Positions 1 through 60,553 of a stretch of DNA of 60,553 nucleotides are shown piece after piece. A program made the translations under genes and the position numbers. Within the stretch, counting starts at the first letter, position 1. Each line of letters opens with the position of its first letter. The notes beneath the pieces are model-generated. The model did not search any database. It saw only the letters and a list, made by a program, of their open reading frames with translations, and was not told the DNA's origin. Source of the DNA: a virus (taxonomy: Duplodnaviria; Caudoviricetes); IMG/VR virus record IMGVR_UViG_3300030372_003986, positions 1 to 60,553 of that record. One strand, 5' to 3'.

Positions 1-99
1 AAAAACTAAAGGGTTATATAATTTGTCTTATAAATCTAAAAGAGTAATTACTTCTATTTATAAAAAACTTAATGGAGAAGAAATGCCTACTTCACCATC
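1..99. repeat. 99-bp terminal direct repeat (copy 1; assembly circularisation overlap)
   Basis: Identical to 60455-60553; an ORF reads through the junction. Confidence 0.95.
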
Positions 100-211
100 T
101 CAAAATCCTATGTTCTTAAAAAATGTATCCTATATGGATAAAAGATATAGAGAAGCTATAAAGAATATGAATGAGTTTATAAGACGACAACGACATCTCT
201 CTCCTGAATAA
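1..211 (+). CDS. 3' part of the junction-spanning winged-helix protein
   Basis: Same frame as the ORF starting at 60231 after circularisation. Confidence 0.65.
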   Translation, partial: KTKGLYNLSYKSKRVITSIYKKLNGEEMPTSPSQNPMFLKNVSYMDKRYREAIKNMNEFIRRQRHLSPE

Positions 212-434
212 TCGTAACTTGATTTCCTTTAATAAGTAAAGTATACGATTGACGAGTATCATAATAAATAATATCGTCTTTTTTTAATTGGTCCACTTCT
301 GTTCCAACTAATATTATTTTTCCTTTTTGATAACGGAAATCTTTTACGTCTTCATTAGAAAGTAATAAACCGCTTTTAGTCTTTACTTCCTCTTCTATTT
401 TCTCGATTGCTATGTTTTTTCCTATCGCTTTCAT
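177..434 (-). CDS. groES: Co-chaperonin GroES
   Basis: 85 aa; KTKSGLLL mobile-loop motif, GKIILVG, ERDVVVV; near groEL. Confidence 0.9.
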   Translation of the reverse strand: MKAIGKNIAIEKIEEEVKTKSGLLLSNEDVKDFRYQKGKIILVGTEVDQLKKDDIIYYDTRQSYTLLIKGNQVTIIQERDVVVVL

Positions 435-531
435 TGATTAAATTTCTTACTTCACTTCCTAACTCTTTATCATTAGGAAAGATTTTGGTTAAATATTTGA
501 TTTGTGATACTGTGAGTTCTCTTTTTCTCAT
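376..531 (-). CDS. Small hypothetical protein (51 aa, not in ORF track)
   Basis: MRKRELTVSQIKYLTKIFPNDKELGSEVRNL...; ATG overlaps the stop of 528..767. Confidence 0.4.
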   Translation of the reverse strand: MRKRELTVSQIKYLTKIFPNDKELGSEVRNLINESDRKKHSNRENRRGSKD

Positions 532-767
532 AACATAAAAGTTTTATAAAACAACTCCGCTAATATAAAAAAACAAAAAATTAGTATTCCAATTAATAAA
601 GCATCTTGTAAAACATAGTTTTTCTGCCATTGTTTTCTACTTCTGCCTTGTCTGTATTTATTGTTCTCTTCAATTTCAGCGTCAATGTCTTTTGCAAACT
701 TATTTACTTTTCTAAAATATAAAGGTTGTTTATTTTTTACTTTCTTCCCCATACTATTCTTTATCAT
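528..767 (-). CDS. Small membrane protein
   Basis: C-terminal hydrophobic helix; coupled to groEL. Confidence 0.55.
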   Translation of the reverse strand: MIKNSMGKKVKNKQPLYFRKVNKFAKDIDAEIEENNKYRQGRSRKQWQKNYVLQDALLIGILIFCFFILAELFYKTFML

Positions 768-2361
768 AACTACGAGCCATAGTTACTATAGCATTAGTAG
801 ATAATATTGTTACTGCTACAGATACTGCGTTTTGTAATGCTTGTCTTGTAACTTTTACAGGGTCTATTACTCCCATTGACATTAAGTATCCATATTTCTC
901 ATTCTTTACATCATAGCCATATTGTTGACCTTTTGCATTCTCATATATTATCGAAGCATCTTTACCTGCATTTAATAATATTTGATATAAAGGAGCCTTT
1001 AATGCAGCAGCTAAAATTGCGTAAGCAATTTTTTTAGAAATATTCTTTTCTTCTTTTGCTTTTATCTCATATGCTTTATGATGGTGGTATAAAGTTAATC
1101 CACCACCCGGCAAGATGCCTTCTTCAAGAGCAGACCTTACTGCACATACTGCATCGTCTACTCGGTCATATAATTCTTTTTGCTCAAGGTCAGTATTACC
1201 TCCAACATATACAACACCTATACCTCCGCATAAAGATGCTATTCTTTGATTAATAAAATCTTTTTCAGTTTTGGTCTTAGTATTTTCAAATGCTTCTTGT
1301 AATTCCGACACACGATTTTGAATTTCCTCTCCGGTTTCACCTTCATCTTTAACGATGACCGTTGAGTCACGACTAACTATCACCTTAGCACAATGACCCA
1401 AATCGTTGAAATTAATCAAACTCAAGTCATCGCCTGTTTTCTCGGAATAATAAGTAGCACCTACACTAATAGCTATATCTTGCATTAACTCGTGCTGACG
1501 ATAACCAAAGTCAGGAGGATTTATAGTACATACTTTTAATCCATTCTTCAATACGTTAGCCGCAAGAGTGTTTACAAGATTACCTGAACAAGGTGCTATC
1601 ATTAATAGTTTTTTACCTTCATTAATAATAGGTTTTAAAATATTTTCAATTTGTAAGATGTTGGTAATCTCTGTGTCACATACCAATACATAAGTGTCTT
1701 CAAGGACACACTCATCTCTTTTTTGGTCATTGATAAATAAAGTAGATGCATAACCTCTTTTTATTTTCAAACCTTTAGTAGTTTCATAAAAGGTTTTTGA
1801 AGTTTTACTTTTTTCTACCGTTACTATTCCATCTTCACCAACACTTTCGTGGACATTAGCAATGATGTCTCCAATCTCTTTATCATTGTTAGCTGAAATA
1901 ATGGCTACATCTCTTAACCTTTTATCGTCTAACTTTTTGCCTTTCGCTTTTAATTTATGAGCAATGTCTTTCGTCTCGTCAACTAAATGTCGTAACACTT
2001 CAGTTCGATTGGTTTCCTCACCAATTAATTCTGTACCTGCATCCACTAATGCTTCAGCTAACACAATAGCCGTAGTAGTTCCATCACCGGCTGAAGATGC
2101 AGTTCTGTCTGCCGCTTCTTTCATCATCCTAACCGCAAGGTTTTCTACAGGGTCCATTAAAGAAATAGACTTAGCAACTGTTACACCATCTTTAGTAACT
2201 GTTATTCCGTGTAAGTGTTCAGGAGATTCTATTAAAACTGTATTACCACGTGGACCTAATGTTGACTTAACTGCGTTAGCAATTTTCTTTATACCATTTA
2301 TGAGTTTGTTTCTTCCTTCATTAGAGAAATGAAGTTCTTTTGGACTGAAGCCTTGTTGCAT
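754..2361 (-). CDS. groEL: Chaperonin GroEL
   Basis: TLGPRG, VTKDGVTVA, AGDGTTT, EEGILPGGG, GVIDPVKV motifs; no GGM tail. Confidence 0.98.
   Translation of the reverse strand: MQQGFSPKELHFSNEGRNKLINGIKKIANAVKSTLGPRGNTVLIESPEHLHGITVTKDGVTVAKSISLMDPVENLAVRMMKEAADRTASSAGDGTTTAIVLAEALVDAGTELIGEETNRTEVLRHLVDETKDIAHKLKAKGKKLDDKRLRDVAIISANNDKEIGDIIANVHESVGEDGIVTVEKSKTSKTFYETTKGLKIKRGYASTLFINDQKRDECVLEDTYVLVCDTEITNILQIENILKPIINEGKKLLMIAPCSGNLVNTLAANVLKNGLKVCTINPPDFGYRQHELMQDIAISVGATYYSEKTGDDLSLINFNDLGHCAKVIVSRDSTVIVKDEGETGEEIQNRVSELQEAFENTKTKTEKDFINQRIASLCGGIGVVYVGGNTDLEQKELYDRVDDAVCAVRSALEEGILPGGGLTLYHHHKAYEIKAKEEKNISKKIAYAILAAALKAPLYQILLNAGKDASIIYENAKGQQYGYDVKNEKYGYLMSMGVIDPVKVTRQALQNAVSVAVTILSTNAIVTMARSYDKE
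1694..1709. repeat. 16-bp palindrome, variant copy (GTGTCTTCAAGGACAC) inside groEL
   Basis: One mismatch to the dispersed motif. Confidence 0.7.
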
Positions 2362-2396
2362 ATTATTATTAATTAAATTTGTAATTAGATTTTCAG

Positions 2397-2404
2397 CAAA
2401 GATA
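2397..2404 (-). promoter_or_regulatory. Bacteroidota-type -7 element TATCTTTG upstream of groEL
   Basis: Matches TAnnTTTG, about 36 nt upstream of the ATG. Confidence 0.7.
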
Positions 2405-2434
2405 TGAAATTAATTTAAAACAAATAAGACTTAA

Positions 2435-2602
2435 ATGCTGAGTTTTTTCCTGCTATACTACTACTACTCCCTTTATATAAGAAGTATTATTCTTTATATG
2501 GGAGGCTCTCAACTTAACATTTCAACATTTTTTTTTATAACTAACTGATTATCAATAGATTATTAATTTTAAAGTCAACATAAAGTCAACATTAACTTAA
2601 CA
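2435..2602. repeat. Iteron-like array 1 (AA[GC]T[TC]A[AG]CA units)
   Basis: Units at 2511, 2572, 2583, 2594 (partial at 2520); inverted unit at 2435; central CTGATTATCAAT. Confidence 0.6.
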
Positions 2603-2632
2603 TTTAATATATAAAAAGTAACATTCTCCCAC

Positions 2633-2662
2633 AAAAAAAGAGGAACACATAGGCTCCTCTCT
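2633..2662 (-). terminator. Putative intrinsic terminator
   Basis: On - strand AGAGGAGC-ctatgt-GTTCCTCT followed by a U-tract, downstream of ORF 2698..2901. Confidence 0.6.
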
Positions 2663-2697
2663 TCCATCAAACATCAAACACTATAATTTACGACACA

Positions 2698-2901
2698 CTA
2701 TAGTTTCTTAAACAAATCAATATTTGCATTTGCTAATTCGTTTCCTTCAGCAATCATCCTTACTTTCTCAGCTCTCTTAATTGCCTTTTTCATATTGGCT
2801 AATTTTGTTAGACCCATTTCAGGTGATGCTGCGTGATTAATTAATCTACCGTCTCTTACTAAGTATCCTTCCTCTGAAGGCTTTAAATTCCAATGTGACA
2901 T
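2698..2901 (-). CDS. Hypothetical protein (likely start MSHWNLK at 2901)
   Basis: The track's TTG start at 2928 lies inside a TATCTTTG promoter (2926-2933). Confidence 0.6.
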   Translation of the reverse strand: MSHWNLKPSEEGYLVRDGRLINHAASPEMGLTKLANMKKAIKRAEKVRMIAEGNELANANIDLFKKL

Positions 2902-3140
2902 ATCTCCAAGTTTATTTGTTCTGTACAAAGATACAAAAAATATATTAGATATATGGGGTCTTTGGGTTCCCCCCTATCACCGCAGCCGGACCCCCATTCG
3001 GAAACCGATATTTTTTTTTAGGGGGGGGTGATGTTTTCACCTGTTGGTTCCAATTTTTTTGGCTTTTTTTTCTACCTGTTGTACCCTGTACACATAGGTA
3101 GGTAGGTACTACCCTACTGCCCTCGTTACTACTGCTCTAC

Positions 3141-3191
3141 TTACCCTGTTAACCTTCCCTCGTTACCCTTCCCTCGTTACCCTCTTACCCT
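3141..3191. repeat. TTACCCT / CCTTCCCTCGTTAC tandem repeats; G4 motif on - strand
   Basis: 14-mer twice (3153-3180); CCC runs at 3144, 3157, 3166, 3171, 3180, 3188. Confidence 0.8.
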
Positions 3192-3216
3192 AAAGACAAG
3201 TATACATTAGTGTATA

Positions 3217-3232
3217 GTGTCTTTGAAGACAC
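3217..3232. repeat. 16-bp palindrome GTGTCTTTGAAGACAC (intergenic)
   Basis: Direct match. Confidence 0.9.
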
Positions 3233-3487
3233 AAAGAGATAACTCTCTTAAAGAGATAGAGAGAGATTCTCTTTAACCCCTTGCCGATGCTTTTAACCCT
3301 ATAACAAAACATATGGAACAAACGATTCTTAACTACTTAACTAACAGTAAGTAAAAGAGAATTATACATTCAATGAAAAAAAATTGTAATTCATAGTTGA
3401 TTATTCAATTAATTGTTGTATTATTGTACCAACAATGAACGAAGGATAGTCCTTCAATAAACATAAAACACTAAAAATCAAACAATT

Positions 3488-4219
3488 ATGGAACATTTAA
3501 TGCAAATTGAGGCAGATTTTTTATCATCTGCACAGGTTAGGTCAGAAGTTAATTTTGACACAATTTTTAATCTACAGTCAGCAGTTAGCGATGCGAAGAA
3601 GACGAAGTTCGAGAAATCTTTGAAGTTAGCGAAGTTGGTGTACAAATCGGTACAATGGTTCAACCTTGAATCAACCAAAGAATTATTAGAAGAGAATGGT
3701 ATCGAATGGACAAACACCGAAGTATTTTTTGAAACAGTATTTTGTTGGAAGAAGTCATTCGGATACAAGATGGTGAAGTGCGGTAAACTACAGGAGGAGC
3801 AATCTAATGTGGTAACGAAATTCAAAAGAAAGTGTACTCAAACCGAGAATAGCGGAGAGGATGCAAAGCGAAGTGTTGAAGCATTATTGAAGTTTGCGAA
3901 AGCGGAAGAGAATGGTGAAGAAACACAGGTAGCAAGAGAGAAAACGTATGCGACATTCAGCATATCGAAAGATGGTGTAAATGGTGAAAAAGGATACTCA
4001 ATGAGATTAACTGATAGCGGTATCTCTATCAATGGTGAGATAGCAATCGAAGGTGATGAGTTTAGCAATCACTTATACCACACATTCGAGATTATGAGAA
4101 GGATGATTGAAGTAGCATCAGATGATGAGATTTCTTCTTCTATCGTAGAGGAAGATGAGAGTTTTCAAGATGTAAGATTTGATGAATTACAAGAGGATAG
4201 AACGACAGGAATAGCATAA
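3488..4219 (+). CDS. Hypothetical early protein
   Basis: 243-aa ORF with A-rich leader; first gene of the + arm. Confidence 0.75.
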   Translation: MEHLMQIEADFLSSAQVRSEVNFDTIFNLQSAVSDAKKTKFEKSLKLAKLVYKSVQWFNLESTKELLEENGIEWTNTEVFFETVFCWKKSFGYKMVKCGKLQEEQSNVVTKFKRKCTQTENSGEDAKRSVEALLKFAKAEENGEETQVAREKTYATFSISKDGVNGEKGYSMRLTDSGISINGEIAIEGDEFSNHLYHTFEIMRRMIEVASDDEISSSIVEEDESFQDVRFDELQEDRTTGIA

Positions 4220-4248
4220 ACTAATAATAAACCAATAAAAACCACACA

Positions 4249-5280
4249 ATGAGAAATTTAAGAACAAATAGAGGTGTTACATTCGATAACTTGAATGACA
4301 CAAGTGATAGAGGAAGAGTAGTGTCTTACCACAGTAAACCACATCCTGTTAAAAGAACCAAAGCAACCAAGTTAGAGTTGAATGGGATTAAAAGAGAGGA
4401 TAGAAGAAACATCTTAATAGATGGTGAAGAAGTAGAGTCAAAATTCACTATTGGATTTGAGATTGAGAAAACACAATTGCATAGAGGATGCGTACAGGAA
4501 TACCCTTTATTCTGCGGATTTGAAACTGACTCTTCTTGCGGATATGAAGCAGTTACTCACGTGCTACCATTACTACCTAAGTCAGTATGGAGAACAAAGG
4601 TGTTTAATATGTTTCACGAGGCAACCAAAGTAATAGATGACAATTATTCACCAAGCAATTCAAGGTGCGGTGGTCACATTACTATCGGTGTTGAAGGGAT
4701 GGATGGTTCAGAGTTAATGTCAAGAATCAGAAAGTTCGTTCCCATTCTTTATGCAATATTCAGAAAAAGATTACACAATGGATATTGCTATGGTAACCCA
4801 CAATTAGTAGATGTAGATGAGGAAAGAGGTTTGAACAGTAACGTAGGAAAGTATAGTGTAGCATTGAACAAAGGATTCGGTGTAGAATTTAGATTACCTG
4901 CGAGAGTTACATCGGTTAAGCAAATGATTCGCAGATACGAGTTGTTTTATCACATAGTTGACTTTGCGGTCAATAGACCAAATGCTACTTACAATTCATT
5001 TATTAAAGCAATTAAGCCAATTCTACTATCAATGTATAATCAAGATGAAGAGAAAGTAGTTCAATTAATTGACCTGTCAACACATTTTAGAAAATTCATC
5101 TTTGGCGGAAGAGTAACCTACACAATAGTTGGATGGTTAGAAGGATGGTGGGCTAATAGAAGTAGAGATGGACTTGTTATAAGTCACCACAATCGTCAAT
5201 TGAAGCAGATGATTGCTCAAGATGGATATTCAGAGTGTATGAGGGTTTGGAGAAGTACCAACCAAGAGTTGATAAGTTAA
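4249..5280 (+). CDS. Putative amidoligase (COOH-NH2 ligase type 2, glutamine synthetase-like)
   Basis: TIGFEIE, DSSCGYE, CGGHITIG, VEFR motif order. Confidence 0.75.
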   Translation: MRNLRTNRGVTFDNLNDTSDRGRVVSYHSKPHPVKRTKATKLELNGIKREDRRNILIDGEEVESKFTIGFEIEKTQLHRGCVQEYPLFCGFETDSSCGYEAVTHVLPLLPKSVWRTKVFNMFHEATKVIDDNYSPSNSRCGGHITIGVEGMDGSELMSRIRKFVPILYAIFRKRLHNGYCYGNPQLVDVDEERGLNSNVGKYSVALNKGFGVEFRLPARVTSVKQMIRRYELFYHIVDFAVNRPNATYNSFIKAIKPILLSMYNQDEEKVVQLIDLSTHFRKFIFGGRVTYTIVGWLEGWWANRSRDGLVISHHNRQLKQMIAQDGYSECMRVWRSTNQELIS

Positions 5281-5293
5281 TAATGAGAGGGTA

Positions 5294-5309
5294 GTGTCTT
5301 CAAAGACAC
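5294..5309. repeat. 16-bp palindrome GTGTCTTCAAAGACAC (arms extend to GTAGTGTCTT/AAGACACTAC)
   Basis: Direct match, just upstream of hammerhead 1. Confidence 0.9.
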
Positions 5310-5314
5310 TACTC

Positions 5315-5368
5315 CCTGTCGACAGGTGTGTGCCTGTCCTGATGATGACTCAAAAGAGTCGAAACAGG
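5315..5368 (+). ncRNA. Type III hammerhead ribozyme 1
   Basis: CCUG-UC^ / stem I GACAGG-ugugug-CCUGUC / CUGAUGA / U + stem II GACUC-aaaa-GAGUC / GAAA-CAGG. Confidence 0.85.
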
Positions 5369-5390
5369 AATTAATAATAAAATAATAACA

Positions 5391-5609
5391 ATGAAAACAT
5401 TAAACATTATTCAAAACACAGCATTATCATTAATGACATTATTCGTGTGGTCAGCACTAATCAGAGTGGTAATACACATTCTAAAAACACATAACTTTCA
5501 ATGGATAGATATCTTATACTTAGGGTTTGTGTTTACGTTTATGGGATTCCTCTCTTATATGTTAGGATACATTTTAATCGGGGTATGGAGAGAGTCACTT
5601 AAAAAATAA
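5391..5609 (+). CDS. Small two-TM membrane protein
   Basis: Two hydrophobic segments; directly downstream of hammerhead 1. Confidence 0.65.
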   Translation: MKTLNIIQNTALSLMTLFVWSALIRVVIHILKTHNFQWIDILYLGFVFTFMGFLSYMLGYILIGVWRESLKK

Positions 5610-5692
5610 TCTCTCAAATGGCGGAGAGGGTTTGTGTGGTGCATCCCTCTCCTAACCATTTAATTAATAGCATCACACATAAATTTATAACT

Positions 5693-6046
5693 ATGGAAAA
5701 TCAAACAATCAAATACATCATAGATTTCAAATCGACATATGGAAACTATTCCACATTTGAAAAAGAGTTTACTAACGAAAACCATTTCAATAATTGGTAC
5801 GATTTAATGAGTCGTAAAGGACACAAAATAATTGGTGTGCATTTAACTAACGACCATTTCAAAACTGTACTTTATAACAGGATAGTAGACGAGATAAGTA
5901 AAATGTATTTCAATGGTTCATTCAATCCTGTTGAAGACATATTAGAGGACATAAAAGAAAAGAATCCTAACAATTTATATGTGAAGTGGGATGAAGTACA
6001 AAGTGAAGTTAGCAATCAAATTCAAACATTATTAAAAACTAAATAA
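5693..6046 (+). CDS. Hypothetical protein (likely start MENQT at 5693)
   Basis: A-rich leader before 5693; the upstream extension is a hairpin. Confidence 0.6.
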   Translation: MENQTIKYIIDFKSTYGNYSTFEKEFTNENHFNNWYDLMSRKGHKIIGVHLTNDHFKTVLYNRIVDEISKMYFNGSFNPVEDILEDIKEKNPNNLYVKWDEVQSEVSNQIQTLLKTK

Positions 6047-6047
6047 A

Positions 6048-6212
6048 ATGGAAAAGCAATATTACTTTCACGTTAGATATGCAGGGAAATTAATTGAAGT
6101 CGTAGCGGCTCACACTAAATGGGAGGCGATAGATAGAATCTACAATAAAAACATTGGAAGATTCGATTGGATTCTTCGAGAAAAATTTACTGCGGTCAGA
6201 AAAAAAAGATAA
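6048..6212 (+). CDS. Small hypothetical protein (54 aa, not in ORF track)
   Basis: MEKQYYFHVRYAGKLIEVVAAHTKWEAIDR..., 1 nt after the previous stop. Confidence 0.55.
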   Translation: MEKQYYFHVRYAGKLIEVVAAHTKWEAIDRIYNKNIGRFDWILREKFTAVRKKR

Positions 6213-6219
6213 AAAAAGA

Positions 6220-6251
6220 TTTGGATATGTCGAATTATTGTCGTATATTTG
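6220..6251 (+). promoter_or_regulatory. Bacteroidota-type promoter (TTTG...TATATTTG)
   Basis: -33/-7-like elements upstream of the GATase gene. Confidence 0.65.
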
Positions 6252-6276
6252 TCTAAATCAAACATTAACTAGGCGA

Positions 6277-6292
6277 GTGTCTTCAAAGACAC
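6277..6292. repeat. 16-bp palindrome between promoter and GATase start
   Basis: GTGTCTTCAAAGACAC in an operator-like position. Confidence 0.9.
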
Positions 6293-6313
6293 AAACCACA
6301 AACATCAAACATT

Positions 6314-7408
6314 ATGTGTGTAATTATTATTAAACAAAAAAATCAAATGATGCCACGAGAGGTGGCAAAAAATTCAGCACGAATCAATCCTCACGGATTA
6401 GGTGTTGTTTGGCTAGATACGTTTGAAGTAACGTATCACAAATCAAGTGAGTATAAAGTTATCATAACTGATAGACCATTCATTGCTCACTTTAGATATG
6501 CTACCATTGGTAAGGTCTGCAAAGAAAATACTCATCCATTTATATGTGGTGAGAACAAAGATGAGTTACTAATGATGAATGGAACAATCAAAGGGTATGG
6601 TAATAAGAATATGACCGATACCGAAGATTTAGCAATTCAACTTGGTAATACCAAAAGGAATTCTTGGAAGAAACAACTTGCGAAATTCGATGCAAGATTC
6701 GTTTCGGTTAATACCAAATTCAAAAACTTTCAAATCTACAATAGACATCTTTATACTTATAAGGATGGTATATGGTATTCAAAAACCAACGTCTTACAGG
6801 ACAACTTAATAGCAGTATATGGAACATTGAAAAAAGGATATGGTAACTACTATGGATATCTTTCTAACTCACAATATATAGGTGGTGGTAAGACCAAAGA
6901 CAAATACCCTTTAATCGTTAATGGCTTACCATATGTATTGGATGCGAAAGGTAAAGGTAAGAACGTGGTGGTAGATGTATTCAAAGTGTCGGATGCTCAA
7001 TTAAAGCGAATTGACAGTTTAGAATCTCATCCCCAATGGTATGTGAGAAAACAAATACCAATCAGCGTGAATGGTAAAACATTAACCTGTTGGTTGTATT
7101 TCAATAAAGAGGCAGAATTGTATTGGGATGGAACTAATCATAAAGAATCCTATGAGCAAGGATTTAGGTTTAGAACTCCAATCATTGAGGCAACAAAAGT
7201 AGAAGAGGTATTAGATACTCCATACGAATGTACTCAATACGATTTATTTGAGGATGATTTGGAACAGGAATTTAAGCCACAGGCGGAATCGCCTTTGTGT
7301 AAAGATACAAATTGTAATGAAGATTTAGTGTTTGATGGGTTTAACAACTTTTATTGTAGTGGGTGTGATACTTGGTATAGTGAGGAAGAGGTAATGAGTG
7401 TTAGTTAA
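6314..7408 (+). CDS. Class II glutamine amidotransferase fused to gamma-glutamylcyclotransferase (AIG2-like) and C-terminal Cys cluster
   Basis: N-terminal MC, NPHG, HFRYAT, ENTHPF, NG; then VYGTLKKG...IDSLE; C-terminal CxxxxC...CxxC. Confidence 0.85.
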   Translation: MCVIIIKQKNQMMPREVAKNSARINPHGLGVVWLDTFEVTYHKSSEYKVIITDRPFIAHFRYATIGKVCKENTHPFICGENKDELLMMNGTIKGYGNKNMTDTEDLAIQLGNTKRNSWKKQLAKFDARFVSVNTKFKNFQIYNRHLYTYKDGIWYSKTNVLQDNLIAVYGTLKKGYGNYYGYLSNSQYIGGGKTKDKYPLIVNGLPYVLDAKGKGKNVVVDVFKVSDAQLKRIDSLESHPQWYVRKQIPISVNGKTLTCWLYFNKEAELYWDGTNHKESYEQGFRFRTPIIEATKVEEVLDTPYECTQYDLFEDDLEQEFKPQAESPLCKDTNCNEDLVFDGFNNFYCSGCDTWYSEEEVMSVS

Positions 7409-7423
7409 ACGGCAGAAAAGAGA

Positions 7424-7439
7424 GTGTCTTCAAAGACAC
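7424..7439. repeat. 16-bp palindrome immediately upstream of hammerhead 2
   Basis: GTGTCTTCAAAGACAC. Confidence 0.9.
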
Positions 7440-7440
7440 T

Positions 7441-7495
7441 TTCCTGTCTATGAGTGGGTACTCATACTGATGAAGCCAAAAGGCAGAAACAGGAA
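7441..7495 (+). ncRNA. Type III hammerhead ribozyme 2
   Basis: UUCCUG-UC^ / stem I UAUGAGU-gggu-ACUCAUA / CUGAUGA / A-GCC-aaaa-GGC-A / GAAA-CAGGAA. Confidence 0.8.
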
Positions 7496-7516
7496 TTAAT
7501 AATAAAATTAAATAAA

Positions 7517-7738
7517 ATGGAAGAACAAACTAAATTTCAAAGATTAGCAGAATATCGAGTAAACAAAGCATTGAGAAATCTGCAAACAATAACTGACTTG
7601 TCGAGTCACACCACTTATACTAAGCAAGAGGCAGATAAAATCATTAATGCTTTACAGGATAAAATAGTAAAGATGAAGGATGAGTTTAAGTTAGGACTAA
7701 AACGAATTGAAAGAGGTGATAAACCATTTACTTTTTAA
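7517..7738 (+). CDS. Hypothetical protein (likely start MEEQT at 7517)
   Basis: KFQRLAEYRVNKAL helix; the track's upstream extension is the ribozyme. Confidence 0.65.
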   Translation: MEEQTKFQRLAEYRVNKALRNLQTITDLSSHTTYTKQEADKIINALQDKIVKMKDEFKLGLKRIERGDKPFTF

Positions 7739-7768
7739 TTACTAACCCAAATAATAAAATTAAATAAA

Positions 7769-8023
7769 ATGAAAAATTATAGTAAAAAAGAAATAGAAAA
7801 ATATTGGACTGACTTAATATCAAAACATTTAGTTGGTAAAAAAATAACAAAAGTAGAATACATTGGAGATGATGAAATGGATAAAAATATGTGGCATAAA
7901 CGACCAATAGCAATTTGTTTAGACAATAAACATTGGCTAGTACCTATGATGGATGATGAGGGAAATGATGGGGGAGCAATATCAACCACAATTTCAGAAC
8001 TACAAACAATACCTGTAATATAA
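7769..8023 (+). CDS. Hypothetical phage protein
   Basis: LVGKKITKVEY...DDEGNDGGA; A-rich leader. Confidence 0.7.
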   Translation: MKNYSKKEIEKYWTDLISKHLVGKKITKVEYIGDDEMDKNMWHKRPIAICLDNKHWLVPMMDDEGNDGGAISTTISELQTIPVI

Positions 8024-8045
8024 TTATTAACTAAAATTAAATAAA

Positions 8046-8441
8046 GTGAAAAATATAATAGAACATTACCTAACCCATCATTTAAGTGTAGAACAAATCG
8101 AATCTCTTTACGAGAAAACTTTTGGGAATCCAATAAACCATTATCCAAGTATGGAAGTATCTCAAATGATAGATGAGATTGCAGAAGAATCACGAAACTT
8201 ATTTCTTAAAGATGTATCAAGCGAAGATTTAAGACAAGAGTTAGAACTACGAGGATACTACACCAACAATTTATGGCACACACAAGATGTCACCAACAAT
8301 CATAACATTTTAGATGAGGATGCTATGGAAGTATTGGATAGTGTAATGCAAGGTGAATGGTTGGTTGAAAACATCTTTGGATTAATTAATGACAAAGTTA
8401 CTGATGTAATTTTTGATGAAGTAAAAACTAAAAACCAATAA
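8046..8441 (+). CDS. Hypothetical acidic protein
   Basis: ORF in early operon. Confidence 0.6.
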   Translation: MKNIIEHYLTHHLSVEQIESLYEKTFGNPINHYPSMEVSQMIDEIAEESRNLFLKDVSSEDLRQELELRGYYTNNLWHTQDVTNNHNILDEDAMEVLDSVMQGEWLVENIFGLINDKVTDVIFDEVKTKNQ

Positions 8442-8443
8442 TT

Positions 8444-8635
8444 ATGAATTTAGACGAATTAAAAAACCAATTACAAGAAGACAACAGAATTAATTTAATT
8501 ATAGATAAACAAGAATTAGATTATATAACTATGCTAATAGAACAAAACTTAGAGGATAATCCACAAGAATATGGAGAACTCCATACACAAATGTTGGAGG
8601 ACTTAAATAATAAACTAACAATCTTAAACAAATAG
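8444..8635 (+). CDS. Hypothetical protein
   Basis: Tightly packed ORF. Confidence 0.55.
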   Translation: MNLDELKNQLQEDNRINLIIDKQELDYITMLIEQNLEDNPQEYGELHTQMLEDLNNKLTILNK

Positions 8636-8640
8636 AAATT

Positions 8641-8820
8641 ATGGACAAAGACACCAAATATATAGTGTTGCCAAATGGCGACTATATACAAATAAAATTT
8701 GAATTAGAAGGAATAGTATACGATAGATTCGATAAAGATGATGAACATCAAGAATCATATGGATACGACTTTTATACTGACATTGCTGACATAAATTTAC
8801 TTATTAATAAAAACAAATAG
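8641..8820 (+). CDS. Small hypothetical protein (59 aa, not in ORF track)
   Basis: MDKDTKYIVLPNGDY...; bounded by junction repeats. Confidence 0.55.
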   Translation: MDKDTKYIVLPNGDYIQIKFELEGIVYDRFDKDDEHQESYGYDFYTDIADINLLINKNK

Positions 8821-8825
8821 AAACT

Positions 8826-8993
8826 ATGGAAGAACAAATTAAAATTTTAGAAGATTGTATTGTAGTAATCGAAAATTGGAAATGGAATATGTATGCGGAT
8901 GATGATGAGGTAGGTGTTGCAGTAGAATCAATCAAAGATGTAATTAAAGAATTAAAAGAATATCAATTAAAAAATATACATATTATAAAATAA
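8826..8993 (+). CDS. Small hypothetical protein (55 aa, not in ORF track)
   Basis: MEEQIKILEDCIVV...; starts within a junction repeat. Confidence 0.5.
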   Translation: MEEQIKILEDCIVVIENWKWNMYADDDEVGVAVESIKDVIKELKEYQLKNIHIIK

Positions 8994-9024
8994 TATAGTT
9001 AAAAAAAAATAACAAATAGAAACT

Positions 9025-9330
9025 ATGGGAATACATATAACTAAAGACAATTTTGTATGGTTAGATATAACTAACAAAATGAAAAAAGCAAAAGGAAATG
9101 AGCGAGATGAAATATGGGTAGGCAACGAAATATTTGCTCTGCACGATGATGATTCAGAATCTCTAATTGAATCACACGAAGAATTAGAAGAGGCAATAAA
9201 TTTAGGACTCAAAATAGGAATAGAAGTTGGGCATATTCCTACTCCCACTTTACAAAATTGGTCAACGATAGATAAGAAATTAATAGATGGGTTTTGGTAC
9301 GCAAAAATAAGTGAACTAAAACTTGCATAA
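9025..9330 (+). CDS. Hypothetical protein
   Basis: ORF with leader repeat. Confidence 0.65.
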   Translation: MGIHITKDNFVWLDITNKMKKAKGNERDEIWVGNEIFALHDDDSESLIESHEELEEAINLGLKIGIEVGHIPTPTLQNWSTIDKKLIDGFWYAKISELKLA

Positions 9331-9377
9331 CTAAAGGAAATATACTATTTTTATACAAACATTAAACATTAAATATT

Positions 9378-9566
9378 ATGACATTAAGTAAAATGGAACT
9401 AGCAATAATAAGATATACCGAAAGCAATGGAAGGACGTATATAGTTGACATTACAAATGATGTTGACAAGTGGATAGTCGATAACAATTCTACTAGGGAT
9501 GAAGACCAACAAGAAAAATTATCTGACTTTAATATAGAATATAAATCAATTAAACTTTATAAATAA
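9378..9566 (+). CDS. Hypothetical protein
   Basis: TAATG-coupled to the next gene. Confidence 0.55.
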   Translation: MTLSKMELAIIRYTESNGRTYIVDITNDVDKWIVDNNSTRDEDQQEKLSDFNIEYKSIKLYK

Positions 9567-9859
9567 TGAAAGTAAAAATTCAAAACCGAAGTGTCTACCA
9601 CAAATTTGCAGAAGTAGAAATAGAAGTAGACAAAGATGACTTGGAGCATTTCAAACTTGACAATGGGAAATACACCAACATCGTAGATTATTTAGAACAC
9701 AACTCCCATCTTTATGATGAGCAGATAGATAAGGCTATAAGTGACGCAGAGTATGTACACGGAACGGGTTTATATGATTTTAAAGGAATGGATGATGCAG
9801 AGTCAGATAGCGAATGGAGATTCGAGTGTGATGAACTTAAAACAGGAGGACACTTATAA
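9566..9859 (+). CDS. Hypothetical acidic protein
   Basis: Translationally coupled on both sides. Confidence 0.65.
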   Translation: MKVKIQNRSVYHKFAEVEIEVDKDDLEHFKLDNGKYTNIVDYLEHNSHLYDEQIDKAISDAEYVHGTGLYDFKGMDDAESDSEWRFECDELKTGGHL

Positions 9860-10113
9860 TGGCAACACTAATCAAATCAAACGGAAATAAAATAGAAAAC
9901 TTTAATCACAAAGGTTTAGAGGCAAAACAAAAAGCAGTAGGTGGATACATTGAGGTTGTGTACACTCACAAGTATGTAATCTATGTAAATGAAGATGGAA
10001 TAAACAAACGTCTTCCACTTAATTTAGAAGTGTCAGCGTTAGTTGGCAGGTACATACTTGGAGATGCATTAGTTATGACTCATAAAGAATCCCGTGAAGA
10101 AGATGAAAAATAA
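9859..10113 (+). CDS. DUF3846-like protein
   Basis: QKAVGGYIE...VNEDG...LPLN...ILGDAL. Confidence 0.65.
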   Translation: MATLIKSNGNKIENFNHKGLEAKQKAVGGYIEVVYTHKYVIYVNEDGINKRLPLNLEVSALVGRYILGDALVMTHKESREEDEK

Positions 10114-10130
10114 AAAACAAAATAAAAAAG

Positions 10131-10186
10131 AAACCGTCACCCCATCCAAGACAGTAAGTTTTACATTGGCTTGTATGGGAAGGTTT
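10131..10186 (+). other. Long imperfect intergenic hairpin
   Basis: Nested pairs AAACC/GGTTT, CCCAT/ATGGG, CAAG/CTTG. Confidence 0.45.
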
Positions 10187-10219
10187 TACGTTATTTACTT
10201 TAATTAAAATCAAATAAAA

Positions 10220-10570
10220 ATGAAATCAATTTATCTTAAAGAGGCAAACTCTGAAAAATTGCGACACAAATCAGACAGGGGATATATTACTCGGATGCAC
10301 CAACTATCTGATAATAAAACTCCTTTTACTTTAAGTGTCTTCAAAGACACAGGAAGATTAACTCCTATAGAATTATACAAAACCCATTATCCTGATATAG
10401 AATTGCATAAAGATTGCAACGGTGTAATGGTATATATATGTGGAACTTATATCGAACTTATGAAAGATGGAGTATGGATTTTACATCTTGGTGGAGAACA
10501 AATAGAATCAAAAGATATTACACAATTAGAATCTAAATTATTTAAATGGTTAAAAAACGAAATCAAATGA
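10220..10570 (+). CDS. Hypothetical protein (palindrome at 10335-10350 inside)
   Basis: 116-aa ORF. Confidence 0.65.
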   Translation: MKSIYLKEANSEKLRHKSDRGYITRMHQLSDNKTPFTLSVFKDTGRLTPIELYKTHYPDIELHKDCNGVMVYICGTYIELMKDGVWILHLGGEQIESKDITQLESKLFKWLKNEIK

Positions 10571-10842
10571 AAACCGAAGAATTAATTAAAGAAGAGGCGA
10601 GAAAAATAGTAATGCTCCTTCTTGAAAAAAACAAAGCATACGGGGATACTGCAAACAATCCTCCTAAAATATTTAGCAAATTAGATGCGGTTGAAGGTTT
10701 GTGTGCAAGAATAGACGACAAACTTTCTCGAATTAAAATGCGAGGAATAACTGACGCAACTGAAGATAGTGTCAGCGACTTAATCGGATACCTAATTTTA
10801 TTAAAAGTGCAATTAAAAAATAATAAAAATTTGGACAAGTAA
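10567..10842 (+). CDS. Nucleotide-modification-associated (Nmad1/DUF1599-like) protein
   Basis: KNKAYGD...RIDDKLSR...EDSVSDLIGYLIL; probable start MKTEE at an ATGA overlap. Confidence 0.65.
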   Translation: MKTEELIKEEARKIVMLLLEKNKAYGDTANNPPKIFSKLDAVEGLCARIDDKLSRIKMRGITDATEDSVSDLIGYLILLKVQLKNNKNLDK

Positions 10843-10884
10843 TAAACATTGTGTATATTTACACACTAATTAAAATCAAATCAA

Positions 10885-11088
10885 ATGTCAAAATCAAAAC
10901 AACTATTTACGGAGTCAAGAGAATCCGAAGTGCAGACAAATTTTGATAATGGAGAGTTTCTCCACAATCAATGGATGAGTCATTTAGAGGCACAAAAAAA
11001 TCACAAGTCAAATCAGGCGGTAGATATATTAAATGAACTTTTTGTTTCATTTGGAAATATCTATGGCTTAAAAAAACAATCAAAATGA
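10885..11088 (+). CDS. Hypothetical protein
   Basis: Preceded by a promoter-like TTTG...TATATTTA. Confidence 0.6.
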   Translation: MSKSKQLFTESRESEVQTNFDNGEFLHNQWMSHLEAQKNHKSNQAVDILNELFVSFGNIYGLKKQSK

Positions 11089-11372
11089 AAAAGGGAATAT
11101 TTGAAGATTATGTAAAAAAGGTTCTTGCCTTATTTTGTATATCAAAAGAAGATTTGTTTGCTAAATCTAAACGTAGAGATTTGGTAGATGCAAGACACTT
11201 ACTATATTATTTGTGTTACCATAGACCAATGCAGATTAGATATATCCAAAACTATATGGCAGAAAATGGATATAAGGTTGGACATTCATCTATCATTCAC
11301 GGAATCAATCAAGTGTCTGAAAAAGCAAATGAAGATAAAGATTATGAAACTGTGTGTCAAAGTTTGACATAA
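11085..11372 (+). CDS. DnaA C-terminal (domain IV)-like HTH protein
   Basis: SKRRDLVDARHLLYYLC...GHSSIIHG. Confidence 0.7.
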   Translation: MKKGIFEDYVKKVLALFCISKEDLFAKSKRRDLVDARHLLYYLCYHRPMQIRYIQNYMAENGYKVGHSSIIHGINQVSEKANEDKDYETVCQSLT

Positions 11373-11383
11373 ATTCAATAACA

Positions 11384-11803
11384 ATGTACACATTAGAAGA
11401 TATAATGCAACAAGCAACTGAAGATGAATACGCTACAATTGTAGATGGAAATAATATTATTTCTCGTCTTCTATATGGATGCAAAATATCTAAAGACCTA
11501 ATAACAGGAAAAATAGAAATACTTAATACTGCAAAAGGAGGTGAATGGTATTCAAAATTAACAACGGCAGAATTAAATTATTTTTTTGAATTTGGTTGGA
11601 GAATTGGTGTGTATGAATTATCTTTGTCTAATTATCGTACAAAACTTGACAGGGTTGAACGATTAATAAAAGCAGAAATAAACGGTAGGAGAAACCCAAA
11701 ACAAATTATCTCACTAAAAGCATCACGAGAAAATATAATGAATCGTTATGCTAAAATTAAACAAAAGTATAATCAAATTAAATCAAAACATTATGACCAC
11801 TAA
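11384..11803 (+). CDS. Hypothetical protein
   Basis: ORF; probable start MYTLED. Confidence 0.6.
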   Translation: MYTLEDIMQQATEDEYATIVDGNNIISRLLYGCKISKDLITGKIEILNTAKGGEWYSKLTTAELNYFFEFGWRIGVYELSLSNYRTKLDRVERLIKAEINGRRNPKQIISLKASRENIMNRYAKIKQKYNQIKSKHYDH

Positions 11804-12335
11804 ATTAAAAACAGTAAACATTAAAGGAAAGGCATATGTAGAAGTAAACGAAAGATTGCGTTACTTTAGACACACATATCCAAATTATTCATTAACATCT
11901 GAAGTTTTAGAAAAAACTGAAAACTCCATTTTAATTCTTGCGTCTATTCTTAATGAAGAGGGTAGAGTCATAGCAACAGGTATGGCGGAAGAAGAAAAGG
12001 GAAGTACCTTTATTAATAAAACATCTTATGTAGAAAACTGCGAAACATCTGCGTGGGGAAGAGCATTAGGAAATCTTGGAATAGGTTTAGAATCTTCAGT
12101 AGCATCTGCCGAAGATGTACAAAATGCAATTGCCAATCAAAACAAAGAAGTGTCTTCAAAGACACCTAAAGAAACAACTAAAATTAAATTAGAATTAGAT
12201 TCTGATAATTGGGTAAAAGCATTAAAATGGATTAGTGCTAATAAAGAAATGGGGTTAACTAAAATAGTTAAAACACTACAACAAAAGTATTCCGTACCTA
12301 ATATAGTTAAAGCAGAAATCAAAAAAAATATATAA
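11793..12335 (+). CDS. Putative single-strand annealing protein (Rad52/Sak-like)
   Basis: IKGKAYVEVNERL...VENCETSAWGRAL; upstream of exonuclease and SSB; palindrome at 12150. Confidence 0.6.
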   Translation: MTTKLKTVNIKGKAYVEVNERLRYFRHTYPNYSLTSEVLEKTENSILILASILNEEGRVIATGMAEEEKGSTFINKTSYVENCETSAWGRALGNLGIGLESSVASAEDVQNAIANQNKEVSSKTPKETTKIKLELDSDNWVKALKWISANKEMGLTKIVKTLQQKYSVPNIVKAEIKKNI

Positions 12336-12336
12336 G

Positions 12337-13071
12337 ATGAACGCAGAGATATTAGAGCAACTTAAAAATGATGATGAATACTACAATGGTCTTGGAAGAC
12401 AGTTTTTATCTAATTCAGACATTGGTGCATTATTAAAAAATCCAAAAGAGTTTGGTGTTAAAAGAAAAGATTCCAAAGAGTTTGCAATGGGTAGATATTT
12501 CCATCAGTTATTTCTCGAACCCGACAAGGCAAAGAAGGTTAAACATATTGATGTGTCATCAAGAGCAACTAAAAAATATAAAGAATCTCTTGCTGAAATT
12601 CAAAAAGAACTTATTCTTTTAACTAAAGAAAAAGAAGAGGTAGAGTTATGGGTGGACACTATGAAAACAAACTTTGACTTTTTCAATTACATCAATAATG
12701 AAAAAAATAAATATGAAGTACCTGCCGTTACTGAACTTTGTGGAGAACTATGGAAAGGTAAGGCAGATATAGTAGGCGAAGATTTTTTATTCGATTTGAA
12801 AACAACATCAAATATTAATGATTTTCGTTGGAACTTTCGTAAGTATAATTACGATAGTCAAGCATATATTTATTCTTCTTTATTCAAAAAACCAATGATG
12901 TTTCTCGTTCTTGATAAAACAAGTTTAATGATGGGAGCATATACCGTTAGTCAAGAGAGTTTAGACAGGGGAAAAGATAAGGTAGAAAGAGCAGTAGAGG
13001 TTTATCAAAAATTTTATGGCGACAATCCTACTGAAGATATTAACCAATATTATTTTTATGAGGAAATTTAA
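12337..13071 (+). CDS. PD-(D/E)XK exonuclease (RecE/ExoVIII, DUF3799-like)
   Basis: LSNSDI, GRYFH...LEP, KGKAD...DLKTT, YDSQAYIY. Confidence 0.8.
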   Translation: MNAEILEQLKNDDEYYNGLGRQFLSNSDIGALLKNPKEFGVKRKDSKEFAMGRYFHQLFLEPDKAKKVKHIDVSSRATKKYKESLAEIQKELILLTKEKEEVELWVDTMKTNFDFFNYINNEKNKYEVPAVTELCGELWKGKADIVGEDFLFDLKTTSNINDFRWNFRKYNYDSQAYIYSSLFKKPMMFLVLDKTSLMMGAYTVSQESLDRGKDKVERAVEVYQKFYGDNPTEDINQYYFYEEI

Positions 13072-13225
13072 GAAGATATTAGTGTCTTTGAAGACACGAA
13101 TATTTAAAACACACCGAGTATTAAGAGTGGATGTTCCAAACACTTGCAATACTCGTGCCGAGAAGAGTCAAATCATCAAGGCAACTATTAGTTTTTTGGA
13201 ACACAAAATTTTAATAAATAATTAA
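13058..13225 (+). CDS. Small basic hypothetical protein (palindrome at 13082)
   Basis: Fills the gap before the SSB; probable start MRKFKK. Confidence 0.45.
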   Translation: MRKFKKILVSLKTRIFKTHRVLRVDVPNTCNTRAEKSQIIKATISFLEHKILINN

Positions 13226-13227
13226 TT

Positions 13228-13494
13228 ATGACACAAAAAGAAAAAGTGTTTGCGGATGGATTTAGTTTCAAACGTAGAGAAAATGCTCCTGACTTTGTAG
13301 TAGGGAGAGTTAGTGTAAAATGTGATGATGCAATCGCATTTCTAAAACAACACCAAAAGAATGGTTGGGTTAATCTGAATATTAATCAGGCAAAGTCACT
13401 TTCATATTATATGGAACTTGATACATTTGAACCTAAAAAGGAAACGGAAACTGCTCCACCAAAAGAGGCAGAAACCGAAGACCTACCTTTCTAA
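13228..13494 (+). CDS. Putative single-stranded DNA-binding protein
   Basis: Acidic C-terminus EDLPF; recombination context. Confidence 0.6.
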   Translation: MTQKEKVFADGFSFKRRENAPDFVVGRVSVKCDDAIAFLKQHQKNGWVNLNINQAKSLSYYMELDTFEPKKETETAPPKEAETEDLPF

Positions 13495-13500
13495 ATTAGA

Positions 13501-13525
13501 GGAGGAGGAAACTCCTCCTTTTTTT
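13501..13525 (+). terminator. Intrinsic terminator
   Basis: GGAGGAG-gaaa-CTCCTCC-T7. Confidence 0.9.
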
Positions 13526-13535
13526 GCTCATTGAG

Positions 13536-13679
13536 ATGCTGACTTTTGTTTTCTTTATCTATCATTATCTTTTATTTTATTATTTTATTTTTTTTCATAC
13601 GATAGAAAAAAGTTAACAAAGTTAGCAACTCATTGATAATCAGACACAAACTTAGCAGAAAGTTAACATCAACTCAACA
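13536..13679. repeat. Iteron-like array 2 / putative replication origin
   Basis: Units at 13610, 13619, 13649, 13660, 13671; inverted unit at 13536; AT-rich tract; directly upstream of primase. Confidence 0.65.
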
Positions 13680-13693
13680 TTAAAATTAAATTT

Positions 13694-16108
13694 ATGACAT
13701 CAAAAATAACAATCTTCCGAAACATCAAGTCAACGGATGCTCCGTTTTACAGGGAAGTTGAAGCCATTATAGACAGGATAAAAAATGGTGCTTCAAAGGA
13801 ATTAGTAAAAAGAATTAGGTTAGAAAAAAAGAAATCTGACCGTAACGAACTTAAAAAACAACTTCCTGCGATTTGTTTTAGTGGAACATTTACAAAGCGT
13901 AATGATAACTCAATTCAAGAACATTCAGGATTAATCTGCTTGGATTTTGATGGTTACGACAAAAGTAAAGAACTTTTACAAGACAAAGAAAACATAACTA
14001 AATCTCCATACACCTATTCAGTATTTGTTTCTCCATCAGGCAGAGGCTTAAAGGTTTTAGTTAAAATACCTCAAGATGTAGATAATCACGTTCATTACTT
14101 TAACAGTTTACAAAAACATTTTAATAATGAGAAGTTTGATGTAACCTGTAAAAATTTATCTCGTGTGTGTTACGAATCATACGACCCCTTGATATACGTA
14201 AATGAGAACTCTTCTTTATGGGATAAAATAGATGAAAGAGAATACCAAGAAAAACATCAATATAGAGATGCTCCAACTCTTCCTATTACTGATGAAAATA
14301 AAATTGTAGAGATATTAACGAAATGGTGGACTAAAAAATATCCAATGGAGGAAGGACAAAGAAACCACAATTGTTATGTCCTTGCTTCAGCCTTTAATGA
14401 TTTTGGAATTAATAAATCACTTGCCGGTTATATTCTTTCTAATTATCAAACACAATCTTTTAATGAGAGAGAAATAAATAGAACTATAGATTCGGCTTAT
14501 GCTAATACTCAAAACTTTGGAACTAAATATTATGAAGATGAAGAAAGAGTAAATAATCTAAAAATAAAACTAAAGCGTGGTGCATCAAAAAAAGAACTCC
14601 GTCATTCATTAGAAGAATCCCAAGTGGATGGCGATATAATAGAGGCAGTTTTAACTCGTATAGATGAAGAGGCACAAGAAACTCAGTTTTGGACTAAAAA
14701 TGAAAAGGGAGTAATTAAAATAATTCATATACTATTTAAGCAGTTTTTGGAAGACAATGGATTCTATAAATATTGCCCTGAAGGAAGTAAGAATTATGTA
14801 TTTGTAAAAGTAACAAACAATCTTATTGACCACACCGATGAAAAAGAAATAAAAGATTTTATTCTAAATCACTTAATAGAAATAGATGATTTAAGTATCT
14901 ATAATTATTTTGCAGACCATACTCGTTTTTTCAAAGAAGAGTTTCTAACCCTATTGTCTACAATTGATATCTATTTTATTCAAGACAATAAAGACACCTC
15001 TTATCTATATTATAGAAACTGTGCAGTTAAGATAACTAAAAAAGAAGTAGTTATGATTGATTATATTGATTTAGGAGGGTATGTTTGGAAAGACCACGTT
15101 ATTGATAGAAACTTTACTTTGTGTTCTCCAACTACTGATTATGCAACCTTTATTAAAAACATATGTAATTCTGAAGAAGATAGGGTGAAGTCAATGGAAT
15201 CAACAATTGGATTTTTAATGCACGGACATAAAAATTTATCTTATTGCCCTGCGGTTATTTTAAACGATGAGGTTATCTCTGACAATCCTGAAGGTGGAAC
15301 AGGTAAAGGAATCTTTATGAATGCCTTAGCACAAATGAAAAAAGTAGTTACTATTGATGGTAAGTCTTTTACGTTTGAGAGAAGTTTTGCTTATCAGCTT
15401 GTTTCAGCAGACACACAAATTCTTGTGTTTGATGATGTAAGAAAGCACTTTGATTTTGAAAGATTATTTAGTGTGGTGACTGAAGGATTAACTCTTGAAA
15501 AGAAAAATAAAGATGCCATTAAAATTCCATTTGAAAAGTCACCGAAGATATCTATAACAACCAACTATGCAATAAAAGGAAGTGGTAATTCTTTTGCTCG
15601 AAGAAAATGGGAACTTGAATTACATCAACATTATCAAAAGAATTTTACTCCTATAGATGAATTTGGTAAATTATTATTTGGGGATTGGAATGATGATGAA
15701 TGGTGTGCGTTTGATAATTATATGGTTCAATGTTTACAAGGATATCTAAACACAGGATTAGTTGAAAGCAAATTTGTTAATCTAAAAATTAGACAATTAT
15801 CTGCCGAAACTTCTCACGACTTTATTGAGTGGTGTGGTTTAATAAATGGTAGTGAAAAAAATCCTTTACTACAAAATGATATTAGAATAAATCTACAAGA
15901 GTGTTATCTTGATTATATAGAACAGTATCCCGATTATGCTCCTAAATCTAAATTAACACTAAGCAGAATTAGATTTAACAAATGGATGTCTGCTTTTGCA
16001 GTTTATAAATCAGGAGTTTCACCACAAGAAGGGAGAGATGAAAAAGGAAGATGGATGAGAATAAAACCAATAGAGGAAATTAATATTCAATCCAAACTCA
16101 ATGTATAA
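13694..16108 (+). CDS. Primase-helicase (BT4734/VirE-N-like AEP + PriCT + SF3-like helicase)
   Basis: KKQLPAICFSG, SGLICLDFD, SPSGRGLK, EGQRN, GGTGKG Walker A, VFDD, ITTN. Confidence 0.85.
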   Translation: MTSKITIFRNIKSTDAPFYREVEAIIDRIKNGASKELVKRIRLEKKKSDRNELKKQLPAICFSGTFTKRNDNSIQEHSGLICLDFDGYDKSKELLQDKENITKSPYTYSVFVSPSGRGLKVLVKIPQDVDNHVHYFNSLQKHFNNEKFDVTCKNLSRVCYESYDPLIYVNENSSLWDKIDEREYQEKHQYRDAPTLPITDENKIVEILTKWWTKKYPMEEGQRNHNCYVLASAFNDFGINKSLAGYILSNYQTQSFNEREINRTIDSAYANTQNFGTKYYEDEERVNNLKIKLKRGASKKELRHSLEESQVDGDIIEAVLTRIDEEAQETQFWTKNEKGVIKIIHILFKQFLEDNGFYKYCPEGSKNYVFVKVTNNLIDHTDEKEIKDFILNHLIEIDDLSIYNYFADHTRFFKEEFLTLLSTIDIYFIQDNKDTSYLYYRNCAVKITKKEVVMIDYIDLGGYVWKDHVIDRNFTLCSPTTDYATFIKNICNSEEDRVKSMESTIGFLMHGHKNLSYCPAVILNDEVISDNPEGGTGKGIFMNALAQMKKVVTIDGKSFTFERSFAYQLVSADTQILVFDDVRKHFDFERLFSVVTEGLTLEKKNKDAIKIPFEKSPKISITTNYAIKGSGNSFARRKWELELHQHYQKNFTPIDEFGKLLFGDWNDDEWCAFDNYMVQCLQGYLNTGLVESKFVNLKIRQLSAETSHDFIEWCGLINGSEKNPLLQNDIRINLQECYLDYIEQYPDYAPKSKLTLSRIRFNKWMSAFAVYKSGVSPQEGRDEKGRWMRIKPIEEINIQSKLNV

Positions 16109-16346
16109 TATTCATCAAGCAATGAATAACACCTATAATATTTTAATGGGTTATAGAACACTAAAAGATTTAGTTTTAAAAAATGAAGGATATTTTATAT
16201 TTAATCCTGAAGAACCTGTGTCTTTAAAGACACTTGAAACTTTGCTAAATTATTTTGCTGACGAAGAAGAATATGATAAATGTATTGAAATTAAAAAACT
16301 AATTAAAGATGGCGAAATTATTGGGAGAGACTTACGCAAGAACTGA
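16101..16346 (+). CDS. Hypothetical protein (palindrome at 16218)
   Basis: YFADEEEYDKC motif. Confidence 0.6.
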   Translation: MYNIHQAMNNTYNILMGYRTLKDLVLKNEGYFIFNPEEPVSLKTLETLLNYFADEEEYDKCIEIKKLIKDGEIIGRDLRKN

Positions 16347-16557
16347 TTGCGACCACTTAAAACAACTACACATTTTGAAACGAGTTATGTTTCAAACGTA
16401 TAAAAGAAAAATAGGAAGAGGAAAACAAGCAACTTATGTAGAAGAATTTAAGTGGCAACAAGAGGGGGATGATGAAGTGAGAGAGAATATATTATACTCA
16501 ATTAAAATTTTTGAAAAGAGATGTTTAGATTTAGAGAATACCAAAAAAAAATTATAA
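16309..16557 (+). CDS. Hypothetical protein
   Basis: Overlapping operon ORF. Confidence 0.55.
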   Translation: MAKLLGETYARTDCDHLKQLHILKRVMFQTYKRKIGRGKQATYVEEFKWQQEGDDEVRENILYSIKIFEKRCLDLENTKKKL

Positions 16558-17753
16558 TAGATGCAATACCTATACTAAAAAAACATAGGTTTATTTATCT
16601 CGCAATGGAGGTAAGAACAGGTAAAACTTTTACAAGTTTAGGTATAGCACAACAGGTACAGGCAAGGAATGTTTTATTCTTAACTAAAAAGAAAGCCATA
16701 AAAAGTATTGAAGATGATTACAATCAATTAAATCCAACCTTTACTCTTTGTGTTATTAATTACGAAAGCATTCACAAAGCTCCAAAAGTTAAGTGGGATT
16801 TTATAATAATAGACGAGGCACATACTTTGGGAGCATTCCCTAAACCAAGTAAACGTGCAAAGCAGGTAAAAGAAATTATAAAAAACCAAAGTCCATATGT
16901 GTGTTTGATGTCAGGAACCCCAACACCTGAGAGTTACAGTCAAATGTATCATCAGGTGTATGGGATTCCGTCAAATCCATTTAAGGACTATGTAAGTTTT
17001 TATAAGTTTGCTAAAGATTATGTAAACGTAAAACAAAGAAAAATCAATTCTTTATATGTCAATGATTATTCAAGAGGACTAACTAAAATTCTTGATAAAA
17101 TAAAGCCAATGACTATTTCTTTTACACAAAAAGAGGCAGGTTTTGTAAATAATATTAATGAAGAAGTGTTAGAAGTAGAGATGGTTTCTCGGACCTATGA
17201 AACCGCATCATCTCTTAAAAAACATAGAGTGGTTGAAGGAAAGGATGAGGTTATACTTGGTGATACTCCTGCTAAATTAATGCAGAAACTCCATCAACTG
17301 TATTCAGGAACAATAAAGTTTGAAAGCGGAAACTCAATGATATTAGATTATAGTAAAGCTATCTACATAAAACAAAAGTTTAAGTTCCAAAAAATTGCAA
17401 TATTTTATAAATTTAGAGAAGAGTATAATGCATTAAAAGAGGTATTTAAGGATAAGTTATGTAATTCTCTTGAAGAATTTACAACCACCGATAAAAATAT
17501 AGCGTTACAAATAGTAAGTGGTAGAGAAGGAATATCATTAAGACAAGCACAAGCGTTAGTGTACTATAATATAGATTTTAGTGCTACAAGTTATTGGCAA
17601 AGTCGAGATAGGATGACAACAAAAGATAGAACGAATAGCAAGGTGTATTGGATTTTTGCTAAAGGAGGTATAGAAAAAGAAATTTATAAAGCCGTTATAA
17701 AAAAGAAAGATTATACTGTACGTCACTTTAAAAATGATTTCCTAAATTTGTAG
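16521..17753 (+). CDS. SF2 (SNF2-like) helicase
   Basis: FREYQ, RTGKT, IIDEAH, SGTP, GREGISL, QSRDR. Confidence 0.88.
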   Translation: MFRFREYQKKIIIDAIPILKKHRFIYLAMEVRTGKTFTSLGIAQQVQARNVLFLTKKKAIKSIEDDYNQLNPTFTLCVINYESIHKAPKVKWDFIIIDEAHTLGAFPKPSKRAKQVKEIIKNQSPYVCLMSGTPTPESYSQMYHQVYGIPSNPFKDYVSFYKFAKDYVNVKQRKINSLYVNDYSRGLTKILDKIKPMTISFTQKEAGFVNNINEEVLEVEMVSRTYETASSLKKHRVVEGKDEVILGDTPAKLMQKLHQLYSGTIKFESGNSMILDYSKAIYIKQKFKFQKIAIFYKFREEYNALKEVFKDKLCNSLEEFTTTDKNIALQIVSGREGISLRQAQALVYYNIDFSATSYWQSRDRMTTKDRTNSKVYWIFAKGGIEKEIYKAVIKKKDYTVRHFKNDFLNL

Positions 17754-17755
17754 TT

Positions 17756-17986
17756 ATGAAAAAGTTTATTTCCTTTTTCATAGTATGGGTGAGTCAGAAT
17801 CTTGCAATGCCTTTTTGGATAGTAGGACACATTCATTTATCTACCAATGTGTATGCTGATATAAAAGAAATTTTGGCATCGGCAGGAATGAATTTAATTG
17901 TATTGGTAGGATTTATAATTGATTATAGAAATAATTCAAAAAGTGACGGAACAACAAATACAAAAAAAAAGAATAGAAGAACTTGA
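17756..17986 (+). CDS. Small membrane protein
   Basis: Two hydrophobic segments. Confidence 0.55.
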   Translation: MKKFISFFIVWVSQNLAMPFWIVGHIHLSTNVYADIKEILASAGMNLIVLVGFIIDYRNNSKSDGTTNTKKKNRRT

Positions 17987-18182
17987 AAGTCAGGGATATT
18001 ATGTTATTAAATTAATTAAAACTAACAAGAATGGGATACCGGACTTGATAGCCATACCACCAAAATCTAATGTAATTTTTAGTGAGGTAAAAAAACCTGA
18101 AGGCAAAGTTTCTAAATTACAAGAGTTTAGAATAAAAGAACTAAAAGCGTATGGAATTAAAACAGAAATATACAGAGGTTAA
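17943..18182 (+). CDS. VRR-NUC domain nuclease
   Basis: EQQIQ...GIPDL...FSEVK...SKLQ; probable GTG start at 17943. Confidence 0.85.
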   Translation: MTEQQIQKKRIEELESQGYYVIKLIKTNKNGIPDLIAIPPKSNVIFSEVKKPEGKVSKLQEFRIKELKAYGIKTEIYRG

Positions 18183-18525
18183 CTATTTTGAAGTTGACGA
18201 TTGGTTTGTAGAAAGGTTGGAACAATACCCTACAAAAGCAGGAATAGATGTAGCAAAACAGATAGAAGTAAATTTTGACGAGTTAGATGAGCTTGAAGGA
18301 TGGACTCAACGAGTTGGCGGTGTGTGTACCGTGTTAGATGAACCTATATATTTTGAAATAGAATATTTAAAACAACCCCAAGAGCCACCATTATTTCTTG
18401 ACATAAGTTTAATAGACGTTGACGACTATCTTGATTATATATTAGCAAACAAAACACTTAAATTAAATAAAAATGAGACAAGTAGTAGAACAATTCGTAG
18501 TAGACAATCTTGTAAAAGTAATTGA
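18151..18525 (+). CDS. Hypothetical acidic protein
   Basis: Operon ORF. Confidence 0.6.
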   Translation: MELKQKYTEVNYFEVDDWFVERLEQYPTKAGIDVAKQIEVNFDELDELEGWTQRVGGVCTVLDEPIYFEIEYLKQPQEPPLFLDISLIDVDDYLDYILANKTLKLNKNETSSRTIRSRQSCKSN

Positions 18526-19003
18526 ATCTTACTTAGGAGTTGATATATATACCAACTCACGAAAAAGAGAATGTATTAATGCAAGAATGATATATTATAA
18601 AATGCTTAACGAAAGAAAGTATGGATGGTCAGCTATTGCTAAAACTTTAAACAAAAACCACGCAACCATAATTAATGGAGTTAAACAGTTTGATGATATT
18701 ATAATGTTTGATAAAGAATTATTAGATGATTATAAGTTAATAAACGAGGTTTATTCGGCTACCGAAGAAGACGTTCACACCACATCTTTTATGACTCGTG
18801 CAGAGTTAATTAATGAGGCATATAATTTGGAGAAACAAAATAAAAGTTTAAATTTGTCTATTGAAGAGTTGAAGTATAGTCTAAATTATTATCAAAAGTA
18901 TAAAAATCTAATACAACTTATTGATGATAGAAAGCTATCAGACGAAAAAATGAGAACCATAACTACTAAATTAAATCACTTTTTAAATGGTCTATACAAT
19001 TGA
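18473..19003 (+). CDS. DnaA C-terminal-like HTH protein with coiled-coil
   Basis: SRKRECINARMIYYK...IAKTLNKNHATIING. Confidence 0.7.
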   Translation: MRQVVEQFVVDNLVKVIESYLGVDIYTNSRKRECINARMIYYKMLNERKYGWSAIAKTLNKNHATIINGVKQFDDIIMFDKELLDDYKLINEVYSATEEDVHTTSFMTRAELINEAYNLEKQNKSLNLSIEELKYSLNYYQKYKNLIQLIDDRKLSDEKMRTITTKLNHFLNGLYN

Positions 19004-19229
19004 TGATATAGAAAAAATTACAGAGTTTACATCGTGGAATGACCGAAAAAAAATTGATGAGCTTTTACGGATAGATTGCAATATGTATTGTAACTTAGGA
19101 ACCGATTCTTCAACATCAGAAAAAAATCAAGCAAAAAGAAACTCTCGTAAAATATATCAAAGCATAAAAAAAATAGATAAAAGAATGGGAGATGAGTTTT
19201 TAACCGCAATGGAAGATTGGAGTGAATAA
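18987..19229 (+). CDS. Hypothetical protein
   Basis: KIDELLRIDCNMYCNLGTDS; overlapping operon ORF. Confidence 0.65.
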   Translation: MVYTIDDIEKITEFTSWNDRKKIDELLRIDCNMYCNLGTDSSTSEKNQAKRNSRKIYQSIKKIDKRMGDEFLTAMEDWSE

Positions 19230-19416
19230 AAATTTTTCAGCCATAGACCACGAAAGACTTCGTTCCATTAATATGTTAATGGATGGCTTTTATGAAAACC
19301 TTTCTGAAATTTATGAATCAATTGTAGATAGAGAGATAGACAAAGCTCAACACGAAATCAAAAAAACCATAGAGGAACTTAAAAGACTTCACGACTCTAT
19401 GCAAGATGAGTTATGA
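19222..19416 (+). CDS. Hypothetical protein
   Basis: Coupled ORF. Confidence 0.55.
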   Translation: MNKNFSAIDHERLRSINMLMDGFYENLSEIYESIVDREIDKAQHEIKKTIEELKRLHDSMQDEL

Positions 19417-19835
19417 TTATACAAACGTGGGATGACAATGACGAAAGAAAATGTAGGAGTTGCCAAAAAGTAAAGCCTATATTAGAGTTCCCCACCGCAG
19501 GTATAAAAAAAAATAGACAGTATAGAAGAAGAATATGTAATACTTGTTATGTAAAAAACAAGAATCACTATAGAGTAAAACAACGAGCTTGGTTAAATAA
19601 ATACAAGTCAGAATTATCTTGTGAAAAATGTGGGTATTCTTCAAAAACTCATCGTAACTTTACAACATCGGCATTACAGTTTCATCATCCCCGTGCAGAC
19701 AAAGAATTTGAAGTAAGTAATGGTGCTCACAGAGGAATGTCGAAAGAAAAAATACTTAGCGAAATTAATAAGTGCGTAGTCCTTTGTTGTAGGTGTCACG
19801 CAGAAATACATTTTAATCCAAACAATGAGGTTTGA
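19413..19835 (+). CDS. HNH endonuclease-like protein
   Basis: CxxC pairs, LQFHH, KCVVLCCRCHAEIH. Confidence 0.8.
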   Translation: MIIQTWDDNDERKCRSCQKVKPILEFPTAGIKKNRQYRRRICNTCYVKNKNHYRVKQRAWLNKYKSELSCEKCGYSSKTHRNFTTSALQFHHPRADKEFEVSNGAHRGMSKEKILSEINKCVVLCCRCHAEIHFNPNNEV

Positions 19836-20262
19836 AACAAATAAAGATTTAACGAGAGAAAAAAAAGCAATTAAAAAATTTGTCAGCCGTTTCAATGGTA
19901 GCTTCAAAAAACTTGGAGACAATGATGTGGACTATAGAGTATATGATTCTTCCGGAAAATTAATTGCTTATGCTGAAGTAAAAGGAAGATATCGCACTAT
20001 TGCTTCTGCTTATCCTTTACCGGTAGCCGCAAGAAAGGTAGTGAAACTCTGTGATAAAAGACTTAACCCTGTACTTATTTGGTCTTGTGACGATGGCATC
20101 ATATATGGTAAACCCACACACCTTAAAGGTGTGGTTCGTTGGGGAGGAAGAAAGCCTCGTGAAGGAGCCGTAAACGATGAAGAGTTAATGATTTATTACG
20201 ACAAACAAGATGAGTTTAAGTATCATAAATATTATGATGGTGTCTTTGAAGACACTATTTAA
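19825..20262 (+). CDS. PD-(D/E)XK nuclease-fold protein (palindrome at 20240)
   Basis: VDY...YAEVKGR. Confidence 0.55.
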   Translation: MRFETNKDLTREKKAIKKFVSRFNGSFKKLGDNDVDYRVYDSSGKLIAYAEVKGRYRTIASAYPLPVAARKVVKLCDKRLNPVLIWSCDDGIIYGKPTHLKGVVRWGGRKPREGAVNDEELMIYYDKQDEFKYHKYYDGVFEDTI

Positions 20263-23200
20263 TACGATAAAGTTTTCCGTTTCTTTCTACGTAACCCATT
20301 GCCTCTAACCGTTCTCTTCTTCTTTCTCTTTGCTCTTTTCTTATCTCGTCTTGTCTCCCATACATTCTATCATATAGCTCAGGGTCATACCTTTTTAGGT
20401 CTGTTTTAGTTTTTATTCCTCCTATTGGCATTACTCCTTCTAAGTCTACACCTCGTTTGTTTCTCATTGCATCAGGTCGATAAGAAGGTGTTATCCCTAA
20501 GAAATCATACACATTATTATAATACTCTTTAGAAGAAGTGTCATTTCCAAACACACCATCTTGAATTGCATTATATAAACCAATAAAGGGGTCTACTTGT
20601 GCTCCCATTGCTAATTCCATAAGAGGTACCATATAGGTTTTAAACCACGCATCAGGGTCTTTGCGTTGTTGTTTTTGTATTTTACTTACAATAGCACTAA
20701 AAGGATTTACCACATCATCAACAGGTTTTTTATCGTCTCTTAAATAGTTTATTCCTTTTTCAGCAGCAGCTCCTAAGTATGGGATTTGATAGAGTAAATT
20801 TAATCCCATCATTGCATCTTTTATTCTTCTCATAAAAACTTCCTTGTCTTCATCATCTCCTTTAGTTAATAAAGCAATATTAGACACACCTACAAACAAT
20901 ACGTTAACTACTGCAGCGTTGAGATAGAAAGCTCTTACGTCTTGTTTTTTTGGGGTTTTCTTTTCCGCCAATGCTCGTGAAATATTAGTAAAGGATTGCA
21001 TTACTTTATTGATTTGCAAGAACAACGTACTCCCAAACATTGTAAATCCCTTAGAAAACATATCTCCTTTTAATTGTAAAGGAATTTTGTCCATATTTCT
21101 TCTTGACTGCTGAGTAGGATTGTACTCATTAAATTCTTCTAATGCTTGTGCTTCTGACATACCATTAGCAATATTACGCTTGTAATTAATATAATAACCC
21201 ATTACTCCCATAATATCTCCAATGATTGTTGGTCGTGCAGCAAGTGTTTTAAATGCTCGTTTACCTCTTTGGTATAAACCTGTTCCCTTACCGGCTTGTT
21301 TAAATGTTTGACTCCCGGATTCAAGACCATAGACATCACCCTCTAATCCTTCTTGGACACGCTTATCAAAAGTAGCAGACATTTTACGTGCTTTAGCAAT
21401 AGCTCCATTCATTCCTACTAAATCTTTACCCATTTCAAACAACACTCCTGCACCATCTACCATAAACATTGTAAAATCAATTGGACCTTGTAGTTTTTTT
21501 GGAATCTTTGAATCAGGTTTAAAATAATTATATTTTTCATAAGCATTCATAAACGATATTGCTTGTTTAAATATTTGGACTACTTTAAAAGCTAATGCAA
21601 ATGAGGTAAACTTCCTTTGCATATACTCGACAATAGTAGATTGCGTTCCGTCTACCTGTGCGGCAGATTGAGGGTTAATTTCCGCATTTATAATTAACTT
21701 GGTTAAAGACTTTAATCCTGAGACTTCAAGCAAAGCATTAACTGCCGGAATATTCATAAAAGCATTCATCTCTTGCACCCCTATAGCATATGCTTTATAG
21801 CGTTCCATAGTTTCCATATGGTTCATTAAGGTGTTAGAAAAAGTTCCCTCTTTCAAATTAATGTCACTCCCTAAGTCTGTTCTTTCTTTAAAAGCAGGTG
21901 CAGTATCTGCGGAAAATATTCCATTAAAGTTTCCTTCTTGTAGTAGTTTAGCATCTACTTTAGGAGCAATAGTTTTAGTAGGAAAATAGTTTTCTACAAA
22001 CCCTAAGTTTACTCCATTAGCCTGTCTATAAACGGAATTGATTTCATTAAAGTAATCTGTACTTAAATACCCAACCATTTTATCAGCAAAGGTGATAAGC
22101 TCCGTTCCTAAGTCTGATTTAATATCTGCTAATACTTTGTCAGTTATCCCTTGATTTAACAACTTAGCTCTTTGCACAGGGTTTTTACTTAACGCATATA
22201 TTCTTAATAATTGGTTAGCATTAAATTCTGACTTATATTTTCTTCCGGTTTTAGAAGTAATTAAATTTAATGTTTTAGTTTTTACTTTTCCTAACTTAGT
22301 AAAACCAAATCGTTGATTTAATAGTTTTTCTACTCCTTCAAATCCGTTTTCTATTCCTGACTGTTTAGCTATTTCATCAACTTTTCGTTTCATTAATCTT
22401 TGATTACTCAAAGCTAATTCGTGCATTCGTGCAAGTTTACGATAAACTTGGTCTGTAAAAACATTAAGTCCTTTTACTTTATTGTCTAAGAAATTAGTTA
22501 TAGTTCCTAAATTGGTAATTTGATTTTTAGCTCGTGTAATCATCCCTTCTGTTCTTCCAAAAAGGTTTTTAGTTATTACGTTATAAACTTTTGTAATTAT
22601 TCCCTTAGCAGTAAAATCTTTTTTAAGTTTTTCTAAATCTTGATTACGTTCATTCTTATCTTTTAAATTCCCATCTTCCGTAAATAAATCTGTATTAGTT
22701 TTTTGTATTTGTTCTGTAGCTTGTTCAGCAATTACTTGGTTGTCAGCAGCACGTTTAAGCCTTTCGTTATTAAACCTCATAATGGATTCGGTTTTTTCTC
22801 TCTTTATATCCTCAAGCAACTCTTGAACCTCTTCTAAAGTTTTATTTTGAATGTCTCCAAATGTATCATAAGCCATTTGTAATTGCATTAAGTTTTCTTC
22901 TAATGCAGTTAAGGTTTCTCCGTTTATACTTTTTTGAATAGCGGCATCCACAATACTACTCACTAAAACTTTTTCACCATTAAGCTCTACTGTTCCGGCT
23001 TCTAAATAAGTTTTAATCTCTTCTAATTTACGTGCTCTTACTTCAGGATTAACAATAGTAGCAGCATTTAATACTTTAGTTACATTTTTAAATATTACTT
23101 GTCCTAATGCATCAATACCTTTAGCTCGTGTTTTCTTAGATTGTAAACGAGGTTTAGCTTTAGCTTTAGCTAATTTTGCTATTTGTTCAATAGTGGAACG

Positions 23201-26200
23201 CTTTTCTTTTGCACGTTGTTGTTCTACTATTTTTATAACCCTTTCTGTTTCTGCTTCTAAGTTGTCTTTTCTTACATCTATTCTATTTACGGAATTAATA
23301 AGACGTTGAATTTGAGCTTTAGTATATGCTTTAGATTCCGGTAAAGAAGCTCTAATAAAGTTTTTTAATCGAGTTATATAATCCTTTTGATTCTTTACCC
23401 CAATTCTATTTTCTCTAATAGCTCTCCTTATATCTGACATTTCTTGAGAAAATGCCCGTGTTCCACCTCTATATCCGAGTGTTTTATCTAAGTCAATTCT
23501 TAATTCTCTTTGTATTTGGTCTTGTTGTTTTTTATAGGTTGGATGATTTTTAATAAGCTCTTGTGCTTTTTGTCTAATTTCTCCAAAAGTTTTAACTCTT
23601 TTTAATCCTATAACATTACCCAATCCATCTGTTGCCCATTTATTTAATGCGACCTTTATATCATTAAACATTTGATAAGCCTCTTGAATACCACCTTCTA
23701 CTCTTGCAAATGCAGGAGGTAGTTCGGTAAACAAGTCTACTCGCACAGTCATAGCTTCATTTATATCCGCTACTTTGAAGCCTCTACCTTTTAATACTTG
23801 TTTAATAGATGAGTCTGAGAATCCATTTTTTCTTCCTATTTCAATTATTTCTGTCATTGAAAGGTCCGAACTAAATGCAGCTTCAGGATTTTTTAGATTC
23901 TTTAATTGCTTATCACTTAACTTAACTTCTTTTCCGGCAAAAATATCAGCGAGTGCTGAACCAATAAATTCATCAAGTGTTAAATTTTGTATTTCTTCTT
24001 CCGTTAAATCTTTAGTTTGTTTGAACTGTGATTTAATAAACTTCCACATTCCAAGCAACCACTCTTTGAATTTAGATTTTATTGATGCATCTGCAATGGT
24101 CTGCCCTTTGTTTCCAATAAGGATTGCCATTGTTTCATTTGCCGCTTTCTTTTTATCGCCTTTAAATTTCTTTAGTTGTTTTTGATACTCTTCTGTTTGC
24201 TCTACAAGAGCAACACCTTTTGCATAAATGTTTCTACCTTTCCTTGTGGTCTGCAAATAATCCGTCCAAACGTGACCCATCTCGTGAATAGCAGTATTAT
24301 GTAAGGCGGAAGTAGAATTGTGTACGTCAGGATTAATATAGATGTCTCCGTCAACTGTAACACCATATATAACCTCATTACCTTTACGATACTTAACTAC
24401 ATTATCTTGTTCAATTACAGTATTAAAAGTTTGTTGGTCCGTGCTAATATTTACACTTGGAAATGCAATATTCATAAACGATGTCAACTTACTTACGTTA
24501 TCCATATCTCCAAAGGAAATAGCTGCGATAAACTCATTAGCAGGAAGACCGTTTTGAACTCCTAATGTTTCAGTTAATATAGAGCCTACACTCGAAGCAT
24601 CTAACTCTCCGATTTGAGGCATTGTTTCTTTTTGTTCCTCAGTTGCTCTTTGTCTTTTGGCTGCGGTTACTGTTCTTCCTTTTGATTCATCAGCTACTAA
24701 TCCTGCCATTGCTTTTTTATACGCTTCCGGATAAGCTCTAACAAGTGAAATAGGATTTTCTAATATTCCTATAGACTTACCTTTTACACCATATGGATAA
24801 TTAGGATGTACTGCTTCTATCACTTCAGGATTCAAAACATCTATTCCTTGAATTGAAATAATGCTTCTTTGTTTAACATTTTTTAATCCCGGCTCTGTAA
24901 TTAAATCAGTAATAGGAGCAAGGTGTACAAGACTAATAGCGTCTTTACTCATTCCTTCAATCAATATTTTAGGAATACGTTTTCTCCCTGCATTTATTTT
25001 AATTTGAGTTCCTGCTCTATTAGGTTGACCAAAAGTTAGTCTTTCAAGGAAATTTCTACGAGCAGGTAAACTAAGTTTAGATAAAAACTCTTCCGTTACT
25101 ACATCATCTATTAACTCAGGTTGTGCATCTTCAATAGCTTGTAGTGCACTTTTTAATCCGGCTATTTCTTTAGCATAATTTTTCTCAGTTGTTTTTGTTT
25201 TTTGTCCTGAATCTATTGCATCTTGTCTTGTTTTAATACGTTCACGTAAATCTTCTTCAAGAACTTGTACTGCTTTTCTACGATTTTCTTCAGGAATTTT
25301 AGATAAATTATCTCTAAACACCCTAAAGGTTGCTTCATTAGAAAGTATAGAACCTTCTCCCATTTTAACAATTGGCATTGGAACTAAACCATTATATTGA
25401 GGATTATCTTTCCACCATTGCTCAAAGAACTCTTTATTGTCTTGATAAATTTTAACGGCTTTTTCTTTTAGGTCATTAGCTTCTTTTTCAGTAGTGTTTG
25501 CCCACGCAGCATTTTCATTATCTATAGTTCCTGTAAACCCTATACCACCACGTAAATTATCAATAATATTTCCGGTTTGAGGATTAACTACTTGTCCTGT
25601 TGTTAATTGGTCCGAAATACTAAATACCACCGGCACTCCTTTTATAACCGCTAAAGATTTTAATTTAGGAATAGGTCGGTCTGTTCGAGTATTTATTTCG
25701 TCTACATCAATAGTTACGTCTTCCTGCGTCTCATCCATTGTGGTTAAGACGTTCCCTGACTCTAAATTATTAATAGCTGCAGTCACTTCAGCTACCTCAT
25801 CTACATCCGCCTCAAACTTATTGTCAGTTTTAAAATCTACTTTCCCTTCTTTAGCATCTTTTTTAATCTGAGCCTTCTCTGCTTTTGCTTCTCTTTTTGC
25901 TTCAGCTATATCTTCTTTAAGAGAATTTATTTCTGCTTTTGCGTCTTCTCTTAGGTCTGCCTTCTCTGCTTTTGTTAACCCTTTCTTTTTTAGACTGTTT
26001 TTTAAATCTGCTTTAACACCTGCTATTTCATTATTTAACTCTTCTAATTTTCCGCTTAATTCCGCATCCACTTCCGTAAGCATAGCGTCTATGTTTACCT
26101 CCTCTGTAGCCACCTCTTCTGTAACAACTTCTTGTGGAGCAGAAAGTGTTGCTTCCAAGTCTGCAACTTCATCTTGTAGTGTCTTTGAAGACACAATTTC

Positions 26201-29200
26201 ATCAATTCTTGATTGGTTCTTTTCTGCAACTTTTTGTTGGAATGGAGTTAGTTTTTTATTAGCTATTTGTTTATCCGCAATTCCGGCTAAGATACCATCA
26301 AGTCTTGTTTGTTCTATTGTCTCATTGTCAAACGCAGTTTTATCCGCTTTAGTTGGTCGTACAATGGGTTGAGGAATTACAACATCTTCAATAGTTTCTT
26401 CTTCTACTTTTGTTGTTTTAGTCAGCTCATCAGCAGCACGTTTAAGTGCACCTTCTTTTCCAACTACTTTTGAAACAATTGTCTCATTCTCTTGTGTTAC
26501 ATCAAATGTTCCATCGTTATTATCTATAAGAGTAAACCCTGTTTCCTCTCCTGTCTCGGTAACAATGTTATTGTTTTCATCTGTGGTTAACGGACCGCTT
26601 AACGTGATACCCTCCTGAGTGGTCGTAGGTTCTGTGGTTTGTTCTTCCGAAACCTCCCGTACCGTTTCTTCCACCGTTTGTATATCTCCGGTTTGTTTAT
26701 CCGCATCCACTTCTCTTGTTTTTCGCTTTGAAATGGCATTTTCTACTTTTTTACTTAATACTTCAGTTATTGATTCATCGTTGTCTACGACAATTTTTCT
26801 TTTATATAATTCATCATCAGACATATCATTAATACGTCTTAAAAATTTATTACGAGCATACGATATTCCGTCAATTGTATATGACGCTTTTGCAGTTTCT
26901 CTAATATCTGTATCAGAAGTTTGACGATTAAGAGAAATACCACCGAGAAAAGTTTGGAATCCTTTTTCAAAAGTATTTCCTTCTTCTTGTGCTTCAGGTC
27001 TTACGTTTCCTGTTTCCGCTATTTCTTGTAGCTCTTGATTAATTTCTTTTAGTTTGTTTTTGAAAACATTTTTTCTATTAGGTGTAGATGAAAGCTCTTC
27101 TTTAGCAGCCATAAGCTCCATCGTTCTACTCATAACTTTTTGGCTTTTTTTCACATCAGGATTAGCTGACAATACATTGTCGGCATCTCTCATTAAACCA
27201 ATGTTTTCTTGAATACGTTGATTAGCAGCCGGAGTGATTTGTCCTAATCTCTCCATATTATTTGCCCACGCTGACACCCTTCCAAGTGAAGGCTTAAACA
27301 CTCCTTTGGTTTCATTAAGAAGTCCATTTATCGTGGTTAAATCATTAGCAACTTTCAAGTTGTTTTGCATCTTTAAATCTAATGCCATATTAAAAGAAGC
27401 CATTGGACCATTAGCTCCCACGCTACCCATCATTTCTGCAAAAATCTCTTTATATTGTAGTTCATCACCAACATTTATTTGAGCCGCTAATTCTCCTGCT
27501 CCTTCAAACAGAGGGTCAATTACAAGTCGTTCTGTTGCAAAAGCTGCAACTCGTGTACCCAATGCAGAAGTTTTACCTACTTGAAATACTCTACCTGCAA
27601 TTCCTGCAGAAATCAAATCAATTATCGCAATGGGAATACCTCTTGCAAAACCTCTTTCTCTACCTCTTGCCCAAACATTTTCATCCATAAATGCATCCTT
27701 TATGGAGTTAGGGTCGTTTATATCATATCCATAATAACGAGCCGCATCCATAACTTCATTGGTGTATTCTAAAGCTAAAGAAGTGGCTGAGAATCCTGTT
27801 CTTAATCCCCATCCTGTACCTATAATAGCACCTGCAGGTACAGTTACTTCCGCAAACGGACCCCCTGCTAAACCTGTTAGAGCTCCTGTTCCTGCTCCGG
27901 CAGCCGTTGTACTTGAAATTATTTTCCACCCATAAGGTAGCATTTGAGACATACTGTTAGCTGCTAAACTTGTCATCAACTCAAGCGGATTGTCAGAATA
28001 AGCATCCCACGCTTCTACAAAACCTCGTGCTTGGTGCCAACGATATAATGCCCTACTCACTTTTCCGGTTTCTGCCTTATCCATATACCTTACTACCGCT
28101 TCTGCTATATCTGCTACCGATGCATCATCATCTAAATCTTCAAGACCTAATGATAATTTTAATATTTCATTTCCTACTTGTCCTCTATTCCAACCTCTTA
28201 TCCATTCATCGGAAACTCCTGCCCAATTTTCTACAAACTCCCCTCTAAGATTTTTATCAAATTTAGTATCAAGAAAAGTGTTAGCAATTTCATATTGATT
28301 AGCAGCAAGTTGAGCCACATCTTTACTTGCTTTATAAGTAGTAAGTAATGCATCTTTTTGTGGTTGCATATTTTCGGGAACCTCTGTGTTTACTAACTCA
28401 TCTATATCTACACCGAATAAACTAAGAGATTTGGTTTTTAATTCATTATCTACATATTTAGAAGCATTATTAACCATAATTGCTTTAGTGCCAAGAGCTT
28501 GATATTTTTTATCCATATAAACATCAAAATCTTCTCTTAATTCTTGCAAATCATCATCGGTATAAATACCACTCCATTCATCTGCTTGGTCATATAAAGC
28601 CTGTTGAACTTTATTAATATCGTTTCTTATCTGACCGGTTGCCGGGTCATACAAATCTTTGTATAACACTTTTTGCTCCGGCTCTAAATCGTTATATTTA
28701 AAAGGAGCTTTATCAATAAAATCTATTTTATCTTGAATAGATTGATATGTATCAAATTGTTCTTTTAAGGTTACATAATCGTATCCTTTCTCTTTAAAAT
28801 ACCTATCAGCTTCTGCATCGGAAGTATTAACATCTTTCCAATTTCCGGCAGCAAAAGCATTAGCCTCATCTTCTGTTTCAAAAACAAAAACCTCTCCTCT
28901 ATCTTTAGCAGTTGCATAAGCATCCATTCCACTTTTCTCCATCCAAAACTCAGGGTCTGAAGTATATGAACCTTCATACTTAGGAAATAAAGTAGGGTAA
29001 ACTACATTTTTACCATCTATAACTGCAGACTCAAATAAAACAGTAGACTCGGAACCATCTTCATTTTTTCTGCTTTTTTCTCTTAAATTTTGTGCACGTA
29101 AAGATGCTTGAATAAAATTGTCCTCAATGCTTTCTCTAACATCTTCAGGTTTACGAGCATACTTAGTAATAAAGTTTTGGAGCTTAATAGCTTCGTTTTT

Positions 29201-30061
29201 TTCTGTGGAACTAAAAAATGGGTCAAGGTCTATTTCTATGTTTTCACCATTAGTTTTTTCGGTAACTATCATAGCATCTCCAATGCCTGATTTTCTAAAT
29301 GTAAAACCATAATCAGCGTAAAGATTATTAAAATATTCTACCGCCTCATCTTCTTCAAGAGCAATTGATTCAGGTGTAGTTCCTTCTAAAGCAGTTTTAA
29401 ATTCTTCGGTGCCAATTACTTCTTGTGTTTCAGTATCTATTTTACCTTTTTCTTCTTTCTTTCTTTTTTCTTCTTCTTGTTGAAGTTGTAATAAATAAGG
29501 TTGTTCTGCTTCTTTTAATTCTTGGGTATAAGCAACATCAGCTTTGAATTGTGCTGCGGCTTGTTGATACTTTGTATCTCCTCTCATTGCACGTGACCTT
29601 TCTGATTGTGCTATCCATCCACCATCAGAACTCATAGGAATTGCCTCTTGTAGTTGTTGTCTTAAAGCGGTTGTAGGATTTACATAATCATCGGTACGAG
29701 TATCTCTTCCTCTTACTGTAAAACCATTTATAGTAGTATCTTGTGCAGTAACAAGCGGTTCAAGAAATTGTGGGTCTTTATTCTGACTTGATGCAGCCAA
29801 AGAAGTATTTGCCGAAGGTGAATCCCCATCTTTTTGTGGCTCGTCTTTTTTTTTTACTGTACCCACCGAAAGCATAAAATCGCTTATATTAACATCCGTT
29901 TTAAAAGAAGGGTCCAAAGAACCTAAGTGACTATAAATTTGAGCCGCATACTGTTGTCCTCCCATTCCCGAAACAAAGTCATTAAAAGGAACGTCTGCAG
30001 CGAAAGAATTATCTGTAGAAACTAAGTAATCATACAGTTGTTTTAAATACTCTTCGTTCAT
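20255..30061 (-). CDS. Giant (3268 aa) virion/ejection polyvalent protein with zincin HExxH motif
   Basis: Last gene of the structural operon; AIHEMGHVW followed by a downstream E; Gly/Ala hydrophobic segment; palindrome at 26179. Confidence 0.7.
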   Translation of the reverse strand: MNEEYLKQLYDYLVSTDNSFAADVPFNDFVSGMGGQQYAAQIYSHLGSLDPSFKTDVNISDFMLSVGTVKKKDEPQKDGDSPSANTSLAASSQNKDPQFLEPLVTAQDTTINGFTVRGRDTRTDDYVNPTTALRQQLQEAIPMSSDGGWIAQSERSRAMRGDTKYQQAAAQFKADVAYTQELKEAEQPYLLQLQQEEEKRKKEEKGKIDTETQEVIGTEEFKTALEGTTPESIALEEDEAVEYFNNLYADYGFTFRKSGIGDAMIVTEKTNGENIEIDLDPFFSSTEKNEAIKLQNFITKYARKPEDVRESIEDNFIQASLRAQNLREKSRKNEDGSESTVLFESAVIDGKNVVYPTLFPKYEGSYTSDPEFWMEKSGMDAYATAKDRGEVFVFETEDEANAFAAGNWKDVNTSDAEADRYFKEKGYDYVTLKEQFDTYQSIQDKIDFIDKAPFKYNDLEPEQKVLYKDLYDPATGQIRNDINKVQQALYDQADEWSGIYTDDDLQELREDFDVYMDKKYQALGTKAIMVNNASKYVDNELKTKSLSLFGVDIDELVNTEVPENMQPQKDALLTTYKASKDVAQLAANQYEIANTFLDTKFDKNLRGEFVENWAGVSDEWIRGWNRGQVGNEILKLSLGLEDLDDDASVADIAEAVVRYMDKAETGKVSRALYRWHQARGFVEAWDAYSDNPLELMTSLAANSMSQMLPYGWKIISSTTAAGAGTGALTGLAGGPFAEVTVPAGAIIGTGWGLRTGFSATSLALEYTNEVMDAARYYGYDINDPNSIKDAFMDENVWARGRERGFARGIPIAIIDLISAGIAGRVFQVGKTSALGTRVAAFATERLVIDPLFEGAGELAAQINVGDELQYKEIFAEMMGSVGANGPMASFNMALDLKMQNNLKVANDLTTINGLLNETKGVFKPSLGRVSAWANNMERLGQITPAANQRIQENIGLMRDADNVLSANPDVKKSQKVMSRTMELMAAKEELSSTPNRKNVFKNKLKEINQELQEIAETGNVRPEAQEEGNTFEKGFQTFLGGISLNRQTSDTDIRETAKASYTIDGISYARNKFLRRINDMSDDELYKRKIVVDNDESITEVLSKKVENAISKRKTREVDADKQTGDIQTVEETVREVSEEQTTEPTTTQEGITLSGPLTTDENNNIVTETGEETGFTLIDNNDGTFDVTQENETIVSKVVGKEGALKRAADELTKTTKVEEETIEDVVIPQPIVRPTKADKTAFDNETIEQTRLDGILAGIADKQIANKKLTPFQQKVAEKNQSRIDEIVSSKTLQDEVADLEATLSAPQEVVTEEVATEEVNIDAMLTEVDAELSGKLEELNNEIAGVKADLKNSLKKKGLTKAEKADLREDAKAEINSLKEDIAEAKREAKAEKAQIKKDAKEGKVDFKTDNKFEADVDEVAEVTAAINNLESGNVLTTMDETQEDVTIDVDEINTRTDRPIPKLKSLAVIKGVPVVFSISDQLTTGQVVNPQTGNIIDNLRGGIGFTGTIDNENAAWANTTEKEANDLKEKAVKIYQDNKEFFEQWWKDNPQYNGLVPMPIVKMGEGSILSNEATFRVFRDNLSKIPEENRRKAVQVLEEDLRERIKTRQDAIDSGQKTKTTEKNYAKEIAGLKSALQAIEDAQPELIDDVVTEEFLSKLSLPARRNFLERLTFGQPNRAGTQIKINAGRKRIPKILIEGMSKDAISLVHLAPITDLITEPGLKNVKQRSIISIQGIDVLNPEVIEAVHPNYPYGVKGKSIGILENPISLVRAYPEAYKKAMAGLVADESKGRTVTAAKRQRATEEQKETMPQIGELDASSVGSILTETLGVQNGLPANEFIAAISFGDMDNVSKLTSFMNIAFPSVNISTDQQTFNTVIEQDNVVKYRKGNEVIYGVTVDGDIYINPDVHNSTSALHNTAIHEMGHVWTDYLQTTRKGRNIYAKGVALVEQTEEYQKQLKKFKGDKKKAANETMAILIGNKGQTIADASIKSKFKEWLLGMWKFIKSQFKQTKDLTEEEIQNLTLDEFIGSALADIFAGKEVKLSDKQLKNLKNPEAAFSSDLSMTEIIEIGRKNGFSDSSIKQVLKGRGFKVADINEAMTVRVDLFTELPPAFARVEGGIQEAYQMFNDIKVALNKWATDGLGNVIGLKRVKTFGEIRQKAQELIKNHPTYKKQQDQIQRELRIDLDKTLGYRGGTRAFSQEMSDIRRAIRENRIGVKNQKDYITRLKNFIRASLPESKAYTKAQIQRLINSVNRIDVRKDNLEAETERVIKIVEQQRAKEKRSTIEQIAKLAKAKAKPRLQSKKTRAKGIDALGQVIFKNVTKVLNAATIVNPEVRARKLEEIKTYLEAGTVELNGEKVLVSSIVDAAIQKSINGETLTALEENLMQLQMAYDTFGDIQNKTLEEVQELLEDIKREKTESIMRFNNERLKRAADNQVIAEQATEQIQKTNTDLFTEDGNLKDKNERNQDLEKLKKDFTAKGIITKVYNVITKNLFGRTEGMITRAKNQITNLGTITNFLDNKVKGLNVFTDQVYRKLARMHELALSNQRLMKRKVDEIAKQSGIENGFEGVEKLLNQRFGFTKLGKVKTKTLNLITSKTGRKYKSEFNANQLLRIYALSKNPVQRAKLLNQGITDKVLADIKSDLGTELITFADKMVGYLSTDYFNEINSVYRQANGVNLGFVENYFPTKTIAPKVDAKLLQEGNFNGIFSADTAPAFKERTDLGSDINLKEGTFSNTLMNHMETMERYKAYAIGVQEMNAFMNIPAVNALLEVSGLKSLTKLIINAEINPQSAAQVDGTQSTIVEYMQRKFTSFALAFKVVQIFKQAISFMNAYEKYNYFKPDSKIPKKLQGPIDFTMFMVDGAGVLFEMGKDLVGMNGAIAKARKMSATFDKRVQEGLEGDVYGLESGSQTFKQAGKGTGLYQRGKRAFKTLAARPTIIGDIMGVMGYYINYKRNIANGMSEAQALEEFNEYNPTQQSRRNMDKIPLQLKGDMFSKGFTMFGSTLFLQINKVMQSFTNISRALAEKKTPKKQDVRAFYLNAAVVNVLFVGVSNIALLTKGDDEDKEVFMRRIKDAMMGLNLLYQIPYLGAAAEKGINYLRDDKKPVDDVVNPFSAIVSKIQKQQRKDPDAWFKTYMVPLMELAMGAQVDPFIGLYNAIQDGVFGNDTSSKEYYNNVYDFLGITPSYRPDAMRNKRGVDLEGVMPIGGIKTKTDLKRYDPELYDRMYGRQDEIRKEQRERRRERLEAMGYVERNGKLYRIK

Positions 30062-30077
30062 ATCTATTTACTTTAGT

Positions 30078-32018
30078 TTATCCGCCATTTGGTCTTGGAA
30101 CCGAAGCTGAACCTTTATTGTTATTATCTTGTTGGTTATTTGCAGGTTTTACAGTACCGTAATCTTTTACATATTGTTTAACATACTCATCCATCAGTTC
30201 ACTATTCTTAATTCCTAATCCAAGAAGTGCATCTATTACTGCATCTAATCCCTCTTGTGCTTTTTCCGCAGTTTCATCTACATCTATATTAAAGTCTTCG
30301 CCATCAATAGTAACAACAACTCCTTGTCCTCCTGCTCTATAATCCCTAACCGTAACATCATCAGCAGTAATTCCGGGAACTCCTTTAACAAAAGCTCGTA
30401 CTTTATCTACTATTAATAACTCTTTGTCACCATCTATTTTAGGTCCTACATCTTTTAATACATCCGCTTTATTAATTTTAGCACCTTCGTTTCTTCTAAA
30501 CGCTTCAGCAAACGGAAGTGTAGTGGTCTGCTCTCCCATTGAAGTAAAGTCATAGTCAGTACCCTGTAACAATTGTTTGGTTAAATCAAGTCCTGAATCT
30601 TTAGCCACCTTATTTATATCTGCAATTTTATTGTTTGTAGGTAATACAAAGTTTCCAATACCCTCTAAGAAATCTATTTGACTTGTACCAAAGTCTATGG
30701 TTTCAGGAGCTTTATCGTTATTATAAGTAATATATATACCATCACCACTATCAGTTAAAGATATTTCTTTTATGTTGTCGTTATATGCTCTTAAAGATTC
30801 TGCCGCTTTCTTCTTTTGTTCTTGATTACCCCACCATAATTGAGCTGCTTTTGTTAATACATCTTTTTGTTTATTCATATCACCCTTAGCATCCCTAAGG
30901 TCCTTCGGCTCATATTGGTTAGTTCCACCTGTTTTAACTTGATTTTTAACATCAATATTAGCACGAATAGCAATACGCAAAGCCTGTTCCGTTAGTTCTT
31001 TTTGTTTTTCAGAAAATTCAGGAATACCATTTGCATCTTTACTACGGTCTAAATAAATCATTTGACCGAAATTTTTTTTCGGGTCATCATACTCCTTTTT
31101 ATCAAATGTGTAAGTCATTCTCTGCTTTTCATACTGAGATGTGTTTGGATTCCAAACATCAATAAATACTTGACGGTCTGTTAAAACTGAAGCTACATTA
31201 TTAGGGTTATACATCATTGACTGCACTTGTAATGTTTCCCACTCTTTGTATCCTGCCGCCCACGTTTCTCCTTCTAAACCAAAGTCGTGTTTTTTAGCAT
31301 CTATCATAGTAAGGATTTGATTTACATTTCCTTTCCCTGCATATTTCATAGTAGATAGTTCTAAGGCACCCAACTGATTTGCAGCATTATCAGCAGCAGC
31401 ATCAACATTAAATTTGTTGTACTTCATCTTTAGCCTTTGATTTAATTCATTTACCCCAACATAATTATTTTGGTTTGGGTCTAAAATTTTAACACCATTT
31501 TCGCCCTCTATCATCTTACCCACACTTACTACTCCATTGGTAGGGTTAATGTATGCTCGAGATTCACGTAAATTAGCAAGTCCTTCGGCTTGTTCCATTT
31601 CCCAAACCTCACGAAAAGATGATTCATCGTTATCGAAGCGTTCCATTTTTGTTTTATATTCCGCTTGATAAGTTTTTTGCAAATCAAAGAGTCTATCTGT
31701 GCCACTTTGAATATTTTGCCTACCTACGGTGTAATCTCTCAAACTCATTTGACCTGTTTTTAGAAGGTGGTCTTGCAGTCTTCGATTTTCTTGTGCAGCA
31801 TTCGCATAATCCAAAGTAAAGGTATTCCCTGCATCATAATCTCCTGTAGGTGCATTAGATAAAGTTTCGCCAAACTCTCGTGTAGCCGCATCAATTTCTT
31901 GTCTTTTACGTTCTCTCAGTTTTCTCTCTTCGAGCAACATATCGGACATATTCTTCCCTATCTCTGCCCAATTTATCTGCGTATCTACCTGTCTTTCAGC
32001 GTACTTATAATAAGTCAT
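30078..32018 (-). CDS. Putative internal virion (ejection) protein
   Basis: Position in the podovirus-like core gene triad. Confidence 0.55.
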   Translation of the reverse strand: MTYYKYAERQVDTQINWAEIGKNMSDMLLEERKLRERKRQEIDAATREFGETLSNAPTGDYDAGNTFTLDYANAAQENRRLQDHLLKTGQMSLRDYTVGRQNIQSGTDRLFDLQKTYQAEYKTKMERFDNDESSFREVWEMEQAEGLANLRESRAYINPTNGVVSVGKMIEGENGVKILDPNQNNYVGVNELNQRLKMKYNKFNVDAAADNAANQLGALELSTMKYAGKGNVNQILTMIDAKKHDFGLEGETWAAGYKEWETLQVQSMMYNPNNVASVLTDRQVFIDVWNPNTSQYEKQRMTYTFDKKEYDDPKKNFGQMIYLDRSKDANGIPEFSEKQKELTEQALRIAIRANIDVKNQVKTGGTNQYEPKDLRDAKGDMNKQKDVLTKAAQLWWGNQEQKKKAAESLRAYNDNIKEISLTDSGDGIYITYNNDKAPETIDFGTSQIDFLEGIGNFVLPTNNKIADINKVAKDSGLDLTKQLLQGTDYDFTSMGEQTTTLPFAEAFRRNEGAKINKADVLKDVGPKIDGDKELLIVDKVRAFVKGVPGITADDVTVRDYRAGGQGVVVTIDGEDFNIDVDETAEKAQEGLDAVIDALLGLGIKNSELMDEYVKQYVKDYGTVKPANNQQDNNNKGSASVPRPNGG

Positions 32019-32028
32019 AATGTATTTT

Positions 32029-33018
32029 TTATAATAAACCTAATTTTTTCATCATCTGAATTTGCTTTATTGTCTCAGCATCAAGACCTGACGTTCCGGT
32101 TCCGCTACCTAAATCACCGTACTGCCAAGCAAAAGGGTCCATTTCAGGAGTTTGGTAAACATTACCCCAAGCCTCACTACCAAATATATTTTGAGCTTGA
32201 GTAGTTTTTGACCAATCTTTAAATTGTCCTCTTGTCATATCTTCAAATGAAAATGAATCAAGTTGTGCATCAGTATATGATTGTTTCTTATTTCCTCTTC
32301 CTATTTCACCACTAAATGTAAAATCACCATATTTTTTGTCCAATGCAGCTTGTACGGCAGCGTCATCCATTCCTGAATCAGCAAAAGCTGCCCTATCAGC
32401 TTCATACCCTGCGGTATATCTATCCATAGCTTCTTGTTGTCCTCCAATATCTTTTCCATATAAACCTACACCTAAACTAATACCTTGTTGGACACTTTGT
32501 TGGACACCCTCCATAGCCTGTTGTTGTGCCGCTTCAGCTCTTGCTTCAGCATCTCTTGCTGCATTTTGTGCTCCTTCTACTTCTTGTAAATCAAGTTGAA
32601 CACCAATATCTCGGATTCGAGAATCTTCTTGTGCAGATAACTGTTCTAATTTTTGTAATTCAGCAGCCATTTGTGTTCTTGTTTGTTGTGCTCCGGCTTG
32701 AGTTGCTAATTGAACTCTACCGACAGTTGCTCCGGCACCTCTTGCTGAACCTTCAACCCCCATTTGTGTAGCGGCTTGAGCTTGTGCTAAAATAGTGTCT
32801 TGTTGCATTTCATAGGCTTCTTTATTAATAGACAATTCATCCATATAATTGACCTCAAGTTTTTTTCTTGCCTCCATCATTGCTTTTGCTGCTGCATCAT
32901 TGGCAGCATTCATCTTATCCCTTTCCGCAGACGCTTGTGAAAATGAAATACCTGTAGTAGTAAGAGAGGTAGCTAATCCTACTGCTCCTACTATTAATGC
33001 TCCTGTTGCTGCTGACAT
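32029..33018 (-). CDS. Putative internal virion (ejection) protein, Ala/Gln-rich
   Basis: Hydrophobic Gly/Ala N-terminus and helical A/Q-rich body. Confidence 0.6.
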   Translation of the reverse strand: MSAATGALIVGAVGLATSLTTTGISFSQASAERDKMNAANDAAAKAMMEARKKLEVNYMDELSINKEAYEMQQDTILAQAQAATQMGVEGSARGAGATVGRVQLATQAGAQQTRTQMAAELQKLEQLSAQEDSRIRDIGVQLDLQEVEGAQNAARDAEARAEAAQQQAMEGVQQSVQQGISLGVGLYGKDIGGQQEAMDRYTAGYEADRAAFADSGMDDAAVQAALDKKYGDFTFSGEIGRGNKKQSYTDAQLDSFSFEDMTRGQFKDWSKTTQAQNIFGSEAWGNVYQTPEMDPFAWQYGDLGSGTGTSGLDAETIKQIQMMKKLGLL

Positions 33019-33019
33019 A

Positions 33020-33430
33020 TTATATTTTTTTTATTAGTTCAGTAGGGTAAGAATCTCCTTGAGTGTATCCAAGTTCTTCATAAACCCTAATTAATCCTTT
33101 ATGTTTTATTAATGCATACACATATTTAAACCCCTTTTCTTTTGCTGAATTTGTTAAACTATCAACTAAAATAGTAAGAGCAATTGCTCTTTCAGGTTTT
33201 TTACGATAATTTTTATTAGAAATTATCCAATCTACCCAAGCAACTGCCGAGTTAGTAGTATACATAAATCCGGCACAAACAGGAATATCATTATCCATTA
33301 CCATCAATCCACCGGACCCATTTTCAGGTAAAAAGTCCTTTCTAGGTGATTTCCAACTCCAATCTTTCCACCACTCTACAAGAATAGTGTCATAATCTTC
33401 GTCTATTAGTGGTCGTATTGTTAAACCCAT
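33020..33430 (-). CDS. GNAT-fold acetyltransferase-like protein
   Basis: IRPL, WIISNKNYRK, AKEKGFKYVY, YEELGY; own TATCTTTG promoter at 33439-33446. Confidence 0.65.
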   Translation of the reverse strand: MGLTIRPLIDEDYDTILVEWWKDWSWKSPRKDFLPENGSGGLMVMDNDIPVCAGFMYTTNSAVAWVDWIISNKNYRKKPERAIALTILVDSLTNSAKEKGFKYVYALIKHKGLIRVYEELGYTQGDSYPTELIKKI

Positions 33431-33452
33431 TTGTCTTACAAAGATACTAATT

Positions 33453-34271
33453 TTACGGGAATGATTTCATCACTTCTGATTCTATTGCAAACAACTCTGT
33501 AGGATTACTTGCTTTTATTACCGGCAACGTGAGTTTTACTTCACAATAATGTCCTAAAATACCGTGAGATTCAGCAATAGGATTTTTAATAAATAAGAAA
33601 TAAGCATCTTGAATAGGTATAGGATTGGTAGCTCCAACTGCGGTACCATCAATAACAATAGAATTTTGTCCATTTACTTTATCTATAGAAATCAAAGTAA
33701 CTGTACCTGCAAAAACAGGGGTATCAAAAGGAGGAACTGCAAAATATAAATCATCTCCTACGCTAATAATGCTTCCTATATCAATACTTAAATCAAAATC
33801 TATAACATACGTAGCAGGTGGTCCTCCTACTGAAACACTTCTTCCAATACCATTTAATGACCTTAACTCCCATTGGCTTTCATCTGTATTAGCTCCTGTT
33901 GGACCATCATTTCTTACAAATGCAAACCACGCTGCTTCTTTTTTCTCAAACCATCTATAATCTATAACTCCTGTATTTTGAAGGTCACTTACTAATGTAG
34001 CATCCCAAGATTCATCACTTTCTAAATTTAAAGTTTTAAAAATTTTATTTTCCAAAGGCATCTCATTAAATACGGTTGTAAGTGTAGATTCATTAACATT
34101 TCCATAAAAAGAATTATACGTAGGATTGGTGTTATGTCGCCATAAGTTACCCCCATTAAAAGTGTAAAAAAATTGATTCATACCTATCATCCAATCGGGG
34201 TAATAAGAATAGAAAGAAGGAAATCCTTTAGAACTTTCTGAGTATGTTAATGTATAGTTACCTTTTGCCAT
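33453..34271 (-). CDS. Tail protein resembling the C-terminal part of a tail stabilisation protein
   Basis: TLTYSE..KGFPSFYSY, KIFKTLNLES, FEKKEAAWFA, GILGHY, ELFAI. Confidence 0.6.
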   Translation of the reverse strand: MAKGNYTLTYSESSKGFPSFYSYYPDWMIGMNQFFYTFNGGNLWRHNTNPTYNSFYGNVNESTLTTVFNEMPLENKIFKTLNLESDESWDATLVSDLQNTGVIDYRWFEKKEAAWFAFVRNDGPTGANTDESQWELRSLNGIGRSVSVGGPPATYVIDFDLSIDIGSIISVGDDLYFAVPPFDTPVFAGTVTLISIDKVNGQNSIVIDGTAVGATNPIPIQDAYFLFIKNPIAESHGILGHYCEVKLTLPVIKASNPTELFAIESEVMKSFP

Positions 34272-34287
34272 TTATTTATTTTTAATA

Positions 34288-34303
34288 GTGTCTTCAAAGA
34301 CAC
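34288..34303. repeat. 16-bp palindrome (intergenic)
   Basis: GTGTCTTCAAAGACAC. Confidence 0.9.
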
Positions 34304-34312
34304 AAGTTATTA

Positions 34313-35233
34313 CTACGGACATACAATTATATTTGTTATTACTCCGTTTGCATCTACTACTATTTGTTTTTTTCCTGATGGTGGATTAATAGTCCAATTT
34401 CCTGCAGGAACTTTTACAAGACCATATTCATCTTGTACAAAAAATTCATTAATAGCAGGTTCTCCGAGTAACCCTCCACGATTAGGAACATTATAATAGT
34501 TGTTAGGAAACTCTTCGGCACAATCTCCCTCTATGATACTTGTTGGACACGAGATTAATAACTCAGGACAATTAATTTCAATTTGCCACGCAGTACCTCC
34601 GCAAGGACCAAAAATTTCAACAGTCATATCTTCGGGAGCATTATTTGGTTTAGGGATATAAAGAGTTGCGTATCCCGGTGCAGGATTAGTTAACTGTACA
34701 TCACCGGCTGCTCCGGTAACTGTTCCTGAACTTCCCACTAAATCAAAAGTAGCACCATTAAAAACATATTCATCTTCTCCGGCATAACCGCCTCCTGCTA
34801 ATGTAGCACCAATTCCACAATCTGAAGTTGTTAACCCTACAAAAGTATAGTTAGTAGGAACCCCTGACGCAAGGTAACCGGTTGATGGAGCAGTAAGTTC
34901 ATTAAAAGTGCTTCCGTCATATTGAACTCTTATTCCATCAGGCACATTTGCCGGGTCAAAATAAATTATAGTACAACCTATGTCATTTCCTGCATTAAAA
35001 GTTAAATCATAAATTCCACCCCCACCGGAAGCAGTAACTCCTGTTCCACAAGGGAAAGTACAAGAAGGACAAGTTTGGACAATACCTAACACTCCACCTA
35101 TTTGTTGTCTTACCGTAGTACCATCTGAGTACCATCCATCGGCAGCCGGAATAGTCATTGCAGCGTCAGTATATACTGACGTAGCTCCGGCTAAAGTTGG
35201 TGCGTCTATAAAGTAATTTCCTAATGCTGCCAT
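34313..35233 (-). CDS. Gly/Thr/Cys-rich tail-associated protein
   Basis: ADGWYSDG...CPSC; beta-rich composition. Confidence 0.6.
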   Translation of the reverse strand: MAALGNYFIDAPTLAGATSVYTDAAMTIPAADGWYSDGTTVRQQIGGVLGIVQTCPSCTFPCGTGVTASGGGGIYDLTFNAGNDIGCTIIYFDPANVPDGIRVQYDGSTFNELTAPSTGYLASGVPTNYTFVGLTTSDCGIGATLAGGGYAGEDEYVFNGATFDLVGSSGTVTGAAGDVQLTNPAPGYATLYIPKPNNAPEDMTVEIFGPCGGTAWQIEINCPELLISCPTSIIEGDCAEEFPNNYYNVPNRGGLLGEPAINEFFVQDEYGLVKVPAGNWTINPPSGKKQIVVDANGVITNIIVCP

Positions 35234-35252
35234 ATTTTATTTTTTTTAATTT

Positions 35253-38200
35253 TTATAATGTACATCCGCAATCAAGTTTAATAACATCAAAACCTGCAGG
35301 GAAAGTAGCTTTATCAATTGATTTTAAGCATACCGATACTGAGCTAAAAGGCGGTATATCTCCGGTGTTTTGAGAAACTCCTGCACAGTCTACGTAGTCT
35401 ACATTATCTGAACCCCCTGTAGGATTACTTATCTCATATGTTCCACAAACGTCTGTACAATCTTCTGCGGTGGATACCGAGTTAATTATGTCAGTTACAA
35501 TTTGTGCAGTACGATAAACTGCTCTATATACACAACTTAGGTTGGAATTAAGGACAAATAAATCACCTACAGAAACGGTGAAAGCTCCTGCCTCTACAAC
35601 TTGAGTAATAGGTGAAGCACCACCTATTGCTGCAGAACAATCTTCCATTACCCATCTATCCGGACACTCACATTCTGCCCAAGTTACTTCTAATTCTGTG
35701 TCATCCCATTCAACAATAGATACTGCACAAATTTGAACTATTCCTCCTCCATCTATTGTTAACTCAACAGGAAATTCAGAATCTTCGCAAGGTGTGTAGG
35801 TAATAGTTTGTTTTTCGACAGTTAGATTAGTAATTTGATAAACATTACATACTTGACTACAATTTTCTATTTCAGGTAAAGAACTACCTAACACCTCTGT
35901 TGGAGCATCCTCTGTAGTGCCAATTACTTCAAATACACAATCTTCATATGCCACCCCATCAAGTGTAACAAATTCCCCTAAACCAACATCTAATGTGTTT
36001 TCGGCTATAAAAGTTTCTATTGGTTCAGTTCCGTCTACTTGACATCTTTGTAATAATAAATTTTCTTCTACACATTCACAACACGCTGCATATGCACTTA
36101 CGTCAGAGTAACATAGCTCTGCTTCTGTTGCTCTTCTATAATCATATATTAAATATAAATATTGCTCATTTGTTACAGGCATTGAAAACTGAGCTGAGTA
36201 TTCATTTGGACCTCCCACAATAGGTGCTGCAATATTTGACGCAGCCATTAATGCAGTCATATCAACACTATTGTTAAGATATAAAGTATTGCTTCTTAAA
36301 TATCTTAATTCATCTACAGTTGGGTCAAAAACATAATCGTCTATAGGTAAAATTCTATTACTTATAATAGTTATATCAGCTCCATCATTTGGCACAAAAC
36401 CTGCTCCTTGCGGTCCGGTAATTGCTGAATATTGTGAAATTAACGGTTGCGTAGCTCCGGATACTAATTCAACCTGCTCTGAATGTAATGGAGAAACAAA
36501 AGCACCATCAGTCCATCTAAATTCGTTATGAATAAATTGACCTGCATCATTGTCAAGAGAATAACAAACTTGTATAATAGTTATTTCTTGAGCATTTGGA
36601 CAATTAACAGTAATTTCTAATGTTACTTCACCTGCATCAACTTCTACTTCTATTTCTACTTCATCAACAACAACATTGTTTTTGTTTACTACTAAAGGCG
36701 AACCTGCATTATTATTTACATATCCTGTAGTAGAAGTTACTCCATTATAAGTAGCGTTTATTTGAACATTATCCGTAATAGATATAATATTATAATCTAT
36801 ATCCACATCTCCCACAAGATTGCCTACATCAACACAGAAAGATAATGGGAAAGATTCTTTAACATTAATAGTTCTTGTAATACCACATTCAATACATTGA
36901 GGAATTTCAGGTAACAACTCATTATTAGAGCTTAACACAAACTCATTCATATAAGGGTCATATCCCCCAAGTTTTTGTGTGTTAAAAGATTCGATAAATA
37001 AATCTCTAAACCACGACCTCATTCCTGCTTCGGAAATTACATTTAATGCCTCATTTTGAGCTGAACTCCCTCTTAATTGAATAACTGCTCCTCTTTTTGC
37101 ATCAGTAAAAAATTTATTTGGACCCCACTTAGCATAACTTTCCGGATTTTGACTTATTCCATATTCTTCAATTCTTGCTATTTGAGTACCTAAAACTTCC
37201 GGTACTGAAGAAATAACTCCACCACCTACAGAATCACTCAGCAAGTTTTTACCTTGCAAAACATAAGAAATTTTATCTTCCTGTAATGTAAGAATATCTG
37301 TTTCTCTTCCATCAATTAAATAAATAGGTCCATACCTTTCTTCAAGGGGTTTAAAGTTTAATAGTCCAAGATTAAACTCATTAAGTTTGTTTACATTAGT
37401 TTCATCATTAAATACTCCACTATACGTTAAATCGGAAGACCTACGTATAGCCATATAACTTTCATTATTAGTCGTAAAAACTCTATTCCCTAATCTTAAA
37501 ACTTTACCTTTAAGAGAGTCTTGAATTTGAAAACTTTCTACACCATTTGCAAAAGCATAACAATTAAAAAATTCAGTTTTAATAATTGCAGGTAATACTG
37601 CAGATTGGTCTTGGATATTTCCAAAATGATATCCTGTATTGGCTTGTATAGGATAGGATTTAGAACTTTCATACCATACGTCAGGTAATGCATCTTGCGG
37701 TTTAGTTTCAAAGCACAATAAGGTATTACTTCTGATTATTTCTACTGTTACTTTTAATACCGCTTTCTTTTTCTTACCACTATACCCTTTCATACCAACA
37801 ACACAAAAGAAATCTTGACCGGATTGTGTATCATCTCTAAAAAATTGTACATATAATCCTAATCCACAAGGGAAATCACTTTGTATAGGAGCCGGAAAAC
37901 CTGTTCCTGAAGCAGTAAGTTGAGCTGCCAAATAATTAGCAGTCGGTCCTGACGCACCACAATCCGCTTCAGAAATAACTCCTGCTCCGCTTAAAATACT
38001 TGCTGCATTATCTCCATCCCACCAATCCTTAAAAGAAGGATAATCTTGAGATGCAACTAAAGTAGTGTCTACTAAATATTTTCTACGTTCAACTCCGGAT
38101 GTACTACAACTTTTTCCTTTACGAAGGTTGTCAATTTTAATAGTTATTCGTGAACCTCCGGGAATATCACAAGGAAGATATTGAAAATTACCCGGACCTG

Positions 38201-40535
38201 ACGGTATTGTGTTATCAAAAGCAGGATTAGGAAGGCTCACAGGATAAGATACAAGAGAACAATTCCCTGCAGTATCTGTTTGAGAAAGTTCTCCTGATGA
38301 TACAAAAGAATTAGCCTGTACTTCTGTAGCAAAATTATTAGCTCTCATTTTAGCATATACTCCGGAAGGAATAGGAATATCATTCCCATCTGCGTCTTGA
38401 GGGGGAGGCTCCAAAAAGTCTTGTTCTTGTGCCGCCTTTTCCAATACCGCAGTTTCAACACAACTACTTACTGCACCTTCAGTATCTAATTTAACTCTCA
38501 ATAAATCTCCTTCTTCTACTTTTCTTGCATTTTCACCTTCAAGTAAAAAATAATCGGAACCCCCTGCAGGGTCACGAAAAAAGAATTGACTGTATACGTT
38601 AAAATAATCTTCTTTATCTTGTTTACACACAAACTTATATCGAGTTGCCCAAGATGGTGCAATTTGCGTTGTTGGTATGTTTACAATTATTCGGTTAGCA
38701 AAAACTGAATTTTCACAAGGAACTTCTATCGCATTGTTTGGACTTACTAAAGCAGTTGTGGCTCTATTGTTATCATCCATATAAACTATTCCTATTTCAT
38801 AACCTCTTTTACTATGTAAACTTTTTGGATTACCAATTTCTGAAAACGAGGCTTCACTACTTGTGATTTGATAATATTCAAATACTTCTTGCGTAATAGC
38901 TACACCGGTAGGGTCATCTACATATCTAACGGCATTAAGAACTATTCGCATATCATTAGAAGTAGGTAATACCACCACTTCTATTGGTTCGTTAGGTCCA
39001 TTTCTACCACTTTCATATTTAGTTAAACCATCTAAAGTGTTAAGAACCGAACAATTAAAATTATCTGTAAAGGTAGTTCCTAATGCACAATCCGCTACTG
39101 TTTGAATATTTAAAGCAGTACCTATTTTATCTAAAAAGTCCGCACTTGTTCCTAAATCAAAAACACTTGCAAAATCTTGAGGAAGAATATAAGAAAATTG
39201 TAAAGTGGTACTTGGAGTGGTATCTATAGGAAAAGGCAAGTCTCCTGTAAAATCTTGATGTTCAAAGGTAATCTGAAACTCAAATAAAGCTCCTGCAGTT
39301 AAATTTAACAACCCAACATCTTCTATAACAATTGCCGTATTAAGATAGGTTTGAGGTCCATCCCATTGATATTCATTACTCCCAAGAGTCGTGCTTAAAT
39401 CTGTTAACCCAATATCCTCTGCTTCCAATGCAACAGTAAACTCAAGTTTAGTAGGAAATCCTGCGGTTGTTATTAAATCATATTGCTCTAAATAATTACC
39501 ATAAATGATTCTATTGCCCATTAAGGTTTGAGCTTCAGCAAGACGAGGAACATTATCATACAATCTTAAAATTTCAGAGTCAGGTAAAACAGTAAATATT
39601 TTACTACTACTAAAACTGTAACTATAATCAGTATTATCTACAAGACCTAAATCACTTTTGTTAAGTTTTTCTATAATACGTATATTTCCATTTTGCATAT
39701 CCTTCCATAACAAATCTATACCTGTTACAAGAGGTCCTCCTGAGTTATATTCAATAATAGCTAAGTTGGTATTATTAACCATTCCTTCATTTAAACTTGT
39801 TGAATAAGAATAATTAAAAGGACTCGGAATAAATGAAGGTTCGGTAAATTGAGAGGTAGCAGAATAATCATTGTCTTGATATCTCCATCTATATGCAAAA
39901 CATACAAATCTATCTTCTAAAAATGTATCTTGTGCAGATGTTTGTGATGAAGCAAGAGAAGGAGAATCGGCAGGTGGTTTTTTAATTACAAGCAATTCTT
40001 CTGCCGTAATCCCATCAACTAAAGCTACCGGATTTGCATAGTTACGATTTATGTTTATAAATCTTGGAGCATTGTAATCATCAGTCCAAAATAATAAATC
40101 ATCTATAAGATTAACTCCGGTAATTAAATATGTAGAATTAAAATTTAAAATAGTGTCTATACCTAACCCATCATCAATACTAATAACGTGATAAGTAAGA
40201 ATATTACTTAATGTATTTAACGAAACTACTAAGTCAATTTTTCCTGTGGCACCTAAAGGAAAATTAGGGTCGTGAACAAACCAATAAAGGGTTTCAGTAG
40301 CACCGTCTTCATAAGCACCGATACATCGAGCATTGGCGGAAAGAGGTTGTCCATCATACTGCAAAGTAGTAAGTTGCACGTTACCTTTGGCATTCTCAAC
40401 TGAACCCACTTCGGTTTCTTCAGTTGAGCCTAAACGCACATTCATTGCGTCTACATATTCTCCATTTGGAAGCAGCCTTTCATCAAGGCTTTTATTCATC
40501 CTTCCTAAAACAAAATTTCTCTGTATATTAGCCAT
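35253..40535 (-). CDS. Large tail (stabilisation/nozzle-like) protein with Cys-rich C-terminal repeats
   Basis: GRMNKSLDERLLPNGEYVDAMN N-terminus; GISQNPES, FTDAKRG, GGYDPY. Confidence 0.75.
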   Translation of the reverse strand: MANIQRNFVLGRMNKSLDERLLPNGEYVDAMNVRLGSTEETEVGSVENAKGNVQLTTLQYDGQPLSANARCIGAYEDGATETLYWFVHDPNFPLGATGKIDLVVSLNTLSNILTYHVISIDDGLGIDTILNFNSTYLITGVNLIDDLLFWTDDYNAPRFININRNYANPVALVDGITAEELLVIKKPPADSPSLASSQTSAQDTFLEDRFVCFAYRWRYQDNDYSATSQFTEPSFIPSPFNYSYSTSLNEGMVNNTNLAIIEYNSGGPLVTGIDLLWKDMQNGNIRIIEKLNKSDLGLVDNTDYSYSFSSSKIFTVLPDSEILRLYDNVPRLAEAQTLMGNRIIYGNYLEQYDLITTAGFPTKLEFTVALEAEDIGLTDLSTTLGSNEYQWDGPQTYLNTAIVIEDVGLLNLTAGALFEFQITFEHQDFTGDLPFPIDTTPSTTLQFSYILPQDFASVFDLGTSADFLDKIGTALNIQTVADCALGTTFTDNFNCSVLNTLDGLTKYESGRNGPNEPIEVVVLPTSNDMRIVLNAVRYVDDPTGVAITQEVFEYYQITSSEASFSEIGNPKSLHSKRGYEIGIVYMDDNNRATTALVSPNNAIEVPCENSVFANRIIVNIPTTQIAPSWATRYKFVCKQDKEDYFNVYSQFFFRDPAGGSDYFLLEGENARKVEEGDLLRVKLDTEGAVSSCVETAVLEKAAQEQDFLEPPPQDADGNDIPIPSGVYAKMRANNFATEVQANSFVSSGELSQTDTAGNCSLVSYPVSLPNPAFDNTIPSGPGNFQYLPCDIPGGSRITIKIDNLRKGKSCSTSGVERRKYLVDTTLVASQDYPSFKDWWDGDNAASILSGAGVISEADCGASGPTANYLAAQLTASGTGFPAPIQSDFPCGLGLYVQFFRDDTQSGQDFFCVVGMKGYSGKKKKAVLKVTVEIIRSNTLLCFETKPQDALPDVWYESSKSYPIQANTGYHFGNIQDQSAVLPAIIKTEFFNCYAFANGVESFQIQDSLKGKVLRLGNRVFTTNNESYMAIRRSSDLTYSGVFNDETNVNKLNEFNLGLLNFKPLEERYGPIYLIDGRETDILTLQEDKISYVLQGKNLLSDSVGGGVISSVPEVLGTQIARIEEYGISQNPESYAKWGPNKFFTDAKRGAVIQLRGSSAQNEALNVISEAGMRSWFRDLFIESFNTQKLGGYDPYMNEFVLSSNNELLPEIPQCIECGITRTINVKESFPLSFCVDVGNLVGDVDIDYNIISITDNVQINATYNGVTSTTGYVNNNAGSPLVVNKNNVVVDEVEIEVEVDAGEVTLEITVNCPNAQEITIIQVCYSLDNDAGQFIHNEFRWTDGAFVSPLHSEQVELVSGATQPLISQYSAITGPQGAGFVPNDGADITIISNRILPIDDYVFDPTVDELRYLRSNTLYLNNSVDMTALMAASNIAAPIVGGPNEYSAQFSMPVTNEQYLYLIYDYRRATEAELCYSDVSAYAACCECVEENLLLQRCQVDGTEPIETFIAENTLDVGLGEFVTLDGVAYEDCVFEVIGTTEDAPTEVLGSSLPEIENCSQVCNVYQITNLTVEKQTITYTPCEDSEFPVELTIDGGGIVQICAVSIVEWDDTELEVTWAECECPDRWVMEDCSAAIGGASPITQVVEAGAFTVSVGDLFVLNSNLSCVYRAVYRTAQIVTDIINSVSTAEDCTDVCGTYEISNPTGGSDNVDYVDCAGVSQNTGDIPPFSSVSVCLKSIDKATFPAGFDVIKLDCGCTL

Positions 40536-40539
40536 ACTA

Positions 40540-41463
40540 TTACTTTAACCATTTATCCCGTCCTCTTAAATTCATTAAAAGTCTTCCCGGATGTATATTG
40601 CTGATTCTAATTTTAGCATTTCGTAATAGTGCACTTTTTCGTTTTCGTGCTCTTGCAATAACATATTCTTGTACTCCAAATTTGGAATTAAGAATAGAGT
40701 ATTCAATAAATGCATAAACATACTCTTCAAAAAGTTTGTTTACAGATATCTCGCTATTATCTCCATTCTCCATTCCGTCTGACACATACTCAAGAACACA
40801 TAATTCTCCTGCCATTCCCGAACTAAAGTTTATTACTCCTGCTTTTTTGTTTATACTAAAAGTTGGGTTAGCGTTTGCAGTTTCGGTGTTTAATCCAAAT
40901 CTGTCACCTATTTCCCAACCAAAATACCAATATCCATCATACTCCCATCCTTCATACCCATTAAAAATAGAGTTTTGATTAAGATAAATAGATTTTTTAC
41001 CACCGGTTATTCTTGCTAAATCAAGATTAGAGTGCTGAGGACTTAAAGCGTTTCCATCTTGGTCAAATAAAATTCTACACTCATTATCTTGTAAATACGC
41101 ATTTGACCAATTAGTTTGAATATTTTCTGTTAATGGATATAAAAGTCCATTTTTAAATACCGATATTCTTACCCAATTTACATAATCTGATGGTAATACA
41201 TATCTAAGTGAGTTACAAACTGCTAATTCTAAAATTTTAATTTCCTTAAATGCATCGTAGTTTAATTCCTGAATAGCACGTTTTGCGTGAAATAATATTT
41301 TATACCTTTCTTCATTGTTTACTAAACTATGATTTCCTGCATACATTAACATAAAGTTGTTAACTATGTCATAAAGGGATACATATTGATAAGACCCCCA
41401 ATTAGCATCTTCAGGTGCATTTCCGTTATTTTCGTAGTATTCGTATTGCGATATATAAGGCAT
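40540..41463 (-). CDS. Structural protein (tail adaptor/ring-like)
   Basis: Position; LPSDYVNWVRI motif. Confidence 0.6.
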   Translation of the reverse strand: MPYISQYEYYENNGNAPEDANWGSYQYVSLYDIVNNFMLMYAGNHSLVNNEERYKILFHAKRAIQELNYDAFKEIKILELAVCNSLRYVLPSDYVNWVRISVFKNGLLYPLTENIQTNWSNAYLQDNECRILFDQDGNALSPQHSNLDLARITGGKKSIYLNQNSIFNGYEGWEYDGYWYFGWEIGDRFGLNTETANANPTFSINKKAGVINFSSGMAGELCVLEYVSDGMENGDNSEISVNKLFEEYVYAFIEYSILNSKFGVQEYVIARARKRKSALLRNAKIRISNIHPGRLLMNLRGRDKWLK

Positions 41464-41471
41464 AATTTATT

Positions 41472-42413
41472 TTATTTTTCGTCTTGTTCTTCTTTTCCTT
41501 CTAATCCTTGTCCAAATTGTACTGCAGCTACTTCTCTAATTGACATACCTGCATATTGTAATATTTTTAATACCAAAGTGGGAACGTCAGACATTGTTAA
41601 TTCAAAATCTTGATAATCCGGTGGAGATTGGTCAAATGATGGTTCACCTCCAATTAAATTTACAAAAGTCCATTTAGGGTCTTTTGGATATCTAATGTAT
41701 TGACATTGTACTGCTCCAATGGTATTTATGCTGCCCGGAAATAAAGTTAATGTTGGTTCTTCTTGAGTGTATGCCGGAAACAAAGTAGATGGTGCGGTTA
41801 ACATAGAATTATTTAACATCGTAATTTTACTATGTGTTACTTTTTCAGCTTCGTTAACTATCGCATCGTCATAGACTACATAATCTTCAGGTGTTGCACT
41901 AAAAATATCTTCTGACACCCCTATTTGTGTGGCTGCTACTGATGTTACAAGTGCAGTTTGATTAGTGGTGACATTACCTACTATATCTCCTATTTGTACT
42001 CCTGCAGCTTGAAAATCATTGGTATTGTCTACTAAAAAATTAGGTAAAACCGCAGTATTAGTTCCACTTGTCAATAACCGAGTAAAAGCAAGTACCTTGT
42101 TTAATAAATAATAGTTGTCATTAGTAGTCGTTGGACTTGGAGTAAAAAACTTATTGTTTGCATCGTGTAATAAAAATTTAGTTTCAGAAAAAATATTTAT
42201 TACTTCCTCATACCCCTTTGCTATATCCGCATAACCCATTCCTGAGCTTCTTGCATTTTCTTTATTTATTTGATAATTATATTGATAAAAATAATCCTCG
42301 AAAATATCTAATTGTGCTTGTTTAGCAAATAGATTAAAATCTGCCGGTGAAATATATCCGTAGTTATTTTTGTTTAATATAGATAATACTGTATTTCTTA
42401 CTGAATTTATCAT
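41472..42413 (-). CDS. Structural protein (head-tail adaptor/ring-like)
   Basis: NKNNYGYISPADFN, YIRYPKDPKW; promoter TATCTTTG at 42441-42448. Confidence 0.6.
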   Translation of the reverse strand: MINSVRNTVLSILNKNNYGYISPADFNLFAKQAQLDIFEDYFYQYNYQINKENARSSGMGYADIAKGYEEVINIFSETKFLLHDANNKFFTPSPTTTNDNYYLLNKVLAFTRLLTSGTNTAVLPNFLVDNTNDFQAAGVQIGDIVGNVTTNQTALVTSVAATQIGVSEDIFSATPEDYVVYDDAIVNEAEKVTHSKITMLNNSMLTAPSTLFPAYTQEEPTLTLFPGSINTIGAVQCQYIRYPKDPKWTFVNLIGGEPSFDQSPPDYQDFELTMSDVPTLVLKILQYAGMSIREVAAVQFGQGLEGKEEQDEK

Positions 42414-42451
42414 TGCTAAGTTCTTTAACTTTTGTCTTTACAAAGATAATC

Positions 42452-42487
42452 AAAAAAAAAGAGAGGATTGGAAAATCAACCCTCTCT
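42452..42487 (-). terminator. Putative intrinsic terminator
   Basis: GAGAGG...CCTCTC plus U9 on - strand. Confidence 0.65.
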
Positions 42488-42529
42488 CAATAATCCAAAC
42501 AAAAAGTTGTTTTGTCAATAAAACAATTC

Positions 42530-42772
42530 TTACGATACTGTTGTTATTGCTTGAGTTAAATTTACGTCAATAGTTGAGTCAGTATATGATTGTGCCCAAA
42601 CCTGAACCAAAGCTGCTTCAATAGCAATTTTATCTCCATCTTCAAAACTTCCTGAACCTGCAAGAACTATTTGCTTATCGTCATAGTTAAGAGTAATGTT
42701 TCCTGCATTTAAGCCTACATATACTACACTTCCTCCAAAAACGTAGTTGCCCATTATTAAAAATTTATTCAT
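42530..42772 (-). CDS. Small putative virion protein (possible paralog of 42785..43060)
   Basis: MNKF start and similar pattern to its neighbour. Confidence 0.6.
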   Translation of the reverse strand: MNKFLIMGNYVFGGSVVYVGLNAGNITLNYDDKQIVLAGSGSFEDGDKIAIEAALVQVWAQSYTDSTIDVNLTQAITTVS

Positions 42773-42784
42773 AGTTTCTAAGTT

Positions 42785-43060
42785 TTAAAAGGTGAATGTA
42801 AATGCGTTAATATCTTGGCTCAGAGCAGGAATCTTATATAATACTTGCGTCCATTTTTCTTGTTGAGCACTTTTAATGACACCAAAAACGATGTCAGCAT
42901 CTGCTTGAACTAATGCCGAAGCTGATGCAATTTTACTTTGAGAACCGTTACTGTAATCCATTACAATATCATCTGAACTATCTACATAGCACGAAACAAT
43001 ATCTTTTACAGAGAAAAGTCCTGCACCACCTGTAGTGGTTATTTCTGCGTACTTGTTCAT
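42785..43060 (-). CDS. Small putative virion protein
   Basis: Promoter TATCTTTG at 43090-43097. Confidence 0.6.
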   Translation of the reverse strand: MNKYAEITTTGGAGLFSVKDIVSCYVDSSDDIVMDYSNGSQSKIASASALVQADADIVFGVIKSAQQEKWTQVLYKIPALSQDINAFTFTF

Positions 43061-43098
43061 AATAAAAAAATTTATGAGTTAATAAAACACAAAGATAC

Positions 43099-43130
43099 AA
43101 AAAAAAAAGAGAGGGATTTTACCTCTCTCT
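43099..43130 (-). terminator. Putative intrinsic terminator
   Basis: AGAGAGG...CCTCTCT plus U-tract on - strand. Confidence 0.65.
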
Positions 43131-43155
43131 TTCCTTAAATGCTTATATAAATAGG

Positions 43156-43893
43156 TTAAAGCTGAGACTCTAAAAATCCTAAAACTTCAACTCCCTCATC
43201 AGTCCTAAACCACTCCCCTAAATATTCAATAGGGTCTATTCCAAATGGGATAGTAGTCATTCGTTTTTTATTTCCGTCTAAATTAAAATACACATCTTTC
43301 TTTTTGTTTCTATATGCAATTAATTTATTATCAAAAAACAATTGTACTTTGGCTTGAGTTTTTAATCGAGGGTCTGAGATAGTACGTAAAAATGCATCCG
43401 GATTACGTTTAGCAAATACTAATATATCTCTTTTTAATTCCGCAGTTGTCATCTCAGAAGTATCACGAGCAAATAGAACTCTACCTAATGTTTCAAGTTG
43501 TTCAATACTCATTTTTTTAACTTCTATTAATGCATCTACCTCTTTGTTCATTACCTCTAATTGTTTTTGAGCATCTTTACCAAAATCTACTTCTACAAAC
43601 TTTTTACCATTTAAAGGATGGTAATGTAAAAATTCTTGTAATACCGGATTTGTACGTGGCACCCTTAACATACCATCTTCAAAAATAATAGGAGACACAA
43701 GAACATTGCCGTCTTGCTCATCTTCAAAAGGCGACCTTTGATTACTTGCATAACGTAAACTTCTATTTACACCTTTCTCTTCATCAAAGTAAAGTAAAGG
43801 TTTGTTACCACTATTTCTTGAAGGAATAATACAAGACAGAGGTGTCTTGTTTCTTGTGAGTTTATAAACTCGGTCTTTTAATTCTAATTTCAT
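43156..43893 (-). CDS. Capsid-region hypothetical protein
   Basis: 245 aa directly after the MCP. Confidence 0.7.
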   Translation of the reverse strand: MKLELKDRVYKLTRNKTPLSCIIPSRNSGNKPLLYFDEEKGVNRSLRYASNQRSPFEDEQDGNVLVSPIIFEDGMLRVPRTNPVLQEFLHYHPLNGKKFVEVDFGKDAQKQLEVMNKEVDALIEVKKMSIEQLETLGRVLFARDTSEMTTAELKRDILVFAKRNPDAFLRTISDPRLKTQAKVQLFFDNKLIAYRNKKKDVYFNLDGNKKRMTTIPFGIDPIEYLGEWFRTDEGVEVLGFLESQL

Positions 43894-43919
43894 TTTAATT
43901 AAATTTAATTTTAAACAAT

Positions 43920-43952
43920 AAAAAGAGGGAGTGTCTTTAAAGACACCCCCAC
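43920..43952 (-). terminator. MCP terminator built on a perfect palindrome copy (43931-43946)
   Basis: - strand GGGGGTGTCTTTAAAGACACTCCCTCTTTTT. Confidence 0.7.
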
Positions 43953-43963
43953 TTTCTTACATA

Positions 43964-45442
43964 TTAATCTTCAAACATTACGAAGTTGTTTGCACCCATT
44001 GTACATACACATCTTTCTGATAAGAAGTGAACCTCCATAGCATCTAAGCTACTTGTAGCTGCACCACCTGCAGAACCTGTTATCCAAGTTTTGTATCTAC
44101 GGTCTTCAGTTTCAGAAGCTCTATATCTTACGTGAAGATAAGGTCTCTTAGCATTCTTACCTAATACTTGGTCATACACAGACGTTGAACCTGCAGGAAC
44201 TAATATACCATTAATGTGACCTGAAGACGCACCTGTAGCGTTTCCACCTCTCATTGTTGGGTCATTTAAGTATTTCCAATCAGTCTTATAGAAATCGTAC
44301 CCTCTTCGGAATCCTGAGAATCCTAAGTTAAGTGCCATTTCTTCATCATTATCAAATAAACCGAATGAAGTACCACCTGCTCCGTAAGAGTTTTGTGCTG
44401 CTAACATATCGTCTATAGCAAATCCAAATGCTCTGTCAACAAATAATACGTTTTCTTCAATAGCTCCTTGAGCATCAAGTCTTCCGATTATTGTGTCAAA
44501 ATCTGCAAGAGCATTAGGAATACCACCTGTCCATAGATTACCTCTATCTCCTACTACGTGGAAGATTCCTTCAGAACCTTTGTTACCATAATCAGGATTA
44601 AGAGTGTTATTAACAACACCTGAACCTGCTTCAGCCGGAACTGCTTCAACCATTGCAGTCTCAAGATAGTCGTCAAAACGTAATCTTGTTTCGTGCTCTG
44701 ATTTCATATACCAAAGATATCCTGTAGCTCCATTTTCAGTAGTTACTTCAACCCAACCAATTTGAGCCATATCAGAACCTGAAACTGAATATTTATCTTT
44801 AATAATGATTGGTGAGTTCTCAAATATGTAGTCATCAGACTCAAGAGAACCATCCATTCCATTTGTTCCTTTTCTAAATTCAGAACCATAAATCCAAACA
44901 GTAACATCTGCGTTACCTGCACCTGTACCTGCAGTTACAAGACCACCTGCTTCATAGAAAGCAACTGTGAACTGAATTGGCGAAGCAGTTAAGTCAACAT
45001 CAGTAATGATACCTTTGTTTTCTCCTGAACCATCATTTTGACTCACCACAACAGTTTGACCTTCTCTTAAAGCTATACCGCCTTGTGCGTCAAAAGGATT
45101 TTGACCTGTAGTAGGTTGTCCTGCCGGAGCTGCATCATCATTAACTTGGAAAACCGCTTCGTCATCAGCAGCCGCAGCAGCAGTACCTACTTGCGTATAC
45201 TTAACGTGCAGCCTACCTTGCTCTGCCCATTTTATTAAATCTGAATTAGAAGGAAGCTCTGCTCCTACTAATCTTAAAAAAGAACCTATTGTTCTGTTAC
45301 CATATCTTTCAAATTCTTTATCATATGTATCAGGAAGATACTGATTCAAGAAATCAAAATTGGTAATATAGTTTGTTGCCAACGGCACCTGTTGTGCTGA
45401 TGGCTGAAGGTCAAAACCGGGACCTGTAAAATTACCTGCCAT
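43964..45442 (-). CDS. Major capsid protein
   Basis: Portal-scaffold-MCP order, size, terminator behind it. Confidence 0.8.
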   Translation of the reverse strand: MAGNFTGPGFDLQPSAQQVPLATNYITNFDFLNQYLPDTYDKEFERYGNRTIGSFLRLVGAELPSNSDLIKWAEQGRLHVKYTQVGTAAAAADDEAVFQVNDDAAPAGQPTTGQNPFDAQGGIALREGQTVVVSQNDGSGENKGIITDVDLTASPIQFTVAFYEAGGLVTAGTGAGNADVTVWIYGSEFRKGTNGMDGSLESDDYIFENSPIIIKDKYSVSGSDMAQIGWVEVTTENGATGYLWYMKSEHETRLRFDDYLETAMVEAVPAEAGSGVVNNTLNPDYGNKGSEGIFHVVGDRGNLWTGGIPNALADFDTIIGRLDAQGAIEENVLFVDRAFGFAIDDMLAAQNSYGAGGTSFGLFDNDEEMALNLGFSGFRRGYDFYKTDWKYLNDPTMRGGNATGASSGHINGILVPAGSTSVYDQVLGKNAKRPYLHVRYRASETEDRRYKTWITGSAGGAATSSLDAMEVHFLSERCVCTMGANNFVMFED

Positions 45443-45462
45443 TTTTTCTTAATTTTTAGTTA

Positions 45463-46602
45463 TTACTTTTTTCTACTTTTAATCTTTAAGCCTCTACCCT
45501 CTGAAGGGTTTACGGCTCTAATTTGCAATCCATCCTTACGAACTACTTCCGGTGCTCTACGTTGATGCATATCAACATTTTTCATTTTTTTTGTCACATC
45601 TTCAGTAGCATCTGATTTGCCTTGCTCATAAAAATACGCAGCAAATTTATCAGGATTCATTGCAATGGCTAATGCCCTATGGTATCCGTCAGCATCATTT
45701 ATTAAGCCTGTTTTTTCATCTACATACTTTCTTATAAAAGCTGCAGAATCCATTTGAGCTTCTTTTATTTTGCCGCCTTCACCCGGATTAAAAGTCAAAG
45801 TAGTATCTCCAATTTTGAAATCAAAACCTTTGAAGTCTTGAAATACTTTATTGGTTTTATCAATAAACCAATCTCTTCGCCTTTTTATTTCCTCTTGGTT
45901 CGTTTTAGCCTCAGCTAAATATTGCTTATAGCTATCAAGCTCTTTTTGGTCCGACTCAGAAATTCCACTTCCACTTGACTCAAGTGGTTGTTTATACATT
46001 TCTTTTTGTTCATTAAAAAACTTTTTAGCTTTAGCAATAGCTTTTTTCTTTGCCAACTTTATTTTCTTTATATCTTTTTCTTCGTCAAGCTCTTCATCAA
46101 ATGTGTAGTCATCCATTAAGACATCTACATCTTCTAAATCTGTAGCCTCACCGCTTGAAAGTAAATACTCGGACAAAAGTTGGTCTTCTTCCATAGAAGA
46201 GAAATCTCTGTTTAGTTTTACATAATCTTCAATTCCCCTTCCGGTTTTTTTCTTATACTCAAAATAACCCTTAACATCTTCAGGTAGCTCTTCATTGTTT
46301 TCTCTTTCTGAAAACATTTCATCTACCGATGTGAACTCTTTTGAGTATCTATTTTTAATAAATGAAAGAACGTCTTCCTCTTTTAACTCTGAGGATTGAG
46401 CTTCTTTAATTTCTTCTTGTGTGTCTTCTGTAGCAGCTTCTTCCGTTGAAGATTCTACTTTTTTATTTTCTCCTTCTAATTTAGATGTATCTATATTAGC
46501 AATAGTTGGTTCATTATTTTCTGCTTTCTCAAGCAGTTCTTTTTCTCTTTCTTGTACGGATTTTTGTTCAGCTCCGTCTACTGCTCTTACTTTAATTTCC
46601 AT
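45463..46602 (-). CDS. Putative scaffolding protein
   Basis: Acidic/coiled; between portal and MCP; promoter TAACTTTG at 46619-46626. Confidence 0.65.
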   Translation of the reverse strand: MEIKVRAVDGAEQKSVQEREKELLEKAENNEPTIANIDTSKLEGENKKVESSTEEAATEDTQEEIKEAQSSELKEEDVLSFIKNRYSKEFTSVDEMFSERENNEELPEDVKGYFEYKKKTGRGIEDYVKLNRDFSSMEEDQLLSEYLLSSGEATDLEDVDVLMDDYTFDEELDEEKDIKKIKLAKKKAIAKAKKFFNEQKEMYKQPLESSGSGISESDQKELDSYKQYLAEAKTNQEEIKRRRDWFIDKTNKVFQDFKGFDFKIGDTTLTFNPGEGGKIKEAQMDSAAFIRKYVDEKTGLINDADGYHRALAIAMNPDKFAAYFYEQGKSDATEDVTKKMKNVDMHQRRAPEVVRKDGLQIRAVNPSEGRGLKIKSRKK

Positions 46603-46655
46603 TAGATTTAATTTTTTACAAAGTTAATAAATATTTTTTGTTCAATTTATTCAGT

Positions 46656-49091
46656 TTATCTTGGGGAAAATTCCGCCAAATCAAAACCATCTAAACTGTC
46701 CTCATTAGATTCAAATCTTTGAGGTGGTAAATTATTTTTACGTTGATTTATAAGTTTAGACTGCTGACTATTTTGTTGGTCTATACGAGCAGACTTAGCT
46801 TCTTCTCTTTGTGTTTCTCTCTGTTGAAGTGCATCTTCTGAAATATCTCTTAATTGTTGGTTATATTCAAATTCTTCAGCCATCAACATAGATTTTAATT
46901 TAGCCTCATTATTCATTTTTTCTATTTCAAATGCAATTTCAGCTTGTTTTAATTTCATTTTTCCTTGCATTTCAGCTTGTTGCTTTTGCAAAGCTAATTG
47001 AGCAGCCATCTGTTGAGATTTCAAATTTTGTTGTGCAACCATCGCTTGTTTTTGCATAGCCATCTTTTCATCTTGCTCTTGTTTTTGTTTACGCTTTACT
47101 TTTAATAATTGATTAGCAAGTTTAATATTTTTTATTTCTCTTATATCAATTGCGTCTTCTAAATTAATATCGTTTTTAGATAAAGCCATTTGAACATTAG
47201 CTTCAAGTTTAGCCTTTTCTTCTTCATCAGGTGCCACCTCTATAAAAATTCCAAAATCATATATATATAAATCAGAAATATCATTTAATATAGATACATT
47301 GTATTTTCCAATTTTATTTGCAAAATCATCTTTGAAATCAGCATATTCTAAAATATCTGCTACTCTATAAGTAAGAGCTTCTGCAATACTTCGATATAAA
47401 TATAAACTAGCATCAAGAATATGTCTTGTAGCCGTATTAGAATTAAGAGCAGCTAATTTTTGTAATCCTACTAAAGAATTAGGGTCAGGTACACTTCCGT
47501 CTCTTGCTTCATTTAATCCTGTTACTGTTCTAATCATATTTAAGTAATGATTATAGTTAGTAATAAGCATTTGGGTTTTAGAAGCTCCTGAGTTGGATGT
47601 AAGTTGTTGAATAGGAACTTTACCTTGATTTACATCACCATCTTGATTATAAGACCTTCCTATTACCGAACCTGTTTGGAAATATAAACGTAAAGCATCT
47701 TCAGGATTATACGCATTACCCGTTCCTAAATCTACTTCATTTAATCCATCAGCATCAATATATACACCATCAGGAACTACTCTTGAAATAACTTGTTGTA
47801 GTTTTAAATGAGTTAGTTGAATTAAATCAGCAAAAGGAATCATTCGTCTTACAAGTGACTCAAGAACACCCTTATACATTCTTGGTGCACACGCTACATA
47901 GTTAGGTAAAGCGTGTTGACTTGCAGATTTAGGTCTTACCATATTTTTAGCAAGTTCCCATTTTAATATAATATTCGTACCCATTACCATTACACCATCA
48001 TACCAAACATCAATAGTTTTTTCAAACTTTTCAAATCTTCCTTCTTCCATCATTTCTACAGGAGGATTAAATTGGTCGTCTTTTTCTATTACTTTGGAGC
48101 CGCCTGTTTCCATTATTTTTTTCTTATAAACCATTGTTTTTGTGGTTTTATAATTAAAATATAATAAAGTACAAGTGTCTCTATAAAAAATGTCGTTTTG
48201 GTAATATTGTGCTACATTATAATAATCAAACCAAGTTTGACTATATTGAGAAATTTCTTCTAAGTCTTTATTAGTTAATGATGGGTCAATCTTTTTACAA
48301 TCAATAATTGGAATAGTTTTAACTTCTCCCCAATAAAAACAATCTTTAAAATAAGGGTCTTCGGTATAACTATAAACTACATTTGCAGGGTCTACATATT
48401 CTACCTGTACTCCTGCACCTTTTAAAAATTCGTGTTTTCCTACACCAATTCCTAAAACTGTCATATCATAATCTATTCTTTTTCTAACGTCTATATAATG
48501 GTTTTCTTCAAGTATAGTATTAATAGCTTCCTCTTCTGCAATCTCAATTGCAGGTTTGTAATTCAGTTGCATATATAAAGAAAGCTCTTCATCTGTTTGA
48601 GGCAATTCATCAGCAGGTACAACAAAAGGGTCAACTCCTGTTTTGTTCTGAATAAGTTGCAAAGTATCTTTAGCCGCCATTTGTCCTGTTATCATATCTT
48701 GATATTTAGAACGCTTGGCTTGTGACATTGCATCTTGTGCATATGCCTTTACTTTAAATAAACGGTCCGACATACCATTTACAACAATATCTACAAACTT
48801 AGGAATAATAGGTACGGGAGTCCAATCTAAATTTAAGTAAGACAAATCTCCATCAATTGCTAATTCATTTTTATATTTAGCAATAGATTGCTCACCTCTT
48901 GCGTATAATCTTAAACGATGGAAGTCTCTCCATTGGTTATAAAACCTACATCCATTCCCATCTTTACGAAACCATTCATATTGAATAGCTTGTCCAATCT
49001 GCAGTCCATATTCATCGGTTGCTTTTTCGGCATCCGAAACAAATTGGCTTGGGAATCCTGCAGATGAAATATTTAGTTTAACCTCTTTCAT
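46656..49091 (-). CDS. Portal protein
   Basis: Follows TerL; PIIPKFVDIVVNG, Q-rich C-terminal coil. Confidence 0.8.
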   Translation of the reverse strand: MKEVKLNISSAGFPSQFVSDAEKATDEYGLQIGQAIQYEWFRKDGNGCRFYNQWRDFHRLRLYARGEQSIAKYKNELAIDGDLSYLNLDWTPVPIIPKFVDIVVNGMSDRLFKVKAYAQDAMSQAKRSKYQDMITGQMAAKDTLQLIQNKTGVDPFVVPADELPQTDEELSLYMQLNYKPAIEIAEEEAINTILEENHYIDVRKRIDYDMTVLGIGVGKHEFLKGAGVQVEYVDPANVVYSYTEDPYFKDCFYWGEVKTIPIIDCKKIDPSLTNKDLEEISQYSQTWFDYYNVAQYYQNDIFYRDTCTLLYFNYKTTKTMVYKKKIMETGGSKVIEKDDQFNPPVEMMEEGRFEKFEKTIDVWYDGVMVMGTNIILKWELAKNMVRPKSASQHALPNYVACAPRMYKGVLESLVRRMIPFADLIQLTHLKLQQVISRVVPDGVYIDADGLNEVDLGTGNAYNPEDALRLYFQTGSVIGRSYNQDGDVNQGKVPIQQLTSNSGASKTQMLITNYNHYLNMIRTVTGLNEARDGSVPDPNSLVGLQKLAALNSNTATRHILDASLYLYRSIAEALTYRVADILEYADFKDDFANKIGKYNVSILNDISDLYIYDFGIFIEVAPDEEEKAKLEANVQMALSKNDINLEDAIDIREIKNIKLANQLLKVKRKQKQEQDEKMAMQKQAMVAQQNLKSQQMAAQLALQKQQAEMQGKMKLKQAEIAFEIEKMNNEAKLKSMLMAEEFEYNQQLRDISEDALQQRETQREEAKSARIDQQNSQQSKLINQRKNNLPPQRFESNEDSLDGFDLAEFSPR

Positions 49092-51325
49092 CTAATTATT
49101 TGACTTATTTTGCCATCATTACTATACCTTGCAAAGTTAATCATAATTCTTGACTCTTTTTTATCAGGTTGATACAAATGTCTTTGACAAGCCATAATGG
49201 CTAGTCCGGAGCTAATTGAAGCATCAAACTTAGTTCTATTTGAAATGTCAAACTTTGCCCAATCTTCTAAAGTTCGAGTAAACGGCATACTTCCCATTTC
49301 TTCTCCTTCATTGTTAATTATTCCTACAAATTTTTCTATATATGATTCAATAGCTGATGCGTGTGCTTGTTTTACATCTTCAGATGAATTAGGTATTCCA
49401 CCTAACTCTTTTTCTGTTTTAGATAATTTAGTAAACACTTTGTCAGGTCTATTCATACAATATCCTCTGTACCCTCTATTTTTAAAATGATATAATAAAC
49501 GAGGTTTATTGTTTTCTATTAAAATAGGCATACCATAAAACACACACGACATTAATACATCTTCAAAAAATATTTCTGCAGTTTGTGGTCGTGCAATGTA
49601 TTCTAAAAAAAACTCATTACTTGGTGCTTCTTCCATACTAAATTTAGTAAGACCGTGTAAAGAACCATTAGACCCTACTCCTCCTACAGTTCCACTTATG
49701 TCATAAGAGTCACATCCAAACGCACCGATATGGTCATTGCCCGGATATTTAACTCCAAGTTTAGTATACTGATTATTTTGAATACTTTTATTAGGAACCC
49801 AAGAAATATAAAATCTTCCTCTTTGGTCAGGAGAAAAGATTACTTGTGTATCTTTTATTCCATTTTTCCAAGAAAACGAACCACGAGTTATGTGTTGCTC
49901 AGTAATAACTGAATCATTATAATCAATTTGCTGATAGATACGAGTAAGATTAAATAATGAATGTTTGCTTTCATCTCTAAAAGCGTGAGATTCACTACGG
50001 GGGAATTGACGATAATATTCATTTAATGCGTCAGGGTCATTCTTTAATGACTCTACTTCATTCTCCCAATATTGAATAGCACTTTGATAAATGTATTCTC
50101 CATTGATTCCTTCCACCTCTTCTTCATCCATTGTTAAAACAGGCATTCCATAACGGTCTATAAACCCTTCCATATTCCATTCCATAGGAATAAATAAGCT
50201 ATACAACCCACTTTTGGTCTGTCCATTCTTATTTCTTTTCATTACATCGGAATCATAATATAATTTTTTAAAGTTTCCCCCTCCTTTATTTAAAGCATTT
50301 GAAGTAGAACCCATCATACACTTACCAATTATTTTACTACCTAACCTAAGACAAGTCTTTGTTACTCTCCAATTATTTAGTATATTGTTAGGTTTTATCC
50401 ATTTTCCACTCTCATCGTGAACTAATAATAAAAGTTTTTCTCCATCATAAGAGTTGTCATCAGTATTTTTCCAATCTATTGTAGTATCTAACCCTTCAAT
50501 TGTTTCTTCATCTATATCATACATATTATTTTTAGTAATCTTAGATGCCGGAACTCTATAAGCTAATTCTGTTTTAGGTTTATCCATACCATCCATAATA
50601 GGTTTAAAGAAGAATGGTAAACGATTATTAATAGGAACAACTTTATCAGTAAACATTTTTTTAGCATCACTACCCGTTTTCGATAAAACTCCAATACGAG
50701 AATCTTTTGCAAGAGTTGCAGTATTCACACATTCTGACGATGACATAAAAGAAAAACCTGAACGTCTAATCTTTAGATATATCATACCAAAACTTCTTAC
50801 ATCTGCTTTACACGCTTCCCAAAAAATCCATAATAAACGATTAGCTTCTCTAAATTCAGGATAACCTACATCTATGTTGGTCCATTGTAAATACATATAA
50901 TGAGCACCTGTAATATAAGTTGGCACACCATTATTCATAAACCATACACCATATTCTCTATTGTCAAATTCTGTTTCTATAAAATCTACCCATTTACTTT
51001 TAAAAGCAGAAGGCATTTCGTTCCAATGAAAAATAGATTGAATCCTTCCTAATTGTTTAGGTAATTCTTTTCTTTCCCAATATTGTTTAGATTTAGTAGA
51101 GTGTCTTTGAAGACACTCTTTTGGAGTTTTAGGTAAAGCAATAGTTAGTCCACTTATTTTAATTATATCTCCTATTTCTCCGGACTTTGAAATAACAACA
51201 ACGTCATATTTAGGGTTATATCCATACAACCAAGATTTATTACGATTTTTATTTGTAATAATCTGTTTGGGAATATAGTTTTTTATAACCCTATATAATT
51301 TTTTATTTTGACCTTCGTTCTGCAA
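49088..51325 (-). CDS. terL: Terminase large subunit (palindrome at 51101)
   Basis: KIRRSGFS Walker A, LVHDESGK Walker B, GCDSYD and FDASISSG nuclease motifs. Confidence 0.88.
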   Translation of the reverse strand: MQNEGQNKKLYRVIKNYIPKQIITNKNRNKSWLYGYNPKYDVVVISKSGEIGDIIKISGLTIALPKTPKECLQRHSTKSKQYWERKELPKQLGRIQSIFHWNEMPSAFKSKWVDFIETEFDNREYGVWFMNNGVPTYITGAHYMYLQWTNIDVGYPEFREANRLLWIFWEACKADVRSFGMIYLKIRRSGFSFMSSSECVNTATLAKDSRIGVLSKTGSDAKKMFTDKVVPINNRLPFFFKPIMDGMDKPKTELAYRVPASKITKNNMYDIDEETIEGLDTTIDWKNTDDNSYDGEKLLLLVHDESGKWIKPNNILNNWRVTKTCLRLGSKIIGKCMMGSTSNALNKGGGNFKKLYYDSDVMKRNKNGQTKSGLYSLFIPMEWNMEGFIDRYGMPVLTMDEEEVEGINGEYIYQSAIQYWENEVESLKNDPDALNEYYRQFPRSESHAFRDESKHSLFNLTRIYQQIDYNDSVITEQHITRGSFSWKNGIKDTQVIFSPDQRGRFYISWVPNKSIQNNQYTKLGVKYPGNDHIGAFGCDSYDISGTVGGVGSNGSLHGLTKFSMEEAPSNEFFLEYIARPQTAEIFFEDVLMSCVFYGMPILIENNKPRLLYHFKNRGYRGYCMNRPDKVFTKLSKTEKELGGIPNSSEDVKQAHASAIESYIEKFVGIINNEGEEMGSMPFTRTLEDWAKFDISNRTKFDASISSGLAIMACQRHLYQPDKKESRIMINFARYSNDGKISQIIR

Positions 51326-51578
51326 ATCCTTGTTTAGTATCTACTTTATTATTTATGGTATTTCCATCTAATGCTTCTTCTTCGTCTTCTATTCTTTTTA
51401 ATATTTCAAAAGCGTCAAATATGGCAAGTTTTTTAGTGGCTGCCGCATTCTTTAACCTATCAGCCGCTAAATCATCTTCAGGGTCAGGTTTTATAATTTT
51501 TTCTTTAGCTACCTTAATCAATTGTTCTACTGCTTGACGACCTGCTTCAATTATTTTTAATTTTATTTCTTTACTCAT
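51303..51578 (-). CDS. Possible terminase small subunit
   Basis: Helical 91 aa immediately upstream of TerL. Confidence 0.45.
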   Translation of the reverse strand: MSKEIKLKIIEAGRQAVEQLIKVAKEKIIKPDPEDDLAADRLKNAAATKKLAIFDAFEILKRIEDEEEALDGNTINNKVDTKQGFAERRSK

Positions 51579-51963
51579 AATATTCTTTGCTATAGGTGTG
51601 TTGTCTATAATTAGTTACAATTTCTTGTCCTTTTTCAATAGACTTAGATGCCACTAATATCATATTATCATTATTTCTAAAATAGAAATATTGTGCATTT
51701 GGATGGGGAGAATGATTACCGTATCTCCCTGCAAAAGTCCTTGTGTGGTCTTTTATTCCATACCCTATTGCTTCACCTTCATATATTTGTCTTGTAGCAA
51801 ATATTCCCAACCCTTCAATATTAGATTCTTTAACCTCATAGTTTTTATTTTTATCATCAACTACAGGACCGGCTTCTAATTCAAATTCTTTAGAATCTAT
51901 ATATCTATTTAATTCATCTAAATTAATATTGTGTTCTTTAAGCATATTTAAAAAATCACTCAT
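51571..51963 (-). CDS. SET-domain protein (lysine methyltransferase-like)
   Basis: SNIEGLGIFA, RYGNHSPHPNA, IEKGQEIVTNY. Confidence 0.85.
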   Translation of the reverse strand: MSDFLNMLKEHNINLDELNRYIDSKEFELEAGPVVDDKNKNYEVKESNIEGLGIFATRQIYEGEAIGYGIKDHTRTFAGRYGNHSPHPNAQYFYFRNNDNMILVASKSIEKGQEIVTNYRQHTYSKEYYE

Positions 51964-52435
51964 TACTTTTTGCTTTTAGAAACATTACCTGAACCATTCT
52001 TGCATCTTCACCTTCTCCAAAATTTTCTTCTATGTTTCTTGAATGCTTATAACCCGAATCAAACATAAAAAGACTGTTAAATTGTGCTCTATGAATTAAA
52101 ATAGGAATATCGTTATTATCATAAATAGTAGTTCCATACCCTTCAGGATAGGTTTGATTTAAGTAATAAATTAAAGTTTTATCTCCGTGCATCTCATCGG
52201 TATGAATAAAATTAGGTTCTTTTTGTCCTAAAGGAGATTTCCTTACAAAATTCATTACTATTTCATATTCCGGCATAAAGTGACTAACTAAGGAATAAAG
52301 AGCATCTTCACCTCTTTGTTGGATTTTTTTAAACATTCCGGATTCCGTTTGAATATCTTCAAACTTTCCGGCTTCAACACTTTTAACATATTCTTCCGCT
52401 TCGGGTAATACGTTATGGTATAACATTGGTATCAT
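51956..52435 (-). CDS. 2OG-Fe(II) oxygenase superfamily protein
   Basis: HTD...YLN...GT...FNSLFMFD..KHS...RMVQV. Confidence 0.75.
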   Translation of the reverse strand: MIPMLYHNVLPEAEEYVKSVEAGKFEDIQTESGMFKKIQQRGEDALYSLVSHFMPEYEIVMNFVRKSPLGQKEPNFIHTDEMHGDKTLIYYLNQTYPEGYGTTIYDNNDIPILIHRAQFNSLFMFDSGYKHSRNIEENFGEGEDARMVQVMFLKAKSNE

Positions 52436-52995
52436 AATATTAAAGTTATTGTGTGGTCATACATTCGCCACAAGATTTGATTATCTACATTAAATTGGTA
52501 TTCTTGATTAGGTTTATAAGTAACTATATCTCCTTTCTTGACTCCTTTTTCTTTTAAGCCATCATTTACTATAACCATTTCACCCATTAATGGTTCTTTA
52601 GTTAAAGGTTTAAAAATATAGCTTTCGGTTGGAGGAATAGGTTTTAAAAAACAATAGCGGTCATATCCATACCACTTGTTATTTTTTTTATAAGCAAAAA
52701 ATTGGTCAGGGTCTACAAAGAATAAATCGTCTTTCAAAAAACTTCTTCCGCTTTTTCTTCTACCATACATATCATTGTAAAACTTAAATACGTTGTGATG
52801 TACAAGTAGTATGTCTCCTTTAGATATTGAACCATTATAGTTTAAAGGAGTTTCAATGACTTCGGCTTGTCTATTACTAAAAGCTGCATCTTCTTCTGAT
52901 GTGCTCATAATAAAATCTGTATTTCCGATTTTTTTTATATTATCATATCTCCTTCCGCCTACAGGTTTTACTATAAACTGATAAAGTGATTTCAT
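52432..52995 (-). CDS. GroES-like protein (probably two GroES-type domains)
   Basis: FIVKP...AEVIETP...KGDILLV and FLKP...GVKKGDIV...EYQF. Confidence 0.6.
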   Translation of the reverse strand: MKSLYQFIVKPVGGRRYDNIKKIGNTDFIMSTSEEDAAFSNRQAEVIETPLNYNGSISKGDILLVHHNVFKFYNDMYGRRKSGRSFLKDDLFFVDPDQFFAYKKNNKWYGYDRYCFLKPIPPTESYIFKPLTKEPLMGEMVIVNDGLKEKGVKKGDIVTYKPNQEYQFNVDNQILWRMYDHTITLIL

Positions 52996-53003
52996 TTTTT
53001 ATT

Positions 53004-53198
53004 TTACGAGCCGCACCCTACACAATCTATATAACTGCTTTCAGGTTTAACTCCATTTAATTTCATTTTAATATTGTGCAGTTTATCTGCTAATTCTAAT
53101 CTTTCTTCAAAAGATAAACGAAAAAATGTGTCATCGTTTAGTTGAGATTCGTAATTTTTAAGAGTTTCTTCTAACTCTTGACGTGTAGTGTCTGACAT
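53004..53198 (-). CDS. Hypothetical protein with terminal CxxC
   Basis: Ends DCVGCGS. Confidence 0.6.
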   Translation of the reverse strand: MSDTTRQELEETLKNYESQLNDDTFFRLSFEERLELADKLHNIKMKLNGVKPESSYIDCVGCGS

Positions 53199-53200
53199 AA

Positions 53201-53431
53201 TTAAAAGTTTATATTGTATTCAATAGATACCGGCATAGTAGCATTAAATTCCTTCCAACACACTACTACACGACTACCTTTTTCTTCTATAAATATTTTA
53301 ATGGAATCGGTATCAGAGTAATGTCTGATTAAATGAATAGTATAATTTCCTCCTAACACCGATTGACCAACAAGGTAGTGCATCGCACCTGATTTATAAT
53401 CAGGACCAATTGAAATTTTTCTAATATCCAT
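53201..53431 (-). CDS. Hypothetical phage protein
   Basis: IRKISIGPDYK.AMHYLVGQ. Confidence 0.7.
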   Translation of the reverse strand: MDIRKISIGPDYKSGAMHYLVGQSVLGGNYTIHLIRHYSDTDSIKIFIEEKGSRVVVCWKEFNATMPVSIEYNINF

Positions 53432-53441
53432 TTAATTATAT

Positions 53442-54977
53442 TTAACCTTTTTTAGTGCCTTTAAGTGCATCAACTTCAGCCGATAATTGTTGTACCGCCT
53501 TAACTAACACCGGAATTAAAGCCGCAGGACCTACTGCCATTCGGTCAGGATTTCTTTCATCTAAAAGATTTGGCATAGCTTGTTTTGCATCAGGAGACGC
53601 ATCTAATAGGGTTTTTAATTCTTGTGCAATAAATCCCATATCTTTTTTACCTGCCATCTTTGCATCCTTTTCATCTCTTCTATCCCATTCCCATACACGA
53701 GGTTTTAATTGATTTATAAAAGAAAGTCCAAATCCGGAAGGAGCATTTTTAATATCTTTTTTATCTCTTTCATCAGAGATTGCTGAAATAACTGCCGTAT
53801 TACATCTTAAAATTGCTACATTTCCATCTCCTAATACTACTTCATCATTTCCTAAAGCCTGAGAATTATATCCTAAACAAGTTATGTTTTCAGGAGTTGC
53901 AAGAACATTACCTGCAAAATATCCAATCGCAGTATTTAGGTTTCCATCCTGACAGTTTTCTAATGCATAAGCTCCCACCGCAGTATTAGCTTCTCCTTCT
54001 CCATTATTTTCTAAGGAAGACCTTCCCACCGCAGTATTATTTCCTCCGGTACAAAGGGTACTTAAACTATTTTCTCCTATACCAATACAATACTCTGCAG
54101 TTATTTCTTTACCGGCACCATTACCTATCACAATATTGTTTGATGCCGGACCCGGACCTGTTGCAAGTTGACTTCCTGCTCCTTTACCTATTATAATATT
54201 ACCGAATGCAGGTCCATCTGCAGCAAAGGCAGCTTCATATCCTAGTATAATGTTGTCGGTTAAAACAGTAGAGGTACCATTTCCTTGTGCAGACCTTAAT
54301 CCTATTACAATATTTTTATTTGAACCAACTAATAAGCCTTCAGCATTTTCCTGTCCAATTACTACTTCATCAAGAACACTAATTCCATCAAAATCTTTAT
54401 AGTTAGAAGTTCCTATACAAACACTATTATATATTTGACCTGCCGCATCTATGTTTGCAAAATTATCTCTTCCAATAAGAACAGACTGTCCTATAGTAGC
54501 TGCTTCATTAGCTGCATTACTTATAATCACAGACATAGTAACATCAGTTGAAGGTCCGGCTTGGTACCCTATAAGTTCTGAATATGAAATTTGTGTTGCA
54601 ACTCCTGCTTTTACACCTAAAGCAGTTGCCTCATTCAATGACACACCCGGAGAATTAAAAGTTCCTTCACCAATACTGACACTTTTATCGTCATCAATAT
54701 TAGTAAAGCTCATTACTGCAGTTCCCTTTATTGAGGTGGTGTCTAAAGGTATAGTACCTAATCCACCATTAATATATAATAAAGTTGCAGTTTCCACAGG
54801 TGTACTTAAAGGACCACCATACCATAAAGTTTGAGGTGATAAAACTGCTTGATATAAATCTAAAATACTTTCAATAGTATAGTTTTTAGTTATATTGGAA
54901 TCATTTACGTCTGTTCCTATAACTTTATCATCCAAATTTGGAGTTGCATCAATAGGATATGTAGATATTCTAGCCAT
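53442..54977 (-). CDS. Tail fibre/spike with beta-helical repeats and S74 intramolecular chaperone
   Basis: NTAVG/NIIIG repeats, SDERDKKDI, GFIAQE, LVKAVQQL. Confidence 0.85.
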   Translation of the reverse strand: MARISTYPIDATPNLDDKVIGTDVNDSNITKNYTIESILDLYQAVLSPQTLWYGGPLSTPVETATLLYINGGLGTIPLDTTSIKGTAVMSFTNIDDDKSVSIGEGTFNSPGVSLNEATALGVKAGVATQISYSELIGYQAGPSTDVTMSVIISNAANEAATIGQSVLIGRDNFANIDAAGQIYNSVCIGTSNYKDFDGISVLDEVVIGQENAEGLLVGSNKNIVIGLRSAQGNGTSTVLTDNIILGYEAAFAADGPAFGNIIIGKGAGSQLATGPGPASNNIVIGNGAGKEITAEYCIGIGENSLSTLCTGGNNTAVGRSSLENNGEGEANTAVGAYALENCQDGNLNTAIGYFAGNVLATPENITCLGYNSQALGNDEVVLGDGNVAILRCNTAVISAISDERDKKDIKNAPSGFGLSFINQLKPRVWEWDRRDEKDAKMAGKKDMGFIAQELKTLLDASPDAKQAMPNLLDERNPDRMAVGPAALIPVLVKAVQQLSAEVDALKGTKKG

Positions 54978-55209
54978 TCTCTTTCGGTTTATTTTTTGTC
55001 ACATCTCCTGTTTGTAAATTAATTACAGAATCAGCTCCGTATTTTTTTATTAGTTTTTGTTCCTCTTGAGCAAATTTTGCTCTTATCACATTAACTTCTT
55101 GCATCAAACCGTTTTGTACGATAACGGCATCTCCAAGTTGTACTTTCTTTTCTACAAACTCTTTATTTAAGTCTGTAAGGTTTTGTAATTCTTCTTTAGT
55201 AAGTTTCAT
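54970..55209 (-). CDS. Coiled-coil hypothetical protein
   Basis: Promoter TAACTTTG at 55232-55239. Confidence 0.65.
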   Translation of the reverse strand: MKLTKEELQNLTDLNKEFVEKKVQLGDAVIVQNGLMQEVNVIRAKFAQEEQKLIKKYGADSVINLQTGDVTKNKPKENG

Positions 55210-55243
55210 TTTAATTAAATTTTTATTTCTACAAAGTTACAAA

Positions 55244-55648
55244 TTATTTTCGTTTAATCTTTTCTACAGACCTTCCTCCAAAATAAGCTCCAATTACGGT
55301 CAATAAAGTAAGCTCTAATAAACTAATCCATTTGCTTTCTACTTTAAATTCTACAAATCCTCCATCAATAAAAACTAACACCATCGTACATATCACCAAA
55401 AAAATAAGAACCATAGGTCTTACATTCTTACTTAACCAAGAATCCGAACCCATATCTGACTTCCATCTCTCGGTTACGTTTTTTTGCATCTCTGACTCAG
55501 CGTTTATAAATATTTCGGTAAGCTCTTTTTCAAAAGCTGCTTTTTCATCTTTTGTATGAATAAACTTATCTACAACACCGCCAATACTATCTACTATGCC
55601 TCCACCGGCTTTGCCGAATAATTTTCCAAATATTTCTTTCATAAGCAT
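55244..55648 (-). CDS. Holin (3TM-type)
   Basis: SDSWLSKNVRP, two TM helices, AYFGGRSVEK; adjacent to amidase. Confidence 0.8.
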   Translation of the reverse strand: MLMKEIFGKLFGKAGGGIVDSIGGVVDKFIHTKDEKAAFEKELTEIFINAESEMQKNVTERWKSDMGSDSWLSKNVRPMVLIFLVICTMVLVFIDGGFVEFKVESKWISLLELTLLTVIGAYFGGRSVEKIKRK

Positions 55649-56052
55649 TTATATTCTTCCGTAGCATCATAACTTGGACACGCTTTTGCAGCAAAATCTC
55701 TATGTCCGTGAATGGTTGCATCAGGATAAATTAATTTTAAAGTTTTTAATAAAGTCAATAAACTTTCTTTTTGAGCACTTGTTCGTGTATCTTTTGGTGT
55801 CTTCCCATCTTGCTTTACTCCTCCAATATAACATACCCCGATAGAACTGCAATTTTTTGACCTTGTATGTGCTCCACATTTGTCTATCATCCTACCTGTT
55901 TCGATAGTACCATCTATTAATACACAAAAGTGATATCCAATTCCTTTCCATCCTCTTGCTTTATGCCATCTATCTATAACCTCTGCGTTTATAGAATCAT
56001 CACCCTCTCGTGTAGCCGAGCAATGAACAATTATTTTAGTAACCTCTTTCAT
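55639..56052 (-). CDS. Endolysin, N-acetylmuramoyl-L-alanine amidase (T7 lysozyme-like)
   Basis: IIVHCSAT, IGYHF, GAH, SIGVCYIGG, GHRD, KACP. Confidence 0.93.
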   Translation of the reverse strand: MKEVTKIIVHCSATREGDDSINAEVIDRWHKARGWKGIGYHFCVLIDGTIETGRMIDKCGAHTRSKNCSSIGVCYIGGVKQDGKTPKDTRTSAQKESLLTLLKTLKLIYPDATIHGHRDFAAKACPSYDATEEYKCL

Positions 56053-56174
56053 TTTCCTTGTCCTCTATATTTTGGTTTATAGCCGGTTTGTCCTCGTGAC
56101 GCATTTTTAGAATGCACTCCCGGTCTTTTCTTTTTAGTATTTTTTCTGTAAATACCTGTAACTATTTTAGCCAT
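56049..56174 (-). CDS. Small basic protein (41 aa, not in ORF track)
   Basis: MAKIVTGIYRKNTKKKRPGVHSKNASRGQTGYKPKYRGQGK; ATGA overlap with amidase. Confidence 0.6.
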   Translation of the reverse strand: MAKIVTGIYRKNTKKKRPGVHSKNASRGQTGYKPKYRGQGK

Positions 56175-56210
56175 TTTAAAATTTTATTCATTAGCGAAGA
56201 TACAAAAAAT

Positions 56211-56549
56211 TCACCTCTCTATTAGTAAATCTATTTGCTTTTGGATAGAGTCGATTGCATTATCCGGCAACTGAAGTTTTATATCACTCTCTATTTTAAG
56301 AACAATTTTGTTGTCGTGATACAATACTAAAGTAGGTAGATAGGTTATTTTTTCTTCAAGAAAAAAATCTAATTCTTCCGAAAGGTAAATAGTATGGATA
56401 TGAGCACCATCTATTTGTTTTAAATCTGTAAGGGGAACTTCTGCGTTACATAAAAATTTTGCAGAAAATTGAACGACACTAATATCGTTTTTATATTGAG
56501 CAGTAAGGGTTAAGGGAATAAGAAGAAAAACAAACAACCACGTTTTCAT
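56211..56549 (-). CDS. Secreted thioredoxin-fold-like protein (no CxxC)
   Basis: Signal peptide, VVQFSAKF, ITYLPTLVLY. Confidence 0.55.
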   Translation of the reverse strand: MKTWLFVFLLIPLTLTAQYKNDISVVQFSAKFLCNAEVPLTDLKQIDGAHIHTIYLSEELDFFLEEKITYLPTLVLYHDNKIVLKIESDIKLQLPDNAIDSIQKQIDLLIER

Positions 56550-56857
56550 TCCTCTCTACTAATTTGATATAATCTTTCATCCATTTTGTTAAGATGGTCT
56601 TTTATTTCACCTACATCATCTTTTACTGTTCCTACGTCAAGTTGAATTTGTTCAATTGCAGCTCTAATTAATTGGTCTTTATAATCGAACTCAATTTTTT
56701 GGACTTCCGGTTTTGGATTTTCCATTGCAGTTGCAATATCGGCTTGAAGGGTAAAATAAATTCCTAAAAGACTTGATAAGCCAATAGTGGCTGCAATCAT
56801 TTCTTTTACAGTTAAACTAAATTTACTGCTCGTACTTAATTCGTTCTGCTTTTCCAT
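56546..56857 (-). CDS. Membrane-anchored coiled-coil protein
   Basis: One TM helix plus heptad tail. Confidence 0.6.
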   Translation of the reverse strand: MEKQNELSTSSKFSLTVKEMIAATIGLSSLLGIYFTLQADIATAMENPKPEVQKIEFDYKDQLIRAAIEQIQLDVGTVKDDVGEIKDHLNKMDERLYQISREE

Positions 56858-56984
56858 CGTTTGAAACTACATCATAGATTACTATTATATTTTTTATACC
56901 TAAAGTGGTGTCTAAAGTAAATTCCATTCGATTCTTTAATTTAATGCTTTTCTAAACATTACCAAATTGCTATGCCTATTCCTA

Positions 56985-57458
56985 TTACCATAATGCTATA
57001 ATATCATCAGCCGTTGTATTAGTGGCTTCTACTGTTCTCACCATAATTGGAATAAACGTAGCATCAGCTACATTTACTAAGGTAACTAAGTCATTACCAA
57101 CTGTGGTAATTACAAGAGTTCCGCCTGTTCCTACATATAATACGGGTCCTTCATTTACATCTACTGTATAAACTTTAAATGATTCACCCGGAGCACCTGC
57201 GAAAATATTAGCACTCAATACTAATTCTGTATTAGATTGAACTTTTTCTACTGTTGCCCACGCACCTGTATCTATATTAATAACTGTACTTCCCGGTAAT
57301 ACTTTACCTATAAATTCAGCCGTAGCGGAAACTAATTGATTAGCTACAGTTGCAGATGTGTCACCACTTGCTACCTCATCACTTGGACTTGGTATTTGTA
57401 CTCCATCAGTTGGAGTAACATTTATTGCTCTTTTACCTTGTAATTTTTGATATGCCAT
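56985..57458 (-). CDS. Putative virion protein
   Basis: Beta-rich, LYVGTGG...TTADDIIALW. Confidence 0.65.
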   Translation of the reverse strand: MAYQKLQGKRAINVTPTDGVQIPSPSDEVASGDTSATVANQLVSATAEFIGKVLPGSTVINIDTGAWATVEKVQSNTELVLSANIFAGAPGESFKVYTVDVNEGPVLYVGTGGTLVITTVGNDLVTLVNVADATFIPIMVRTVEATNTTADDIIALW

Positions 57459-57464
57459 TTCGTT

Positions 57465-57632
57465 TTATTTTCTATAGGGTATTACTCGATTTAAGCTATC
57501 TCGCCTTTTATCACATCCGCAATCTCTACCCGTTTTTTTGGAAATTGCTTTTGCTACAGACTTAATACCTGTAAGTTGCGTAACCTTTGCTACGGTGTCA
57601 CCGAAGCCTTTCGATTTCTCACTCAGCTTCAT
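57465..57632 (-). CDS. Small protein (likely start MKLSEK)
   Basis: KGFGDTVAK...DCGCDKRRDSLN. Confidence 0.65.
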   Translation of the reverse strand: MKLSEKSKGFGDTVAKVTQLTGIKSVAKAISKKTGRDCGCDKRRDSLNRVIPYRK

Positions 57633-57765
57633 TACACTTACAAAGTTTATACGGACAATCGGTAACATTAAAAAGAAGTTTGGACACAACTTTATTCCAA
57701 CCACATTGGAACTTGCACCACATCTTCTGTACCCACAGTCCTGCTTTTACTAACCACTTACCCAT
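57619..57765 (-). CDS. Small Cys/Trp-rich protein (48 aa, not in ORF track)
   Basis: MGKWLVKAGLWVQKMWCKFQCGWNK...CPYKLCKC; fills the gap. Confidence 0.55.
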   Translation of the reverse strand: MGKWLVKAGLWVQKMWCKFQCGWNKVVSKLLFNVTDCPYKLCKCNEAE

Positions 57766-57767
57766 TG

Positions 57768-57986
57768 TTACTTTTTTATTAATCCACCTAAGTGTCCGTG
57801 AACATCTTTTGGATAATGCTTGTCTTCCTTCATAGAATGGTCGCCACTATAAGCGTGTCCTGTTAAATGCTTAGACTCACCTTTAGACTCGTCTCTACGA
57901 CTTTTTAAAGATTGCTTATACTTTTTGCCTTTATGCTTCATTCCTAATGATTCATCAAGCCTTGAATTATAACCTTGCTTTTTCAT
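57768..57986 (-). CDS. Small basic protein
   Basis: K/H-rich. Confidence 0.65.
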   Translation of the reverse strand: MKKQGYNSRLDESLGMKHKGKKYKQSLKSRRDESKGESKHLTGHAYSGDHSMKEDKHYPKDVHGHLGGLIKK

Positions 57987-57992
57987 TTTTAG

Positions 57993-58193
57993 TTATTTTT
58001 TTGTTGAGCAGCCAAAATTCTTAGCAAAATTTGCCATTTTAACTACACTTGGTTTATACTTTTTTTTACGTCTCATTACTGCACTTGCAGCAGCACATAC
58101 CGACTTACCCGGCATATTTCTTTTTGCCCAATCAGTAAACTTACCCTCATTGGATTTTTTAATTTCTATTTTATTTTCTTTTTTCTTAGCCAT
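57993..58193 (-). CDS. Small basic protein
   Basis: GKFTDWAK...KMANFAKN. Confidence 0.65.
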   Translation of the reverse strand: MAKKKENKIEIKKSNEGKFTDWAKRNMPGKSVCAAASAVMRRKKKYKPSVVKMANFAKNFGCSTKK

Positions 58194-58204
58194 ATCTAAA
58201 TATT

Positions 58205-58624
58205 TTATTCCCCTACAGGTGGATATCTCTCTAATAAAGCGGTAAGTAAGGAAACTCTTTTCTCTTCCATTCTTTCCCTTATTTGTTCTTTTGTAATAGT
58301 TTCCGCCCTAACTTCTGCTTGTAACTTTATTTTTTCAGTTTTTTCAGGTGTTCTCCCCATAAATCTTTGAGTTTTAGATTTATATGCATTCCATCCACCT
58401 TCTCTAAATGTAGGCTCTACTCTAATCTCGGAATACTCTACAACCTTTCCGGGAGTTGGGTCAGGAAATTCTTCTCCTTTTATTATTCCTCTTTGTAATT
58501 CCTCTTCAAGAACTAATTCAGGAGCATCCTCACCTTCGTATTTATATTCTACAAACACTTCAGCCTCTAAAGGCTTTAGTAGAGTTTCTTTTTCGTCAGT
58601 TACTTTTATTAAATCTTCATCCAT
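58205..58624 (-). CDS. Hypothetical protein
   Basis: 139-aa ORF. Confidence 0.6.
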   Translation of the reverse strand: MDEDLIKVTDEKETLLKPLEAEVFVEYKYEGEDAPELVLEEELQRGIIKGEEFPDPTPGKVVEYSEIRVEPTFREGGWNAYKSKTQRFMGRTPEKTEKIKLQAEVRAETITKEQIRERMEEKRVSLLTALLERYPPVGE

Positions 58625-58635
58625 TTCTTTTGGTT

Positions 58636-59235
58636 TTAAGCTATTGTAAATGTTACTGTATTTCCTGCCTCAACAATAAAATCTATATCTACATATGCAT
58701 CACATTCAAAATCTGCAGCGTCTGCAGCCACTATATACATAGCATTAAATTCTACCGGGAATGTTGGTATGTTTTCTTGATTGGCATAAAAAACACCACT
58801 AATAGGTCGTGCTACATCTGTAGCATCATCTACCATTGCTCCATCAGTTAATGGAGTAATAGTGTATCCGCCAAATCCATTGAAATCAACCGCCTCTACA
58901 TTAGAACGGTTTTTTATAAAAAATATGTTTCCAAAATCCACTACCACCGTACCAATACTAACTACGTGAGCCGTAGCTTGAGGTGTTAATGTTGCCCAAC
59001 ATTTTAAATTATAAGAATCATATTGAACTCCTCCAACATTATAAGTTTGAGGAAGTTTTGACACACCGGCAAACTGTCCTGTCGAACCTGTTTCTAATTG
59101 AACGTCACTTTCTCCAAATAATTCAGCGTAAGTATATATCGTTCTTTTATCATTCGTCTGCGTAGAACTTTTTTCGGTTAAATCAACATCAGGTGAAATT
59201 CCGACAAACTGTTCATCATTAGGTATTACTGCCAT
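58636..59235 (-). CDS. Putative virion protein
   Basis: Beta-rich; promoter TATCTTTG at 59261-59268. Confidence 0.6.
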   Translation of the reverse strand: MAVIPNDEQFVGISPDVDLTEKSSTQTNDKRTIYTYAELFGESDVQLETGSTGQFAGVSKLPQTYNVGGVQYDSYNLKCWATLTPQATAHVVSIGTVVVDFGNIFFIKNRSNVEAVDFNGFGGYTITPLTDGAMVDDATDVARPISGVFYANQENIPTFPVEFNAMYIVAADAADFECDAYVDIDFIVEAGNTVTFTIA

Positions 59236-59333
59236 AACATTATTATTATAATTTATTTTACAAAGATACTAATATTTTTTTTAGTATTTTTCATTCTTTT
59301 TTTTCTGCTCTTTCCTTTTTTGCCACAATGATA

Positions 59334-59624
59334 CTAATATTTTCCTTTTCTATTTTTCGGACTTGATTTGGTTGAACCACCTTTACCTGCCCATAGATTC
59401 TTACACGCCCAATACCTTGCAGTAAGTTTTGATTTTGCAGTTCCACACTTGTGTCGAGCCTTGAAAGATTTACGTGCTGCTGCAGAGTAGTTATGACCAT
59501 AACCTTTCGCACCAAAGTGAATTAGTTTTTCTTTACCACCTTCACAGGCTTTAACCATTCTCTTTTTTCCGGGTCTGTCGCTTGGTCTCACAACATTACA
59601 TTTCATCTTACTCTTAGTAGCCAT
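59334..59624 (-). CDS. Small highly basic phage protein
   Basis: IHFGAKGY...ARKSFKARHKC...ARYWAC. Confidence 0.7.
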   Translation of the reverse strand: MATKSKMKCNVVRPSDRPGKKRMVKACEGGKEKLIHFGAKGYGHNYSAAARKSFKARHKCGTAKSKLTARYWACKNLWAGKGGSTKSSPKNRKGKY

Positions 59625-59765
59625 TACCTTTTAGTATTTTTTTTTGAGCTTGTTTTTAGTTCTTCCCTTTTGTGACATAATTCTTTTATTGTTCTTACCC
59701 AATCTTTTTTTTCTCTATTTCTATTATATTGGTCTATGTACCATTGCTCTTCTTTTGTCATATAG

Positions 59766-60005
59766 TTATGATGATAATGGTTTAGGGGTTACACCTATTC
59801 CAAGTTTTCCTTTTTTAGGGTTTAACATAGCTAACCCTCTTACTGAAGATTTTTTTCTATTTGAAGAATAATTATTATTCTTTGCTTGATTCATAAGTTT
59901 TTGAATTGCAGCATTATTCATAGGTATTTTATCTACATCAATATTTTTATTGGTGCTACCTAAAACTTGCTCAAAGGCTCGAAGAGATTTTTTTTGATTA
60001 GGCAT
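59766..60005 (-). CDS. Small basic protein
   Basis: K/N-rich ORF. Confidence 0.55.
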   Translation of the reverse strand: MPNQKKSLRAFEQVLGSTNKNIDVDKIPMNNAAIQKLMNQAKNNNYSSNRKKSSVRGLAMLNPKKGKLGIGVTPKPLSS

Positions 60006-60015
60006 AATTTATTTA

Positions 60016-60177
60016 TTAATAAGACCTTTTCTCCATTCCGTATCCCGGATTGTTTTTTATAGACCCATTCATTAATTTAGCAAAAGCTCCTGCCTGTGCT
60101 TTGCCTGTAGCATTGTATGGAAACTTTTTAGTTTTCTTCTTACCGGTTTCTCCGCATTTATATTTTACAGTTGGCAT
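60016..60177 (-). CDS. Small basic protein (likely start MPTVKY)
   Basis: KKFPYNATGKAQA; the track's TTG start lies in the promoter. Confidence 0.6.
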   Translation of the reverse strand: MPTVKYKCGETGKKKTKKFPYNATGKAQAGAFAKLMNGSIKNNPGYGMEKRSY

Positions 60178-60191
60178 AACTTCTAATTTTT

Positions 60192-60209
60192 TATCTTTGT
60201 ACAAAGTTA
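60192..60209. promoter_or_regulatory. Overlapping opposite-strand -7 elements TATCTTTG-TA-CAAAGTTA
   Basis: + element faces the wHTH gene; - element faces the first late-arm gene. Confidence 0.65.
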
Positions 60210-60230
60210 CTAAATTAAATCAAATAGTTT

Positions 60231-60553
60231 TTGAAAAACGATTACCTAAAATATTGGAGAGTCATTCGACAATATATCAAAGTTAAGTATGGTCTTACGC
60301 AATCCGACCTTGATATAATATTATTCTTAAATTCTGAAAGATATTTTTCTAAAGACAAGTTTGAAGAGTTTGATAGAATCTTATCTTGGGATGAAAATAG
60401 ATTTGATAAACTACTAAGAGATGGATGGGTTGAGGTCTTTAGAGAACGTAAAGGAAAAACTAAAGGGTTATATAATTTGTCTTATAAATCTAAAAGAGTA
60501 ATTACTTCTATTTATAAAAAACTTAATGGAGAAGAAATGCCTACTTCACCATC
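60231..60553 (+). CDS. 5' part of a junction-spanning 144-aa putative winged-helix (MarR-like) DNA-binding protein (continues at 100..211)
   Basis: TTG at 60231 opens MKNDYLKYWRVIRQYIKVKYGLTQSDLDIILFL...FDKLLRDGWVEVFRERKGKTKGLYNLSYKS, in frame with ORF 23..211; the LT..D..I..FL / L...GW / Y.LS.K pattern is typical of wHTH proteins. Confidence 0.65.
   Translation, partial: MKNDYLKYWRVIRQYIKVKYGLTQSDLDIILFLNSERYFSKDKFEEFDRILSWDENRFDKLLRDGWVEVFRERKGKTKGLYNLSYKSKRVITSIYKKLNGEEMPTSP
60455..60553. repeat. 99-bp terminal direct repeat (copy 2)
   Basis: Identical to 1-99. Confidence 0.95.

Follow-up and report, generated by a model that had tools for sequence, protein, structure and literature searches.

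The stretch of DNA analyzed here (hereafter the window) is a complete IMG/VR virus record of 60,553 bases with direct terminal repeats, in which a gene for GroEL and a long rightward early operon diverge from one another (Table 1). The GroEL and early operons are separated by a gene-free stretch (2940-3200), which contains C/G homopolymer runs at approximately 2960-3030 and 2.9 copies of a 14-base tandem repeat (CCCTCGTTACCCTT; 3144-3183), and may represent an origin or regulatory region. Farther into the window, positions 20255-30061 of the minus strand are occupied by a single ORF of 3,268 aa. A putative hammerhead ribozyme (hammerhead 1) sits in the 110-base gap between two genes of the early operon, ORF 4249-5280 and ORF 5391-5609, and a second hammerhead (hammerhead 2) follows the gene at 6314-7408. 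A megablast search of positions 4249-7800 against GenBank phages returned no match.

The gene upstream of hammerhead 1 (4249-5280) had been called an amidoligase in an earlier note that was made from the sequence alone. Its product had no match in Pfam or PHROG and has 887 homologs, none of which carries a name, and a search of PDB sequences with the family profile returned nothing (best E 0.22). In a Foldseek search with an AlphaFold (AF2) model of the protein (pLDDT 82.3), the top matches were all chains of glutamine synthetase, GmaS (gamma-glutamylmethylamide synthetase), or YbdK, and these matches are weak (E from 9e-4, TM 0.25-0.33). The modeled structure suggests that the product possibly has a glutamine-synthetase-like (amidoligase) fold. 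The amidoligase assignment is weakly supported by these matches; taken together with the neighboring gene at 6314-7408, it is a reasonable but unproven label. The N-terminal part of the product of that neighboring gene matched GATase_4 (1.2e-4; 21.5 bits, cutoff 23) and GATase_6 (4e-4; 20.8 bits, cutoff 27), in both cases under the Pfam gathering cutoffs. The gene lies near that of the possible glutamine-synthetase-like ligase and is kept across the clade of related phages, and the two may form a small-molecule or peptide-modifying pair.

Table 1. Features at and around the two hammerheads, with positions in the window.
Feature	Position	Strand	Basis or remark
GroEL gene	754-2361	-	Pfam/PHROG searches
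Rightward early operon, long run of genes	from 3488 onward	+	
Upstream gene, 343 aa, conserved phage protein of unnamed family	4249-5280	+	ORF list
11-bp hairpin, GUGUC/GACAC core, UCAA tetraloop	5289-5314	+	Constrained fold
Hammerhead 1, type III, extra U at 5346	5315-5368	+	Sequence, fold, covariance model, descriptor; predicted cut C5320/G5321
Hammerhead 1 stem III, 5' strand CCUGU	5315-5319	+	
Hammerhead 1 C17	5320	+	GUC triplet, 5318-5320
Hammerhead 1 stem I, GACAGG/CCUGUC	5321-5326 with 5333-5338	+	
Hammerhead 1 loop I, UGUGUG	5327-5332	+	
Hammerhead 1 core, CUGAUGA	5339-5345	+	
Hammerhead 1 extra U, between A9 and stem II	5346	+	
Hammerhead 1 stem II, GACUC/GAGUC	5347-5351 with 5356-5360	+	
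Hammerhead 1 loop II, AAAA	5352-5355	+	
Hammerhead 1 GAAA	5361-5364	+	GAA, 5361-5363
Hammerhead 1 stem III, 3' strand ACAGG	5364-5368	+	A5364 pairs with U5319
Leader 1, 22 nt, unstructured, A/U-rich	5369-5390	+	
Downstream gene, 72 aa, no family (Pfam, PHROG)	5391-5609	+	ORF list
GUGUC hairpin core without hammerhead, 21 nt before ATG 6314	6277-6292	+	Hairpin-only intercistronic slot
Gamma-glutamyl cyclotransferase domain gene, N-terminal part class-II glutamine amidotransferase-like	6314-7408	+	Pfam GGACT 2.2e-20; PHROG 2520
GUGUC hairpin ahead of hammerhead 2	7422-7441	+	
Hammerhead 2, type III	7443-7493	+	R1 59.5 bits, E 1.8e-12; predicted cut after C7448
Leader 2, 23 nt, A/U	7494-7516	+	Before ATG 7517
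73-aa ORF after hammerhead 2, ATG 7517	7517-7738	+	

The elements of hammerhead 1 that had been read from the sequence in the earlier note are present base for base where they had been placed. These comprise the type III fold with its GUC triplet, CUGAUGA, and GAAA, the 6-bp stem I, the 5-bp stem II with its AAAA loop, stem III (CCUGU/ACAGG), and the one additional U between A9 and stem II. The consensus is matched at every core position, with C as H17. The pair G5347-C5360 (10.1/11.1) adjoins G12, and U5346 stands between G5347 and A9. When the 54 nt of hammerhead 1 are folded alone, the minimum free energy (MFE) structure is exactly the hammerhead three-way junction (-20.2 kcal/mol; z -3.44; 2 of 200 shuffles as stable), to which ViennaRNA adds a seventh stem I pair (U.G). 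Stems I and II are closed by loops in this fold and stem III is open, in agreement with the alignment to a covariance model, R1, that was built independently of the window. The identity of the element as a type III hammerhead is thus backed by its sequence and fold, by the independent covariance model, and by the comparative evidence given below.

Hammerhead 2 has a 7-bp stem I (UAUGAGU/ACUCAUA) that is wholly different from that of hammerhead 1 yet compensated, and a 3-bp stem II (GCC/GGC) with an AAAA loop; at 10.1/11.1, a mismatched A.A takes the place of the usual G10.1-C11.1. Alone, it also folds as a hammerhead (-13.5 kcal/mol). The two same-strand hammerheads are 2.1 kb apart, with four ORFs between them.

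Folding in context gave a different picture from folding of the isolated elements. The MFE fold of hammerhead 1 in its native context lacks stem III, and CCCUGUC is taken up by an extension of the upstream hairpin; a fold compatible with the hammerhead lies 0.6 kcal/mol higher and makes up approximately 4% of the ensemble. For hammerhead 2, the hammerhead-compatible fold in context is 4.4 kcal/mol worse and makes up approximately 0.08% of the ensemble. The energy model used for the context folds leaves out tertiary contacts, and the modeled preference against stem III could reflect either kinetic or regulated control of the ribozyme or simply an energy model that is blind to tertiary structure.

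A search for Rfam hammerhead families, which the earlier note had put forward as a check, was negative: no family attained its gathering score anywhere in the window, and at E <= 10 no hammerhead family matched in 5200-5480 or in the window as a whole. The sole local Rfam match, to RT-9 (17.3 bits, E 2.2), was attributed to chance. The gathering score of the type III family RF00008 (clan CL00010) is 48.5 bits. Among 20 related IMG/VR loci with the same stem III as hammerhead 1, RF00008 matched 15 at E <= 10, ten of them at full length with 37.4-49.2 bits, and a single locus (L063, 49.2 bits) was above the threshold. Canonical orthologs, which follow the orthologous gene in related contigs, scored 47.5 bits (L053), 45.6 bits (L019), and 42.2 bits (L015). 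The five loci without a match included both extra-U loci (L020 and L047), whose stem II, 'U + GACUC AAAA GAGUC', is identical to that of hammerhead 1. RF00008 thus misses hammerhead 1 because of the extra U inserted after A9. The RF00008 threshold is stringent for short phage forms, and Rfam thresholds pass over a recurrent extra-U variant of the hammerhead.

The covariance model R1 was derived from a scan of IMG/VR, a collection in which the window's own record is not present. The scan pattern (CCTGTC..CTGATGA..GAAACAGG), which fixes stem III and the core, gave 92 matches at 91 loci. A strict stem filter passed 41 of the 92 matches and rejected true hammerheads with a bulged stem I or a 2-bp stem II; eight of the 92 were dropped by eye as stem-less in coding-like sequence (L010, L011, L012, L036, L052, L068, L076, and L087). 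Sixteen canonical, non-identical IMG/VR matches, with no sequence from the window, constituted alignment A2 and the model R1; covariation in A2 is partly selected for by the stem filter and by the pattern that fixes stem III. A MAFFT alignment (A1) in which extra-U sequences were shifted by 3 columns was left out. When both strands of the 60,553 bp were searched with R1 with filters off, exactly two sites were identified, 7443-7493 and 5315-5368, the latter with 57.2 bits (E 6.4e-12), and the next best site scored 11.8 bits (E 0.93). The plus strand of the genome thus carries two hammerheads and the minus strand none. A strict descriptor, which called for H17, CUGANGA, and GAAA, for stems I, II, and III with minimum lengths of 5, 4, and 4 bp, respectively, and for no more than one inserted base ahead of stem II, matched once in the real window, at hammerhead 1, whereas 1 of 200 dinucleotide shuffles of the window had any match.

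The protein encoded by 4249-5280 identified seven related IMG/VR contigs (41-65% identity). A hammerhead lies directly after the ortholog of 4249-5280 in 6 of the 6 relatives with downstream DNA (the seventh, L100, stops at a contig edge and is outside this count), and another lies directly after the ortholog of 6314-7408 in 6 of 6 relatives. Each of the five relatives that were searched whole with R1 has 2-5 hammerheads within approximately 5 kb of the same operon. Gene maps of the relatives place other copies ahead of the first gene (4 contigs) and between ORFs that are small and not conserved.

Clade copies of the hammerhead were compiled in alignment A3 (25 copies, 23 distinct), which was aligned to the model and so leans towards the model structure. 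In A3, 93% of cells pair, stem I is 100% paired, and double compensatory changes are found in 6 of 6 pairs of stem I, 3 of 4 pairs of stem II, and 2 of 5 pairs of stem III. The covariation score was 0.78, whereas shuffles gave 0.24 and sliding of the partners gave no more than 0.13. The nucleotide before the predicted cut (position 17) is C in 13 copies, A in 8, U in 4, and G in none. GAAA is present in 25 of 25 copies and CUGAUGA in 23 of 25; the other two differ solely at N7, a known free position of the core. Conservation of the core together with covarying stems is the pattern that would be expected under selection for catalysis. Unlike the stems, the loops change little in sequence (UG.GUG in loop I of most copies and AAAA in loop II of approximately 20 of 25), which suggests a contact between loop I and loop II, of the tertiary kind that hammerheads need to be active at cellular Mg2+. 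A separate subclass of phage type III hammerheads was observed among IMG/VR loci (L014, L016, L017, L025, L030, L035, and others), in which stem II has 2 bp (e.g., GAUACCGC) and the stem I loop contains GGUA. The stem II element and the GGUA loop of this subclass could pair as a pseudoknot of the kind described in PMC3088659.

Two departures from the hammerhead consensus were evaluated against natural variation. Of the 45 distinct IMG/VR hammerheads with this stem III that remained once the eight stem-less matches had been dropped, 7 carry an extra U, and 2 an extra C, between A9 and a stem II closed by G...C. In the ortholog L097:5023, the identical extra-U stem II goes with a stem I that is changed but compensated, and it is found in two unrelated contigs (L047 and L058) as well. 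Judged by these sequence comparisons, the extra U is a recurrent natural variant. In the available text of PMC3705267, the (+) hammerhead of the viroid CChMVd is described with an extra A at the same position, replacement of which by U raises trans-cleavage 3-4-fold, and U is the best-tolerated extra residue between A9 and G10.1. The second departure concerns the pair 10.1/11.1, which is G-C in 10, U.U in 11, and A.A in 4 of the 25 clade copies; 14 of the 23 distinct copies are without G-C at this, the most conserved stem pair. U.U at 10.1/11.1 is a natural and active variant (PMC3088659), and in the portion of the text of that paper at hand no mention of A.A at this pair was found.

Each copy belongs to a fixed intercistronic module in which a stop codon is followed by a GUGUC/GACAC hairpin that abuts stem III, then by the hammerhead itself, an A/U leader of 18-28 nt, and an ATG. 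Both hammerheads of the window have a hairpin with the core GTGTCTTCAAAGACAC upstream and the same 23 bases (GAAACAGGAATTAATAATAAAAT) after, and the first 15 nt of leader 1 are the same as those of the leader following hammerhead 2. With the hammerhead enforced, the hairpin at 5289-5314 ends one base before stem III begins; its closing pair is U5299-A5304, positions 5301-5303 are CAA, and it has no U-tract. The A/U-rich, unstructured leaders had no Shine-Dalgarno match.

This arrangement is regular across the clade. In 21 of 22 distinct upstream contexts, a hairpin ends 0-1 nt before the hammerhead, and the mean folding energy is -14.0 kcal/mol upstream versus -0.75 kcal/mol for the 40 nt downstream. 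The core of the hairpin is kept across relatives as a sequence, beyond its structure. In 21 of 25 copies, the next ATG that opens an ORF of 40 aa or more lies 18-28 nt (median 20) past the end of the hammerhead, and in the remaining 4 no such ORF starts within 120 nt; the stop codon lies 27-39 nt ahead of the hammerhead in most copies. Among the broader set of IMG/VR hammerheads, a flush hairpin was identified in 37 of 59 distinct contexts, versus 12 of 177 upstream controls and 4 of 58 downstream controls.

The hairpin also occurs in intercistronic slots without a hammerhead, both in the window (Table 1) and in a more distant GenBank relative. This relative, MW202828.1 (L121), encodes an upstream protein that is 48% identical to that of the window and has the same GroEL and GGCT neighborhood, and both of its corresponding slots have only the GGUGUCGUUAACGACACC hairpin (slots 5540-5600 and 6815-6855, with the GGTGTCGTTAACGACACC hairpin alone). 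A search of MW202828.1 with R1 did not identify a hammerhead (best 10.8 bits, E 0.26). The slots of this relative are hairpin-only, and the ribozyme is therefore dispensable for the operon. From these sequence comparisons, the hairpin looks like a common punctuation mark to which the hammerhead is a lineage-specific addition. In MW202828.1, the counterpart of 4249-5280 is contained in one 574-aa CDS (locus 3817-5541) that may represent a fusion with a homolog of 3488-4219.

The 16-mer palindrome that forms the hairpin core (GTGTCTTCAAAGACAC) has 14 sites in the window with no more than 3 mismatches (1694, 3217, 5294, 6277, 7424, 10335, 12150, 13082, 16218, 20240, 26179, 34288, 43931, and 51101), versus 0.47 strand-matches expected. 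Several of these are inside long ORFs, such as the 3,268-aa ORF and the GroEL gene. A related form, AGTGTC-N6-GACACT, occurs 12-15 times in two relatives versus 0 for a control pattern. A steady orientation of the palindrome relative to genes, which would be a sign of a role in RNA, was not found among the window sites; orientation is mixed, and the site at 34288 lies antisense to the genes of its cluster. Away from gene junctions, the palindrome may act as a DNA site or as an RNA hairpin. Two minus-strand matches to the Rfam family L20_leader were noted at 42449-42558 and 43913-44021 (30.6 and 25.9 bits; gathering score 58.7), both of which are probably chance matches, and the second overlaps the palindrome variant at 43931.

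Collectively, we consider it likely that these observations as a whole are best explained by a functional type III hammerhead, set in an intercistronic module, that self-cleaves the RNA of the early operon. Its most likely function is probably that of cutting the early polycistronic mRNA by predicted self-cleavage. In the transcribed RNA, stems I, II, and III would assemble about the CUGAUGA/GAAA core, with self-cleavage between C5320 and G5321 in this copy and after C7448 in the second. Cleavage would be expected to occur co-transcriptionally and to yield shorter mRNAs from the polycistronic message. Upstream of the cut, the RNA would terminate in the hairpin and CCUGUC with a 2',3'-cyclic phosphate, which may constitute an exonuclease-protected 3' end; downstream of it, the RNA would carry a 5'-OH, followed by two tight hairpins and then the open leader. 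Translation and decay of the downstream gene would in this way be insulated from the upstream gene. Coaxial stacking of the flush hairpin on stem III, which is short at 5 bp, may in addition help that stem to form. In bacterial mRNA decay, hairpins block 3' exonucleases, and entry of RNase E/J depends on the 5' end. Because of these general rules, both pieces would be expected to be stabilized and neighboring cistrons to be uncoupled. Clustered hammerheads of prophages cleave in vitro within transcripts of approximately 2 kb, and the same processing role has been proposed for them (PMC3088659).

A broader version of this hypothesis takes the hairpin to be the general punctuation of the clade and the hammerhead to be a swappable add-on placed between hairpin and leader, with the hairpin acting as a part of the ribozyme by stacking on or competing with stem III and a factor that recognizes the hairpin timing cleavage. 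We regard this combination as doubtful. As a swappable add-on, the hammerhead would make the cut autonomous and the phage independent of host RNase; with a factor-timed hairpin, the module would be a natural, protein-gated ribozyme insulator.

Among the rival explanations, the first is that the ribozyme is regulated or deliberately slow, such that a GUGUC hairpin, perhaps bound by a phage or host factor, competes with or gates stem III and cleavage takes place only at a certain time or under certain conditions. The MFE fold in context, which hides the 5' strand of stem III and the cleavage site, is consistent with such gating, as are the sequence conservation of the hairpin core, its recurrence in the window (14 times, including within ORFs) and in two relatives (12-15 times, control 0), and the weakened 10.1/11.1 pairs in many clade copies. 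Regulated cleavage of slow phage variants has also been raised in the part of PMC3088659 available to us. However, among the contexts that were inspected, the extended alternative pairing is not kept in all relatives, and the modeled hairpin stops one base short of stem III and allows a hammerhead fold at a cost of just 0.6 kcal/mol for copy 1. Regulation of this kind is, in our view, unlikely.

Loss of catalysis through the extra U or the A.A mismatch would leave an inactive relic or a structural repeat, such as a protein site, a pause or terminator, or a recombination spot. This is compatible with the lack of an Rfam match, with an insertion that adjoins the core, and with the hairpin-only slots (6277 and MW202828.1), which show that a slot works without a ribozyme. 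Yet selection appears to be specific to catalytic positions (G17 in 0 of 25 copies, GAAA invariant, and core changes at N7 only) while the stems covary freely, and the extra-U stem II is retained alongside a changed, compensated stem I in L097:5023 and in the unrelated L047 and L058. Moreover, an extra U raised the rate over that with A in CChMVd (PMC3705267, available text). These observations make an inactive relic quite improbable.

The two hammerheads might instead act as a pair that excises the 2.1-kb segment 5321-7448, which a host ligase of the RtcB type would then circularize or splice. Two same-strand ribozymes do bracket four genes, and 5'-OH and 2',3'-cyclic-phosphate ends suit RtcB; the possibility of excision is also named in PMC3088659. 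However, circular or spliced products were sought and none were found according to the available text of the same source, and the 2-5 ribozymes of the relatives, at varying slots, fit simple punctuation better, so that we deem excision very improbable. Finally, a chance resemblance in an AT-rich intergenic spacer, for which the shortness of the motif could be cited (CTGATGA...GAAA alone occurs 6 times in the window versus 1.57 expected), is refuted by the covariance-model E-value (6e-12), the conservation of the slot in 6 of 6 relatives, and the single match of the full descriptor in the real window versus 1 of 200 shuffles with any, and is to be considered extremely unlikely.

The preferred reading, namely a functional hammerhead that cuts the early operon RNA, can be placed among previously described hammerheads. 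Hammerhead 1 shares with type III hammerheads of RF00008 the three-way junction, the CUGAUGA/GAAA core, A15.1-U16.1, and the GUC triplet. It differs from them by the U between A9 and G10.1 and in that it is encoded by a DNA phage and is intercistronic, rather than being part of a circular RNA replicon. With the extra-residue hammerheads (PMC3705267, available text), it has in common a residue between A9 and G10.1, where U is compatible with activity and faster than A, whereas the settings described there are viroid replication and retroelements, and the loops and stems are unrelated in sequence.

The closest likeness is to the prophage clusters of Perreault et al., 2011 (PMC3088659), in which, as far as the accessible text goes, several same-strand hammerheads are located between operon genes, the genes between them vary, U.U occurs at 10.1/11.1, and processing of long phage transcripts into gene- or operon-length mRNAs is proposed. 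The window likewise has two coding-strand copies around a short gene block, and relatives have 2-5 each. In contrast, the cleaving examples described there are from bacterial genomes or prophage regions (Clostridium scindens, Azorhizobium, and Agrobacterium), whereas the element described here belongs to an uncultured phage of approximately 60 kb with direct terminal repeats. Furthermore, all copies here are type III and are fused to a sequence-conserved flush hairpin and a fixed leader of 18-28 nt.

Phage intergenic hammerheads, their clustering at genes, the processing hypothesis, U.U at 10.1/11.1, and an extra nucleotide after A9 are all already published, so far as the available portions of these sources extend. 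The statement in the earlier note that the function of hammerheads in phages is largely unresolved agrees with what is accessible of PMC3088659 and PMC13725137. A literature search, the figures and supplements of the key paper aside, returned no description of a phage module of upstream hairpin and hammerhead. What may be new, in a modest way, is that the hairpin is conserved in sequence and abuts stem III, that the start codon follows at a fixed spacing, and that A.A occurs at 10.1/11.1. Hammerhead 1 is real, well supported, and ordinary, and it points to neither a new RNA class nor a new mechanism. It adds a well-documented natural case to the question of the role of hammerheads in phages, from a clade of uncultured phages of approximately 60 kb in which the same slots hold either a hairpin alone or a hairpin and a ribozyme. 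The geometry is regular (flush hairpin, approximately 20 nt to the start codon), and the idea of mRNA punctuation or insulation is therefore directly testable.

The proposed outcome also resembles that of two other systems, the RiboJ-type insulators and the RNase III sites of T7, in which a cut between cistrons yields a 3' hairpin and a defined, structured 5' end and uncouples neighboring genes. RiboJ is engineered and has its hairpin downstream of the ribozyme, and the intercistronic sites of T7 depend on the host enzyme RNase III, whereas the RNA is predicted to cut itself here. The element in the window is a member of neither group.

Follow-up and report, generated by a model that had tools for sequence, protein, structure and literature searches.

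A type III hammerhead ribozyme motif with a recurrent A10.1/A11.1 apposition between early genes of a marine phage

A type III hammerhead motif (HH2) was identified at 7441-7495 of a marine phage genome, and it probably works as a ribozyme that cuts an early polycistronic mRNA. The motif was conserved in related phages, with covarying stems, at a syntenic site and at a fixed place between a palindromic hairpin and a start codon. An initial annotation had described a hammerhead after the gene for a GATase-GGCT protein. This description, with the assignment to type III and to the coding strand, was supported by the Rfam model RF00008, by a separately built covariance model (R1), by a motif descriptor and by covariation among relatives.

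The window, that is, the whole stretch of DNA that was analysed, was a complete virus record; it measured 60,553 bp, carried direct terminal repeats and had a G+C content of 33%. Genes occupied 3488-20262 on the plus strand, and 60177-20255 and 2901-177 on the minus strand; HH2 was located near the beginning of the plus-strand cluster of small genes at 3488-20262. The same DNA was present in marine metagenome runs from several studies. The phage is marine, and the plus-strand cluster comprises its early genes. The features around HH2 were as follows.

6314-7408, plus strand: GATase-GGCT gene upstream of HH2, 364 aa, stop codon at 7406-7408
7420-7443, plus strand: palindromic hairpin directly 5' of HH2, GAGA-GUGUC UUCAAA GACAC-UUUC
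7441-7495, plus strand: HH2, type III hammerhead, recognized by RF00008, model R1, the descriptor and the minimum-energy fold
7496-7516, plus strand: A/T-rich leader between HH2 and the next start codon, without a Shine-Dalgarno-like run
7517-7738, plus strand: downstream gene, 73 aa, ATG start at 7517

The protein encoded upstream matched Pfam GGACT (E 2.2e-20) and PHROG 2520, while its Pfam matches to GATase_4 and GATase_6 were weak and under the cut-offs; the predicted product is a glutamine amidotransferase plus gamma-glutamyl cyclotransferase-like protein. The 73-aa product of the downstream gene had no Pfam match and a weak PHROG match, and its reading frame would be the first cistron on the 3' cleavage product. 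Elsewhere in the genome, a GroEL-like chaperonin was encoded at 754-2361 on the minus strand (Pfam Cpn60_TCP1, E 2.1e-55; PHROG 5725), and a single open reading frame of 3268 aa occupied 20255-30061 on the minus strand. The minus- and plus-strand clusters were separated by a divergent intergenic region at 2901-3488, which contained 2.9 copies of the iteron-like repeat CCCTCGTTACCCTT at 3144-3183, homopolymer runs near 3010-3030 and one copy of the palindrome at 3217. It could serve as an origin or have a control function.

HH2 was composed of the following parts.

7441-7447 with 7489-7495, plus strand: stem III, UUCCUGU/ACAGGAA
7448, plus strand: C17, the cleavage-site residue, with the predicted cut between C7448 and U7449
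7449-7466, plus strand: stem I and loop I, 7449-7455 pairing with 7460-7466 (UAUGAGU/ACUCAUA) around the loop GGGU
7467-7473, plus strand: core strand C3 to A9, CUGAUGA, from the sequence and the orthologue alignment
7474-7485, plus strand: stem II, with A7474, GCC at 7475-7477, AAAA at 7478-7481, GGC at 7482-7484 and A7485
7486-7489, plus strand: core strand G12 A13 A14 plus A15.1, GAAA, in which A15.1 pairs with U7447

The core was complete (C3 U4 G5 A6 N7 G8 A9, G12 A13 A14, the A15.1-U16.1 pair and a residue other than G at position 17). The cleavage triplet was GUC, and stems I and II were closed by loops while stem III was open. The cut after 7448 that had been predicted at the outset coincides with the putative site indicated by RF00008, R1, the syntenic alignment and the descriptor. 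A UG-rich loop I and an AAAA loop II had also been described; loop II stood as it was, and the extent of loop I was revised from GGGU to the 6-nt UGGGUA in the family alignment, matching the family consensus UGuGUG. By the same alignment, stem I consisted of six pairs (UAUGAG/CUCAUA) and a U-A that was U/G in most relatives. The G10.1-C11.1 pair, near-universal but not absolute in hammerheads, was absent, and A7474 and A7485 occupied positions 10.1 and 11.1 at the base of stem II instead. The minimum-energy fold of the isolated 55-nt RNA was the hammerhead (-16.4 kcal/mol, z -2.57), which was equalled by 3 of 200 shuffles. Across the alignment of syntenic orthologues, positions 3-6 (C, U, G and A), G8 and A9 were invariant, as were G12, A13, A14 and A15.1; position 7 varied, and this position is free to vary in the hammerhead family. 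The U, G, G and U of loop I and two A residues of loop II were also invariant in 16 orthologues, and the stems varied. A putative tertiary contact between loop I and loop II, which in hammerheads serves activity at physiological Mg2+, is suggested, and it fits the invariance of the loops without being proved by it.

Statistical support for the motif came from several searches. RF00008 (Hammerhead_3) aligned to HH2 from end to end with 38.2 bits (E 5.2e-07 in a 301-nt slice), below the gathering score of 48.5, and no hammerhead match was returned by Rfam at the gathering threshold, by the whole-window E-value scan or by the own-genome search. Copies of the HH2 type escape the default thresholds of Rfam and are thus under-annotated. 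The 17 hammerheads from which model R1 was made all came from viral contigs other than the window. When it was run on the whole window with filters off, HH2 scored 62.1 bits (E 3.9e-13) and ranked above its sister copy HH1 (57.2 bits), whereas the next-best match in the 60.5-kb genome was a non-hammerhead with 11.9 bits. The topology-free descriptor, which accepted type I, II or III, found exactly two sites in the window, HH1 and HH2, and none in 20 of 20 shuffles. The pattern CTGATGA-N(6-36)-GAAAC had three matches against 0.28 expected; the third, at 26394-26433 on the minus strand, lay inside the 3268-aa reading frame without stems and was rejected as a chance occurrence. Chance resemblance to a short, degenerate motif is one explanation to consider for HH2: the core motif is short, and the loose form CTGANGA..GAAA had 16 occurrences in the window where 5.5 were expected. 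The E-value from the independent model, the empty shuffles and the syntenic conservation with covariation all argue against this explanation, which has a negligible probability and is, within the reach of sequence analysis, already refuted. The sole Rfam matches of the window-wide scans were two sub-threshold L20_leader matches at 42449-42558 and 43913-44021, both on the minus strand, which are really hairpin plus U-run terminators between late genes; the second contained a variant of the palindrome at 43931.

An exact-pattern scan of viral contigs for the same stem III and core gave 100 stretches, 61 of them distinct with the two of the window included. In many of these relatives the elements came in the same order: first a GUGUC/GACAC hairpin, next the hammerhead (loop I UGNGUG-like, loop II AAAA), and finally an ATG preceded by an A/T-rich leader. 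Five relatives, each of about 60 kb, were searched over their entire records, and R1 gave four convincing matches each in G002 and G004 and one each in G001, G003 and G005, the weak matches in G001 (16 bits) and G003 (13.2 bits) being omitted from these counts. Phages of this clade carried from one to at least five hammerheads, grouped in a single early gene cluster. In the five records, stem III covaried (CCUGU/ACAGG, GCUGU/ACAGC and UCCGU/ACGGA), and the triplet was GUC, GUU or GUA. A covariance model search in relatives, which the initial annotation had named as a check, yielded 71 matches with R1 over 42 sources, 62 of them distinct. In the alignment of these 62 members, which was fitted to model R1, 96.7% of the pair cells were standard against 65.2% after shuffling, a value reached by 0 of 500 shuffles; 13 of 15 pairs were altered on both sides, and registers slid along the alignment were at most 45.4% paired. 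Many of the members came from related phages, so the counts do not represent independent events.

The GATase-GGCT protein had homologues in many related contigs (43-74% identity by tblastn at the fetched loci). The 3' flank of the gene was readable in 22 contigs, the window included, and a type III hammerhead followed directly in 16 of them. Another one, L001, had a type I hammerhead, and no hammerhead was detected after the gene in the remaining five (L033, L023, L119, L121 and L123), so the element is dispensable or replaceable. The 16 syntenic copies (14 distinct), aligned with MAFFT, were 93.8% paired against 69.4% after shuffling, and 0 of 500 shuffles reached this value. Stem I was 100% paired with six of six pairs covarying, and 12 of 15 pairs overall changed on both sides. 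The stems, whose conservation in related phages had been named beforehand as the point on which the identification could fail, were thus conserved. The covariation that had first been offered as evidence of selection was that between the two copies of the window, a thin argument because two sequences are few; the alignments of 62 members and of 16 orthologues provide the stronger evidence.

The genes adjoining the hammerheads differed among relatives. L001, whose GATase-GGCT homologue was 53% identical, carried type I hammerheads at 3272-3330 and 5158-5218 on the plus strand, syntenic with the two type III hammerheads of the window; stem III of the copy at 5158-5218 was formed by the palindrome of L001 itself, of which the genome had eight copies. 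In L033, a palindromic hairpin and then a T-run were located about 50 nt past the GATase-GGCT homologue, which ended at 5908, and a hammerhead was absent; this hairpin and T-run look like an intrinsic terminator. Among cultured phages, no relative carrying the element was found by megablast, tblastn or blastn. With 4200-9200 as the query, megablast found no match among GenBank phages, and blastn of 7420-7500 against cultured phages gave chance-level matches (E >= 0.7). The GATase-GGCT protein matched four records of cultured phages by tblastn, the best being MW202828.1 (52.8% identity over 77% of the query), in which the next gene began 36 nt past the homologue and left no room for a hammerhead.

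The apposition of A10.1 and A11.1 at the base of stem II was the most unusual feature of HH2. Positions 10.1 and 11.1 form the most conserved pair besides A15.1-U16.1 according to the available parts of PMC3088659, which also report that a natural U10.1-U11.1 variant was active (Perreault et al. 2011) and cite earlier work in which U-U was the best tolerated mismatch. Among the 62 distinct family members, these positions were G-C in 44, U/U in 10, A/A in 2, C/A in 1 and U-A in 1, and 4 members had an additional base after A9, as in HH1. A scan of viral contigs for CUGAUGA-A-NNN-AAAA-NNN-A-GAAAC gave 32 matches in 31 stretches. Stem II had three Watson-Crick pairs in 19 of the 32, and all 19 were full hammerheads (18 of type III and L133 of type I); the inner bases of the other 13 were unpaired, and these sequences were unrelated. 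The distinct A/A hammerheads that passed the descriptor numbered 13. Among the distinct syntenic orthologues, six were A/A, five U/U and three G-C, and the A/A orthologues were the six copies following the most similar GATase-GGCT proteins. In the closest orthologue, L125 (74% protein identity), the A/A was kept while stems I and III covaried. The mismatch recurs in hammerheads and in the closest orthologues and was therefore inherited and maintained. On these sequence comparisons, the A10.1/A11.1 apposition is a conserved trait of a subclass, neither damage nor decay. It had been called atypical in the initial annotation, which is right with respect to the general consensus and wrong if it is taken as a defect of HH2, since 13 distinct hammerheads share it. 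The A/A form may cleave more slowly because, in the parts of PMC3088659 at hand, the 10.1-11.1 pair is highly conserved and U-U is tolerated best among the mismatches. Full-text literature searches and those parts of PMC3088659 gave no mention of a natural A10.1/A11.1, although the supplements of the paper may list some. Across 93 distinct hammerheads from the fetched loci, the class at 10.1/11.1 went with the residue at position 17 (A/A: U17 in 10 and C17 in 3; U/U: A17 in 10, U17 in 2 and C17 in 1; G-C: C17 in 47 and A17 in 5), an association that is not evidence because the search required C17, which biased the G-C set, and because it is confounded with lineage.

The second hammerhead of the window was located further upstream in the same gene cluster.

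5315-5368, plus strand: HH1, type III hammerhead, recognized by R1 (57.2 bits, E 6.3e-12), the descriptor and the fold

HH1 and HH2 had CCUGUC, CUGAUGA, GAAACAGG and the AAAA of loop II in common, together with the 3' flank GGAAUUAAUAAUAAAAU. HH1 had stems of its own (GACAGG/CCUGUC and GACUC/GAGUC) and one additional U after A9; the sequences thus agree with the earlier description of the two copies as having the same core and different stems that still pair. The fold of HH1 had a z of -4.33, and Rfam gave no match for it at E <= 1. Upstream of HH1 were a gene for a 343-aa protein at 4249-5280 and then the same palindromic hairpin at 5289-5314, and the site after the homologue of the 343-aa protein was also widely occupied by hammerheads in relatives.

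The palindromic hairpin was not confined to the hammerheads. The 16-mer with GTGTC/GACAC arms and a 6-nt spacer, mostly TTCAAA, was present 14 times in the window, where 0.47 occurrences were expected, starting at 1694, 3217, 5294, 6277, 7424, 10335, 12150, 13082, 16218, 20240, 26179, 34288, 43931 and 51101. Two of the 14 carried a hammerhead, and some copies were apparently within reading frames. The palindrome occurred in 10-19 copies in each of four relatives, with 0 for the control pattern, and G001 had a different palindrome in eight copies. The arm sequence, and not only the pairing, was kept across phages, which hints at a putative binding site for a protein on DNA or RNA. An upstream hairpin was also common among these ribozymes: of 51 distinct phage hammerheads, 35 had a fold of -10 kcal/mol or below in the 36 nt upstream, as did 73 of the 1020 windows drawn at random from these loci (Mann-Whitney p 2e-17). 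A narrower rule, that the 3' end of the upstream product is always fully paired, held for HH1 and HH2 in their minimum-energy folds and was rejected on the 51 distinct hammerheads, in which 2.59 of the last 6 nt were paired and shuffling of the 5' flank gave 2.83. A scan of 3000-9000 called no plus-strand terminator at HH1 or HH2, and promoter-like sites in the same range were not enriched (23 against 28.0 in shuffles).

On the 3' side, the distance from the end of the 5-pair core of HH2 (7493) to the ATG was 23 nt, and the distance from the 3' end of the hammerhead to the next ATG that opens a reading frame was 15-25 nt in all 17 copies examined. The stretch 7441-7495 could also be read as coding for an N-terminal extension of the downstream gene from GTG 7454, given that the frame 7454-7738 is open in the window and that 4 of the 16 syntenic copies keep the frame open along the entire hammerhead. 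The other 12 of the 16 have an in-frame stop inside or 3' of the hammerhead, so the hammerhead is not an N-terminal extension; moreover, the substitutions are paired across helices and not codon-wise, and the ATG keeps its fixed distance downstream. A coding function is accordingly given hardly any probability.

The upstream context changed the predicted folding of HH2. With 32 nt of upstream sequence, the preferred fold paired 7411-7415 with 7444-7448, so that stem III of HH2 cannot form. The nearest-neighbour model, which leaves out tertiary contacts, gave -30.0 kcal/mol for this fold and -25.6 kcal/mol for the best fold compatible with the hammerhead, a gap of 4.4 kcal/mol; the corresponding gap for HH1 was 0.6.

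The most likely role of HH2 would be the cutting of the early polycistronic mRNA. We infer the cleavage, the nature of the ends and the consequence for mRNA stability because the chemistry of the family is established and because such processing was proposed by Perreault et al. 2011. HH2 would be transcribed within the polycistronic mRNA, its three helices would form about the conserved core, and an internal transesterification would sever its own backbone after C7448. Of the two products, the upstream one would be the GATase-GGCT mRNA, with a 2',3'-cyclic phosphate end 5 nt past the palindromic hairpin. The downstream product would begin with a 5'-OH and the folded stems I and II, followed by about 20 unstructured A/U-rich nt up to the AUG. 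A cut after C7448 would thereby separate the neighbouring cistrons while transcription went on uninterrupted, and the separation could give the cistrons different stabilities or translation rates.

The main alternatives concern what the motif does. HH2 could be a crippled or very slow hammerhead, whose cleavage is reduced to a negligible level by the A/A, the stem II of only 3 bp and the competing helix upstream, and which persists for another reason or as a recent relic. The strong conservation of the 10.1-11.1 pair and the preference for U-U among mismatches (in the parts of PMC3088659 at hand) are compatible with this, as are the 4.4 kcal/mol by which the context fold favours the inactive alternative and the RF00008 score under gathering. 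However, the A/A is kept in six distinct syntenic orthologues and 13 distinct hammerheads with covarying stems I-III and an intact core, a relic would not retain 100% pairing in stem I, and the family model R1 scores HH2 higher than HH1; we consider a crippled ribozyme unlikely. Somewhat less likely still is a purely structural role, in which the hairpin, the three-way junction and the leader would act as a binding site for a protein, as an anti-termination site or as a module boundary that favours recombination. Such a role would suit the genome-wide distribution of the palindromic hairpin, mostly without a hammerhead (2 of 14 copies with one), the 3' flank shared by the two window copies and the variation of the adjoining genes among relatives. 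It would not account for the invariant positions, which are exactly those of the catalytic core, nor for L001, which has a type I topology with unrelated stems at the same site. The type I hammerhead at the syntenic site fits selection for cleavage over selection for one shape or sequence.

An extension of the cleavage model, tentative and rather improbable as it stands, though less so than the two alternatives above, is that the hairpin and the hammerhead form a unit that makes 3' ends on read-through transcripts: it would leave a hairpin-capped end, as an intrinsic terminator does, would not stop the polymerase and could be tuned in strength. As part of the same tentative proposal, the A/A and U/U classes, with residues other than C17, may be deliberately slowed or conditional, their folding competing with that of the palindromic hairpin. 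The proposal further supposes, with the same reserve, that the palindromic hairpin may bind a phage protein and that the separation of the cistrons may be regulated during infection. Two findings fit it: the syntenic site holds a type III hammerhead, a type I hammerhead with the palindrome as stem III, or the palindrome and a T-run, depending on the phage, and the alternative fold of HH2 is 4.4 kcal/mol more stable.

HH2 belongs to a kind that is already known, the phage and prophage hammerheads that flank genes. HH2 resembles the type III hammerheads of RF00008 (clan CL00010) in its full core, GUC triplet, loop-closed stems I and II and open stem III, and differs from them in having A/A instead of G-C at 10.1/11.1 and just three Watson-Crick pairs in stem II. 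Unlike the viroid and satellite-RNA hammerheads of the RF00008 kind, it is encoded in a DNA phage. In the available parts of PMC3088659, Perreault et al. 2011 describe multiple hammerheads that flank genes in prophages and propose that phage hammerheads process long transcripts into gene-length mRNAs. HH1 and HH2 are both intergenic, on the coding strand and within the plus-strand cluster, and so show the same gene-flanking arrangement of several close hammerheads between short phage genes. As far as those parts go, the emphasis there is on type II in bacteria and the mismatch is U-U, whereas the hammerheads here belong to type III (one relative has type I at the corresponding sites) and the mismatch is A/A. 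Each copy here is also joined to a clade-wide palindromic hairpin and a leader of fixed length, a combination that was not found in those parts of the paper. The same source describes HHphage of the haloviruses HF1/HF2, for which a mapped transcript 5' end lies at most 3 nt from the cleavage site; HHphage is a high-salt core variant from an archaeal virus, 13 nt from a start codon, in contrast to the canonical core of HH2 in a marine phage. Phage genomes have been known to carry hammerheads since 2011, and a review (PMC6765202) treats their function there as an open question.

The points that set this locus apart are the recurrent A10.1/A11.1 class, the fixed unit of hairpin, ribozyme and leader, and the switch of topology at syntenic sites. 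The detail that this locus would add to the proposal of Perreault et al. is the stable hairpin at the predicted end of the upstream product. With genomes of about 60 kb, this clade of marine phages is a clean natural experiment on the role of hammerheads, on mRNA ends and on mRNA stability, and it bears on how much change positions 10.1/11.1 tolerate.

Variation among strains was compared over 5200-7600 in contigs of four DNA runs. Two contigs that spanned the whole range had three differences each, neither hammerhead being affected. A contig of about 1% divergence covering 6175-7520 had 15 differences, none of them in 7441-7495 and the nearest at 7412 and 7416; about 0.6 differences are expected per 55 nt, so the unchanged HH2 in these runs is uninformative either way. 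Just 3' of HH1, at 5382-5390, a strain of about 1% divergence from one marine run had 248 other letters in place of 7 nt, which resembles an insertion or an exchange of cassettes at the module boundary.
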